Source: Fimbriosthenelais zetlandica (taxonomy: Eukaryota). From it: a DNA stretch of 64,000 bases. Under the pieces are notes generated by a model that saw nothing but the letters and a program-made list of their open reading frames with translations, did not search any database and had not been told where the DNA came from. The stretch is taken from assembly GCA_977030845.1 (NCBI GenBank), contig OZ365118.1, positions 18,476,001 to 18,540,000 of the forward strand, in the 5' to 3' direction. Of the stretch, positions 1 through 64,000 are shown piece by piece. The translations under genes and the position numbers were made by a program. The first letter of the stretch is position 1. Each line of letters begins with the position of its first letter.

Positions 1-106
1 GGAGAAAGGAGGTCTGAGATCCTGGGATAAACTGTTTAAAGTTTTAAGTGTTTGTCCCATGTCATATTTCTGTGTATTATATGAGAGTTTGTTTCCGTTT
101 TGACAG

Positions 107-579
107 TATCTGATGATAGGTGGTATGTGATAGGAGTTGATCATGAAGCTAAACATGGTGGAAACACGACCCACCTTACTTCCCCACTCACTCTCCTCAC
201 TCACCCACACTGTCTCCACTTTACCTACAAGATGGATGGTCTGAAACCAGACAAGTTCTCACTACATCTTAAACAGGCTGGCTACTACAGGTAGGTCTAA
301 TAAATACCCCAATTGCATAAACTTACCTACAACTATTACACAATCTAGTCTGTAATGCTATACCAGTAGTCAGTTTAATCTGTATTAAGTACCTCTATAT
401 TTGTAGACAGGTGTGGTGGGTGACGGGATACCAGGGTGAGACGTGGAGGGATGTAGAGCTGGACGTGGAGGGAGGAGAGTACCAGCTGGTGTTTGAATCT
501 ATCAGGGGGTATGAGGACACCAATAACCTACAGCTGGATGAAGTCTACCTCACCCCGGGCCCCTGTAATATCTCCACAT
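107..579 (+). CDS. MAM domain 1 (C-terminal part; exons 107-290 and 407-579)
   Basis: THLTSP....HCLHFTYKM...[12 protein letters not shown]...YQLVFE...[13 protein letters not shown], a typical MAM C-terminal pattern. Confidence 0.8.
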
Positions 580-3500
580 GTAAGATATCCTTGATTTTAA
601 TTAATTTCCTCAATTGCTGACATATTTTTCTCTGTATTAAGTTAATATAAGTTAATGCTGATATGAGCTGACATGTTATTTTGTGTTTCAGGTGACTCTA
701 ACACCAGTTTTAGCTGTAATAATGGGTTCTGTGTCGCTCTGTCGGTGGTCTGCGACGGCTGGGACGACTGTAGAGACATGAGTGATGAACTAATCTGCAG
801 TAAGCTTCAATCTCTTAATGCCTCAATAATTCTTAACGAGCTCTCATCAAAATATCCAACCTCTCTACTCAAGAGAATACCCAAGCTCTCTACTCACCTT
901 GACGCCAATTTCTCTTTGTTTAATGGTTCAATAACAATATATTCTTACAAGATTATATTAAATTTAAATTGGATTATATTAATTTTTCAGGTGATAGTTG
1001 TTTGACGGGTAGAGGGGAGTTCTACAATGGGAGAGTGAACGTGACCATTGATGGTCAGACGTGTCTGTTGTGGTCAGCTTTACCCGAGTCTCTACCGTTA
1101 CGTGTGTTTCCTGATAGAGATGAGAGAGGGAGGAGGAACTACTGTAGGAACCCTGGAGGGGGATTAGATGGTCCATGGTGCTACACCAGCCTGGCCGGAG
1201 ACTGGAGCTACTGCCCCGTCACTCGCTGCCGTTAGTACTTAATATTACTCCTAATCGTTTCTGTCTGAGATATCAAAGGCCAGCCATATTTCATTAATGA
1301 GAAGGTATACAAACATATATCATTAAAAGTCTGGTGAATGATATAAATGGTGACTATTGTACATTGTTTTAACACCTCAGCTTGCCGGGAGAACCAGATT
1401 GAGTGTCGTAACGGTCGCTGTGTGCCGCGCGCCGCTCAGTGTAACGGCGTCAACGACTGCGGCGACAACTCCGACGAACGCGACAACTGTAGCAAGTATA
1501 CCATGTCCTTAATATAATTTACTTTAGTGGAGTCAGTATGCTATAATGTTGCATTGCTAATTGGTGTACGAGGGAACAACCCATAGGGCAAAGTAAATGG
1601 TGTGGTCCAAGAACAATAAGTAGTGTTCAAGGGATGGACCGTATAGATATATCACTTTATTTACATTAATTCTAGTATTAATTGTAGTATTTTTGTCTGT
1701 GTGGTCAGCTGGCTCTATCAGTTGTGATTTTGATGAGCCGTACATGTGTGGGTATCAGATTGACCAGCAGAACTACCCCTACATCTGGCACCGTGATGCC
1801 TGGAACCTGGCCACAGGGGGTGAGTCCATCCTATAATATATAATACCTCTATAATGGTGGGTGCACGAGGTCCTGGGTTCAATCCCACAACCATTCTATG
1901 ACTTCCTCATTGTCCATATCCATCCAGTGCTCCTAACTGGAATATCAAAATCCAGCCATGTCTGTGGTAAGAAGCATGTAGGTCTACCACTGTCTGTGGT
2001 TAATATTTAACAGTTAATGCCGTATATTATACTCTCACTCTGTCTACAGATTACTACCTGTACGCCTATGGTTATAATGGTATCGCTAAGTCCGGTGTCA
2101 AGTGTCGCCTCATCTCCGTCCAGGTGAACATTTCGCGCCCTCACTGTCTGGGTCTGGAGTTTAAATACGGCTACGCTCTGTCTGAGAACTTCCGTATCTA
2201 CTTACGTTACGTGGATGGTATCTACAGACAGCTTGTTAACGTGCCCACGTTAATACGTTACAGCTACCAGGACCTTAACTACACGTTACAGCCGGGAGTC
2301 TTCCAGGTGGTGTTTGAGGCTGAGTCACATCAAGATTCTGTCTACATCTATAGTGTCCTCCTGTCACAGGGCTGGTGTGCGGGTATGTTACTGTTTCATA
2401 ACCATAGGCTAAAGCATTAATTGTTATGAAACAAGATATCAGTGCCCAGTTACCTGGTTACTGATTAGTAACCTGGTTACTGACTGGTTGCCTGGTTACT
2501 AACTAGTTACCTTGTTACTGATTACAGGTAGCTGTAACACCTGTAGTAATGGTGTATGTATAGATGAGTCGCTCTACTGTAACGGTGTCGATAATTGTGG
2601 GGATGGCTCAGACGAGACAGACAGAATGTGTGGTGAGTTTATATATATACAGCTTCATCAGTTAGACAATTTATACAGGTATAGATAGATGGTCTCTTAC
2701 AAACCCTGAATCATAGGTCTCTTTCTATACTACTACCCTACATATCCTGAGTCGTAGGTCTCTTTCTATACTACTACCATACATATCCTGGGTCAATGGT
2801 CCTTTTCTATACTACTACCCTACAAATCCTGGGTTATAGGTATCTTTCTATACTACTACCCTACAAATCCTGGGTTATAGGTATCTTTCTATACTACTAC
2901 CCTACAAATCCTGGGTTATAGGTCTCTTTCTATACTACTACCCTACATATCCTGGGTTATAGGTCTCTTTCTATACTACTACCCTACATATCCTGAGTAG
3001 TAGGTCCCTTTCTATACTACTACCATACAAATCCTGGGTTATAGGTCTCGTTCTATACTACTACCATACATATCCTGAGTCGTCAGTCTCTTTCTATACT
3101 ACTACCCTACAAATCCTGGGTACGACTCAGGATATGTATGGTAGTAGTATAGAAAGGGACCTATAACCCAGGATTTGTAGGGTAGTAATATAGAAAGGGA
3201 CCATTGACCCAGGATATGTAGGGTAGTAGTATAGAAAGAGACCAGTAACCCAGGATATGTAGGGTAGTAGTATAGAAAGAGACCAGTAACCCAGGATATG
3301 TAGGGTAGTAGTATAGAAAGAGACCTATGACTCAGGGTTTGTAAGAGACCAGTAACCAAGTATATGTCTTTTTTCAGATCAGTCCTGTTCTCGTTCTCTT
3401 AAGGGAGAATACTACATGGGTTTTATAAACCATACAGTGAGTGGCGCCGCCTGTGAACCGTGGAGTAACTACAGTAGTGGTCTACACATTACTAGCCTGC

Positions 3501-6500
3501 CTCACAGTACACTGGCTGACGCCGGGTAAGCCCAGTCTGTCTAACTAGTACTAGTATTAGTATGGTCATTATATCAAAATGTGTCTTAGTTTTATTGGTT
3601 GAATATTTCAGCAATTATTGCCGTAATCCTGATAATGCAGAGCGTGTTTGGTGTTTTGTGGATGGAGGGAAGCGTAAAGAGTTCTGTCATGTACCGCGCT
3701 GCCCTGGTGAGAACTTTACAATGTAACATTCTCTGAAAGTTATTCTCAACTTGATGTTTATATCATTAGGGATTGTTTGTGTGTAGGTTTTGCTGGGTGC
3801 AGCAGGCGGTCAGACTTTCAGTGTAATAATGGTAGCTGTATAGAGGCGGCCAGGATCTGTGATGGTACATCAGACTGTATGGACCCCGAGGATGAGATCT
3901 CACCCTGCTGTTAGTCACTATTAATAATCATCTTTAACATCATCTTAAATCTTCACTAATATGAACTTCTTACTCTCTGTTACCATTACAATCTAAAATA
4001 CATTTTCAGATTCAACTTTTGTATTATTTCAGACTTAACCAAAACAGAGAAACTCCAAAAAGGTACGTTATTACTGAACCTTATTTTATATGTTGTATAC
4101 CTCTGGTTTTCATGGCAGCCATGTTCTACCCTGACTTCATCTTTCAGAGTGTAGGATAACATTAGGCGGGGAGGAGTATAGAGGGGGTGTGAACATGACA
4201 CGGACTGGTCAGCCCTGTATATACTGGACAGATGACCACCGAGCTGACCTCACTCCTACTGACCATGGTCAGTCTGTGTTAGAGGAGAACTACTGTAGGA
4301 ATCCTGATCTGAATGATCGACCGTGGTGTTATACTGGACAAACAGGGGATGACTGGAACTACTGTAACGTGCCTAAATGTGGTCAGTCAAACTTTACTCA
4401 AATTTACACGGATCTTACTGAGCAATGATCTCTTTATTAAAAGTTCAATAACTCAAAAACTCCAATTTTAACCACATGATAAAATCTATCAAATGCATAT
4501 TTGGGGAAGATATCTTGAATTGTCTTAGATCGTTTGTCTGATATCTTGAGTGGCCACCAAACAAGCGTGATAAATATAGTTATAATATGTTTGTAGATTG
4601 CTGGATGGGGAACTTTGACTTGCCTTATATAGGATATAAGAACATTACTCCCAACGGTGTGGCCTGCCTCCCCTGGGCTTCCTTCGGTGCCAGGTAACTC
4701 AACCTATATACCTACATGACTTACCATAACTTTACGTGTGTCATATCTGATTATTTAACCTTTGTCTGCAGTGTGTAGGATGACTTTGCGAAGCTGTCTG
4801 ATTATTAAACCTTTGTCCGCAGTGTACGGGATGACTTTGAGCGTCTGTCGGACGAGGATGTAGAAGAAGCTGGGAATTATTGTCGGTTTTTAAACTGGCA
4901 CACACCGTTCTGCTACACGGCAACTAACAGGGTGTGGGAGGAGTGTGACGTGGACGTGTGTTGTGAGTTGGTGCTTCATACTACATACACTGACTTTAAA
5001 TCATATCATTTACTATTCATTCATTCATTCATTCATTCATTCATTCATTCATTCACTAATTCATTCATTTTTACAGCTGGGATAGCGGGAGAGACGCGTG
5101 GGATATCGTGTCAGTTTGAGTCTGGATACATGTGTGGATATACCACGTCTGGATCTGGTGAAGAGGAAGAGGAGGGGGAAGAGGGGAAGAGCGTCCGCTG
5201 GGTCAGGATGGGCTTCCCTCTCCCATTTAACTCTCCTCTCTTCCCACAACAACTAGGCACCAGTAAGATATTGTATTATTATTTAACTATATGTTTTAAT
5301 AGGCCTATTTTAATTGGTCATTAAACATAACTATGCCTATTGTAAGGCTTACTATACCAGACCTCTTATCATGTAATGAATGCCACTTATCCGTTATGTG
5401 TTGTTCATTCAGAGACGGATATCTGTACCCATAATGCAACACGAGGCGCAGACTACCAAGGTCAAACGTCGGTCACGTGGTCTGGTATCTCCTGCCAACG
5501 GTAGGTGGCTCTTAACTTCTGATAACCAATGTAATACTTTATATTCTATATTAATAATAACAACTAATGTTCTCGTACAGGTGGGATGCTAAGTTTCCAC
5601 ATACACAAAACAGTTATGATGATGAACATTTTCCGGGCGGTAACAAGACGTTAGCTCAGAACTACTGCCGTAACCCGAGCCTCCAGGAGACCCGGATGTG
5701 GTGCTACACCACGGACCGTGACGTCAGGTGGGAGTTCTGTGACGTCCTCCCCTGTCAAGGTCAGTCACGTGTCCCCTACTGCATTAAGTTATCATGAAAA
5801 ATATTAATAATTGGCTGGACAAGCAACCAAAGATTCTACTGAATCAACTGGGAATTGTAGGTCCTTTGGGTCCTTTGTGGGGGCAACGCCCTCCGTGTGA
5901 AATGTAGAACTACTGTGTGAAACTACGTCTAATTCATGTGGAGTTTAAATGATATTTCTGTGTGATTTCATGGTGATTTGTGTATTTCACAGAGTCTATG
6001 ATGCTGGCCATGCCTGGGAGCGGGCCTGGGGAGGCAGAATTCTTCTCTCCCTACAACCATTTCCCACCAGGACAGGTTTGGTGCTTGAGCTTCCGAATTC
6101 TGATGCCGGAAAGTACCCTACCCCAGCACCTCTCACTGCTAATACAGGGTATTGACGGGAGTATGAAGCAGGTATGGAGGGAGCAGGCGTCTCCTGGCTT
6201 TACCTGGGACCTCGTTCAGCTAGAGATAAAGCACCTCAACGGCCGACACAGACTTATCTTCAAAATCCAAGATGGCGGCGGTTATTTGGGCAGTGTGCTG
6301 GACAATGTGGACCTCAGTAAAGGAGCGTGTTCTAAGTTAACAGGTGTGTTATGTATATCTTTACTTTGATGCTCGAAGCTCCTGGTTAGAGGCCTGGTAT
6401 GAGTCATTCTCTCTCAAAACAACGGATTTCTGACAATAGGTTTTGAACTCTTTCAGGTTGCCTTTCTGGGGAGTTCCGGTGTGACAATGGTCGATGTTTA

Positions 6501-9500
6501 GATGAGTCTAAAGTTTGTGACGGTTTTGATGATTGCCTTGACAACAGTGATGAATCAGGCACTGGCTGTGGTAAGTCCCTATTTCACAAAAAAAAACATA
6601 TCTTATCTAAGGTTTATCCTTCTCTGTTTATCCCAGTGTTTACTATCTTTCTCATCTTCTTTCAGAATGTGAGCAGTTTCTATGTGACGATGGTCGGTGT
6701 ATATCAGGCTTCCTGGTGAATAACGGCGACCACGACTGTCTGAACGGCGAGGACGAGGGTGTGGGTGAGTACAGCGAGGTGTACAGTCTACCTCAGCCCT
6801 AATCCAACCCCCTACTTACCTGCGTAGCCCTATAAATGCTCTGTATTTATTTCAGTTAATCTAGGCAAAATGAAAACCCCAAACATGGTGGAAGATAAGA
6901 GAGAGACGATGAAGAAGACTAGATTAGAGAAAGATTACATCAACTATACCATACCAGACCTCAGTGGTGAGTGGTTTAGTTTGGCCGCCATCTTGATTCA
7001 GTGACATGTAGACTGTAAACAGTGACTAATGTCTTCCATGATTCCCCTTACAGGACCTCTCACCAAGCAGTTCCTGAGGGACGCTGCTCACAGAAAGGAC
7101 GACTTTATACATGAGTAAGATGGAACAACAGCACACTTTCTCATGATTTCACCATGATGATGCTCTGCCCCTGTATTTGTGGTATTTTGGGCTGTGATAT
7201 ATGCAGTATTTGAATGGTCATTTATGTTTTAGATGTCTGTGGGAGAACCAGCCGTGTGAGGAGGCAGCCATCAGTGAGACCTTTACTGACTATGGTCTCT
7301 GCTACAGCTTTAACAAAGGGAACAACTACAAAGCGAAAAATGCCGGTAAGTGATCCAGTAAATGTGAAACATTGACTATTGTAGCCCACCAGATGTAGAG
7401 TTCTCCATGTCTCTCTCCTGATTTCTATTATTTCCCCTTACAGGAGCACACTCAGGTCTGCGACTCATTCTTAATGTAGAAACTTATGAAGCCATGGAGA
7501 GAATAGAGGCCGTGTCAGGGGTGAAGGTGAGTTATATACTGCTAACAGATTATAGTTATCATTAGTACTTATTATGTTTATCATTATCTATGACTTAGTG
7601 GAAGTGTTAAAGCTTCAGGAGTTGATAAAGACGTTAAATCATAATGAGGAGAGTTTTGTTTTTGTTGAAGGCCCATGTCCATGACCCGGACACCCTACCT
7701 GCGCTAGGTGAGCAGGGGTTCTACCTGGCTACAGGTATGGACTACAGTCTAGAGGTGGATCTCATCAAGGTGAGTGAATTACACCTCCATACACCTGTAC
7801 AGGTGAATTATAGGTAAACCATTGTGTTTTTGCTTTCTTTGTCCAACGTTTCGGGAGACATCGGCCTTCTTCAGGGAATGGCCTATACTATTATTAATGT
7901 TTCTATATCTGATATAGGTGGAACATTTATACTATATTATTAATATATCTAAATCTGTTTGTTTTGTTTTATCAGACTCACAAGTTACACGAGCCCTGGG
8001 GAGACTGTGTAGATGAGCATCCTCTCAGGTTCTATACTCGTTATAACAGACCTAACTGTTTACTGGAATGTTCTACTAACTGGACGTTAGAGATGTGTAA
8101 CTGTACGGCCCCTCACATGCCCACCCCCCGCCACCAGCACGGGTCCTCACTCTGCTCCCTACGACAGTACATGGACTGCTACTTGTTCCTCCGATGTAAG
8201 TATACAGGTCAGCTCATTGCCTACAGTAGATTGAATGACTTGCAAATGCTTCCAGTTCCAATATCAAACCAGTTTTCATTATTGGAAGTGACGCCTTTCG
8301 ACCTTGCAAGAGTGGTAGAAGAAGCTCTTCTTGGTGACAGGTGGCAATAAATTTCGCAAGCAATATTGCAGAAGCCCTTACAATCATGTATATATATAGC
8401 TACTGATATGTAGATATATTATTTCCAGTTTATAACCAAGGCTCCTCCTGTGACTGCCCTGAGACCTGCCATGAGACATATTACGGTAGGAAACTCTCTC
8501 ATGGTAAGCTCGATCTCACGTTTATCAATGATTCTAAGCGACTCCAGAGGAAGGTGAAGCGAGCTGAGATCACAAACGACCTGCGGAACCCTCGACTATA
8601 CTACCATACCCTCAACTCACTCTACAATATCACACGACTACTGCACGGTGTCCTCCAACTCACAGACGGACTCTGGTTCACCCATACCCCGCCCAAATCA
8701 CACAACAGATGGATCTATAACATAGAACTAGGCCTGAAAAAACTCGTCAATATCTATGAAAGGTCTTATACACAAATATATGAGAAGGTGAAAGAACCTC
8801 TGTTATCTAAACTCCAGGATATAGTCATTGTTAAGAAGGACATACTTCTTTATCAGAAAGAACTGATATATTGGGAACATCGGATGCTTCTTTATAAAAG
8901 CCGTGACATTATTGACAAGTCTGTCAATGAGAGTATGAATGGAACAATGTGGAGCAAGGAAGGAACCACAATTATACTTATTGTAAAACAAATATCAGCT
9001 CAATTTGAAGGACTTAAAGATCTCTACCAGAGAAATGTATCTCAAAATGTAGACATCAGTAAGGCATTTGATGGAGTTAAACATGCCTGTGATGTTCTCT
9101 ATGACATTTCTACTCATTCAGAAGATCTAGATCCTTATCAAGTAGAACATCAACTCAAGTCGATCAATGTTGCTGTGAGGGGATTGTTGAGGGTACTCGG
9201 TACAGAGTGTAGTGAGGTGAAGTCTATAGTGAGGAGCCTGGACGACCTTCACCCTGACGTCACAGTCTGGACGTTATTCCGTCAGATGGAGAGACTGAGT
9301 GATGACCTCAGAGTCCGTGAGTTCAGGACCAGCCTGGTCCACCTCAATAAGATGCACCATGAGTTAGTACAGAGCTTCCAGGCCGAGTATGATAAGAAAT
9401 GTCTGGACACAGATCTAATAGACGGCCGGATGCTACCGTTAATGAGGGTGAACATTAAACAAGCCCTCTCACGTATCATCCACCAGTTCCTGGCGCCCTA

Positions 9501-10408
9501 TCAACTACAGCAGATCCACCTGGTGACAAACCTCACTACTAATTATGAAACGCTCATCAGAACGTTACGCAGGATGCGCGGGTTCCTCCCGCAGCGCCTG
9601 TTACACCAGACACTGGTGGGTCTGGAGGTGTGGAAGCGGACGCTGATAGATATCAGCCCTCGTGAGATAACGAGTATTAACCAACTCCAGCCGTACAGCC
9701 GTATAAAGGCGTACGTCATGAAGGATGAGCAGGAGTTAGCTGCGATTATTAATGAACATATGACAGTGTATACTGAACCCATAGTGAGAGCGTTTGAGAC
9801 GTACTGGAGGCAGGTGTACCAGTATGATCATGATCTACAGGTGGTGGATAAAGAGCTGTCGCACATTACCCGAGACTTTATACACAGAGTCACACTTCAC
9901 CAGCAATTCATCAGGTTAGTATAGGGTTACATAGTATCAGTTAGTATATTCTGCATCTTATCTACTTGTCTAAAGGAAGATGTGTTTTTAATGTATATAA
10001 AATGAAATGAATGAGTTGGAAATCATTCATACCTATTGATGAATTTCATGATAACTTTAGGTTTTTATGTTCTCCTTTTAACGTTACATGTTAGTGTTTG
10101 CTGTTATTTCAGTAAGAACTTCGTGAAGCTGGATGTGTATTTTGCATCTCTGAGTCGGTCAGATGTATCAGAAGCAGAAGGTCTCTCCAGGAGTGAACTT
10201 ATCAGTAAGTACCTTGAACATTCACTCATATTCACACCTCACGCCTGGAAACTTAAACCAGGAGTTATTAATGATTGACTGATGATTTATTACAGGCAGT
10301 ATCGGGGGTTTTATGGGACTTCTCATTGGTGGAAGCCTCATCTCAGCCTGTGAAATATTGGATCTCATAATTACTCTGATTATTGGAAAACACTGGGTTA
10401 AACCTTAA
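107..10408 (+). CDS. Chimeric DEG/ENaC (ASIC-like) channel with MAM, LDLa and kringle modules; 5' end outside the window; 30 exons
   Basis: Exons: 107-290, 407-579, 692-799, 991-1230, 1381-1491, 1709-1819, 2050-2382, 2528-2632, 3378-3525, 3612-3706, 3787-3909, 4033-4062, 4148-4381, 4597-4693, 4823-4962, 5077-5262, 5413-5500, 5581-5759, 5993-6343, 6457-6570, 6666-6764, 6856-6966, 7054-7114, 7233-7345, 7444-7526, 7671-7769, 7976-8195, 8429-9914, 10113-10204, 10296-10408. All junctions are GT-AG (one probable GC-AG) and phase-compatible. Total 5627 nt = 2 nt + 1875 codons ending in TAA. Contains kringle NYCRNP, LDLa DxSDE, MAM CxF..MCGY and DEG/ENaC motifs. Confidence 0.88.
692..1491 (+). CDS. 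LDLa-kringle-LDLa modules (exons 692-799, 991-1230, 1381-1491)
   Basis: [21 protein letters not shown]; kringle C..GRGEFYNG...[16 protein letters not shown]...YCPVTRC; [21 protein letters not shown]. Confidence 0.92.
1709..2632 (+). CDS. MAM domain 2 plus LDLa 3 (exons 1709-1819, 2050-2382, 2528-2632)
   Basis: [13 protein letters not shown]...W; HCLGLEF...FQVVFEA...LSQGWC; [25 protein letters not shown]. Confidence 0.85.
1857..2030 (+). mobile_element. tRNA-derived SINE-like fragment in an intron
   Basis: B-box-like GGGTTCAATCCC at 1875-1886 followed by a non-tRNA body; boundaries approximate. Confidence 0.4.
2691..3350. repeat. Fold-back element: 41-bp minisatellite array followed by its inverted copy
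   Basis: Unit ATAGGTCTCTTTCTATACTACTACCCTACATATCCTGGGTT, about 10 copies forward (to 3120) and 5-6 copies inverted (3121-3350). The outer ends GGTCTCTTACAAACCCTGA and TCAGGGTTTGTAAGAGACC are reverse complements. Confidence 0.9.
3378..4962 (+). CDS. Kringle 2, LDLa 4, micro-exon linker, kringle 3, kringle 4
   Basis: [15 protein letters not shown]; [20 protein letters not shown]; [15 protein letters not shown]; divergent [14 protein letters not shown]. Kringles 2 and 4 are each split by a phase-2 intron. Confidence 0.88.
5017..5069. repeat. (CATT)n microsatellite
   Basis: Run of TTCA units just upstream of the 5076 acceptor. Confidence 0.85.
5077..6764 (+). CDS. MAM domain 3 interrupted by kringle 5, then LDLa 5 and LDLa 6
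   Basis: [15 protein letters not shown] (5077-5262); kringle [16 protein letters not shown] (5413-5759); MAM C-part WCLSF...VW..W...[11 protein letters not shown] (5993-6343); two LDLa exons (6457-6570, 6666-6764). Confidence 0.85.
7054..10408 (+). CDS. DEG/ENaC channel core (finger end, palm, thumb, TM2) of the chimeric gene
   Basis: [47 protein letters not shown], ten thumb Cys including [19 protein letters not shown]2 [18 protein letters not shown] with a GxS filter; stop TAA at 10406-10408. Confidence 0.93.
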
Positions 10409-10984
10409 CATTAGCCGAGGCTACTCCATTCTTACCTCGTTATAACAGATAACACTGAAGACAGACATTAACAGACTTAGTATAGATTGTGGTATATATA
10501 TAGGGTATAATTTCCCATCATCCATTTTGTTCAAAGGAACAGAAATGGGTTGAGATGAATTAATAAGACACAAGACAGAAATATATAGGCCTACTTTTGA
10601 CGGCTTATTTCCCCCCTAATAATCTCTACATGAGAAATAAACATCTCCCTTCAAAAATAAAGTCCTTCCTGAACAAATACGACCGGGAGGTGTGTCGACA
10701 AAGAGATATTTCTACTGTTATACATGATTTATATTGTGTTTGCGGCTTTACGGGTTGCAAGTGTAGTTCACACTTTGCCCGCAGCTAGCCGCGGCGGCGC
10801 TAGCTGATGCTATCCCCGCCCAATGCTAAACCAGCTGCTTTGGCTTTAGGCTAGTTTATACCTATTATCAACACCAGACTATATATTGCATATACACATA
10901 CATGTTACCATTTCTCTTGATCTCTGAGGTTAATGTAACAATTCCAATATAATATATATTAGAATATTTCTTAGCCTATTTTGT

Positions 10985-10990
10985 AATAAA
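10985..10990 (+). terminator. Candidate polyadenylation signal of the chimeric channel gene
   Basis: AATAAA about 580 nt after the stop, in an AT-rich 3' region. Confidence 0.4.
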
Positions 10991-11935
10991 CATTGAATGT
11001 AAAAGAAACTATATCTGCCCCTGTTAAAATATTAAAATAGAGTGGGCTGCTTCTGCCTCTACTACTCCCGACCTTGTTTATTTGTCGCTATGACGACCTA
11101 GTGTGAACTCCCCATACCTGGCTTTAGCACATGGTAGTAGAGCAAGTCTGACCCGGGATATAACGGCCTTCACATAGCGTTCACATGTTATATTCAGGTG
11201 TTATAATTACACTACCTGTATATAGCAGGATACCTATATATAGCTCCAAACATTGAATCATCTAAACATTGAATCACACCAGGCTTGGTTAACATTGTGA
11301 ATGAGGACGGTATATACACGGTTTATATGCAGCCATTCATGTGACAAACTGTTGTAGTAACCACCAGGATTCTACAACAGCTGCGAGGCTCGATTTATCT
11401 CTTAATGTGAGGAACGTTGGGATGAGGCAGACCAGGATAGGTTTATATAAACCCTGACGTTTTGCTGTAGTCTAAGGTAAGACTTCTATACATGTAAAGC
11501 CACAGTTTAGTTTTTATATGTAGTTATGTAAAGGATTAAGCCTGCTATGACATAACCCTCTTTATGCTGGGATTATCCTAATTTAACACACGTACAAATC
11601 CACATTATTTTTGTAATGCCCTATTTTTATTATGCCTTTTAATTCACTGTACACCAAATATACCACAAGACTCTGTTCCTCACACTATTTATTATTAATA
11701 GCTGTGTAGAAGATCTATAGAAGATGTGCAGGAGTATTGGATGATAAAGAATAGCTCAATATATGATCAGAGGTATATATAATATTCAAGTCAGGCTCAA
11801 TATTGGAGGTATATCTAATATTGCAGGTAAAGTCAGACTGAATGTTTGATTGAGTTATATATAATATTCAATATAAGGCAAAGGCAAAGTCAGGCTCAAT
11901 ATTTGATTCATTTATATCTAATATTTCAGGTGATA

Positions 11936-14900
11936 ATGGAGGGTAAAGGACTGAAGCTTAAGGACCCTCAGACGTTCCGTATCTTCATCTCCTCCCCGTT
12001 TAACGGGATGGAGAGGGAGCGTGACAGTCTGACCAAGCTGTACTGGCCGAGGTTAGAGTCACTACTGGCCACCAGGGGGCTGAGACTGCGGCTGGTAGAC
12101 ATGAGATGGGGAATCACCCACTCCTCATCTATAGACTCACAAACCATCAATATCTGTCTACGTGAGGTCGACCGCTCCGACTTCTTCATCGGTTTATACG
12201 GACAGAGATACGGCTGGCACGGCACCAACGATGTCAACCTACAGGAGAACTTTGAGAAGGCTAAAGATAAGTTCCCCTGGATACTGAATCACCGGGAGAA
12301 GAGTGTGACCGCTCTGGAGTACTACCATGGACATCTGAACGAGCCGGGTAGACTACCGGCTTGTTTTACATTCCGTCATAAATCATACGATGATCAGATG
12401 TTTATCAAAGCCAGACAAGATGGCGACGCCAAGCGGGAGAAGGCCTTCACTCCTGAGACACAAGAATCAAGTCACCTCCTGAACGACCTCAAACAGAAGG
12501 TCATTCAGACTGAAACTGAGACGTTAGGTTTACTCAATGATTACACTGAGCCAGAAAAGGCAGCTGAGTTCATCTTTGAATCAATCCTGACTTTTGTTAA
12601 AAAGGAAATCTTATCTGCTTCTGCCGAGCCTCCTTCCAAGAAGGAGAAATCGTTATTAGCTCACGAAGTGTACATGAAGAGTAGAGCTGGGAACTACGTT
12701 GGAGGTGAGAGATATATGGAGGAGCTAGACAAGTATGTTCTGGGTGATGATGGCACTAAACCCATTACAGTTATAGGAAAAACTGGCTGTGGTAAATCAG
12801 CTCTCATTGCTAACTGGATCAGTAATATGAGTGGAGACAAGTATAGCAATGTTCTGTGTGTGTATCATCTAGTAGGAGCTGAACCTGACAGCGCATCCAC
12901 TAATAATCTACTGATCAGACTGGTGGAGAACCTCCAACCACATATCCTGGCTGAGGATTTCGACCCTTCAAAAAACAAACTGGGCGATAAGGAACTCCTT
13001 GCTAAACTCCAGGAGTTGTTTAAGAAGTTGAATTCAGCAGAGACGAAGTTTGAGAAGAAGATAGTGATTATTGTAGATAAGGTGGACCATATGAGTGGTG
13101 ATAAGACCAGTAAACCCCTCTACTGGCTGCCACGCTCACTACCCGCACAGATACGGGTAGTTCTCACAGTCACCGCTGGTAATGAGGGCGCTGACGAAAT
13201 ACTAGAAATCCTCGATGAAAATTATCAAACTTTAAAACTAGAAGTGACTGCTATTAATGAACAGGATAAATGGACGCTCTGTCAGTCAATCATGGAGGAA
13301 CATTCTAAATCATTTGACGAGGAACAGCTACATCTGATCATATCCTCACCTAAAACCAACCAGCCCTTCTTCCTCATGGTGCTCATTCAGGAACTGTGTG
13401 TGTCAGGGAGGTTTAGAGAGCTGAGTCAGCAGATCAGAGCTCACCTCGAGGCTGAGGGAGTGACTGGCCTGCTCTGTAATGTGATTAAACGTCTGGAGAC
13501 AGACTATGAGAGTGATGAGATCGGCGGTAAGCTGGCTGAGGACATCCTCTGTGCCATCTGTCTGTGTAGGAAGGGTATCGCCGAGTCGGAACTCCCCATG
13601 CCTCAACACATCTGGGCTCCCTTCATTCACGCTATGGGAAAATATCTCATCAACAAAGGAGGCTTACTTACCTTCTCCTTCCCTGAAATGGCTGAGGCCG
13701 TGGAGAAATTATACATGAACACAGACGAGAAGAAGGGACAGGCAGCGGTCAAGGTGGCCGAGATATTCCTAGTACCTTACAGAAAGATGATCAGGGAAAA
13801 TGCAAAGACGGTTGATAAGAGATTGGTGATGGAACTACCGTACTTACTGAAGAAGAGCGGTAATAAGGCGGAGTTAATGAAGGTGATGAGTGACGTCAGG
13901 GTGTTTAACGTCATGTTCAGCTCAGCTCGCTATGAGCTCAATGACTACTGGCATTATCTAGGTGTCTCATCTGAAGTCATCGCTAGAAAATTACTGAAGA
14001 GTCTCGACTGTTACACGGCTGTGAGGTACTCACAGTTCCTGAGAGACTATAACCAGGATGGTATACAGAAATTAATGAGGTGGAAATCAGGCGTCATCGA
14101 TGACATCAGGATCTGGATGGATGTCATTAAACTGTACCATGGACTGTCACTGATCTATGACAGGGAGATCATGATAGACACCAGACGGTCTGACATCCAG
14201 GGTAGGAAGAAGGAGAATATACTGGTACAGGTGAAGTACTTCAAGGCGTGCTTCCTGTCTGATGTTGAGCAGTACAGAGAAGCTCTGGACCTACATATGG
14301 AGGTAATGAAGGGCAGGGAGAAGCTGATAAAAGAATCAATCATGGAGAAGGAGGACATTGGCATGTCATATCATGGTATAGGACTGTGTTACTATAATCT
14401 TAAAGATTACGACGAGGGTGAGAAATGGTTCCTCAAAGCTCTCGAGGCTCAGAGTGAAGATGACCCAAAAAATGCGTCATCAAATGGTAACACATACTGT
14501 AACCTGGGGTTGATAGAGAACTCACGGGGGAACCTTGATAAAGCCATAGAATACTTTAACAAGTCTAACGCCTTGTGGGAGGATGTCATGCCGGATAAGA
14601 TCTGCCTGGACATCGCCTATAACTACCACAATATGGCGCTGGTTCAGCGGAAGAAGAAGAACTACGATGAGGCAGAGAGGATGTACCTGAAGTCCATGAA
14701 GATGAAGGAGCGCTTGTTGGGGCGCGTATCGTATGATGTCGCCATCACCTTAATGAACCTGGGAACCGTGGAAACATACCGAAAAAATAACGAGAAAAGT
14801 CTAGATTATAATAAACAGTCGCTGGAGATATTTAAAAAGCTGGCGCCAGAGGGCTCTTACCGCACGATGATGGCGGAGGAGAACGTGGTGAACCAACTAA

Positions 14901-15613
14901 CGCTGTTAAAGCGATATGAGGAAGCTGAACCCATGTTCCAGAACGTTCTTAAACACCTGAAGAAAATGGAGGGAGGCTCAGCTAACGGCCTGGCTCCCCT
15001 CCACAGAAGGTTCAGAAACTGGTATGAAGACAACGGGTATAAAGAGAAGGCTCTAGATGTGTCTACAGGACTTGTGACTTGTTCTAAGTGTAAACCGGCT
15101 GACGTAGCTTACCATCTCATCCTGTATGACTCCTCATCCAAGACGACACGCGGACCCTGCCCACATGAAGGCACGTTTGAGTATGGGATGAAGAAATGGC
15201 CGTATAATAGAGACATCCTCATGGCTCATCTCTCTGTACTAGTGGAGGCGGATAAAACACAAGCCATGGACTTTATACAGAAGTATTGTGAGGATGGAGA
15301 GGGAGAGAAGCCCGGGGGAGGGCGCTACTGGCTCCTTGTGGACATCATTCATGAGGAACTCGAGGATTTAGAACTCGCTATTAAAGTCGCTACTCAGGCT
15401 CTCAACTATGATCCAGACAATGACAAACTTAAATGCAAAATGGAGAAGTTAAAAAAGCTCCAAGAGGAGAAGGCAGCTAAAGACAAAATCAAAAATGAGG
15501 AACAGACTAAACAGGAGAATGAAAAGGAAGGGACAAAGGATGAAGAGAAAGCTGGGGAAAACATAGAACAAGAGGAGACAAAGCAAAATGACTCAAAAGA
15601 CACTAACTCATAG
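11936..15613 (+). CDS. DUF4062-like N-terminus + NACHT/STAND NTPase + TPR repeats (nephrocystin-3-like architecture), 1225 aa, single coding exon
   Basis: FRIFISSPF.GMERER...VDMRWGI...ICLREVDRSDFFIGLYGQRYGW (DUF4062 type as in TEP1/NPHP3); Walker A GKTGCGKS; Walker B VIIVDKVD; TPR repeats (SYHGIGLCYY, TYCNLGLI, YHNMALV, TLMNLGTV). ATG at 11936 follows the acceptor TTTCAG at 11929. Confidence 0.9.
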   Translation: MEGKGLKLKDPQTFRIFISSPFNGMERERDSLTKLYWPRLESLLATRGLRLRLVDMRWGITHSSSIDSQTINICLREVDRSDFFIGLYGQRYGWHGTNDVNLQENFEKAKDKFPWILNHREKSVTALEYYHGHLNEPGRLPACFTFRHKSYDDQMFIKARQDGDAKREKAFTPETQESSHLLNDLKQKVIQTETETLGLLNDYTEPEKAAEFIFESILTFVKKEILSASAEPPSKKEKSLLAHEVYMKSRAGNYVGGERYMEELDKYVLGDDGTKPITVIGKTGCGKSALIANWISNMSGDKYSNVLCVYHLVGAEPDSASTNNLLIRLVENLQPHILAEDFDPSKNKLGDKELLAKLQELFKKLNSAETKFEKKIVIIVDKVDHMSGDKTSKPLYWLPRSLPAQIRVVLTVTAGNEGADEILEILDENYQTLKLEVTAINEQDKWTLCQSIMEEHSKSFDEEQLHLIISSPKTNQPFFLMVLIQELCVSGRFRELSQQIRAHLEAEGVTGLLCNVIKRLETDYESDEIGGKLAEDILCAICLCRKGIAESELPMPQHIWAPFIHAMGKYLINKGGLLTFSFPEMAEAVEKLYMNTDEKKGQAAVKVAEIFLVPYRKMIRENAKTVDKRLVMELPYLLKKSGNKAELMKVMSDVRVFNVMFSSARYELNDYWHYLGVSSEVIARKLLKSLDCYTAVRYSQFLRDYNQDGIQKLMRWKSGVIDDIRIWMDVIKLYHGLSLIYDREIMIDTRRSDIQGRKKENILVQVKYFKACFLSDVEQYREALDLHMEVMKGREKLIKESIMEKEDIGMSYHGIGLCYYNLKDYDEGEKWFLKALEAQSEDDPKNASSNGNTYCNLGLIENSRGNLDKAIEYFNKSNALWEDVMPDKICLDIAYNYHNMALVQRKKKNYDEAERMYLKSMKMKERLLGRVSYDVAITLMNLGTVETYRKNNEKSLDYNKQSLEIFKKLAPEGSYRTMMAEENVVNQLTLLKRYEEAEPMFQNVLKHLKKMEGGSANGLAPLHRRFRNWYEDNGYKEKALDVSTGLVTCSKCKPADVAYHLILYDSSSKTTRGPCPHEGTFEYGMKKWPYNRDILMAHLSVLVEADKTQAMDFIQKYCEDGEGEKPGGGRYWLLVDIIHEELEDLELAIKVATQALNYDPDNDKLKCKMEKLKKLQEEKAAKDKIKNEEQTKQENEKEGTKDEEKAGENIEQEETKQNDSKDTNS

Positions 15614-15711
15614 ACTCAGGTAGATAATTATTATGAGAATCCAGGGTAAAGGTTGGAGATGGGCGATACAATGTGACTGTGAAGCAGGCTGTGATAGGAA
15701 TCTTGTTATGA

Positions 15712-15774
15712 AATAAAACAGAAATAATCTATTTATCTACCATACCTCAATTTAGTCCTTTTAATATTTTTATT
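15712..15774. terminator. Convergent polyadenylation signals
   Basis: AATAAA on + at 15712-15717 and AATAAA on - at 15769-15774. Confidence 0.4.
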
Positions 15775-16251
15775 CCTTTTACAGGGGTTTTGACATAATT
15801 TACCTTTAATTTACAACTGAACCTCCATACATGAATGAGTTTACATGAATTAATCATTTATCAATTCTAGAATACTGTTCCATGTGCACGTTATGCTGGT
15901 TATTTCAGACATGGCAGAGTGTGTTGATAGTCCTGCCCAGCTGGTAAACCAGTCTTGTTTAGTATGTATACAACGTATACCCTCTATTTATAGGGTTTGA
16001 AAAGGTACACGATGGAGCTATGATCCTCATTGGTCAGTTTGGGGTAGGACCTATGTATAGAAGGATGAGCAGGCCTTTCTACAGACACACTCACTACACA
16101 GCTGTACAGTACTTGCCTGCAGTCCTCTTTTCAAGACCTACCACCATTCAACCATCCACCTTACACCGCTAACTGTATGTATACATATTATACATTATAT
16201 TAAATTTGTTGTGTCATTTATCGGTGTGACAGTTGGGCTGTAGATCTTTCC

Positions 16252-16890
16252 TTACACCTCATTGTAACAGGGGAATCTTTCGTTACATACGGTACATCTT
16301 TCTTCCTGAACTGCGAGCCAATACGCCACACCAAAAGGTACAAAGATGACTGATATGATGACACATAGAACCATATGTTCATCCGAGCAACCGAGGCTTA
16401 ACTCTCCCTGAATAAAACAAAACATGAATAAGATTATCAGAAACAATCCATAGTTTAATATACAGACATTGACTCACTCCGATTAATTGTAGGGCAATCA
16501 TTTTAGTCTACAAAAAGGACATTAAATATAAAATAAATAGAAATGGAAAATAGCCCTTACTCCACATCTCGGACACCGATGTTCCATTAGTGTTTCATTC
16601 TGGGAATTGTCAATGAAGTGTTGTGGCGTTTGGTTGATGGGCAGGGGGTGTGGGTGTGCTGTGTTTCCTCCTGGGGGTGGCGGGTGGGATGGTGGAGGGA
16701 CTGGGGCAGGTACCGGGGTGGGTTGATGTATATAAGGGGTCTCACTACCGTCTATCATGTAGTAAGAGGGAGGCTGTGTCCTCCAGTTTGATCCTGAGAC
16801 TGGGGTGAGAGGTGGAGGCGTGGCATGGACGGTGTAGGGGGGAGGTAGATCATGCAATCCAGGCGAGGTGTTACCTGGGCGTCCCTCCAT
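16252..16890 (-). CDS. BRI3/LITAF-like small membrane protein, 161 aa, exons 16561-16890 and 16252-16407
   Basis: Pro-rich N-terminus with PPPY and PPSY; CPRC..hydrophobic hairpin (VLCVIISVIFVPFGVAYWLA)..CTVC; phase-0 GT-AG intron 16408-16560. Confidence 0.8.
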
Positions 16891-17546
16891 CTCTCACCTG
16901 TAAGTCACCAATATATGACACACCTTAATACTCAATATGACAGCATTATATACAGGTGACTACAAACAAACCTGGAGCATTTATTATAGACTGCCATGCA
17001 TACAATGGGTGAATATAAGCTACAATGTTATACAGCTTCAATATACATACAGTGTTCTATATTTATATTATATATATATTTCCTTTGCTTTGTTAGTATT
17101 CTGCCATCCTCTGCTATATTCGTAACGATATATTCTGAGGTGATATCGACCATTTCTATATGTTATGTTGCTTCGAAAATATGTGTGATACACCCATGTC
17201 CACAAAGGGTATATTATAAACATTAAAGAGTATATTATAGATATCTAACTGTACATCCAGGGTGTATACCACTATTATATAGACCTACACCTACCTTAGC
17301 ACTGTGTTGCTTGGTTTGTTGAATCCGTGTGTCTACTTTAAAATGAGGTCGTTACTTGACTACCAGTGTCATGTCGTCTTCCTTGTATCATCTTTTTGTA
17401 GTGACCTGTTTTCTGTCATGTGTAGCAGAATATGCTAGACGGAGAGGTGGGGGTTGGTTGGGGGGGGGGGGGGGGTGGTGGGTAGTGGCGTGCATAGATT
17501 GCAGTTTAATTTTATATAGGGCCTATGTCTATATGCATTAACCCAG

Positions 17547-19119
17547 ATTATAATAGGTAGTGGAGGGAGATAGCCCCTAATCGACCAAGTGAGGAAATAG
17601 ATTACCACTATCTTAAATCAATAACTTATCGACCAAGTGAGGAAATAGATTACCACTATCTTAAATCAATAACTTATCGACCAAGTGAGGAAATAGATTA
17701 CCACTATCTTAAATCAATAACTTATCGACCAAGTGAGGAAATAGATTACCACTATCTTAAATCAATAACTTATCGACCAAGTGAGGAAATAGATTACCAC
17801 TATCTTAAATCAATAACTTATCGACCAAGTGAGGAAGTGCATGTATAATTTCCTTTATTTTCTTTGCTGTCCAATGTTTATCAGAATTATTCTCATGATT
17901 ATACCATTGATGATAGATCAATGAATAGTTAATCAAACAACCAAACATTTCACGGTTACTCGCAATGAATTTTGTCCGTAATATCACTATCCACTGCTTA
18001 TCCATGCATTCATTTCACGGTTATACTTCAGTTAAACTTTCTAGCTTAGATTATTTATACCCCTCCAGGTGTGCCATACCTAACACACTAGCTGACCATC
18101 ACACTAGTTCACCATCACACTAGCTCACCATCACACTAGCTCACCAATGATGACTTTATTACCACCACCAGTACTGATGGCTAGAAGGTACTGCCTCCAG
18201 AGGTGAAAACTGACCGCTACACTGACCGGCGCCCTCACCTGGCCTCCTTTATACTGGAGATGGTAGAGGAAGTGACCAGTAGATCTAAATACACTAATCC
18301 TATCATTACAATAGTCACTGACCAGTACTGTATCCGCCGGACCCTCACACACCCCCGCCGGGGCCAGTAACTGACCATTACCGGACCCACTGTTACCGAG
18401 TGGCCACGTCTCATCCTTCTCTACATCATGCATTATCAGATTATTGGAGTGGATCGGGTACGTGGTTGTACCCACCAGTACCCCTGACTCGGTCAGGGTA
18501 GTGTACCAGAGATGGGTGCTATCTGTGGTGAGGTGGATGAGAGATATAAAGGTGAGTTGATGGGTGTATATATAATATAGATGATGCTCGTTACAGCTGC
18601 CTATAATGAGGTGATTCATGTTGAAGGCTATAGTACATGGCTGTGACAGGTGTGTGAGCTTGATACGTGTCACATCCCCACTCCCCGTCAGTATGACAGT
18701 ACGTGTGTAGATCCGTACTCGGTTATTATCCGGCTCTGTGACGTATACGTCCCCGCTATACGTGCACGCCAGCCGTACGGCTCTGAACCCGTCCTCTATC
18801 ACCGCCACGCTGCACGCCCTGCTGTCGTTAACCAGTCTGATCTTAATGAGTCGTTTATCGTACGACTGGATGGCGACTAGCGTGTCAAAACTCACCCAGC
18901 ATAAGTCATCTACTGAGCTCTGGTCAGGGCTTGGCTGAGGCACTTCACATTCCATCAGTAGCTTAGCTGAAATCACAAAACGTCGCAACAATAACTACAA
19001 TCAAATCACTTGGTCGATTAGTGGCCATCTCCCGCCACTACCTATTATAATTCATCTAATTTGATGGATATTATCCGTTCTCACTTGGTCGATTAGTGGC
19101 TATCTCCCTCCACTACCTA
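17547..19119. repeat. Inverted repeats flanking the NHL exon
   Basis: 17547-17592 is the reverse complement of 19006-19051 (43/46). 17554-17593 is the reverse complement of 19080-19119 (39/40). Confidence 0.85.
17581..17836. repeat. Perfect 48-bp tandem repeat, 5 full copies plus a partial copy
   Basis: TCGACCAAGTGAGGAAATAGATTACCACTATCTTAAATCAATAACTTA at 17581, 17629, 17677, 17725, 17773; partial at 17821. Confidence 0.95.
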
Positions 19120-20027
19120 CTTTTTTTAAATGATAGTTTAGAAAATGAATACATATAGGAAAGTGCCCCACCTGCGAACCTGTGGTCGGCCTTATTAGTG
19201 GTGCGACGTGGGCCGGAGGTGGAGACACCTAACCACGGAGGCCTGGTGGTTGCCCGGTAGGCTTCTGGAGCCTGATTTGGTTGGTCAGTGACCATCTCCC
19301 TCCTCCTGGCTACACATTGGTTCCCCTCCATACCACTGGACCCTGAGAATTGAAAACACTTTGTTATATTTATAAATAGTTTTAACTTCCGTATTTTAAT
19401 CATTTATGGTAGTTATTTTGTATGTTTACTATTTAAGTCTTTATTATTTATTACATTTGATAATGTTAATTGATATTTATTATTTTAATTATTATTTGTT
19501 AGTTATTATTAGTTATTGTGTAGGTTACCTTTAACTTTGCGGGCTAAGAGGACTGCTATGGTAATAGAGACCAGTAGTAGGCAGGCGGTAATGGCGATGA
19601 GAATCCAGCCCCAGCATGGCGGTCTCTGACAACGCCCTTTCCGCTCCTGTCGCTCTTCCCGCTGACCCTTGAACTTCATCACGGCTGCCCCTGCCCCTGC
19701 CCCCACCCCATCCTCCACATCCTCGTACCTATGTGAGGAGTCTGTGGTTGCCATATATGCCGGGTTGGAGGTGGCTGGCCGTTCTGGGGATCTCATACCT
19801 CCCCGCCCTCTCTCCTCTACGGTCAGAAGGCCTGGAGGTCCGGGACAGGGATGGACAGTTGGGAAGCCAGGTGGGAAGACAGGGATGCCCCCATATCGGT
19901 TAGGAGGATTTCTGTCCGTGTAAGAGGAGCCGATGACAGATAGATAGGGGTGCGACACTCCGGTTGTCTCTTCATTATTCTGATAGACGGCCCTCTGAAA
20001 ATCCCTTTGATTCTGATACACCGCCAT
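18131..20027 (-). CDS. Type II membrane protein with Tyr-motif N-terminal tail and C-terminal NHL beta-propeller, 501 aa; exons 19529-20027, 19172-19342, 18131-18966
   Basis: Two phase-1 GT-AG introns give 1506 nt in frame. TM segment WGWILIAITACLLLVSITIAVLLA. NHL repeats GSGNGQLLAPAGVC...VLVSDYCNDRISVF and GDVYVTEPDNNRVRIY. The ATG follows an acceptor, so further upstream exons are possible. Confidence 0.75.
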
Positions 20028-21458
20028 CTGAAAATACAAAGTTTCGTCACATTTCTTAATTTCACCATTGTTACGCACCCAGTGCTGCTAACTGGGATGG
20101 CAAAGACCAGCCATGCCTCCCACTATCTGGTGAAAGTCATGTCAGAGAAATCTGCCGAACATTTAAAATATATTTAATTTAACCATGCACCCCTTAAAAG
20201 TGGTGATATGAACTTCCCAGTTTTTTAAAAGATGTCTGAAGTGAATAGTATGAGGTGCTTACCTTGATACCTTATTACAATGTTTACCAGGTAACCACTA
20301 ATGTAATTGATCAGGCCATCCTCCTTTGTCTTGATTACCATGGTATTGTGTGTCCTCCATATACCTGGCTGCTAGCCGGCAGAACAGACTCTCCTATATC
20401 ACAAAAATTATATCGGCAATATATACAAAAACAGAGAAACAAAGTGAGATAAAAATTGTTGTATGTAATGAGGACAGTATGAGAAATGTCATGATATGTG
20501 TCCGCTCTCACACACCCCCTCCCCTCCCCCCTCGCCATCCACACCTGTCCCCATCCACCATCCCCTACCTCCTTCCTCATTCTCTATTCCCTTCCCCCAC
20601 CTTTTCACAGCAGGGGGATCCAGAGGTGGTTGGAAGTCAGGCCACTTTCTGTCGTTCAAATAATTTTTATTTTGCCCGGCCACCCCGACCCCTTCCCCAC
20701 CGCGGGTCAGTGATTCTGTCTGGGGAATTCCATCTGTCATGACCCCCCCCCCCCCCGCTCCCTTATTGTATAACTAATTTCAACCATAGGGCCTACACCT
20801 ACCCCCAGCACTTACCATCTATAGGCCACTCATCACGATCTTCTATTATCTAACATCAACTCAGGCACGACATCCTTTATAAAAGTATCTAGTCTCCTGT
20901 ATACACAACCTCCCAGGCATGTCTAGTCGGGAGTTAGCAAATAAAGTATTATTTTTGCCCCGTTGGGAATTTTTGATGATCCAACATAACTCAGTGTGTT
21001 TACTATGTATTACAGGACACGCCTGACTGGCCCCCACTATAGCTGGCTCTCATCAAATCTATCATCGATAGAGAAAATGTTCTCATGCATATTGAATGCT
21101 GTAAAATTAGGTATGAACCTTTATATTTTTAAATTCTTAATTGTCGATAATTATGTCGCCACCTAATATCTAGATGTGAGCTTCATAATGTAGCCTATTT
21201 GTAGGTCTAGGCACCGTAGCATTATGTGTAGTGTCATAGTTTTCCACGTGAGGGCGCCACTGTTCCCTTATCACTAATGGTGGATTCTAGGCCTATCTTT
21301 TAATCGCCGCGGTTACCTCTCATATAAAGCTTAGTAGGACTCTAGGAGCAAACCTAATTCTTTAAAACTGTCAAATATTTCACAGATCATAACTATTTAG
21401 GGCCTATTAGTATAGGTTATATTAGGTCTACGTGATAGACCACTGATCCCATCTAAAC

Positions 21459-21706
21459 AAAATGGCGGCTGAGACTGAGAGCAGTTGGAACGAATTGTAG
21501 GCTAGGCGTATATCAGGGATTACAAGGATATCACTTTGAGTCACAAACAAGAGGGGATAATTTACTCTGATAGCAAAAATGGGGGCAGAAGACTGATGTT
21601 TTTTATTTGATGTAGCGGGGATGATTTTCTATGTGTTAAGCGATCGGTCGCGTGCCTAGATGAGGCCGCTTATGTTGTGAATAATAATAACAATCAAGAT
21701 GGCGGC
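21459..21706 (+). promoter_or_regulatory. Promoter-like region with two YY1-type motifs
   Basis: AAAATGGCGGC at 21459-21469 and AAGATGGCGGC at 21696-21706 in a CpG-richer segment between divergent genes. Confidence 0.35.
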
Positions 21707-22093
21707 TGGAATCCACGTGTGGCCGGCTCGGTCGACTGTAACTCGTCAACTACCTCGTTTCTCACCATGTTACAACCAGTTAAACAACAATAATGGAGAG
21801 GATTAGGTCTATATTCAACAGGTTGTTCCCCTCGAAGTGCGACAAACAATAGGTCCGTTGTTTTTCTTCTTTCTCTACTCTCTGTTCATCTGTTCATTGC
21901 GGGCCCGGTTCATCGCGCAGGTACCGGACACGTGTTGATGTTTGTAGGCCTATAGCTTTTTCGTATATCTGTAATGTCTTGTTCCCTTATCAGTAGGATA
22001 GTGTACAGCTATCAGAATACGAGCAATGCTTTTACATCAGTGTAAGGTATTTCACAGATCTTAACTATAGTTAGGTTAGCGTAATAAGACATA

Positions 22094-22279
22094 GGCCCAT
22101 ACACTAATCCCATGATCCAATCCATCGCCATCCTATCCCCCATTTCTATGACAATGAAATAATGTCACTGGTTATCAATACCTAGGTGTAATGGACTGAT
22201 ACAATTACAAGAATTTTGTGTGATTATGAACATAATTTCAGGCAGCTATTGGATAGGGAATGGGATTAGTGTGCGGACA
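22094..22279. mobile_element. MITE, family A (full copy)
   Basis: Inverted ends GCCCATACACTAATCCCA ... TGGGATTAGTGTGCGGAC; homologous to other copies in the window. Confidence 0.65.
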
Positions 22280-24806
22280 CATTTATCTTTGTTTATTAGG
22301 GCGAGTTGGCTCTAATGGTGCTAGCAGTGCCAGCTTCCTATTAGCAGTAGCAGATCCTGTTATCAGTAATGACTTTATGAGGTTCTAACTCCTGTATTTG
22401 CAGCGTTCCCGGGTACAGTGGCGCCCTCTGTGAGGTGATGAGTAAACCAGGAAGATTACAGCGGCCTCCAGCCCGCACTCCGAGCGCAGTGAGAGGTGGA
22501 TGGTGGAAGAGTGAACTCCAAAACCACCCAAAATACCTACATACACCAAATATAGGCCTCAAAAACCAGAAAAAACAACAATAACTACCATCTATACCGC
22601 CTCCCAGGATACCGGCTGACACACGTCGTGTAGGTGCTATATTTTATTGAGGTTTTAATTATTTTAAGGTCAATTAAATTTGATTTTAACTGCACGGATG
22701 TGAGTGATACTGGAGGACAGGTGTTGGTTTGATTTCAGGAATTGGATTAATTGTGTGTGGAATGATGGCTGACTGGGCTGAGAGTGAGGGGAGGAGGAGG
22801 AGCGGGGATTAACATGCCTACACCTTGATATTACCCTCATGGTAAGATGCTGCACTTTATACTTAATACTTCATACTTTAATACATAAACGAATATATAG
22901 TCATTCTTCAACCTATCACTAATTTAATTGTTTTAAGAAGGTACAACTGTCAGATAATGATGCTGGTTTGTGTCTTTGTAAAAGAGTATTTAGTTATTTA
23001 TCCTGATTTATTAAAGCGAAAGAATTAGAGATATTAAACTTATGCGCAGCAGTTAAGGGAACCTTTTAGTAAATGATCATAAAATAGTCTTTGGTGCCTC
23101 CATCCGTCCTCTCTACCTCCCTCTCTTCCGCCTTCCTCCCTCTCTTCTGCCTTCTCTCTCTTCTGTCCCTCCTTTCCTCCTCACTCATTTTCTTTTCTCT
23201 TCTTTCTCACCCCCTCTCCCTAGCTATATCCCCACTCTCTCCCTCCTCTCTCCTCTATATCTCTTTGCTCTCTCTTCTAACCCACCTTGTTTTTTCTCTC
23301 CCTACCCCCACCACTCGAGCACGATTCATGATTCATATTTAGCCTGTATTCTCAGTAATGAGATATTTACAGATTCTAGTTTAAACTGAGCGATCTGTCA
23401 AGGCTCATTAGACATGGAGTAACAGGGAAGCTATATAAACAGGTCTAAAAGAACTGACAATTATAACACAACTGAGATGAGCTAGCAACGAGAATAACAC
23501 GTCATTAATGTAAACGATTCAGATCTACATCTGACTGATGTTGACGTTTTATGCTATTTAGATAAAATGAATTTATAGCCTCGACAGGGGGACGTTATGA
23601 AAAATCCCAATTCAATTTAGATTCTCATAAAATTCGTAATGAATGTAATTAATTTTCTCCGATGGTTTTAATGTGATTAATAGATTTTGTCTGATTTGAG
23701 AATTAGAAGCGTCAGGGATTATCTGTTAGAAGCGTCAGGGATTATCTGGGTTTATAAATAGATTTATGTTATCTCTGGGAGAAGTTGTGCTCTCTCTCAG
23801 GTCGAGTGTCGGCCTCTCTGATCGCCCAGTCTGATATTCTCAGATTTACTACCCCCAAGTCACTAACCCTCTCCCCTAAACGGCCAGTAAATGTCCTGAT
23901 TTAGGGGTGTCTGGGGTGGGGGCTCGTCCCCCCGTCACCCTACATCTCGTGTTTGACACCCTGGTCTCTGGGGTCTGTAGTTTAGCCTGACCACATGACA
24001 GCCAGCTCTGATGGCATGACTTTAATCTTAGGCCAAAAAACCAGTACGTTTATAGTAACTAGTCAGAAAACTTGACATTGACAGTAGCTACCTCCACAGT
24101 TTCATTTTTATTGCCTCAAAGAATGAGTTGTTGGGTTATGTAAGACCAGAGGTGGGTTAGCTGTGAGAAGGGTGAGGTAGGGTTAGCTCAGATTAGGGTG
24201 AGGTGGGGTTAGCTATAAGATTATCGGGGAGAGGGTGTTGGCTAGGATTATTTAGTATGGCATGGCGCCAGATTAGGGTTGTAAGACGCAGGGTTAGGGC
24301 TCATAACTAGATCTAGTGACGGTTTGGCCTGTCGTAGATAACATTAAATCTGTCTGTACTGGCGTATACCATTCCCCTTGTTGTATAAGTACAGTGGGCC
24401 CAGAAAGTGAGCCCACAGAGTGAGCCCACAACTCTCCTCCCATCCTCCCTCCCTCTGTTAATAACGTCAGATATAAATATTTGTTGATTCGTACCTCAGC
24501 CATCATTCGTCGTGGGTTTTGATGTGTTTTGTATTTTCCCTCCAGGTTCTCGATGTAAGCGTTCACATCACAGCGGCTCGGATTTTAATCAATGTGAAAA
24601 TGACAATAAGTTCTGAGGATATCAGCTACAGCCACAACCTGGATTTTGTTCAATGGGACTAAAAAGGTTCGTGAAAATGTTACATGAGAATTCTGATGCC
24701 ATTTCAATATCATAAGTCAGTCTGGATTTACTTTGCGGTCCTGTTTGAGACCTCAACTAGGCATTGATTCCAGTCAAGTGTATGTGAAAACGCCCGCTTA
24801 TCTTAA

Positions 24807-25033
24807 GCCACGCCCACTTATTCTAGGCCACGCCTATTTACTTAGCTCCGCCCCTGTAATGTGGGCACGCCCCCTAGCTTCACGACATGTTACCAGCCCC
24901 TCTCTGCTGCTACTTCTCATACTGGATTTATACTCGTCTTAATCTACAGGTGAATCCCGCTAATCTCGGGTCTATGATAAGCCACGCCCCCAGGTGATAA
25001 GCCACGCCCCTAGTTACATCGCCAGCCACGCCC
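24807..25033 (+). promoter_or_regulatory. Cluster of GCCACGCCC (SP/KLF-type GC-box) motifs before the start codon of channel gene 2
   Basis: Perfect copies at 24807, 24981, 25001 and 25025, plus near-matches. Confidence 0.4.
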
Positions 25034-25042
25034 ACCTGCACC

Positions 25043-25143
25043 ATGACCAAGGCACAGCGTCTGTTATGGACTACCTTCTTTGCGGAGACCACCCTACATG
25101 GAGTTAGCCACGCCTTCGATCCAAAGTCAGGCAAACGGCGAAG
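25043..25143 (+). CDS. Channel gene 2, exon 1 (HG motif)
   Basis: MTKAQRLLWTTFFAETTLHGVSHAFDPKSGKRR followed by donor GTATGT, phase 2; not present in the ORF track. Confidence 0.85.
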
Positions 25144-28100
25144 GTATGTTCACAGATAGCATTTCTTACTCTTTCTTTTTTTCCCAATGTTTGCTTCATA
25201 TGAATGACAGGTCAGTTCTGAGGGTACAAAATATTAGTGTCGAGACGGGGAATCGAACCCGGATCTCTTGTAAATCGAGTCTTACTAATATTAAATTGAT
25301 TATCTGGGATTACATAACTTAATATCTAATACTAAAACTCCAGGGACTTGTTGGCTATTAGCTGACCTACCAAATACATGTATTTAACAATAGTTTCCTA
25401 AATTCCGGCGGTTATTTATTTAATATTAGAGAGAGTCTGGTTGAGCTTGATGTGAGTTTAGACCCACCACCATGTGTAGACTGTAGGCTGGCTTTATTTT
25501 CTCTAATATCGCCCACTCTGCCGTGAGCAGCGCCACCTTTGAAGTATAATTGAGGTGAAGACATCAATTTACCTTCAAGACGCTCACTATCCCTGACCAC
25601 CCTACTCTTATAGACCAACTCACTAAAAACAGCCTGCTGCTCGAAATAAACAAGGTTTTTATGGTAATTTAGAGATAGACTGGGAATATTCACTTAAAAA
25701 TATAAAGATGGACGGTGCTCATTTTTGCTACTTTACAAAGACTTACAGTAAAGTGCAATGGTTGTCTTTTATATGAGATATTATCATCTATTTCCCTGCT
25801 ATTTTATCTCAATAATAACTCCCCCACCCCCACACCCCACCCGTCAGAAGACACAAGTCTGCCTGCTTTTCTGTCCTGAATCACCTCTATATGTGACTAC
25901 CGCCATTATACCCCCGCCCACCACCAACATCTAGTCTTTTGGGTGTTCCTCACATAGGTTTTTTCTTAAGTAACCTGGTAATGTTTTGCCTGGTAATGTT
26001 TTTGCCTGGTAAGGTTTTTAGTCTGGTTTTATGGAGACCACTTTGAGGGACTTTAGTGGGATATATGTCTGTCAGCTAATACAGCGCTTAATGGACCTTG
26101 ATGTAAAAACTGACCACCTCCCTCCTGCCCCCTCCTGTCCCCTCCTGCCTCCCTCCATCCCCTTCCTGCCCCTCCTGCCTCCCACCTCGTCCCCCTCCTC
26201 CCTCCTCCTCTGTAGCAGACAGTCCCCTATACTTACCTCCTGTCTTGTGGGACGCTGGTAACTATGGAAACATAATGTCTTCTGCTCACTTAGCTTACCA
26301 CTTTATAAAGAAGACCTGCACGTTCTCTTTCAAAGCCTTTGATATTTTACTGGACAATTTTTGTTCTTTTCTCCACATAATCATCTTTCCATTACCCACT
26401 CTCCCTTTCATGGTATGTTTTATAAATTGTGGAGGATTTTTGAGAGTTGTTAGGAAGATTTTTGTTATGTAATGGTTTATGTTTTTAATGGTGTGTAAAA
26501 TGAATTAACTGAATGATATTCAGGACCCATCTAGTCAGCACTATGGGTTATCTACTTACACAATAATTCTCTATATACATTTACCAGTTTCTATGGTAAC
26601 AGACCATTATGTGGAGTAATGACTCAGCGTTTCTATGTGTGACCACACTCATCCCTCACACCATCCCTCACACCTACCTTCACACCTCTAACACTGGTTA
26701 CATGTATATTAATCTCCATTCTCTCACCCTCTCCCCTCCCTCTACATGGACTAACAGGTCCTCAAGTCCCCGAGGTCACTAGCAGCCCCTGAACTAAATC
26801 ATGCTCAGGAATACAGTAATATTGTATTTATACAAATATTGGTAATATAAGCTCAATCCTTATGTACCATTTGTACCATTTCATTCTAAATATTTAATTC
26901 ATTGTGAAGTTCAAGAAAAGCCCTATCGCTTTTTTACAATCCATTTTGAAAACAAATGATTGAGGTTGGAAGATGCTATAGGCCTACTCGTTTATGAGTT
27001 TGACCAAAGTCCGTGATTGAATACATGGAATAAATTATAAAATATTATAAAATTGCTCACGTATAAAATTCATAATAAGTTTTATCTGCGGCCACCCAGC
27101 CGCTGCCGGGCTCTCATCTCATTAAACCAGCAGCTAAACCAGCCTCTAGGTTCATTTAATTTTACCACTCCTGGTCCTACCGGCCTCTCCTGGTCCTCCC
27201 AGCCTCTCCCGGTGTCCTGCCGGCCCCTCTCAGCCCGGGTTTATAGGTATCTATAGTCGGGTAGTGGTCATTTACTGGCTATTTGGACATTAGGTTAGAT
27301 GACCATAGCGTGGACAGCATTCTCAAGCCCTCTATCTGCCCCTAACTGCTACTCACACCGCCTCTAATACTGTACTATACATAGACATACTATTATGTGG
27401 TCTCCTGGGCCACTTCCAGGATTAAATCTATCACATTTGGTTCACAAAGCCCTTAGACAATGCCTGGGACAATGACCCTTTTAACTTCAGAGGTATTCCC
27501 CCGTCTATAATGTAATGAGGATATCTATAGGTGGACTTAATTGCTTGGATCTTTATGGTTGGATAGTGGGGAAGGGTGTACATGTATCATATCATTCATT
27601 TTAATTTCCCTCCTATTATAAAACAGACCACACTGTTTGCCTCTCTTATTGAGGCTTGTTTTAATTCAGGTTAGCTTGTCTTTGACCGCCAAGCCAACTA
27701 CAATCATCACCTTTTTTTACTGAAAGTCAAAAATGAAATAATCCATTATGGCTGGAAGTGATGGACAACGTTAAAGTCCATGAAAAATTAAGATAAAAAG
27801 CTGGTGATCCGCGCTGTGTGAGAGGGATGGAGTCTGGGCTGCCTTACATCACTCACACAGCCCGATACAGACGAACAAAAACACACTAAACGACAAAAAA
27901 ACACACTAAACGACACAAAAAACACACAAAAACATCGAAAATACTCAAATAATCACTTATAGCCGGGGGTGGGCTTCATTCAGTGCCTATCTCCCGGACC
28001 ATACATGGTCTAAAAGCTCGGTGTTGATTTAATTGGTCTGGCTACATTTATATGTTACAAAAAACCCATCCAGGTTGATCCAAGCTTTGTTACTATGAAA

Positions 28101-31100
28101 TATATTGGCGTTTTCTTGGGTCCAATATCACAATAAATAACAAGTTAGACCCTGCTACCAAGTCTAGTTTATAAATCGGTGAGAAGAAGGTAAAGATTCC
28201 AGAAACTGATAGGGATATATAGAGTGAGTCGATCTTGATATGATATATTATTTTAGTATGAAACAATGTAGAATGTAGAGCTCTGTGATAATGAATTAAT
28301 TAGGTCCGGGATCTAATAAACATGTGTGAGCTCGTGTTCTCCTCTCACCAGCTGTCCCACTGACATAAACGATACAATAACAGCTGATGAAAAGAAAGAT
28401 GGAATCACAGCTGATGAAAAGAAAGATAAAATCACAGCTGATAAAAACAGGGAAAAACAGGAGGAGCGGAGAGAGGAGCAGGTGTGTGGTGGTGATGTGA
28501 GAGATGGCTGGTTGGTGAGAGTCAATGGTGAGCTACTCACCAGACCTTACCCGATACATGGACGTCTGTTACAGTTAAATCACTCTCATTTACTGCACTA
28601 CTAACTATGTCATATAACCAGAGGTTTCTCACGCGACGTCTCCAGACGTCACAACGTGAGGGACCGCCATTTTAGACGTATGTAACCCGGGGACGTATAG
28701 CACTGTACGTCTATGACGTAGGCAACGTCCAAAAGAACAGAGTACAATACATCAGAGAAGGTTGATTCAGAAGAAGCAGAAAAGAGTTGACAGTGACATC
28801 TTTTAGCTTGGGGCAATGTGGTTGACTTTGCTGTCAGACTTTGATGAATTGAAGAACATGTTTTGTGACTTTTCAAGTCAGTGTCACTTAATGTTTTCAT
28901 CTTTACAAGGAACTTTATTTGATGGAGTTAAGTTAAAACATCTTCTGTGAGAGTTAGTTTCATGTCTGGAGGAGAAGTAGACCTCGCATTTACCAAGCTT
29001 CCCTGTCTGGTTCACAGTGTATTTTTATTTTGTTTTATCTCGGTTTTTATCTCAGGTCTGTGTGAACATTTACAGACTGGCGCGCCCTCTGACTTACATA
29101 CACCTCTCTATTTCCGGTCTGCACACCTCTGACTTCCGGTGGGGGTGTCGCGTGTATCAGAGACGCTGAGACAATTGATTGAGCGTTGATTTTACCTCCA
29201 GGCCGGTAGACCCTGCTTCCCCTGCCCCCCCCCCCCCCCCCTGCCCCCAACCCTCCTCCAGCAGACTGGTCAATGCCATAGATCTGCACCTCCAGGGTCG
29301 ACCATAAGCCACATTTACTCATGTATAAAAGGGTCTCATATCCACTAGTCTTCTTCACCTCAGTCCTTTAACATTTTCTTCTAATTATTTATAATATTGT
29401 AGTTTTCCCCATTTGTTCTCCCATTCCTGCCACCAAACGAGTCTAATAGTTTGTGTCAAAACGACGTCTCTCCTGAACTTTTCACTCATTTTCATATACT
29501 ACTTGTTACAGAGACTGGGAGGTTTCCCTGTTAGCTCTGGTCTCCACACCTCTCCCTTTTACTTCCCTTTTACTCTCTTAATTGTGTTCCCTTCCTGTAT
29601 CGGGTATAGATGTTTTACGACCTATTCTCGCCCCTCCCCCCTATATAAGGTATAGATGTTTTAGGACCTATTCTCACCCCTCCCGCTCTATAAGTATATA
29701 GATGTTTTAGGACCTATTCCTGTCTCGCCCGGGGTGCTATCTGCGACTGGTGACAAGTTGAACCTCTCAGTTGGTTGATCTGCTGTGTGGACTGCTCTAA
29801 CGTAGCTACCTCCCAATTACACTGTCAATTCTCATTGATCCTATACCCGCTACACTCTCCCCACATCAACCTACATCTCCATACAGCCTTCCTACATAAC
29901 CATATACCATGTCTATTTATGTACATGTATATCTGTACACACTCCCTAAAAGTATAAAAGAATTGAGGATAAATATAGACATTCTCTTATACTTCTGTCA
30001 TACCCCCCGTCCATGGAGGGTAGTGTTGTGTATGGTAGGATTTTCTGCTCTAATTTCCTCCAGGTCCCCCAGTAATTGTATCAGACGCCGCGGGACGCTG
30101 GGGGAGCCGGGGGGGGGGGGGGGGGGGGTAGAGCATGAGGTGTGGTGAAATCTCACAACATTCTCCTATGATTATCCCCTCAATCTGTATAGCCAGTCTG
30201 TAGAGAGATGAGCGCCAGTGAGCCTCAACACCTCCAGGATTACCATCAGATTAATACTAATCCACGGCAGGTACTCCTACCAATCACAGCCCCCAGCCTC
30301 CCCACGCTAATAATGAAACTAACTGTAGACCTAATTAAATATATAAATATTATATTACCATTGTCGATACCGTATCACAGGTCCTATAATATGAGTATTT
30401 CATGGCCAGGTTAGATCGTTTAACACAGATATCATATGATATGATCACAATGGTACATTCTAGTACTTGATAAAAATAAGAAGCATTTTCAGCTTCAAAA
30501 ATATGTCAGGGTTATCTGACATATTATCTGTCATTTTCAATGATTGAAATTGTCAGTGGTAACCCTTACTTAGGTGTAAGGGACTGTTAAAATTACAAGC
30601 ATTGGATGTGAACAGAAATATAGTATCAGACAGCTATTGGATGTAGCCGAATAGAGAATCGGATTAGTGTATGGGCACCTTTAGTTTACTGGTTAGAATT
30701 CCAGATCTGTACACGTGCAATCTGTCAATTATAACGGATCTTTATTAATGAAGATTTAAACTAATCAGTGATCGGGGTAGAGTGGGATGGGGGCGTCTGG
30801 GTAACTAATCCTCTCATTATTAACCTCCTCCATCCCTCCTATCACTCACACTCTCCAGCTGTAATAAATTAATGCCAAGCTTGCCTCAATATTTCCCCAT
30901 CCTTAACAATGCTTCAAGTTCATAATCTCAGAATTCACTGGATGCCAATCAGTGTGTAGGCCTGCCTAGCTTCCATCTGTCCTATAACGTCTAGAAATTA
31001 ATCATTATTTGATTTCTGTCTACGGTAGGCTTACACCTGTCCGTCTGCAGCCTATTTTCACTCCCTCTGTCCCCCTCCTCCTCCTCTAACTCCTGGTTGG

Positions 31101-34100
31101 GGTGGGGGTGGGGGTGGGGGTGGGGGACGGGGATGGAGAGGAGTGACGGTAGGGGGATCTATAATATTGACGTGTGGTCTGACGTCTGCAGGGAGGGTAG
31201 AATACAATAGTTAATCTACTGTATCTCTCCTCAAGACTGCCTTGTTTTTTCAGGCTTTAAATGTACCAGTAAAGAGTGTTTTATCAGGGTTTATTTATAT
31301 CCTGTCTGTTACTATATATAGCACCAATCAGTGCTGGACGACCATGTTTTAGTCGGAATTATTCAGGCAGCCTTAGTCCAATATAAACGGGGGTAGGGGG
31401 AAGGGATGGGGAGATATTGCTCTGACCTGGGGCTTTCCATTCATTCCCAAGTTTTTATTCTAAAAAGTTCGCTGAATTGAAGAATTAAATTGAAGTTAAT
31501 TGTAATGTTGACACCAGTGGGTACTTTGCTCTCGCCCAGAGCTCATTCCCAGTCCAGGCGGAACTTAATTAATTTATTTAGTTTCGTATTTGAATGCTCA
31601 CTTAAAGATGGAAGTCTTTAAAGTGATTTGATTTGTAAAATTTCACCTTAAGATACAAATTCCTTCATGATGGAAATTTGTGAAAATAACACCCCGGATG
31701 GCCGCAGCGGAAGTGGCGCTTCATTAGCCAATCAGAGGCCAGCCCGGGCTATCCCATCATTCAGTAGGACCATTTCTGATTAGCTTAGTTTCCGGTTCCG
31801 TGACACGTCATGCGTGTAACTGGAAGTGACGTAGTAGGAACTGATCATACAGCGTTCTGACTAATGACCTTGAACTACACGTACTATACAAGTTTCATAT
31901 TTTTGTAAACCTTTATGAGAAATATGATTGAGGGCGATATTGTCTCCTGAAGAGGAGCGAGAGAGAGGAGAGATAGGCCCTAGGTGGGAGACAGAGAGAT
32001 AGGTGGGAGGGAGGAGAGATAGTTGGGAGAAGGGGAGAGAGATACAGACATAAGAGAAGTGAATCTTCCACATTTCCTGCAGCATTAGGCTGAGATTGAT
32101 GGCATGTGAAACATTGCCAGTCAAGTTATGATTTATTTTTAGTTCATTAATTTATTTCTCATAACCTTGCTGTTATCTGTGACATGTGGCTCCCGCCTGT
32201 CAGCTCTGAACGTCCTGAAAATATCAAATATGGACGAAACACGAACGCGGGTTTCTTTATACAAACTTCCCCGCACCTCCATTTGGCTGGAGGCCAATTC
32301 TCATCTTTATTTTCATATAGAAACATTGAATTTCCCAGCTCACTATGATTGAAATGTTCCAAATATCCACTCTACTCTTTACAGACACTTTGTGTTGTGG
32401 GAACTGGGGTGCATATGTCGGCTGTTATTTTGGTAAATTTTGACAGAATTTTGAGAAAGTTAAAATATAAAAAGATAAAGATCAGGAATGCTGAGCCTAA
32501 TTAAGCATGATTGGTATTTACCTTCATCACGCCAAATGACAACAAATTTTTAAAAATCTCAATATTTCCAGACACAATTTAATTAACCTCCCTCACATTT
32601 TCGATAAAGAAAAATGAAATCTTTACTTTATTTTCCGTCAATGTTTTCTGTGAATCGGATTTTTATTTGACTTCTTTTCTGTAATAATTTCCATTATTTG
32701 TTCACTTTAAAACCTCGGAACACATTTAATTAACCACAAGGAAACCAAAAAATAAAACAACTTTCAACTTTGATTTTTAGCCAACTTTGAACTTTTTACT
32801 GCATCGTTGGCAGCAAATTTGGCCTCAGCAGAAAAACCTTTACCAGTGTCATCCAAATACCGGGCAGTTCTTTCTGACTCATCGACTGTCTTCTCTCTAA
32901 AGATGTTCTTGAAGGGATGTGTTCTTTTAAAGAAGGTTCTTTGAATGACCATCAGCCATTTTACCGGGTACTTAGACCTAATAGATCTTAATACTATAAT
33001 AGGTTGGTCCGTGGGGTAACAGAGTGAGCGATAATAGGAGCTTCTGTCCATAGTAACTCATAATGCGCCGTGACCTCTGTGCTGGACACTCGTGAAGGTC
33101 ACACGCATGCGTGGGACACCTCTATGTAACTCTTTACGTCTGTCTGTGTAGAGTTGGCCAGTAAATCCTGACACCTTACTCTACTTCCACCCCTTCATCC
33201 CTGCCCCTCGCCCAACCCACCTCCAAGAAGCCATAATTTAACACGTAGGCCTACCCCAGAGAATTTGATTTACTTCCGGTGAAATGGAATGAAGCCCATT
33301 GATTGTAGAAGGGAGAGGAAGTGCGCAAAAATAGAAAGCCATCTTCTCAGTACAAAAACGAAAGCTACTAGCTCGCAATTTGCTCGCTACTAACTATAGG
33401 TCGCGATCTTGTTGCTAGATGTCGCGATCTGGTCGCCACAGTTCGCGATTTGCTCGCGAAGTTGGTTTAAGTGTGCTATAGGCTAATGCCTTGGTCTAGA
33501 TGTCTTGTAGTGTTTGATTGTTTTTCTAAGGTGTCGGTTTACTGTATCTTTTATATAGCTTCTTTGTCCAATAAAAGCAGCACAGATGGCATTATTAAGT
33601 CAGAATGTCACCTCCTGCCTTCGGCTGTCAGCTTAATGTGCATTATTTACAGTAAATCTCATCTCATGGATGAAGGCAAGAGTAGCCTGAACACAATGCG
33701 TCACACATACATGTATATACGCCTGCTTACCTCTCCCATTGTTTCAAAACCCCGTTCTCTGTAAGTCAAAGATTACACAAAGCTTCTCTCGATCCCCACC
33801 CATTCCCTCCCACACACCCCTTTACTTATCGTCTGTTTTACCTCAGCATTCCTTCGCCCCTAAAACAGCCTTATACTTAGGAACATTAAACTTTCAACGC
33901 GTCTCCAAGAAAAGACAAACACTTAATGGGAAAATCCTGGAACTTAGAGAGAAACCTCTCGTGTATCGGCTGACGTACGTTGTCTTACATCAACACAGGT
34001 TCTTAATCAAAAACAACACCCACCCGAAAAATGGCTGAAAGCGACGTTAAACCCCATACATCTACAACTAAACCTAAAAATCCCCCCTGAGAATCCTTTA

Positions 34101-37100
34101 ATGTCGTTACCATGATCCTCTTGTCCCATATATTCTAGGACTTCCCCCTTGTCTCCCTGTCCGTGTAATATCTCTGTTTCTGTGATACTTTAGGTTTTAG
34201 TATTCAGAAATGGTAACAGGAGGGTTGTTACAATCACGATAATGACTGAACCCCTCTATACCCACAGAACTGACGCTGGACATTCATGATATTAAAACAA
34301 ATATTTTATAATCTTTATTGATGAAATAATCTTTAACATTTTGTCATATATTGATTGTATGTTTTTTGTTGATTTTAAACGGAGATATGTTTATTGATGA
34401 TTATTATTGATGAAATAATCTTTAACATTTTGTCATATATTGATTGTATGTTTTTTGTTGATTTTAAACGGAGATATGTTTAGCAGTACATCTGTGACTT
34501 ATATCTTGTCATGTTATATTTGTAGATACCTGTGGCGGTGCCTGGTCGTTATCTCCTTTGTGTCAGTTATGGTACTCATCATAATCTCTGTTAAGAAGTT
34601 ACTGGAGCCCACTATAACCACCCAGATAGACGTGTCAGTGGAGGAGTCTATAGAGTTCCCGGCTCTCACCATCTGTCCCGATAACCAGTTCCGGCGGTCT
34701 TACGTTAAGTCACATCCGGAGGTGATACGGTTCCTAGAGAACATCTTCCAGAGTCGTGTAGTGGCGGAGACGGAGGAGGAAGCCCGAGCCGCGGCTAACG
34801 TTACCATAGAGTCCATCAACGTCACGCGGCTAGCCATGGAAGCCGCACACACGCTGCCGGAGGTGGTAGCCTACGCTTTCAGCCCGCTACGTTCCGTCAT
34901 TAAGCCGTTTAACTACCACTCGTTCAAGCCGGTCATCACGGAGATTGGGGTCTGTTATACGCTCGTGGATCGCTGGAGTCTCACGGCTCCCGGCATGCAC
35001 TCCGGACTAAAGCTGATCGCAGGAATCGATCCCAGCGAGTACTTCGTGGGTGAAATGACCAGTGGTTCAAAGGCCGTCAAGGTGGGTCAAATATACTCAT
35101 TACTATATTAAATAATGCCAAGTTTATAATACATTATTACATTAAATGATGGGTCAAATATAATACATTAGGCATTTAATCAGGTCAATAGATCAATTAT
35201 CAGTAATTTTACTCAAAGGCTTAGAGATAGAGCCTGAGATTCCAGAGAATTAGGAGAATTGTCATTTTATTGACATTGGAATATATATGGTAAAATAAAG
35301 CAGTTGGTAAGTTTAGCGTGGGCAGGCACCTTATCAGGGCTGTGTGAATCATAGTGATAGACGAGAACTTACCAGGAAACCCCGAATTAACGCCAGTAAA
35401 CACAGTGCCTGGCCCTGTCTCAAGTATTTCTACCTTGGCTTCAGTCCATCCCCGTCTCAAGTTCCCCCTTCATCTCCCTCCCTGTCAAAAACATCCAGAA
35501 ATAACCGCTTCTTATTCCCACAATTTCTTCATCGCACAATTTTATCTCTTTGCACAACCCAGTCCCAATTTAAGCTTCATTTGAATTCAATAGTTTAAAA
35601 TAAAAAGATTTATGTTTGAGTTGGTGAGGGATGTGGTTGGAAGTGGCTGGGGGGTGGGGTGTGAGGTGTTGGGGGAGGGGGAGGGGGTTTGGATCATTCA
35701 TTACCATCTCAGTTCTCTGCCCATTAAGATAGCATGTAAACCACGCCCTGGGGGCTAGTGAAACGGCTCCCTTCTCACACAGACCCCTTCATTAAAGATT
35801 TTATGATGGCCCATGACTCATTTTAATGTCATTTTTAGCCCGACATGTCTGTGATTTATTGTATTAATATATGAAATATTTGATTATAAAATGAATTATT
35901 GTAGCTGGCTATTTGGTAGCATTAACGGGAGGGTTCAGCTGGAGGTTTAATGATCTGAGGGACGCCGTACGGACGCTGAGTAATATCATTTGTCCAGTAA
36001 CCATGACAATTATAAATCTGATTTAATATCACCGTAAATTGTTACGTACTTCAGCCTCAGCTCAATGACAGACATTGAGAGAATGTGAGGTGAAATGACA
36101 GAGAGAGGGAGAGAGAGGATTAGAGGGAGAGGGAATGACAGAGAGATAGGGAGACAGGACAGAGGGAGGGACAGACAGAAGAAGAAAGTTACATATATAA
36201 TAGAGAGAGCTAGGTATAGAGGGAGAGAGATAGAGGGAGAGACAGAAATAGAGAGAAAGAGAGGGAGAGAGAATGAGAGTGGGAAGGAGAGAGGGAGAGA
36301 GAGAATGTGAATTAGGTTGAGAGTTTGAGGTAAAAGCTGTGTTCATTATCTGAGTCGGCGTCTAATTAACCAACAAAGCGCACCAAATCACAACAAATTC
36401 CACGCCAGGTTAGAAAACACTGACATGTTTAAAGTGGCTGTCAAATTTACAGCAAAATTAATTTAGTGGAATAGCCGTGTAGTTGTGGCTGCCAGCTTGA
36501 CGGTGGGCCTTCATGTCATCCCCCGCCTACTGTCCATCTCCTCTCACAACTCACTAATAACATGTCTAATTACAAACTAATTTACAAGGAATTATCACCG
36601 AAAATGTTAAGCTTCCTCTGTAAAAAGTCACAAATGAATTTAACAAATAATATCTTTGCAAACTTTGAATTTTTGCAGTTGTTAAAGACACAAACATAAT
36701 ATCCACAGTAGAAAGGACATTAAGTTGATTATTATAAAAGTAAATGATTGCCCATTAAGTGTCTAGTTTATACCATGCATGGAGCCACCCTATGTCCTAC
36801 ACAGTCTCACGGGCTCTTACAATTACAGCCCCGTGACTTGCCATATAACATCCTGATAAAAAGGGGAAATCCCAGGCCTCTATACAGGTGGTTATAGCGT
36901 GGTTATATAGCAGTGTTAGAACTGATAATTAATTCAGTGTTCCGGCCTCCTAATTAAAACTTTAACATGAAGAAATGAAAGTAAAACTAAAGTAAATATT
37001 TAATGGACATCAGGCAGGAGCGTGATGTCTGAGGCCGCTTAACTGAGAAATCATGTTCGCCTATATTTGTCTTTCTCCCTTCAGAATTAAAAGCAAATTT

Positions 37101-40100
37101 AGCTTTAATCTTTAAGTAATTCACAATAAATTTAAAGCAAATTCCGAGTAGAAATTCCGAATAGAATTTGGAGTAAAACTAATCTTGACTTTGGAGGTTT
37201 GTGCAGCCTATGGAAACCCCATTTAACTTGAAAACAACCCAAGTGTATTGTTCTATGTACGGGTTTAATAAGAGGCATTAACTGCACCAAGCAGTGGCAG
37301 GTCCACCGGGGGTTAGGGGTCAGCCCCCTCCCAACAATCTGTCATAAATACCTTTGCAGTACATGGTCTTTTGTATCAAACCCATTCAATGATTCACAAG
37401 GCAGACAATTAGTCTACATGTATGACTACTGAGGCTATAGTCTATCAATTTGCTCTATTAATTTGGCCTTGGGTCGTTGGCTGAGGGCCTTGGGCCATTG
37501 GCTGAGGGCCTTTGACAGTTAGCTGCTTCCAAACATGGAGCCGTGGGCCTTGGGCTGAGGGCCGTTATTGGGCTGGGGCCATATGGGCTTAGGACCTTAT
37601 ACAGAGATGTACTGCCATTAAGTCTTTGCCTGTTACAGTACTGCTGTTCACCTACTGAGGCTCACTTTACATCAATTAACTGCCTACATAAGCCGCCTCA
37701 ATGCATTTAAACATTAAACATTAAACACAATGTCTCCACCTTCCTTGCTGCCTGTTTAATTTGCCTGTTTTTGCCTCACCGCTGACAGACCTCCGTTCTG
37801 GTCTTGTAATGACAGCTGGGACCTAAAAAAAACTCCGCCGACATTTTTTCCTTTCAGTCAGAGAGTAATGGGGATTCCCTCAGAAGCTTGACCTACTTCA
37901 CCATGGGGACCGGGGGGGTTTTCCAGCCCTGCCCCCTGGCGAGTTATCTTAAAACTGTCAGAATTGGTTTGTGCCCCGCGGGAAGTTTGGCCGGCTGGCC
38001 CGCTGGTTGACATTCTCCATGATTCATGTTTTTCTTACATTCATGTACAGAATGTGGCTTCCTGAGAGCCTCATGATGAGAACTTTTTATTTAATTTTGG
38101 TTTTGTAAACCTGGGGGAAGCCATTATGGACGTCTCCCCGGCTAACGTCCCCATCTCTGATTTGTTTCTCTTTAATCTAATAGTCTGCTGGGTCATTTAT
38201 TCTGAAAGCTTTTACATGAAAGCCTCGCTAACAGATGTAGACGTCCCGGATATAGCAGCCACATTCTACCAGGATGTCTTCTCTATTCTCTTTGTTTTCC
38301 ATTTTCTCTGACTTTCTCTGTCGCTGCTGTTTTAAATGCCTCTCAGCCAGTCCTGTTCATTGTATGGTGACCCTCGTCGTCTGCAATTCAATCCCAGGAC
38401 ACTCTCCGCAAATTTACTTTCTACGAATCCTTGTGGTCCTAATATGAACAAGATATTGTATTGCCTACCGAGGAAAATTATGGCCATAAAAATGTTATTT
38501 GAGGGATAAATATTTCATTTCTGTTGCCCCCCCCCCTCCCCCCACCCCATCACCCTCATCTGGATCCGTGAGCCCTCCCGGAATGAAGTCTAATAGAAAT
38601 AGTTTACTATGAGAAGTTAGCTTCAGGGTATAAGAGATAAGTCGACATAACGTCAGCTCAAGTAGCATCTAGAGGTGGAAGAGAGTTAGTTTAACCCTCA
38701 TCTGTGTGAAGAGCAGGCTCGGGGATAGGTGCCCACACACTAATCCGATTCCCAATAAGGCTTCATCCGATAGCTGTCCGATTCAATATTTCTGTTCACA
38801 TCCAATGCTTATAATTTGAACCGTCCGTTACACCTAGTTGGGGGTAACCACAGAGACAATTTCAAACGTTAGATTTCAATTCAAATGGGGAATCGGTTGG
38901 TGTCGGATTGGAGAATCGGACCAGTCCAACCCCTCTCCCCGACATACCAGGATGTGGGCGATTCAATCACCTCACTCTCAGACATGTAAAACCAACAAAA
39001 ATCTCATTAAAATCTCGACAAGTGAAGGAGAGATGGCGAGAGAGAGAGGACGACAATCAGTGAGTGTTCGCCCGCTGTCATTGTTTGTGATTTCTCCTCG
39101 CTTTCTCCACATTGCTGATTTTTCTCCCGTTCTGGTGACTTTTCCGGCAGAGTTAGACTAATTGTGACTGATATTTAGAGTTAGGTTGTGCAGGTTTGGA
39201 GTGACTCTTGTCTCATGTTTGTGAGATGGGAACTGAAGCAACTGCCTGATTGACATGGTTTAACTCTTAAGCCTGGAGCACACTAATCCAATTCTCCAAT
39301 CCATCACCATCCGAACTCCCATCTCTCATGACATCTAATGATTCAAAATGTTTCAGTGGTTAGCCTCTCCAAGTGTAAAGGACTGTTTAAATCACACTTG
39401 GTGTGAATATAAATAGTATCGGACAACTCTCGGATGGAGCCGGATAGAGAATCGGATTAGTGTGTGGCCATGAGACAGGCACGGTTCTCAGGCTAACATT
39501 AACGGAGACATTTTACTATATTTTAGTATAAAGTGAACCCTGAGAAATAAACTTTATAAACTCATTAAGCGTGTGGTAACGCTGTGACTGCTTTAATGCT
39601 TTAATGCGGCGGGCTGAGCTTGTAGGTCATTAATTTTCTTAAAGACTTTGAGTTGTTATCTGCCTGGAACATGAGCCCTTTAAGTCATAACTACACGGAC
39701 TAAAGTCTTGTAAAGTTAAGTATAAAGACTCAGTGTGTAAATATTGCCTGTAGTTGAGGTATACACCACTTGTAGCAGTAAGTGTGGCTGGAGGGCAAGA
39801 TAGAGATGCTTGGGATGGGGGTGGGTGATGAAGAGTGTGCTGGGGATGGAAAAGATGGTTACTAGGGGATGGGGTAGGGGGTGGAAAAGATGGGTACTAG
39901 GGGATGGGGGTAGGGGGTGGTAAAGATGGGTACTAGGGGATGGGGCAGGCTAGGACGGGTATAAACACCCCCTGGTGGTCGATCCGGAACCAGTCATGTG
40001 GAAATAGTGCGTCTTGTAGTCCTTCATTGATACGTCAGACCCTCTGATCACTAGCTCCCTCTCTGTACTCGTTTACCAAGTAATTTATAGGTTACCTTCC

Positions 40101-43100
40101 TTATGATTAATAAAACATGCCTGTAATTGTAAAATTATATGATGCCAGGGTGTAATACTAAAGGCTTTATGTTTGCGACCTTCTACATATCATAATTTGA
40201 CCTTGATCTGAACTATATGTTGACTTTGATCTGACCTATATTTCGTCCTTGATATGACCTTTATTTTGACCCTGATCAAACCTATATTTGGCCTTGATCT
40301 GATCTATATGTTGACCTTGATCAAACCTATATTTCGTCCTTGACCTGACCTATATTTAACCTATATTTGACCTTGATTTGACCTTTTTCAGTTCTCCATC
40401 CACGCCCCGGATGACGAGCCTCGTATTAGTGAGTTAGGACGCCAGGCGGCGCCAGGTCAGCTTCATGACGTCGCCATCAAAAAACGCGTGGTGAGTGAAT
40501 AACATTAATGGTCATAGATTCTTTATAGAGACGGAAATGTCCACTGTTGTCAACTGTAATACTATAGGCCGATATTGGTGTGGTGAGAGTACATAATTAG
40601 ACAGATCAGGTAGATAGTTACATAGAGAGATCAGGTAGATAATTAGGTAGATCAGGTAGATAATTAGATAAACAGATCAGGTAGATGATTAGATAAACAG
40701 ATCAGGTAGATAATTAGCCTGAGGTTTCTACCTGATACGAGTTATCAATGTCTAATGTGGCGCCATCTATACACCTCACATCCACCTCTCCCGCTCTCCA
40801 CCCGTGGAGGTGAGAAAGTTCATTTACTGGTTTAGGCCACGTGACACCCTGCCTGTGACGTGTTGAATGTTAATGACGTCAATCACGAGAAGTGGATGAA
40901 AAAAGAAATCATTTTTTTTGGGGAAAAGCATTTAGGGACATGAATAACGTGGTTTTTTGTCGTCTTTGTGTCCAGGACATATAGATCTATAATGTAGATG
41001 TATAATCACATCCTAAACGAGCATATATCGCCTAAATTCCCCACATACACGAACATAGATGGCCTAAATGTCCCTCTCCGTTTCCGGTATTGGCATACAG
41101 ATATAATGCCAAGAAAGTTGTTTATTTTTCCACTGAAAACTTTCCCCAGTGATCTATCAGCTCATATGAAGCGTTCCTACACAGAATAGAGCTATATAGT
41201 CTATAGATCCTCCAAGTCCCAGCCCCCCTCTACCTCTGACACTTTCAGTTACTTGGTATATAGCGCCGACATTGCCTCATCTCTGACGACATACAAAAAT
41301 ACAAACAGAATACAACAAAAAACACCACAAAGCCGTGCTCCCCCATCCTCCCCCTACCCGCCCCCACTCCCCCAGGTCCCCTCACTATTCGCTGTATAAG
41401 CCTGTATTTCCCCACGGCCCCCCTCTCCTATTTCTACCTCAATCCATTCAGGCGAAAGGATTGGGTGTGGGGTGGGTGGCTGGTCGGGGGGCGGGGTGTG
41501 GGGTGGGATATTTGGCTTTGGGTTTTTGCTGATAAAAAGGAGTTTTAGTCACAGGCTTGTATTGATATGTAGGCCTGAGGGAACGTTTTCTCTACCTTAT
41601 CAGTAAGGCAAGTTTCTTCAGATTTTTTGTTGCATACTAGCAGACCACCCACCCTTCCCCCCTCAGCCCCCCCCCCCCTCCCCCCTCATCCAGTATTCCG
41701 TATACCTGACAGTCTCTCATCTATCCTCGTCACCATGGCGACCCTGACCATTACGCCCCCTATCACCCTCTCTGTCACCTATCATATCTGGTTTATTTTT
41801 ACCCTGTATAGGCATACTTGACCATTTGACCAGCTTGTCTACTTGACCAGCATTATGAATGATTGAATGTCCAGTAAACGGTCGCCATAGATACCTCAAT
41901 ATACACCTGATTAATGGTCAGTCTCTAGACATGGTTGTACACATATACCCATACCTGGCCCTCACCAATAAGAGGACAGTGCTAGGGCTGGTCGACCTGG
42001 TGTCAGTATACTGTGACTGGGTGAGGTATCATGTCATGTGCCTGTGACATGACACCCCGGTGAAGTAGCAGTATAGAAGTGCATTGGGCTCACTGTCACA
42101 AGTAGGCACCGTCATGAAAGATTGTTGGAAGTGACGTTAAACTCTCATACAATCAATACATAACCGTACCTGGAATATTCTTACCTCCCCACATCTACCT
42201 ATACATGCTCATCTGATGACAGAAAACATTATTTTGCCTCACCCTCCTCAGATTCTTGATGGAGCAATGTTAGCCTCGTGGGGATTTTATTCCTGATTCA
42301 GAGTAAAGTAAGAAGTCTGAGATGAGGTAAGTTTTATAATGTTACTTCCCGATGTGAGGAACCAGTAGTGACTGTATAATGGGTGAGAGGAACCAGTAGT
42401 GACTGTATAATGGGTGAGAGAATGCTGAGTCATTGCCCAGAAAAATGTCAAATGTGGAATCACTGGTAGGTCTTAAATCCCGGGGGAGGGGAGGAAAAGA
42501 TGGGGGAGAGGGGGAAGCTTTACATTACAATGTACGTGCACAGAGACTAGAAATCTAAGTGAGTAAACATAAGTTAATTACATCTCTCTACACTCCGCTG
42601 CTGGATTCTTAAGTAGCTCCAGATGAGAGAATGTCTGCAGAATAAATGCACTGTGTTCAATTTCAATACTCCATGATTTATAGAGGGATCCAGGAGAAGT
42701 TGCTGGGTATATTGAAGTTATACTATGATATGATTATATTTGAATATATCATAAAAGACTAAAATATTTCAAAAATAAAAGTTTTTAAAGTATCAGGCCG
42801 AGGATTTGGCCTTGAGGCATCAAGGAACATTTGCTATAGACATGCCTTGGGGCAGGATTAAGTATGTCGCAAGCCTATACTAGGCAGGGTTAAATCTGTC
42901 GCAAGCCTATACTAGGCAGGGTTAAGCATGTCTCAAGCCTATAGTAGGCAGGGTTAAGCATGTCTCTAGCCTATACTATGCAGGGTTAAGCAGCCAGGGT
43001 TAAGGGCTGGCCTTTTACTGGTCTATCTCTGGGGTATTAGAAGATGACAGGGCACAGGCCGTCACACAGACGGACGTCTGTAGGGCATTGATGACCCCTC

Positions 43101-46100
43101 TCACATATAGAAGGACCATGAGACGAGGGCTTTACTACGAGTGATGAGACGAGGGCTTTACCACGAGTGATGAGGGCTTCCACTGACCCGTGAGAAGGAT
43201 GGGGCTTCTAGGTCTAATACGAGACACCAAATAATCTACTGTACCCACAACCTAACTCACCCCCCAAATGTACTTTGGTTGCTTTCTATTTTTGAAATTC
43301 ATACTCAATGTCTTTAGACCTTTATATCAGGAGTCAAACGTGAGCAAATTATTTGATTCAATCAATGCTTTAATTACGGACAGATAAGTCTATATACATA
43401 CTTGATTCTTGAATCTTTCTTCACGATTATTTGGACATTTTATTTAACGTTGTGAATGGTATATACCAGTTATTACCTTTGGGATGGTTATTTAGACATC
43501 TACGCAATATTTAGTTTATTTTATTCCTCCTGTGAGAGGGCCAGGTGTTTGAGAAAATCCCTCCTAACACCCTGCAGAGGAGGTGTGTGGAGAGGCCGGG
43601 GGTGGCGCTGTGGTTGGTCTTACCACCACCGCCCGCTGTATGAAGCTGTTAGCCTGGGATGAATGGTCAGCTGGGGTGATGTAAATCTGATTTATCCATC
43701 ACCTCCATCCCCGGTGGTCATTGGTAGCGAGTAGCCTCATCACGGCCTGCTCCTGTCATGGCTATCTTCACCATTAAGTCCAGTAATGTTTGAGATAGCC
43801 GGAGATGGGCGCTTTATGGACTGTTAAACGACTATTATTGTTACCTAGTTTACACATGTCAAATCCACCACCAGCTACGCGGGTTCGAAGCACAGGACGG
43901 ATGTGTGTAGTGGGGGGGGGGGGGGGGGGTAGGTAGTTTAGATAGAACAGACACCGGGGTAGGAGTACTAGTAGAACAGTAGAGCATAAAACCAGTGGAG
44001 TGTGAAGGTAAAAGCTATGTGCCTCTAATATAACCCCCCACCCACTCCGTACTGGGGGGGGGGGGGGGGTGTGTTTGTGTTATGGTGGTGATGAGGCCAA
44101 TCCCTCACCACCACCAGGGGGGGGGGGGGGTTGTGGTAAAACTTGTGGTGGCGTCGAGGCACAGAGCGGGCAATGCTTTCACACCTGTAGCAGAGGCTCG
44201 GTTGGGTCCATTGGAGTGGTGTGGGGGGGGGGGGGGTACTTTAGTTGGAAGTAGTTTGGGGTGGGAGTAACTTGTAGCAGCTTCGAGGCACAGGACGGGT
44301 CTTAGCTTTCACACCTACAGCAGACGCCCCGGCAGACGCTCTGCTGTGTGTCTATAGGAGTGGTGTGGTTGGTGGGAGTTGGGGGGGGGGGGGTAATTTA
44401 CTTAGAACACTCTCCTGGCTATTGGCGACAGAAATAGCTCCGTATACCCTTTGAGGTCTACCTGGAGCCATGACAAGCTTCAGCCTATATCTGTACTTTG
44501 GCCTGTATTTATAAATGTAAGTTTGACTGTTTTAACAGTACGAGCATTCCGCCTGAGTGCACAGGGAGAGGAAGATGGAGATCTGAGGAGCAAACATAAT
44601 GTAAACACTGGGATTATTTTATATAAGAACATCATCCTTCACGGCAGTTTGAGGTGAGATGTATAGCAATAAGAGTGGAGCCAATTTGTGCTCCATTAGG
44701 AGCCTCAAGCTCCCAGAGTGCTTCTCACTAGTTGTCATCTGTGTAGGAACTCTATAGTAATTTACACCTTCATAATATTCACCCTCCCTCACAAAAAATA
44801 ACATACTCCAAGCTGCCACTGATTGCTCCTTTAGACGTAATGAAACAAAAAGCTTTATACGGAAGGAAACATCAGTGAAAAAGTACTTTTAATAGGTCTC
44901 TAGATGCCCCATAACCTCGCCTACTCTTGTTCATTACCCCTATATTTATTTATTTTTTATTGTCTATTTTCAGGACTCTTTCCTGTTGCTAATGTCCTCA
45001 CTATTTATTGTTTTTTAGAATATCTACTCTTACTAATGTCTGCACTATTTAATTATTTTTTATTGTTTTTTTTTGTAGAATATCTACTCGTCACTGTCGG
45101 GGTGTATAGACACAGACTCGCCGGAGTTCCGGAACCCGCTGGATTTTTACGCTAATTACAGTCGTGAGGCGTGTAGGATGGAGTGTATGGTGAAGGATAT
45201 TAGTAATTACTGCGGCTGTAAACACTACTACTGGCCCGGTAAGCCTTTAATATACATTATACACGCATTTGGTGATATCTGTCCAGACCGGGATTCGAAC
45301 CCACGTCTCTGGCATCCCAGGCCTGTTGCATCCCGCTGTTGACTTTAGCCTAAATCTGTGAGATACAGAAGTGATTATCAATTTGACGGGGATGGATGGA
45401 TGGTGGGAGGGAGGGAGAGAAAGAGGGAGGGCTGAAAGAGATGATTTAATTAGGCAGGAAACTTTACTAATTTAACTAAAATGATTTAGTAAACATTAGG
45501 CTAGGATCAAGGATTACCAATTGGATCATATTACAGATGCACGTGAGCTAATTATGCTTCTAATTAGCATAATCTGACTCATTAAAAATAAGTCCTCTAA
45601 TGATCTGATGTCGGACTGCTAATTATCTTCAAACTTCCCGTTTGATTAAAGTGATATTAGAAAGTCAAGAGTTAAAAATCAGTTCTCTAATTAAGGTAAA
45701 CTTTGTATTAAGTGATATTTTAATGTGAGGTGGCGGCGTCCCACTGACCTAATTAACCTGGATCATCTCACCGCTGTATCCATGGAAACATGGCCGATCA
45801 ACGTCACCATGGTGACCGGAAGTTGTACAAGTCTGCGTGTTTCCGGTTTGTGGTGTCGCCCAGCTCCCTTGATGTTGAGGCTAACTGAGGCTAACCCAGG
45901 CCAGCCCAGTCTGACTCAGACTGGCTGAGGGAATTTATAGATCTCCGTGTTACTAATTGGAGAATTTAGATTTTAATTTTGTGTAATAAGGAAAATATAT
46001 TACATCATTATTGACGGGAACGTGGTCGACCTGCCGTCACTAGCATTTATATTTACTCTGATTAAAATAGCCAACAAATATTTATTAAAGTCAGGACANN

Positions 46101-49100
46101 NNNNNNNNNNNNNNNNNNNNNNNNNNNNNNNNNNNNNNNNNNNNNNNNNNNNNNNNNNNNNNNNNNNNNNNNNNNNNNNNNNNNNNNNNNNNNNNNNNNN
46201 NNNNNNNNNNNNNNNNNNNNNNNNNNNNNNNNNNNNNNNNNNNNNNNNNNNNNNNNNNNNNNNNNNNNNNNNNNNNNNNNNNNCCTCTTCAACACCTTTT
46301 CCTGTTTTTCCTCAGCTTCCCCCTCTCCCCTATCCTTTCCCTTCCCCCTTTCCTTCACCTTCGTCCCCCTGTAACCCCACCCCAAACAATCCACTATGTT
46401 AAAGTTGTCTTAGTTGATTCTGTAAACTCCTTCTGTCTTTCTCCTCTCTCTCATTGTCTTTAGTTTAATCCCCTCACCACTTGCCAGTCTCTTTCTTCCC
46501 GCCTTTTCCCTTCATTCCATTAAATGTCGTGTTTTATTCCGCCTGCTTTATCTACAGTAATCAGATGATGATAATCTGGTTGAGAGGGACTTGTTCTCAC
46601 TCCGTCTCTAATGCTTTAAACATGTTTTATAATTCACTGTTAAAATAACTAACAAGATGGCGGCTCACTCTGACTCTGCCGACCTCCTTTAACTCAGTCA
46701 TAATCAAAGTCTGCTCAAAGTATCGTCTCAGTTTAATTTTATCTCTTGTGACTATTTTTCGACCTTGGATCAGATAGACCTGAGAAGATCCGGCAATCCG
46801 GATCTGCGGGTGGCTCCTGTTCTCGTGTGTGGCTTCTGGGGTCTTGTGTGTGGCTTCTGGCCTGGCTATTTGTGGCTTCATGTAGGACAATACATCCCTT
46901 GTCTCTGTCTCTCTCTGTCTCACTTTGTCTCAGTCTCTCTGTCTCTGTCTCTCCCTCAGTGTCTCTGCCTCACCTCGTCCCTGTCTCTCTGACTCACTTT
47001 GTCTCTCTGTGTCTCTCTTTCTCTGTCTCTCTGTCTCCCCCTCAGTGTCTCTGTCTCACCTTGTCTCTAGCTATCTCCCTCTGTCTCTGTCTCTTACCTA
47101 GTCTGAATGTGATTCATGTCAACAATTATAAAAACAGTGAAAATATGGCCCGCTCTTCCTCTTTTGACCCAGTTTTTACCGCTCCTTCTTATTTCATTGC
47201 CTTAATTATCAATTAGGTCTGTTTTAATGATTGTACTCATTAGTACCCGCCTGTATTTACGTTTTAATTCCTGTTATGTCATCTTTTTAACTCGTGTTTT
47301 AGTCCGCCTAATGTGGGAACCCACATTTTCATCATGTAAAACTGTGACAATTTTTTTTTATCTTTATCCCAAATAGTCTCACAATCCCAAACTTGTGGCT
47401 GTTCTTGTCTGTCTCCAACGCATGACAAAAGGCTCTACAGCTGAACAAAGCAGCACTGCTTGCTGGTCCCCAGAGCCCTCTCTCCCTCCCCTTCATGCTC
47501 TTCCTCTTTCCCTCCCTTCCTGCCCTGCCCAAGAGCCCTACCCCATCCTCTAGGCCTTCCCCAAGGCCAAGGTCTGTTCAAGGTCAAGAACATACACAGA
47601 GGTCAAGGTGAACTTCCGGGTGAATCGATGACTTCCTGTTAAGATAATAAGAATACTAGCCTAGCTAGATCTTGATTATATTAAAGCCTATTGTACAAAG
47701 CTTCTGCCTCCCGTTTTACAGATTCATTTATTGTCCTAGTATATTTCTGGTCTGAGGATATTATCAAACTTTGCTCTTTCGATTCCCGTTTTCGACTTTG
47801 AATTGCCGACCTTTCCAATACATTCCATGATTTTATTGTTCCTCTATTCCTGGCCCTCGTAAAAGTCAGAATTTTAATGTGTAAGAACTATAGGAAGAAT
47901 CAATTCGCGAAATCCAAATGTCAGTAAAAAAAATGTCACTATTATTATTCACTTGAAAGGAACTCTCGGAGTGAGGGGAATGTAAGACGAACCCATTAAA
48001 TGAATCTTGACAGGACGTAGGAGGGATATCTGCGCCCTAAGCTTCCGCACACTGGGAATGAATTATTTAATTAAATTACATGATAGGGCGGATGAGTATT
48101 TGTATAAAGCAATTATTGAGCAGGGGGCGACTGTGTGATGAAGGCTTCCTACCCTAATACCCATCTTTGTGAGCCATTCCTTATATTAAACCCCAAACCC
48201 CATGTTTTTCAGCCATTCCCCTTATTACACAACCCCCACCCCCATTCTTAGCCATTCCCCGCATCAAACCCCTCCCTACCTTGATTCCCCCTTTAGCCAT
48301 TCCTTCTATTACCCCCACCCCCATTCCTGATAGTCACCCCTCGGTGATTATGGCAGCCATGTTTATTCCCGCTATCATGTGACTTTCCTCCGTTTCTCGC
48401 GGGATCTGACGTGATCTCGGGGCTCTTCTCGTTGCCGCGGGTTCTCCTATTATTGCCCGTGACTTTTACTCGTCTTTATGTCCCTACTTCCTCCCATTCA
48501 CCATCATTGTTCTTACCGGCAAACTTCAGCATTTCTGCCTCTAATATTCTGTGTTTTTGCGTCCATTAAGATGGGAATTGTAGCTCCTTTACCTCCTCCT
48601 TTACTGCCTCGTAAATACATGTATGCTGAATGAAAATAAATGGAAATGAGGCCACAAACAGAACTTGGAGAAGAGAAAGCCATTATTATTACAATGTTGA
48701 GATGTGGATATGTCCTTTAATTTCATTATAATTAGTATATGTTAACCTCCACTTGCATCTCGATTATAATTAGTGATTTTATTTTACAGGTGACTTCAAG
48801 ATTTGTAAATACGAGCGGGAGTACCGGTGTGTGAAGGAGAGAATGTTAGGTGAGTCAGCATTTACCTTCATTAAATAGTGCTTCACCTCACCTGGGTTTG
48901 TGCTCTACCTGGTCTACCTGGCTCCATCTATAATATATACCTCACCATGATGGGAGATCCCCCTGTTTCTAGATCTGGTCATCTGTATTTTTGCCTGTTT
49001 TATTAATCCTGTATAGTCTAGGTAGGGTTGTAGACTTGTATAAATTAAAGCTGTATACATATTTAGAGTTGTTACCGTATACATGTATATATAGACCTGT

Positions 49101-52100
49101 TATCGAATATATGCCTCTATACCATATACATGTACATGTATGTACATAGAACTGTTATCAAATATAGGCCTATACATGTATAGGTTATTGAGGGTCCACC
49201 TTATCTCTTTACTACCTCCTGGTTCTCAGCTACAGCTCTTACTGATCCTACTCCCACACTATCTACTGTCACACTCCACATATATCCCCTACACCCCCAA
49301 CCCCTTAACCCACCCACGCCCTCACTACTCCCACATAACACTTCATCCACCCAAGTCCACCTTGGTTGAAATATTCCCCTCTGGTTTAGACCTGTGAAAA
49401 CTTGAAGTGCTTCTATTTTAAGAAAGTATTTGCCAAAGGATTTTTTGCTGTGGATTTCCTTTACCTGCAAACTGAGATATATTTACTGGATGTGGGGAGA
49501 TTGATGGCTTGTTGTGATCAGATTGATGGGTTGCTGGGTGAAGGTTTCAGCGTCTCTGATAACTGGATGTAGTTACGATGTAAAGGCTGTTGTCAGGGAG
49601 ACGCGTTATCATGGCAGCAGACAGGGCCCTCTAGTGGCGGGTTAACTCACCAAGTTTATCAAAGCGTCACAGAGGGACATGGTAACAATATATAGCTCTA
49701 CTAACAGCCCCCTTATACCTGCCACTCCATCTGGCGGGGAGAGGGTAGACTTTATAGCCTGGGGTGGGCACTTGACAACACTAAAATTGTGGGAGACATG
49801 GTTGTACTTTTACACGCCTCTCACTGCAGATAGTGGGATACATGGCTGTCCTATTTCATGCCTCTAAGCACAGACAGCGTGGGACATGGCTGGACTTCTA
49901 CATGCCTCTCTCAACTGAGTTAGCCAGCCATATTACTGTACATTGGTGAGGGACAATCCACCAGCAGTTTGATCTTTGTTTCATGCAGTGCTTTGTTCAG
50001 TTTGTACTGAGTGTCTGACAATCCTCTATAGTATAGGTAGATCCTGCCTCGTTCATCCATCCCCTGCTGTAGAACCTAAACTTCACAGACGCGACAATTG
50101 ACAGGGCAGTTTAGGTTCAGTTTGAGCAGTTACAAGCCCAACATTACGGTGTGGTCCCTGTGAATGTTGAATGGTCAGTCTGATAGGCTGAGAGTGGTTA
50201 CAAGTGGTCACTCTAGCTGATATAGGTCAGAAGTTAGGATGACCAGTGAATGTACATGATGAAGTGGTCATCTTAACCTGGGGGAGGAGGATAAGTGGTG
50301 TAAGTGGTCAGCCATGACAGATGTAAGACGCACTGATCCCATCTACTCCAGCCACCACTCCCTCCTCGCAAACATCCCTCCCCCTCCCCCTCCCCTCCTC
50401 CAACCCTCCCCCTCCCCTCCTCCAACCCAACCCTCCCCTCCTCCAACCCAACCCTCCCCTCCTCCAACCCTCCCCCTCCCCTCCTCCAACCCAACCCTCC
50501 CCCTCCCCTCCTCCAACCCAACCCAACCCTTCAATACTTCTACCCGTTAGCCCAACACTTCTCCTCCCCCATACCACTTCTCAGCCCTGTCTTGGGTTGG
50601 CATACTGCTCAAATTGGGAGAAGTTGGAGGGAGAAGAAGGAACATCAGGGCTGAGGCTATAGTAAGGGCTCACTTTAGTTTTCTCTATTTATTCTCTAGA
50701 TTATTTCATTTAGTGCTTGATTTTATCTTTATTAAAATCTCGTAAGGCGCTCTAGGAGATGTATTATGGAATACTAGAGATTCCGAGGATGGAAAAGTTA
50801 ACTTTCACGAACAGAAAGTATGAAGACAAACGAGGTCTTGATAAAATATCTATTCATGAATCTTGCTCATTAAATTTAGAAACTACAAGCATTGAGTGGA
50901 TGATTTTTGGGAAAAGTCTGAGGGAAGCTAACAGAATTAGCCGTAAACGAATCTCACCCTCTCTCATATTGCACGGATGACATTTGGATTAAGAAAGAAA
51001 GATGAATAGAGGAGGCAGTACTGTAGGCAATGGAGGGCAGTGAGAGACAATAGAGAGATTGAGAAAGGATGAGGAGAGAAGGAGAGATTGTATGATGTTA
51101 ATGCAGTATATTTATATGGTATACAAAGAGACGAGGCAATGCTGTATTCCATGTTTATATCATAACTTCTGCCGTGTGAATGAGGCTGTTATATGGATGA
51201 GAATAGTAGCTTACACTGTTAATGCAGACATGACCTGTCAGTGTGAACATTAAAGGTTAATATTACATCTATACGTAACGTCCTCTCCTCCATACCCGAC
51301 CTCCGACAGGCCTTCAGGCATAATACATATTATGTCTATTATGTTTACAATCTAAATATATAGCTTTCTATTTAACACAGTCGCCCACATATTCGTCCAT
51401 CTCCTTTTTAACCATGTGTTTGTCAGAAGTACTGTTATAGAAATCTGTGATTGGAGTCACGACTGGGCATCAAGTGTTTCAGTAAACAGTGATCTCTCTC
51501 AGTTAACAGCCAAGATCACAACACTTGATGACGTAGAACACATGATTTGATGAGGAGGAGCCCATCAAGTGATGACGTAGTTGACAGTGACGTGGTGAGG
51601 GCGCGTTCTGGCCGGTGAAGGGTCGTGTACGTGCCGTGACTGGCAAATTACGCCACGACTCTCACCACATCTCGAGAGGTCTCGCGAGATCTCCCTCAAA
51701 TAGATCACATGATCTTTCCTCAGATGGAAACGAGGCTTTTCATGGTTGAGTTGAAGCTCTGGAAAGAAAAGTAGTTGGAGAGGGAATTGATTTTCAATTA
51801 ATCATTTAGTGATGACAGCTTTTCGAGCAGTCATTATTCCTGGTTAGGAAGTGAGGCCGGTTTAATTCATGTTCCGGGGAGTTCCCCTGTAATCGATGGA
51901 TGTGTTTTAACCTCCTCATCTGAAGATGGTTTTCATCATTTTAATTCTGATACTCGAGTGATGAACAAATACAAGGGGTTGAAAAAACAACAATGATGGT
52001 TCATTTAGAAAGAAAGATAATGAGGAAATTAGAGAGAGTTTAGGAGAGATTGATGGGAGAGTGATGAGGTTTGTGATGAGTGGATCCAGCAGACTGTGAC

Positions 52101-64000: not shown

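Follow-up and report, generated by a model that had tools for sequence, protein, structure and literature searches.

A probable giant DEG/ENaC channel subunit gene with a MAM/LDLa/kringle array in its finger, from Fimbriosthenelais zetlandica

The window analysed here was a stretch of 64,000 nucleotides of Fimbriosthenelais zetlandica (contig OZ365118.1, positions 18,476,001 to 18,540,000). Its forward-strand positions 107-10408 were read, with a probability of about three in four, as the 3'-terminal three quarters of a single, outsized subunit gene of the DEG/ENaC family (reviewed in PMC10148893), carrying an array of MAM, LDLa and kringle modules in the finger. This giant channel is very probably encoded by a single huge gene for a DEG/ENaC sodium-channel subunit. 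The channel family is known and the design, a DEG/ENaC channel with a receptor-like finger arm, appears to be new: no published description of a MAM/LDLa/kringle-bearing member was found in the literature searched, in agreement with the first-pass annotation, which knew of none. The analysis established the domain content, the exon chain, the site of insertion and an order that three loci have in common. No curated gene model stood behind the reading, as an exhaustive search returned zero annotated full-length proteins with the knuckle insert described below.

The segment was resolved into 30 exons with hand-curated splice sites, all of AG...GT type and all in phase, which together gave 1,872 codons including the stop and no internal stops. 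This is close to the single open frame of 30 exons and about 1874 aa proposed initially, and the module order given then was likewise recovered by Pfam matches and by the exon chain: MAM-LDLa-kringle-LDLa-MAM-LDLa-kringle-LDLa-kringle-kringle-MAM (with a nested kringle)-LDLa-LDLa, followed by two short finger exons and the DEG/ENaC core. Module boundaries were in their majority phase 1, with a few in phase 2. The model displayed 92 cysteines, 23 N-glycosylation sequons and a single transmembrane segment, which fits an extracellular array. The gene extends past the 5' edge of the window, beyond the first exon listed, and the full protein probably reaches 2,500-3,000 aa.

Domains were called with Pfam profiles run on stop-free pieces of 107-10408. 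MAM was matched on pieces 85-291, 321-617, 2004-2417 and 5977-6366, Ldl_recept_a on six pieces (E 1e-11 to 2e-6) and Kringle with a best E of 5e-21. All five kringles and five of the six LDLa modules kept their six cysteines. Comparison was made with two homologous loci from public assemblies, ERZ26222911 ctg1018519 and ERZ25767047 ctg39003 (ctgA and ctgB), which were also walked upstream. The array was composed as follows.

107-290 (+): MAM-A middle exon; Pfam MAM positions 43-96, E 4.5e-6; AG/GT sites; 43% identity to ctgA and ctgB
407-579 (+): MAM-A last exon; Pfam MAM 102-158, E 2e-7; phase 2 to 1
692-799 (+): LDLa-1, six Cys; Pfam Ldl_recept_a E 1e-9; Cys pattern; phase 1/1
991-1230 (+): kringle-1, one exon; Pfam Kringle 1-79, E 2.5e-16; six Cys, NYCRNP
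1381-1495 (+): LDLa-2; Pfam E 1e-11
1722-2382 (+): MAM-B, exons 1722-1819 and 2050-2382; Pfam MAM 42-157, E 2e-3 (under the Pfam cutoff); 11-residue motif at its start; colinear matches in ctgA and ctgB
2528-2632 (+): LDLa-3; Pfam E 2e-6
3378-3706 (+): kringle-2, exons 3378-3525 and 3612-3706; Pfam Kringle 5-33 and 48-79; phases 1/2 and 2/1
3787-3909 (+): LDLa-4; Pfam E 7e-9
4033-4062 (+): putative 30-nt micro-exon, a candidate only; acceptor ttatttcag|A and donor AAAG|gtacgt, both strong
4148-4381 (+): kringle-3, one exon; Pfam Kringle E 5e-21
4597-4962 (+): kringle-4, divergent (NYCRFL), exons 4597-4693 and 4823-4962; six Cys; colinear matches at 43-54% identity; no Pfam match for the exons taken as separate pieces
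5077-5262 (+): MAM-C N-terminal part; 11-residue start motif; 35-40% identity to ctgA and ctgB; no Pfam match on its piece, 4809-5321
5413-5759 (+): kringle-5, nested in MAM-C, exons 5413-5500 and 5581-5759; Pfam Kringle E 1e-14
5993-6343 (+): MAM-C C-terminal part; Pfam MAM 59-158, E 4e-8
6457-6570 (+): LDLa-5; Pfam E 3e-9; splice sites read
6666-6764 (+): LDLa-6, four-Cys variant without C4 and C6; Pfam E 6e-7

At the protein level, 28 of the 30 exons matched colinearly in each homologous locus (17-68% identity), so that the exon chain is not due to chance. The nested kringle was the best-conserved module (52-64% identity to both loci); it was shared with ctgA and ctgB, as were the four-Cys form of LDLa-6, both finger exons, the insert at the knuckle and TM2. 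Module number differed among loci, ctgA having one more kringle, placed after MAM-B and before LDLa-3. The NACHT/TPR neighbour found downstream of the window gene was not common to the two other loci, which may for this reason be paralogues rather than orthologues.

The channel core was identified by Pfam ASC (PF00858) matches at 7198-10405. Those to profile positions 151-194 (E 1e-7) and 266-336 (E 5e-13) were over the Pfam cutoff, and those to 354-429 (E 2e-3) and 432-454 (E 1e-3), on short pieces, were under it. PDB matches of the core were to ASIC5, ASIC1 and ENaC. The junction of array and channel was clean, running from LDLa-6 (phase 1) through two short finger exons (phases 1/1 and 1 to 2) into the first core exon.

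6856-6966 (+): linker exon, assigned to the finger as its putative alpha2-like portion; phase 1/1; C-terminal DYxxYPxLDxxG conserved in ctgA and ctgB; no tblastn match in either
7054-7114 (+): finger exon, alpha3-like; conserved in ctgA (WLEAAHQKDNMIH) and ctgB
7233-7345 (+): first core exon (CLWENQPC...GLCYSFN); ASC 151-194, E 1e-7; chicken ASIC1 residues 170-205
7444-7769 (+): core exons at 7444-7526 and 7671-7769, matched colinearly at 39-58% identity; splice sites; no Pfam match for these short pieces alone
7976-8195 (+): thumb exon (PWGDC...CNCTAPHMP); ASC 266-336, E 5e-13
8429-9914 (+): 1,486-nt exon with a palm strand (CDCPETC...Y) and a helical knuckle insert; ASC 354-429 at its start
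10113-10204 (+): pre-TM2 palm strand exon; splice sites; resembles by eye the ILVLDIFFEAL strand of ASIC1
10296-10408 (+): TM2, GGS filter, cytosolic tail of about 10 aa and stop; ASC 432-454, E 1e-3 (under the cutoff); 59% identity to both homologous loci

Conserved ectodomain cysteines were displayed in the thumb exon (PWGDC...CLLEC...CNC) and at the palm strand (CDCPETC in 8429-9914). TM2 was the sole hydrophobic transmembrane-like stretch of the model and carried the G/S-x-S selectivity motif as GGS, which we take to match beta-ENaC.

The knuckle was replaced by an all-helical insert some 465 aa long. The AF2 model of this insert (pLDDT 77, pTM 0.70) displayed helices of up to 69 residues, the longest of which suggests a spike of roughly 10 nm. 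Among 1.84 billion cluster representatives it had four homologues, all ORF-type, and no annotated protein with the insert was encountered, which makes it probable that present annotations overlook the giant-channel genes or break them up. By structure, residues 138-602 of K1PHY3 ('Amiloride-sensitive cation channel 4-B', presumably an oyster protein from its accession) were aligned with the insert in an AFDB cluster search (probability 1.00, TM 0.42/0.34). The model of this annotated ASC protein is of only 678 aa, and the identity is 10%.

The N-terminal half of the channel was searched for upstream. A pattern scan of the plus strand of 1-10500 found no FPxxTxC and no plausible HG-motif exon, the lone HG pattern match (8161) lying in a non-coding frame; this bears out the earlier remark that HG, TM1 and FPxxTIC are absent between array and core. 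In both homologous loci, a TM1+FPAVTVCN exon, a short alpha1-like exon and a PAN exon followed one another upstream of the array on the same strand, with further modules between the PAN exon and the window-equivalent array. The TM1 exons matched ASC positions 21/22-78/79 (E 3e-12 and 2e-13) and the PAN exons their Pfam profile (E 8e-8 and 3e-8). For both loci, a crude gene finder joined the TM1 exon to the stop after TM2 in one chain free of internal stops. From these loci, TM1 and FPxxTxC are expected upstream of the array in the F. zetlandica gene too. The 4.7 kb that precede the TM1 exon of ctgA showed no HG-motif N-terminal exon; in a conventional DEG/ENaC paralogue of the window, 9.5 kb separate the HG exon from the TM1 exon downstream of it.

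Mapping on full-length chicken ASIC1 (6ave) placed the TM1 exon at residues 43-100 and the first core exon after the array at 170-205, and the array is therefore inside the finger. It lies between the alpha1-like exon of the homologous loci, which ends in phase 1, and the linker and alpha3 exons, of which the linker begins in phase 1; its flanks correspond to ASIC1 residues 100 and 170. The GRIP domain of vertebrate ENaC is located between alpha1 and alpha2 (PMC6197857), and sequence comparison supports the same site for the array. The first-pass placement of TM1 and FPxxTIC upstream, with the array in the finger, was thus supported by the order seen in two loci, the HG motif it also expected not having been found in the 4.7 kb searched in ctgA. 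Its estimate of more than 1100 aa understated the size: the array measures about 1,080 aa within the window and, once the upstream PAN, MAM, kringle and LDLa modules are counted, the whole insert probably reaches 1,700 aa or more. The predominance of phase 1 boundaries suggests that the array entered a phase-1 finger intron by exon shuffling and later grew by duplication.

The open frame over 107-10408 depends on the micro-exon at 4033-4062. When it is skipped, the 3909|4148 junction reads T+AG, a TAG stop; when it is included, the junction reads G+AG (Glu) and the frame stays open. No counterpart was found in ctgA or ctgB by protein-level comparison. Both the TAG and this absence would suit a recently disabled pseudogene of a real giant-channel family, in which the micro-exon between LDLa-4 and kringle-3 is coincidental. 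Such a reading was judged quite improbable, as the TAG junction would be the sole lesion among 30 exons, while Cys frameworks, splice sites and a 494-codon exon are all intact. Moreover, the micro-exon sites are near-consensus and restore a Glu, ctgA also displaying Glu just before the first Cys of the kringle, and a base-call error or polymorphism could equally have produced the TAG.

A single mRNA joining array and channel exons is suggested by the phase-compatible chain. The array might instead be mostly an alternatively spliced cassette of one gene, whose main product, running from the alpha1 exon to the linker exon, would be a near-conventional channel, with giant isoforms minor or tissue-specific. 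The alpha1 donor and linker acceptor are both phase 1 and most module boundaries 1/1, so block or single-module skipping would stay in frame, and module number does vary by locus (the extra kringle of ctgA). Array exons, however, retain 26-68% identity and intact Cys frameworks in three loci, indicating that they are translated and under selection, and predominant skipping was considered unlikely. Far less credible is a pair of genes head to tail, a membrane-anchored or secreted PAN/MAM/kringle/LDLa mosaic protein followed by a 5'-truncated ENaC fragment. It would account for the lack of TM1, FPxxTxC and a plausible HG-motif exon between array and core in the window, and metazoan gene models often hold mispredicted fusions (PMC3927609). 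Yet in two independent loci the N-terminal ENaC half (TM1, beta1, alpha1) lies upstream and the C-terminal half downstream of the array, neither half being viable alone. Across the junction the exons keep their phase and show conservation, and a downstream product without signal peptide or TM1 could not bring its Cys-rich ectodomain outside.

Parallels to the giant channel were found in several known systems. Vertebrate ENaC shares the family scaffold and an extra finger domain between alpha1 and alpha2, at the trimer periphery and able to control gating (PMC6197857), but GRIP is a small, protease-released beta-sheet domain; the mosaic here is far larger, at 1,100 aa or more and probably 1,700 or more. 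Identification of the insert as an ENaC-type GRIP domain, a small beta-strand domain with a protease-released inhibitory tract, was ruled out by its PAN, MAM, kringle and LDLa modules; the model held no RxxR/furin-type site between modules, a lone RxKR/furin-like motif lying inside kringle-1. EGF-bearing DEG/ENaC subunits of the C. elegans EGAS type likewise join adhesion-type extracellular modules to an ASC core, but carry EGF modules only, are far smaller and gave no current in oocytes. In C. elegans MEC-4/MEC-10, the DEG/ENaC pore is coupled to the separate matrix gene products MEC-1, MEC-5 and MEC-9, whereas here the binding modules are within the channel polypeptide.

Alternating MAM and LDLa modules are known from MALRD1/Diet1 and MAMDC4/endotubin, and PAN with kringles from plasminogen and HGF. 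The array resembles the former pair in its MAM/LDLa alternation and the latter in its kringles and, in homologous loci, PAN; it differs from all in having no protease domain, membrane anchor or signal peptide of its own, in lying inside a channel ectodomain and in nesting one kringle within a MAM. A non-channel protein of MALRD1/MAMDC4 type was ruled out by the interspersed kringles and by the array being internal to an ASC protein; membership in the plasminogen/HGF family was excluded by the lack of a trypsin-like domain in any scanned piece, despite the kringles and the PAN of homologous loci.

In the favoured reading, the protein keeps a normal channel scaffold of TM1 and FPxxTxC (expected upstream), Cys-rich palm, beta-ball, thumb and TM2 with its GGS filter. 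To this are added the PAN/MAM/kringle/LDLa mosaic in the finger, from alpha1 to alpha2/alpha3, and, topmost in the ectodomain, a helical bundle of about 465 aa instead of the knuckle. As to function, three subunits would most likely form a trimeric, Na+-permeable pore whose three long binding arms attach to matrix or extracellular proteins. An arm that is bound, pulled or trimmed by proteolysis would shift the finger against the thumb, the gating interface of ENaC GRIP peptides and of ASIC and FaNaC ligands. The first-pass ideas of a receptor-channel gated by proteins or lipoproteins, or of a matrix tether built into the channel, are conjectures. We tentatively propose further, as a possibility well short of even odds, a family of self-tethered or macromolecule-gated DEG/ENaC channels. 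In these, a MALRD1/plasminogen-like arm of about 1,700-2,000 aa at the GRIP position would relay to the gate the tension of the matrix, the binding of a protein or lipoprotein, or proteolytic trimming, with the helical spike acting together with it, and receptor and ion channel would be one polypeptide.

It has long been asked how force and large ligands are sensed by DEG/ENaC channels. The nematode touch channel works with extracellular partners encoded as separate proteins, and debate about its tether continues. A built-in binding arm at the known gating hot-spot would make the giant channel well suited to tests of the tether and ligand models. The family, present in at least three assemblies, indicates that the alpha1-alpha2 loop of the finger tolerates more than 1,000 aa of inserted sequence, and an ion-channel gene that clearly acquired exons by class 1-1 shuffling would be on record.

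Stop-free pieces of the + strand between 1 and 10500 were listed and each was scanned against Pfam, which bore out the domain content and order that the first-pass annotation had proposed for the giant DEG/ENaC candidate at 107-10408. Its features were as follows.

Domains and transition exons of the probable giant DEG/ENaC gene
85-291, 321-617, 2004-2417 and 5977-6366, + strand: MAM (Pfam; 2004-2417 below Pfam's cutoff)
six pieces, + strand: Ldl_recept_a (LDLa; Pfam, E 1e-11 to 2e-6)
924-1232, + strand: kringle (Pfam E 2.5e-16)
4135-4425, + strand: kringle (Pfam E 5e-21)
5561-5794, + strand: kringle (Pfam E 1e-14)
3356-3723 and 5346-5501, + strand: split kringle copies (Pfam)
4597-4962, + strand: fifth, divergent kringle with six Cys and NYCRFL
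between 7198 and 10405, + strand: ASC (PF00858) profile positions 151-194 and 266-336, above Pfam's cutoff
between 7198 and 10405, + strand: ASC profile positions 354-429 and 432-454, below cutoff on short pieces
6666-6764, + strand: LDLa-6, phase 1, start of the array-to-channel transition
6856-6966, + strand: linker exon, 111 nt, phase 1/1
7054-7114, + strand: finger exon, 61 nt, 21-residue peptide, between linker and first core exon
7233-7345, + strand: first core exon, CLWENQPC...GLCYSFN, channel core start

With splice sites set by hand curation, the gene formed a chain of 30 exons, a candidate micro-exon included, and 1,872 codons (stop included) devoid of internal stops. All exon boundaries were AG...GT and donors were mostly near GTRAGT. 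Introns were in phase 1 in most cases and in phase 2 within the split kringles and around MAM-A, a distribution corresponding to the class 1-1 pattern of shuffled modules. A sequence scan of the + strand before 10500 encountered neither FPxxTxC nor a credible HG exon, and hydropathy of the model displayed no transmembrane segment besides TM2, the second channel helix; this agrees with the earlier observation that HG, TM1 and FPxxTIC are missing between array and core. As the model holds 92 Cys and 23 N-glycosylation sequons and TM2 is its sole hydropathy segment, everything before TM2 looks extracellular. Logan sequence P0001 was rejected as a transcript: its ORF ends where the window exon enters an intron, so that it looks genomic. 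The intron between LDLa-3 and kringle-2 contained a 41-bp satellite (10.3 copies, 2698-3121), adjoined at 3128-3343 by 5.3 copies of its apparent reverse complement, which would make a large inverted pair.

Homologous loci were gathered with the 494-aa exon 8429-9914 (the knuckle exon) as query in an exhaustive HMMER search of 1.84 billion cluster representatives. No annotated protein among them matched it; the search returned four ORF-type matches only (21-26 % identity), two of them on long ENA contigs. Other homologue searches covered stop-free references of at most 505 aa and targets of at most 1.75 times the query length. Both contigs were walked upstream in 10-kb steps and overlapping pieces were merged into composites, ctgA (ERZ26222911 ctg1018519, bases 34697-80230) and ctgB (ERZ25767047 ctg39003, bases 345466-401306). 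Colinear tblastn matches were found in both for 28 of the 30 window exons, at 17-68 % identity. The exceptions were a candidate micro-exon, without tblastn counterpart in either locus, and the linker exon, whose DYxxYPxLDxxG motif was recognized by eye in both. Window gene, ctgA and ctgB had in common a MAM with a kringle nested inside it, a last LDLa of 4-Cys form, a finger exon of FLRDAAH type, the long knuckle exon and TM2. An additional kringle, absent from the window gene, lies between MAM-B and LDLa-3 of ctgA (ctgA 20365-20583 versus window 2382-2528); module number thus varies among family members. At ctgA 22892-23222, the 3' end of an LDLa exon with its donor (…DCQDGSDEVRPCGMV*) was tandemly repeated several times past the real exon, and a similar run was present in ctgB. 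An intron of the ctgB channel gene (L006 2108-4960) housed a LINE-type element whose endonuclease and reverse-transcriptase ORFs span 299 and 649 aa.

Upstream of the part matching the window, both loci carried more modules on the same strand, those identified being LDLa, MAM, LDLa, KR (kringle) and MAM. Beyond these lay an exon for PAN (PF00024; E 8e-8 and 3e-8). The most upstream exon identified in each encoded a transmembrane helix followed by FPAVTVCN and matched ASC positions 21/22-78/79 (E 3e-12 and 2e-13). The first-pass annotation had inferred that HG, TM1 and FPxxTIC lie upstream of the window: TM1 and FPxxTxC were recovered upstream of the array in ctgA and ctgB. A search for an HG exon in the 4.7 kb upstream of the TM1 exon in ctgA found none. 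A short exon between the PAN and TM1 exons reads ASVAIDHGLYDSL... in ctgA and QSVAVQAGLYDSL... in ctgB. In ctgA, phase 2 is shared by the end of the TM1 exon and the start of the short exon, which itself ends in phase 1; the short exon accordingly feeds the phase-1 module array, and its phase would also allow it to be joined in frame to the linker exon directly. With a rough gene finder, the stretch between the TM1 exon and the stop codon behind TM2 could be chained without a stop, to about 3,190 (ctgA) and 2,960 aa (ctgB); these chains are over-extended and serve solely as evidence that the frame can stay open.

Alignment to full-length chicken ASIC1 (6ave) put the TM1 exon at residues 43-100 and the first core exon of the window at residues 170-205; on human alpha-ENaC (6wth_A) the two fell at 86-137 and 276-314. 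Because the flanks map in this way, the array and the alpha1-like, linker and alpha3-like exons occupy the finger, as the earlier finger-insertion model held, with the TM1 exon taken here from ctgA and ctgB. The short exon of these loci is similar to ASIC1 helix alpha1, RFSQVSKNDLYHAG, and a 16-residue peptide of the window gene is similar to FYDRAGHDIRDMLLSC. According to a cryo-EM study of ENaC, the GRIP domain is peripheral in the ectodomain and lies in the interval from alpha1 to alpha2 (PMC6197857). The array of the window gene has the same site.

The ectodomain displayed a second addition. Exon 8429-9914, a single exon of 1,486 nt, opens with palm motif CDCPETC...Y, followed by about 465 aa, the knuckle insert, ahead of the pre-TM2 strand NFVKLDVYF. 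An AF2 model from a 7-sequence alignment (pLDDT 77, pTM 0.70) was all-helical, its longest helix having 69 residues. When the model was compared with PDB by Foldseek, no match had an E below 0.02 and TM did not exceed 0.29; for want of a convincing match, the predicted fold is a generic long helical bundle. The one meaningful AFDB match was K1PHY3 ('Amiloride-sensitive cation channel 4-B', 678 aa), an ASC protein with a similar insert, whose residues 138-602 align with it (probability 1.00, TM 0.42/0.34). ESM Atlas look-alikes were uninformative dynein-tail-like helices with scores of 0.66 or less.

The same window harbored two further genes, listed below.

Neighbouring genes
about 11846-15613, + strand: intronless DUF4062/NACHT/TPR ('nephrocystin-3-like') gene, about 1,225 aa, 1.4 kb downstream of the channel gene
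25001-59617, + strand: conventional DEG/ENaC paralogue with compact finger, spread over more than 34 kb and running off the window
near 25001-25156, + strand: its HG exon
34419-35108, + strand: its TM1-FPALTIC-finger exon (ASC positions 22-216, E 3e-18)
45079-45339 and 59255-59617, + strand: its further exons

Among named sequences, the NACHT/TPR gene (11936-15610) matched molluscs best (Lottia, Liolophura, Gigantopelta, bivalves), with no more than 31-33 % identity; ENA contigs gave closer matches (46-48 %). The source genome is probably lophotrochozoan and possibly molluscan, and has no close relative that is annotated, in keeping with the lack of annotated matches to the knuckle exon. An assembly gap (N run, 46099-46283) lies within an intron of the paralogue. 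A perfect 48-bp tandem repeat (5.4 copies, 17580-17836) was intergenic, with one frame open (PSEEIDYHYLKSITYR repeated).

By a wide margin, 107-10408 is read most simply as a single gene: in each of two independent loci the array has one half of an ENaC fold on either side of it, the exons at the joins are both in phase and conserved, and the downstream half alone cannot place its disulfide-rich domain outside the cell. There is a small chance that the window copy of this gene is a pseudogene, because of the TAG (T+AG) formed when LDLa-4 (end 3909) is joined directly to kringle-3 (start 4148). This TAG is, however, the sole lesion, and the Cys frameworks are all intact. A 30-nt candidate micro-exon with strong splice sites (4033-4062) rescues the frame, giving GAG (G+AG).

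DEG/ENaCs with additional modules are already known from C. elegans, whose EGAS channels are named for 'EGF plus ASC domain' (PMC10424705). The literature searched contained no report of a DEG/ENaC bearing kringle, MAM or LDLa, in line with the first-pass annotation, which knew of no described channel of this kind.

Modules of the MAM, LDLa, kringle and PAN types bind proteins and matrix, the LDLa ones also Ca2+, and in the DEG/ENaC family gating varies through the finger, its variable gating element. The function favoured for these reasons is that of a pore with gating that would be coupled to its modular arm, through binding, tension or trimming of that arm.

Follow-up and report, generated by a model that had tools for sequence, protein, structure and literature searches.

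A conserved helical insert at the knuckle of a DEG/ENaC channel gene as a candidate extracellular arm

The window analysed here, a stretch of 64,000 nucleotides from Fimbriosthenelais zetlandica, contains a channel gene of the DEG/ENaC type in which a single, unusually long exon occupies the position of the knuckle, and the question it raises is what such an exon encodes and what it may contribute to the channel. In ordinary channels of this family, strand beta10 is followed by two short helices (alpha6 and alpha7) and then by beta11. The stimuli that gate DEG/ENaC channels differ, comprising protons, peptides, force, and proteases, and act through additions to a common ectodomain; to our knowledge, all of the additions studied are located in the finger and thumb, the knuckle being treated as small and static. 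The reading preferred here, to which we assign a probability of roughly 0.6, is that a subfamily of DEG/ENaC channels shares a true conserved domain, termed the “knuckle rod” and encoded by this exon, which would form an extracellular arm coupling outside partners to the pore.

The reading frame was analysed at the splice sites, and the features are collected in Table 1. The acceptor of the knuckle exon reads ...tttccag/TT, the first two bases completing the codon begun by T8195, after which 494 sense codons from 8431 are open throughout until the exon ends at 9914 (CAG/GTTAGT). At the following junction, AG and T10113 (acceptor ...tttcag/T) form a Ser codon that is succeeded by a 10-residue segment. 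The knuckle exon is therefore in phase with the thumb exon upstream and the beta11 exon downstream, and the splice sites are canonical. The first-pass annotation had described an insert of about 465 residues between thumb and beta11, encoded by one exon of 1486 nt whose size exceeds that of every other exon of the gene more than fourfold; direct reading of splice sites and phases gives 469 residues, and the size relation agrees with the list of open reading frames. Its further claim, that the paralogue in the same window has a short knuckle exon, also stands, since at ~59483 the frame reads ...SYEVRVSS followed by 27 residues to the stop. Within the window gene, the series of DEG/ENaC motifs is found in order, from CDCPETC through YYGRKLSHG and segments of 10 and 16 residues, with the G-G-S motif of the TM2 exon as a filter of the form G/S-x-S. 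The thumb exon matches Pfam ASC (PF00858) with 48.8 bits against a gathering cut-off of 23.6, over profile positions 273-336, and its best PDB sequence matches are ppk/ASIC chains at E 1e-6, while a weak ASC match spans residues 3-76 of the knuckle exon. Names for beta10 and the other strands are those that we take to apply by comparison with ASIC1. Sequence searches of the PDB with two fragments, namely the thumb end and beta10 that open the rod exon of a paralogue and the beta11 exon of the window gene, gave no matches, the fragments being too short, and for this reason the strand assignment rests on motifs. A search of the genome recovered exons of the gene, among them a TM1-side exon at C37:18469861-18470046, ~6 kb before the window. 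The window itself contains a run of N at 46099-46283. At the level of sequence, it is thus confirmed that the window gene is a DEG/ENaC (Pfam ASC) channel gene with the insert in its reading frame.

Table 1. Positions of exons, motifs, and insert regions in the window (position 1 is the first letter of the window; residue numbers are those of the knuckle exon)
Feature	Positions	Strand	Evidence or remark
Preceding thumb exon, an 11-residue segment ... YLFLR	7976..8195	+	Donor GTAAGT at 8196-8201
Knuckle exon, 1,486 nt: thumb end, beta10, and whole knuckle insert	8429..9914	+	Acceptor AG 8427-8428, donor GT 9915-9916
CDCPETC, last Cys-rich thumb motif	8449..8469	+	From translation
Beta10-like strand, 13 residues	8473..8511	+	Position after thumb motif
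Knuckle rod insert, 469 residues (residues 26-494)	8506..9912	+	Homologues and all-alpha AlphaFold2 model; no Pfam family
RKVKR basic motif (residues 40-44)	8548..8562	+	Translation
Variable central part (residues 121-272)	8791..9246	+	Lowest alignment conservation; modelled as up-down four-helix bundle
Cys220 (9088-9090) and Cys260 (9208-9210)	9088..9210	+	On neighbouring helices H207-229 and H235-272
Conserved C-terminal module (residues 295-487)	9313..9891	+	Highest conservation inside the insert
Beta11-beta12 palm-strand exon, (S) plus 30 residues	10113..10204	+	Donor GTAAGT 10205-10210; phases checked by hand
TM2 exon, 34 residues, with G-G-S filter motif	10296..10400	+	Sequence read

The distribution of homologues is central to the interpretation. 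With a single sequence as query, a paralogue at C25 was found at E 9e-21, with 21% identity over residues 23-457; it too is flanked by exons for the thumb, beta11, and TM2. A profile search for further DEG/ENaC proteins with a knuckle insert, proposed in the first-pass annotation, was productive: profile A2 scored the window exon at E 2e-153 and recovered another 27 matches in the genome at E <=0.01, corresponding to ~18 further loci. Four sequence clusters from other assemblies matched among 1.84 billion representatives searched, one of them belonging to a gene that also has exons for LDLa, thumb, beta11, and TM2. In these further loci and clusters, the homologous block measures ~400-600 aa, occupies the same position, and is mostly a single exon. 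The homologous exon starts with the thumb motif at each further locus, in most paralogues opening with C-x-C-x3-C, and most end with (D/N)xF(V/I)(K/R) directly before GT; at the beta10 position the paralogues read ..YETQLSYASLS. Loci L002 and L003 possess both the beta11-beta12 exon after the insert and the TM2 exon, matching the window gene. Some twenty genes of this genome, and genes in other assemblies, therefore share the insert by homology; it characterises an entire subfamily and is not peculiar to the window gene, a point that had been missed at first. Searches of metagenome contigs with a single-protein query gave no relative, and no Pfam family was found for the insert among 18 members. 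Two near-identical copies from the assembly with the LDLa-bearing gene display 9 synonymous and 5 non-synonymous codon differences, giving a dN/dS of 0.15 (binomial p 6e-4), so that the insert is under purifying selection in a relative.

These observations bear on several alternative explanations of the open frame. A chance open reading frame was rejected, its probability being ~5e-14 per start at the window's own stop-codon frequency of 0.060. It is extremely improbable that the frame represents a separate nested gene or mobile element lying by chance in a channel intron, as might be imagined from the length of the uninterrupted block, given how many introns the gene has, and from the lack of matches to known domains. 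The same exon opens with the thumb motif and beta10 of the channel, with no stop or splice site between, and ends in phase with beta11; every genome copy found occupies the same position of a DEG/ENaC gene, and neither repeats nor transposon domains are present. It is also very unlikely that most of the exon is optional, being removed as an exitron or skipped in the main transcript to leave a short knuckle in the mature channel. The sequence GGTAAG at 8503-8508, directly after beta10, could be taken for the donor required, but a hand check of the phases shows that joining it to the acceptor at 10112/10113 would break the frame, and the paralogues have no donor at that place. Furthermore, homology over the full length, open frames in about twenty copies, and the dN/dS value given above all argue against such removal.

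Regarding the sequence of the insert, a recount upheld the earlier description of a region rich in Leu, Ile, Gln, and Glu with three cysteines, six sequons, and RKVKR near its start. The insert is bounded by ...YYGRKLSHG on the N side and by a 10-residue segment on the C side, and its composition includes Leu 13%, Ile 8%, Arg 7%, Val 7%, Gln 6%, and Glu 6%. The cysteines are exon residues 220, 260, and 324, and the sequons are NDS, NIT, NES, NGT, NVS, and NLT; a search for tandem repeats in the insert found none. The landmarks of the subfamily are an internal Cys pair, W-x-R before a hairpin, E-H...E-P in the last helix, and an exon end of the form ..F-I/V-R/K directly before GT, which in the window exon correspond to C220/C260, W401-K-R403, E442-H443...E449-P450, and the end QQFI plus AG before GT. 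Columns W401, R403, L405, E442, H443, and E449 are invariant in alignment A1. The conserved C-terminal module comprises helices 295-318, 326-380, and 433-487, the W-K-R motif at 9631-9639, and a beta hairpin at 9634-9687. Along the rod, the ends are conserved and the centre is variable. A Cys pair with a spacing of 40-74 residues is present in 11 of the 12 members that cover the stretch of Cys220 and Cys260, and we infer that Cys220 and Cys260 form a disulfide. Each member carries 3-8 sequons. The conserved Cys pair and the sequons are marks of an extracellular domain, in agreement with the location originally proposed.

The basic motif had suggested cleavage by a convertase, and this part of the first-pass annotation was not supported. 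In the alternative derived from it, the rod would inhibit or otherwise regulate its own channel until a proprotein convertase cleaves at RKVKR, in the manner of the furin-activated finger tracts of ENaC. A dibasic K-R is indeed located near the start of the insert, and activation of ENaC by cleavage at polybasic sites is described (PMC8791634). However, K-V-K-R has Lys instead of Arg at P4, departing from the furin motif R-x-K/R-R, the stretch is of low model confidence, and the motif is absent from all aligned homologues. In addition, one cut would not free the rod, which would still be joined to beta11, and the ENaC sites lie in the finger, not the knuckle. The convertase explanation is accordingly most improbable.

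AlphaFold2 predicted the window insert to be all-alpha (pLDDT 76.2, pTM 0.68) and was applied also to the insert of a paralogue (pLDDT 81.6, pTM 0.71). In both models the long helices follow one another in the same order and a beta hairpin comes late, although the sequences are only 15% identical. The helical bundle anticipated at first pass is thus retained; the inter-subunit coiled coil offered with it finds no support in the models, which pack the helices within one chain. VIA-align rows over residues 57-485 put the first helix and the last into a common bundle, which an inserted domain would need; against 48,161 chains, VIA-align found common four-helix bundles only, at Z 12 or less. A PDB profile search with the insert returned designed bundles only, at E 0.004 or worse, with no solved DEG/ENaC chain at E <1. 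Foldseek on the insert, another of the checks first suggested, gave a divided result: against the PDB, only generic helical proteins were found (best E 9e-3, TM <0.2), whereas the AFDB clusters yielded one channel, K1PHY3. The ESM Atlas, searched by fold and by features, gave only generic helical proteins of the dynein tail and chemoreceptor type with low recognition. K1PHY3, annotated as “Amiloride-sensitive cation channel 4-B” with 678 aa, is the only named structural match; both models hit it at a probability of 1.00, the window model at rank 8 and the paralogue model at rank 1. With fair confidence, the rod is predicted to be an elongated all-helical bundle.

By analogy, a mechanism can be proposed for the preferred reading, that of an extracellular arm coupled to the pore. 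The first knuckle helix would be prolonged, ~450 residues of long antiparallel helices would follow, and the last helix, 55 residues in length, would lead back into beta11. The rod would be extracellular, three copies standing atop the trimer beside the finger of the neighbouring subunit, the length and orientation being estimates. At both ends it would be welded to palm strands, beta10 and beta11-beta12, the drivers of the gate, and it would therefore act as a rigid arm, passing pull or binding from outside partners (matrix, glycocalyx, or the MAM-LDLa-kringle array of the gene itself) to the pore. Contact with the partners would be made by the fast-evolving tip, the conserved base being packed against the body of the channel. 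Net charge and surface vary widely among the paralogues, with pI from 5.0 to 8.8, a spread that could equally mean weak surface constraint. On this view, the rod may serve for tethering or docking, its arm being linked to the strands of the palm.

The arm reading has to be weighed against a passive structural module, in which the rod serves as a canopy or spacer, lending stability to the trimer, directing assembly or the choice of heteromers, or supporting the finger array, with no signal to the gate. A conserved base with the rest drifting is what a scaffold would be expected to display, LDLa and kringle exons are also present in the window gene and in two rod-bearing paralogues, and deletions in the knuckle of ENaC subunits reportedly affect surface expression. 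Nevertheless, in a single gene, the rod-bearing paralogue C11:5851504, no LDLa or kringle motif was found in 6.9 kb of sequence preceding its beta-ball exon, a possible case of a rod without an array. If it were nothing but a spacer, a domain of 470 residues retained in some twenty genes would come at a high cost. Two-copy prediction of the insert gave no oligomer interface (score 0.00, the fold of the insert itself being at pLDDT <50), an outcome that speaks for neither side. A passive role is accordingly judged rather doubtful.

Less probable still is a built-in extracellular gating tether, i.e. a stiff helical lever on beta10/beta11 by which movement of matrix or cuticle opens the pore. If this were true, a whole subfamily of the lophotrochozoan DEG/ENaCs would consist of self-contained mechanoreceptor channels, and the long-proposed tether model would gain a defined and testable protein part. 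In the DEG/ENaC literature searched, no description of a knuckle insert of this kind was found, and the knuckle rod is apparently a conserved domain that was previously undescribed. It constitutes a new helical module of 470-600 residues at the knuckle, which one animal carries in some twenty genes and which, to judge by structure, is shared by an annotated channel presumably from another phylum. Channels with the rod present or removed would provide a defined construct for tests of tethered gating in a heterologous system, and a profile of the rod would correct many truncated gene models.

Comparison with known systems places these results in context. Four-helix bundles of the talin, vinculin, alpha-catenin, and FAT type superpose on residues 121-270 (Z 10-12, rmsd 2.5-3 Å), and the insert has a weak match to Pfam Vinculin (E 0.022); these proteins are, however, cytoplasmic and without sequence relation, and the Z scores are in the range for any helical bundle. 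Other modules of DEG/ENaC ectodomains are the GRIP/inhibitory tracts of ENaC and the extracellular regulatory and neurotoxin-like domains of nematode degenerins. They are, as the rod would be, lineage-specific additions on the outer channel that tune gating, but they are located in the finger region, are much smaller, and have no long-helix bundles. In K1PHY3, residues 122/142-602 superpose on both rod models (TM 0.41 and 0.36), and ~76 residues follow, enough for beta11-beta12 and TM2. Identity is only 11-12%, and for that reason it was missed by phmmer; its structure is itself a prediction, made for a gene model that was named automatically. We presume from the style of the accession that it is an oyster protein, and no paper citing it was found in the literature searched. 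The knuckle of ASIC1, ENaC, and FaNaC, as solved structures show it, resembles the rod in position, being located between beta10 and beta11 with one helix right after beta10 and another into beta11, yet it has ~20 residues as opposed to the 469 of the window gene. In FaNaC, alpha6 of the knuckle helps to form and line the peptide (ligand) pocket (PMC11026163). In ENaC, N-glycans of the palm and knuckle, the knuckle one in alphaENaC, are reportedly needed for matrix-dependent sensing of shear force (PMC6955349). The rod is thus positioned where the work on ENaC puts a matrix tether and the work on FaNaC puts the edge of a ligand pocket.

According to the models, the insert in the long exon is predicted to fold into a helical domain within the channel subunit, placed between beta10 and beta11, and the probability that such a knuckle-rod domain is real is put at about 0.9. 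On the + strand of the window (G000:C37:18476001-18540000, from the 447-Mb animal genome that is the source), the part from the start to approximately 10400 belongs to a multi-exon DEG/ENaC gene, of which it covers the 3' two thirds. The thumb exon of this gene is similar to the thumb of solved ppk and ASIC chains in the PDB sequence comparison. Its last base and the first two bases of the long exon make up one codon, 494 sense codons follow as counted from 8431, and the dangling AG at the 3' side combines with the T at 10113 (after ...tttcag) to give Ser, followed by [10 protein letters not shown]. According to the stop frequency of the window itself, the chance of such an open frame is approximately 5e-14. 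No tandem repeat was found in the long exon, and the strand opposite to it holds short ORFs only. Directly after beta10, a GGTAAG is located inside the exon at 8503-8508; used as a donor, it would not be in phase with the exon that follows, and it is absent from the paralogues. The sequence details of the insert recorded in the first-pass annotation (three Cys, six sequons, RKVKR and a Leu/Ile-rich composition) are all present.

Exons of the rod-bearing DEG/ENaC gene (window positions) and elements predicted for the long exon (exon residues)
Feature	Position	Strand	Evidence or remark
Thumb exon	7976-8195	+	Pfam ASC 48.8 bits, cut-off 23.6
Long knuckle exon	8429-9914	+	Pyrimidine tract and AG before 8429; GTTAGT after 9914
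Beta11-beta12 exon	10113-10204	+	Completes normal channel end
TM2 exon ([18 protein letters not shown]2)	from 10296	+	Makes normal channel end with 10113-10204 exon
Predicted helices	residues 29-47, 54-81, 94-156, 163-202, 207-229, 235-272, 295-318, 326-380		AlphaFold2
Predicted beta hairpin	residues 402-419		AlphaFold2
Predicted last helix, continuing into beta11	residues 433-487		AlphaFold2

Other features were observed in the same window. A second, conventional DEG/ENaC gene (+ strand; 34524-35042, 45133-45237 and ~59483) extends over at least 25 kb and includes an N run at 46099-46283; the last of its segments is an ordinary, short knuckle exon. Just downstream of the rod-bearing gene, a single open frame of 1,255 aa at 11846-15613 (+), with DUF4062, a nephrocystin-3-type P-loop NTPase domain and many TPR repeats, looks like an intronless STAND-type NTPase gene, and a 286-aa open frame at 18131-18991 (-) matches the NHL repeat.

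In a six-frame search of this genome with the 469-residue insert, one paralogue was detected on contig 25 (E 9e-21, 21% identity, residues 23-457). Its open frame, 526 aa long, begins with the thumb motif CGCPEQC, and a beta11 exon (RKNFLTVDFF) and then a TM2 exon come after it. The profile search proposed in the first-pass annotation, run with two profiles of insert homologues, yielded approximately 18 further rod loci with open frames of 378 to 1,103 aa. In full-length frames, the thumb motif comes first and beta10 next, most frames end in (D/N)xF(V/I/F)(K/R) immediately before GT, and in a few genes the rod block is divided by at least one intron. Every match in the genome sits at the knuckle position of a DEG/ENaC gene, and no free-standing copy of the rod was seen. 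Ordinary channels are also numerous, including at least 17 intronless full-length ASC ORFs, and therefore long and short knuckles coexist in one genome. These ASC matches, in single open frames of 522-624 aa, are spread over several contigs, mostly C13, and intronless ordinary genes of this type stand beside intron-rich rod-bearing ones. At the locus G000:C1:62003928-62007179, the rod exon lies in a 1,103-aa frame running into a Ser/Thr-rich, mucin-like tract, which would be a rod with a heavily O-glycosylated extension. Two tandem rod-bearing genes are located 9 kb apart (G000:C11:27036488-27038119 and C11:27045057-27047906); the rod of the second is interrupted by an intron of ~1.2 kb that the first does not have, a pair that would let intron gain or loss in the rod block be dated.

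Outside this genome, 1.84 billion representatives were searched exhaustively with phmmer, and four clusters only were returned, with E from 4e-24 to 1e-4. The thumb motif C-x-C-P-x2-C is present at or near the start in three of the four representatives, and D/N/Q-x-F-I/V-R is reached in all four, at the end or before a short read-through tail; each of them therefore represents this same exon, predicted as an independent ORF on a contig from another assembly. One of them, L003, is part of a gene whose LDLa, thumb, beta11 and TM2 exons follow the order of the window gene. L003 and the related locus L048 (ENA ERZ25767047, contigs of 3.05 Mb and 0.47 Mb) are 98-99% identical in the exon and the upstream intron and ~91% identical downstream, where repeats lie; they may be either haplotypes or a recent duplication. 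Their rod exons differ in 14 of 486 codons (9 synonymous and 5 non-synonymous), giving a dN/dS of 0.15 (p = 6e-4 against neutrality) from these small counts, in agreement with the maintenance of about twenty open frames at 11-24% identity. From the sequences compared, the rod is a family trait and not an accident of the window gene.

The window exon was modelled by AlphaFold2 from a shallow alignment of 6 sequences (mean pLDDT 76.2, pTM 0.68). Its helix 94-156 would measure ~95 A if straight over its 63 residues, the overall length of the rod being an estimate. The paralogue on contig 19, 15% identical to the window exon, was predicted from a likewise shallow alignment of 18 sequences with a pLDDT of 81.6 and a pTM of 0.71, and the order of its elements is that of the window model; the long-helix bundles of both models bear out the earlier guess of a helical bundle. 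VIA-align rows over residues 57 to 485 on small four-helix bundles place the first and last long helices in one bundle, the arrangement that an inserted domain needs, while residues 121-270 are predicted to form a second, generic four-helix bundle. Conservation is greatest at the ends (residues 1-60, 281-320, 401-460 and 481-494) and smallest in mid-rod (121-260), a pattern suggesting that the base of the rod is conserved and its tip variable. A Cys pair 40-74 residues apart occurs in 11 of the 12 members covering that part (C220 and C260 in the window, on neighbouring predicted helices), and each member has 3-8 sequons. These features would fit a disulfide-bonded, glycosylated extracellular domain, and DEG/ENaC topology puts the knuckle position outside the cell anyway.

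Regarding known families and folds, no Pfam family was assigned to the insert in any of 18 members. The insert profile matched no channel among all PDB sequences, only designed bundles at E 0.004 or worse, and the structure comparison proposed earlier, by Foldseek against PDB and ESM Atlas together with Atlas features, gave no specific match. The single telling match among these comparisons is the AlphaFold DB cluster representative K1PHY3 ('Amiloride-sensitive cation channel 4-B'), residues 122/142-602 of which align with both models at a probability of 1.00; among the matches of the paralogue model it ranks 1st, among those of the window model 8th. R7T5W4, an unnamed entry of 654 aa, reached 0.97. 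From the accession style, we take the former to be an oyster and the latter a polychaete protein. The domain is therefore present in public proteomes, though unnamed. No description of a knuckle insert was found in full-text literature including a family review, a phylogeny paper and the FaNaC structure paper, with few subscription journals covered, and the rod is provisionally regarded as undescribed.

The window gene has a MAM-LDLa-kringle array in its ectodomain, which the rod might merely prop up, and the same array is present in two other rod-bearing paralogues. However, in one rod-bearing paralogue, a single gene, the 6.9 kb preceding the beta-ball exon show no LDLa or kringle motifs, and for this reason the rod is probably more than a prop. 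Convertase cleavage at RKVKR, as once suggested, is unlikely, since the site is non-canonical and found in the window gene only among the homologues aligned.

In ASIC, ENaC and FaNaC structures, the insertion point corresponds to the knuckle, which lies at the trimer's top and adjoins the finger of the adjacent subunit, and beta10 and beta11-beta12 are palm strands coupling the ectodomain to TM2. Three rods would project upward from the channel top, each with its conserved base seated on the channel body and its variable tip available for binding, so that each rod may act as a rigid arm transmitting pull or docking at the tip to the palm strands. We tentatively prefer this rigid arm to a passive scaffold, at odds somewhat short of even. 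It is favoured since a signalling role of the rod is made plausible by two known systems: in alphaENaC, matrix-dependent activation by shear force needs N-glycans in the palm and knuckle (PMC6955349), and in FaNaC, one wall of the peptide pocket is formed by the knuckle helix alpha6 (PMC11026163).
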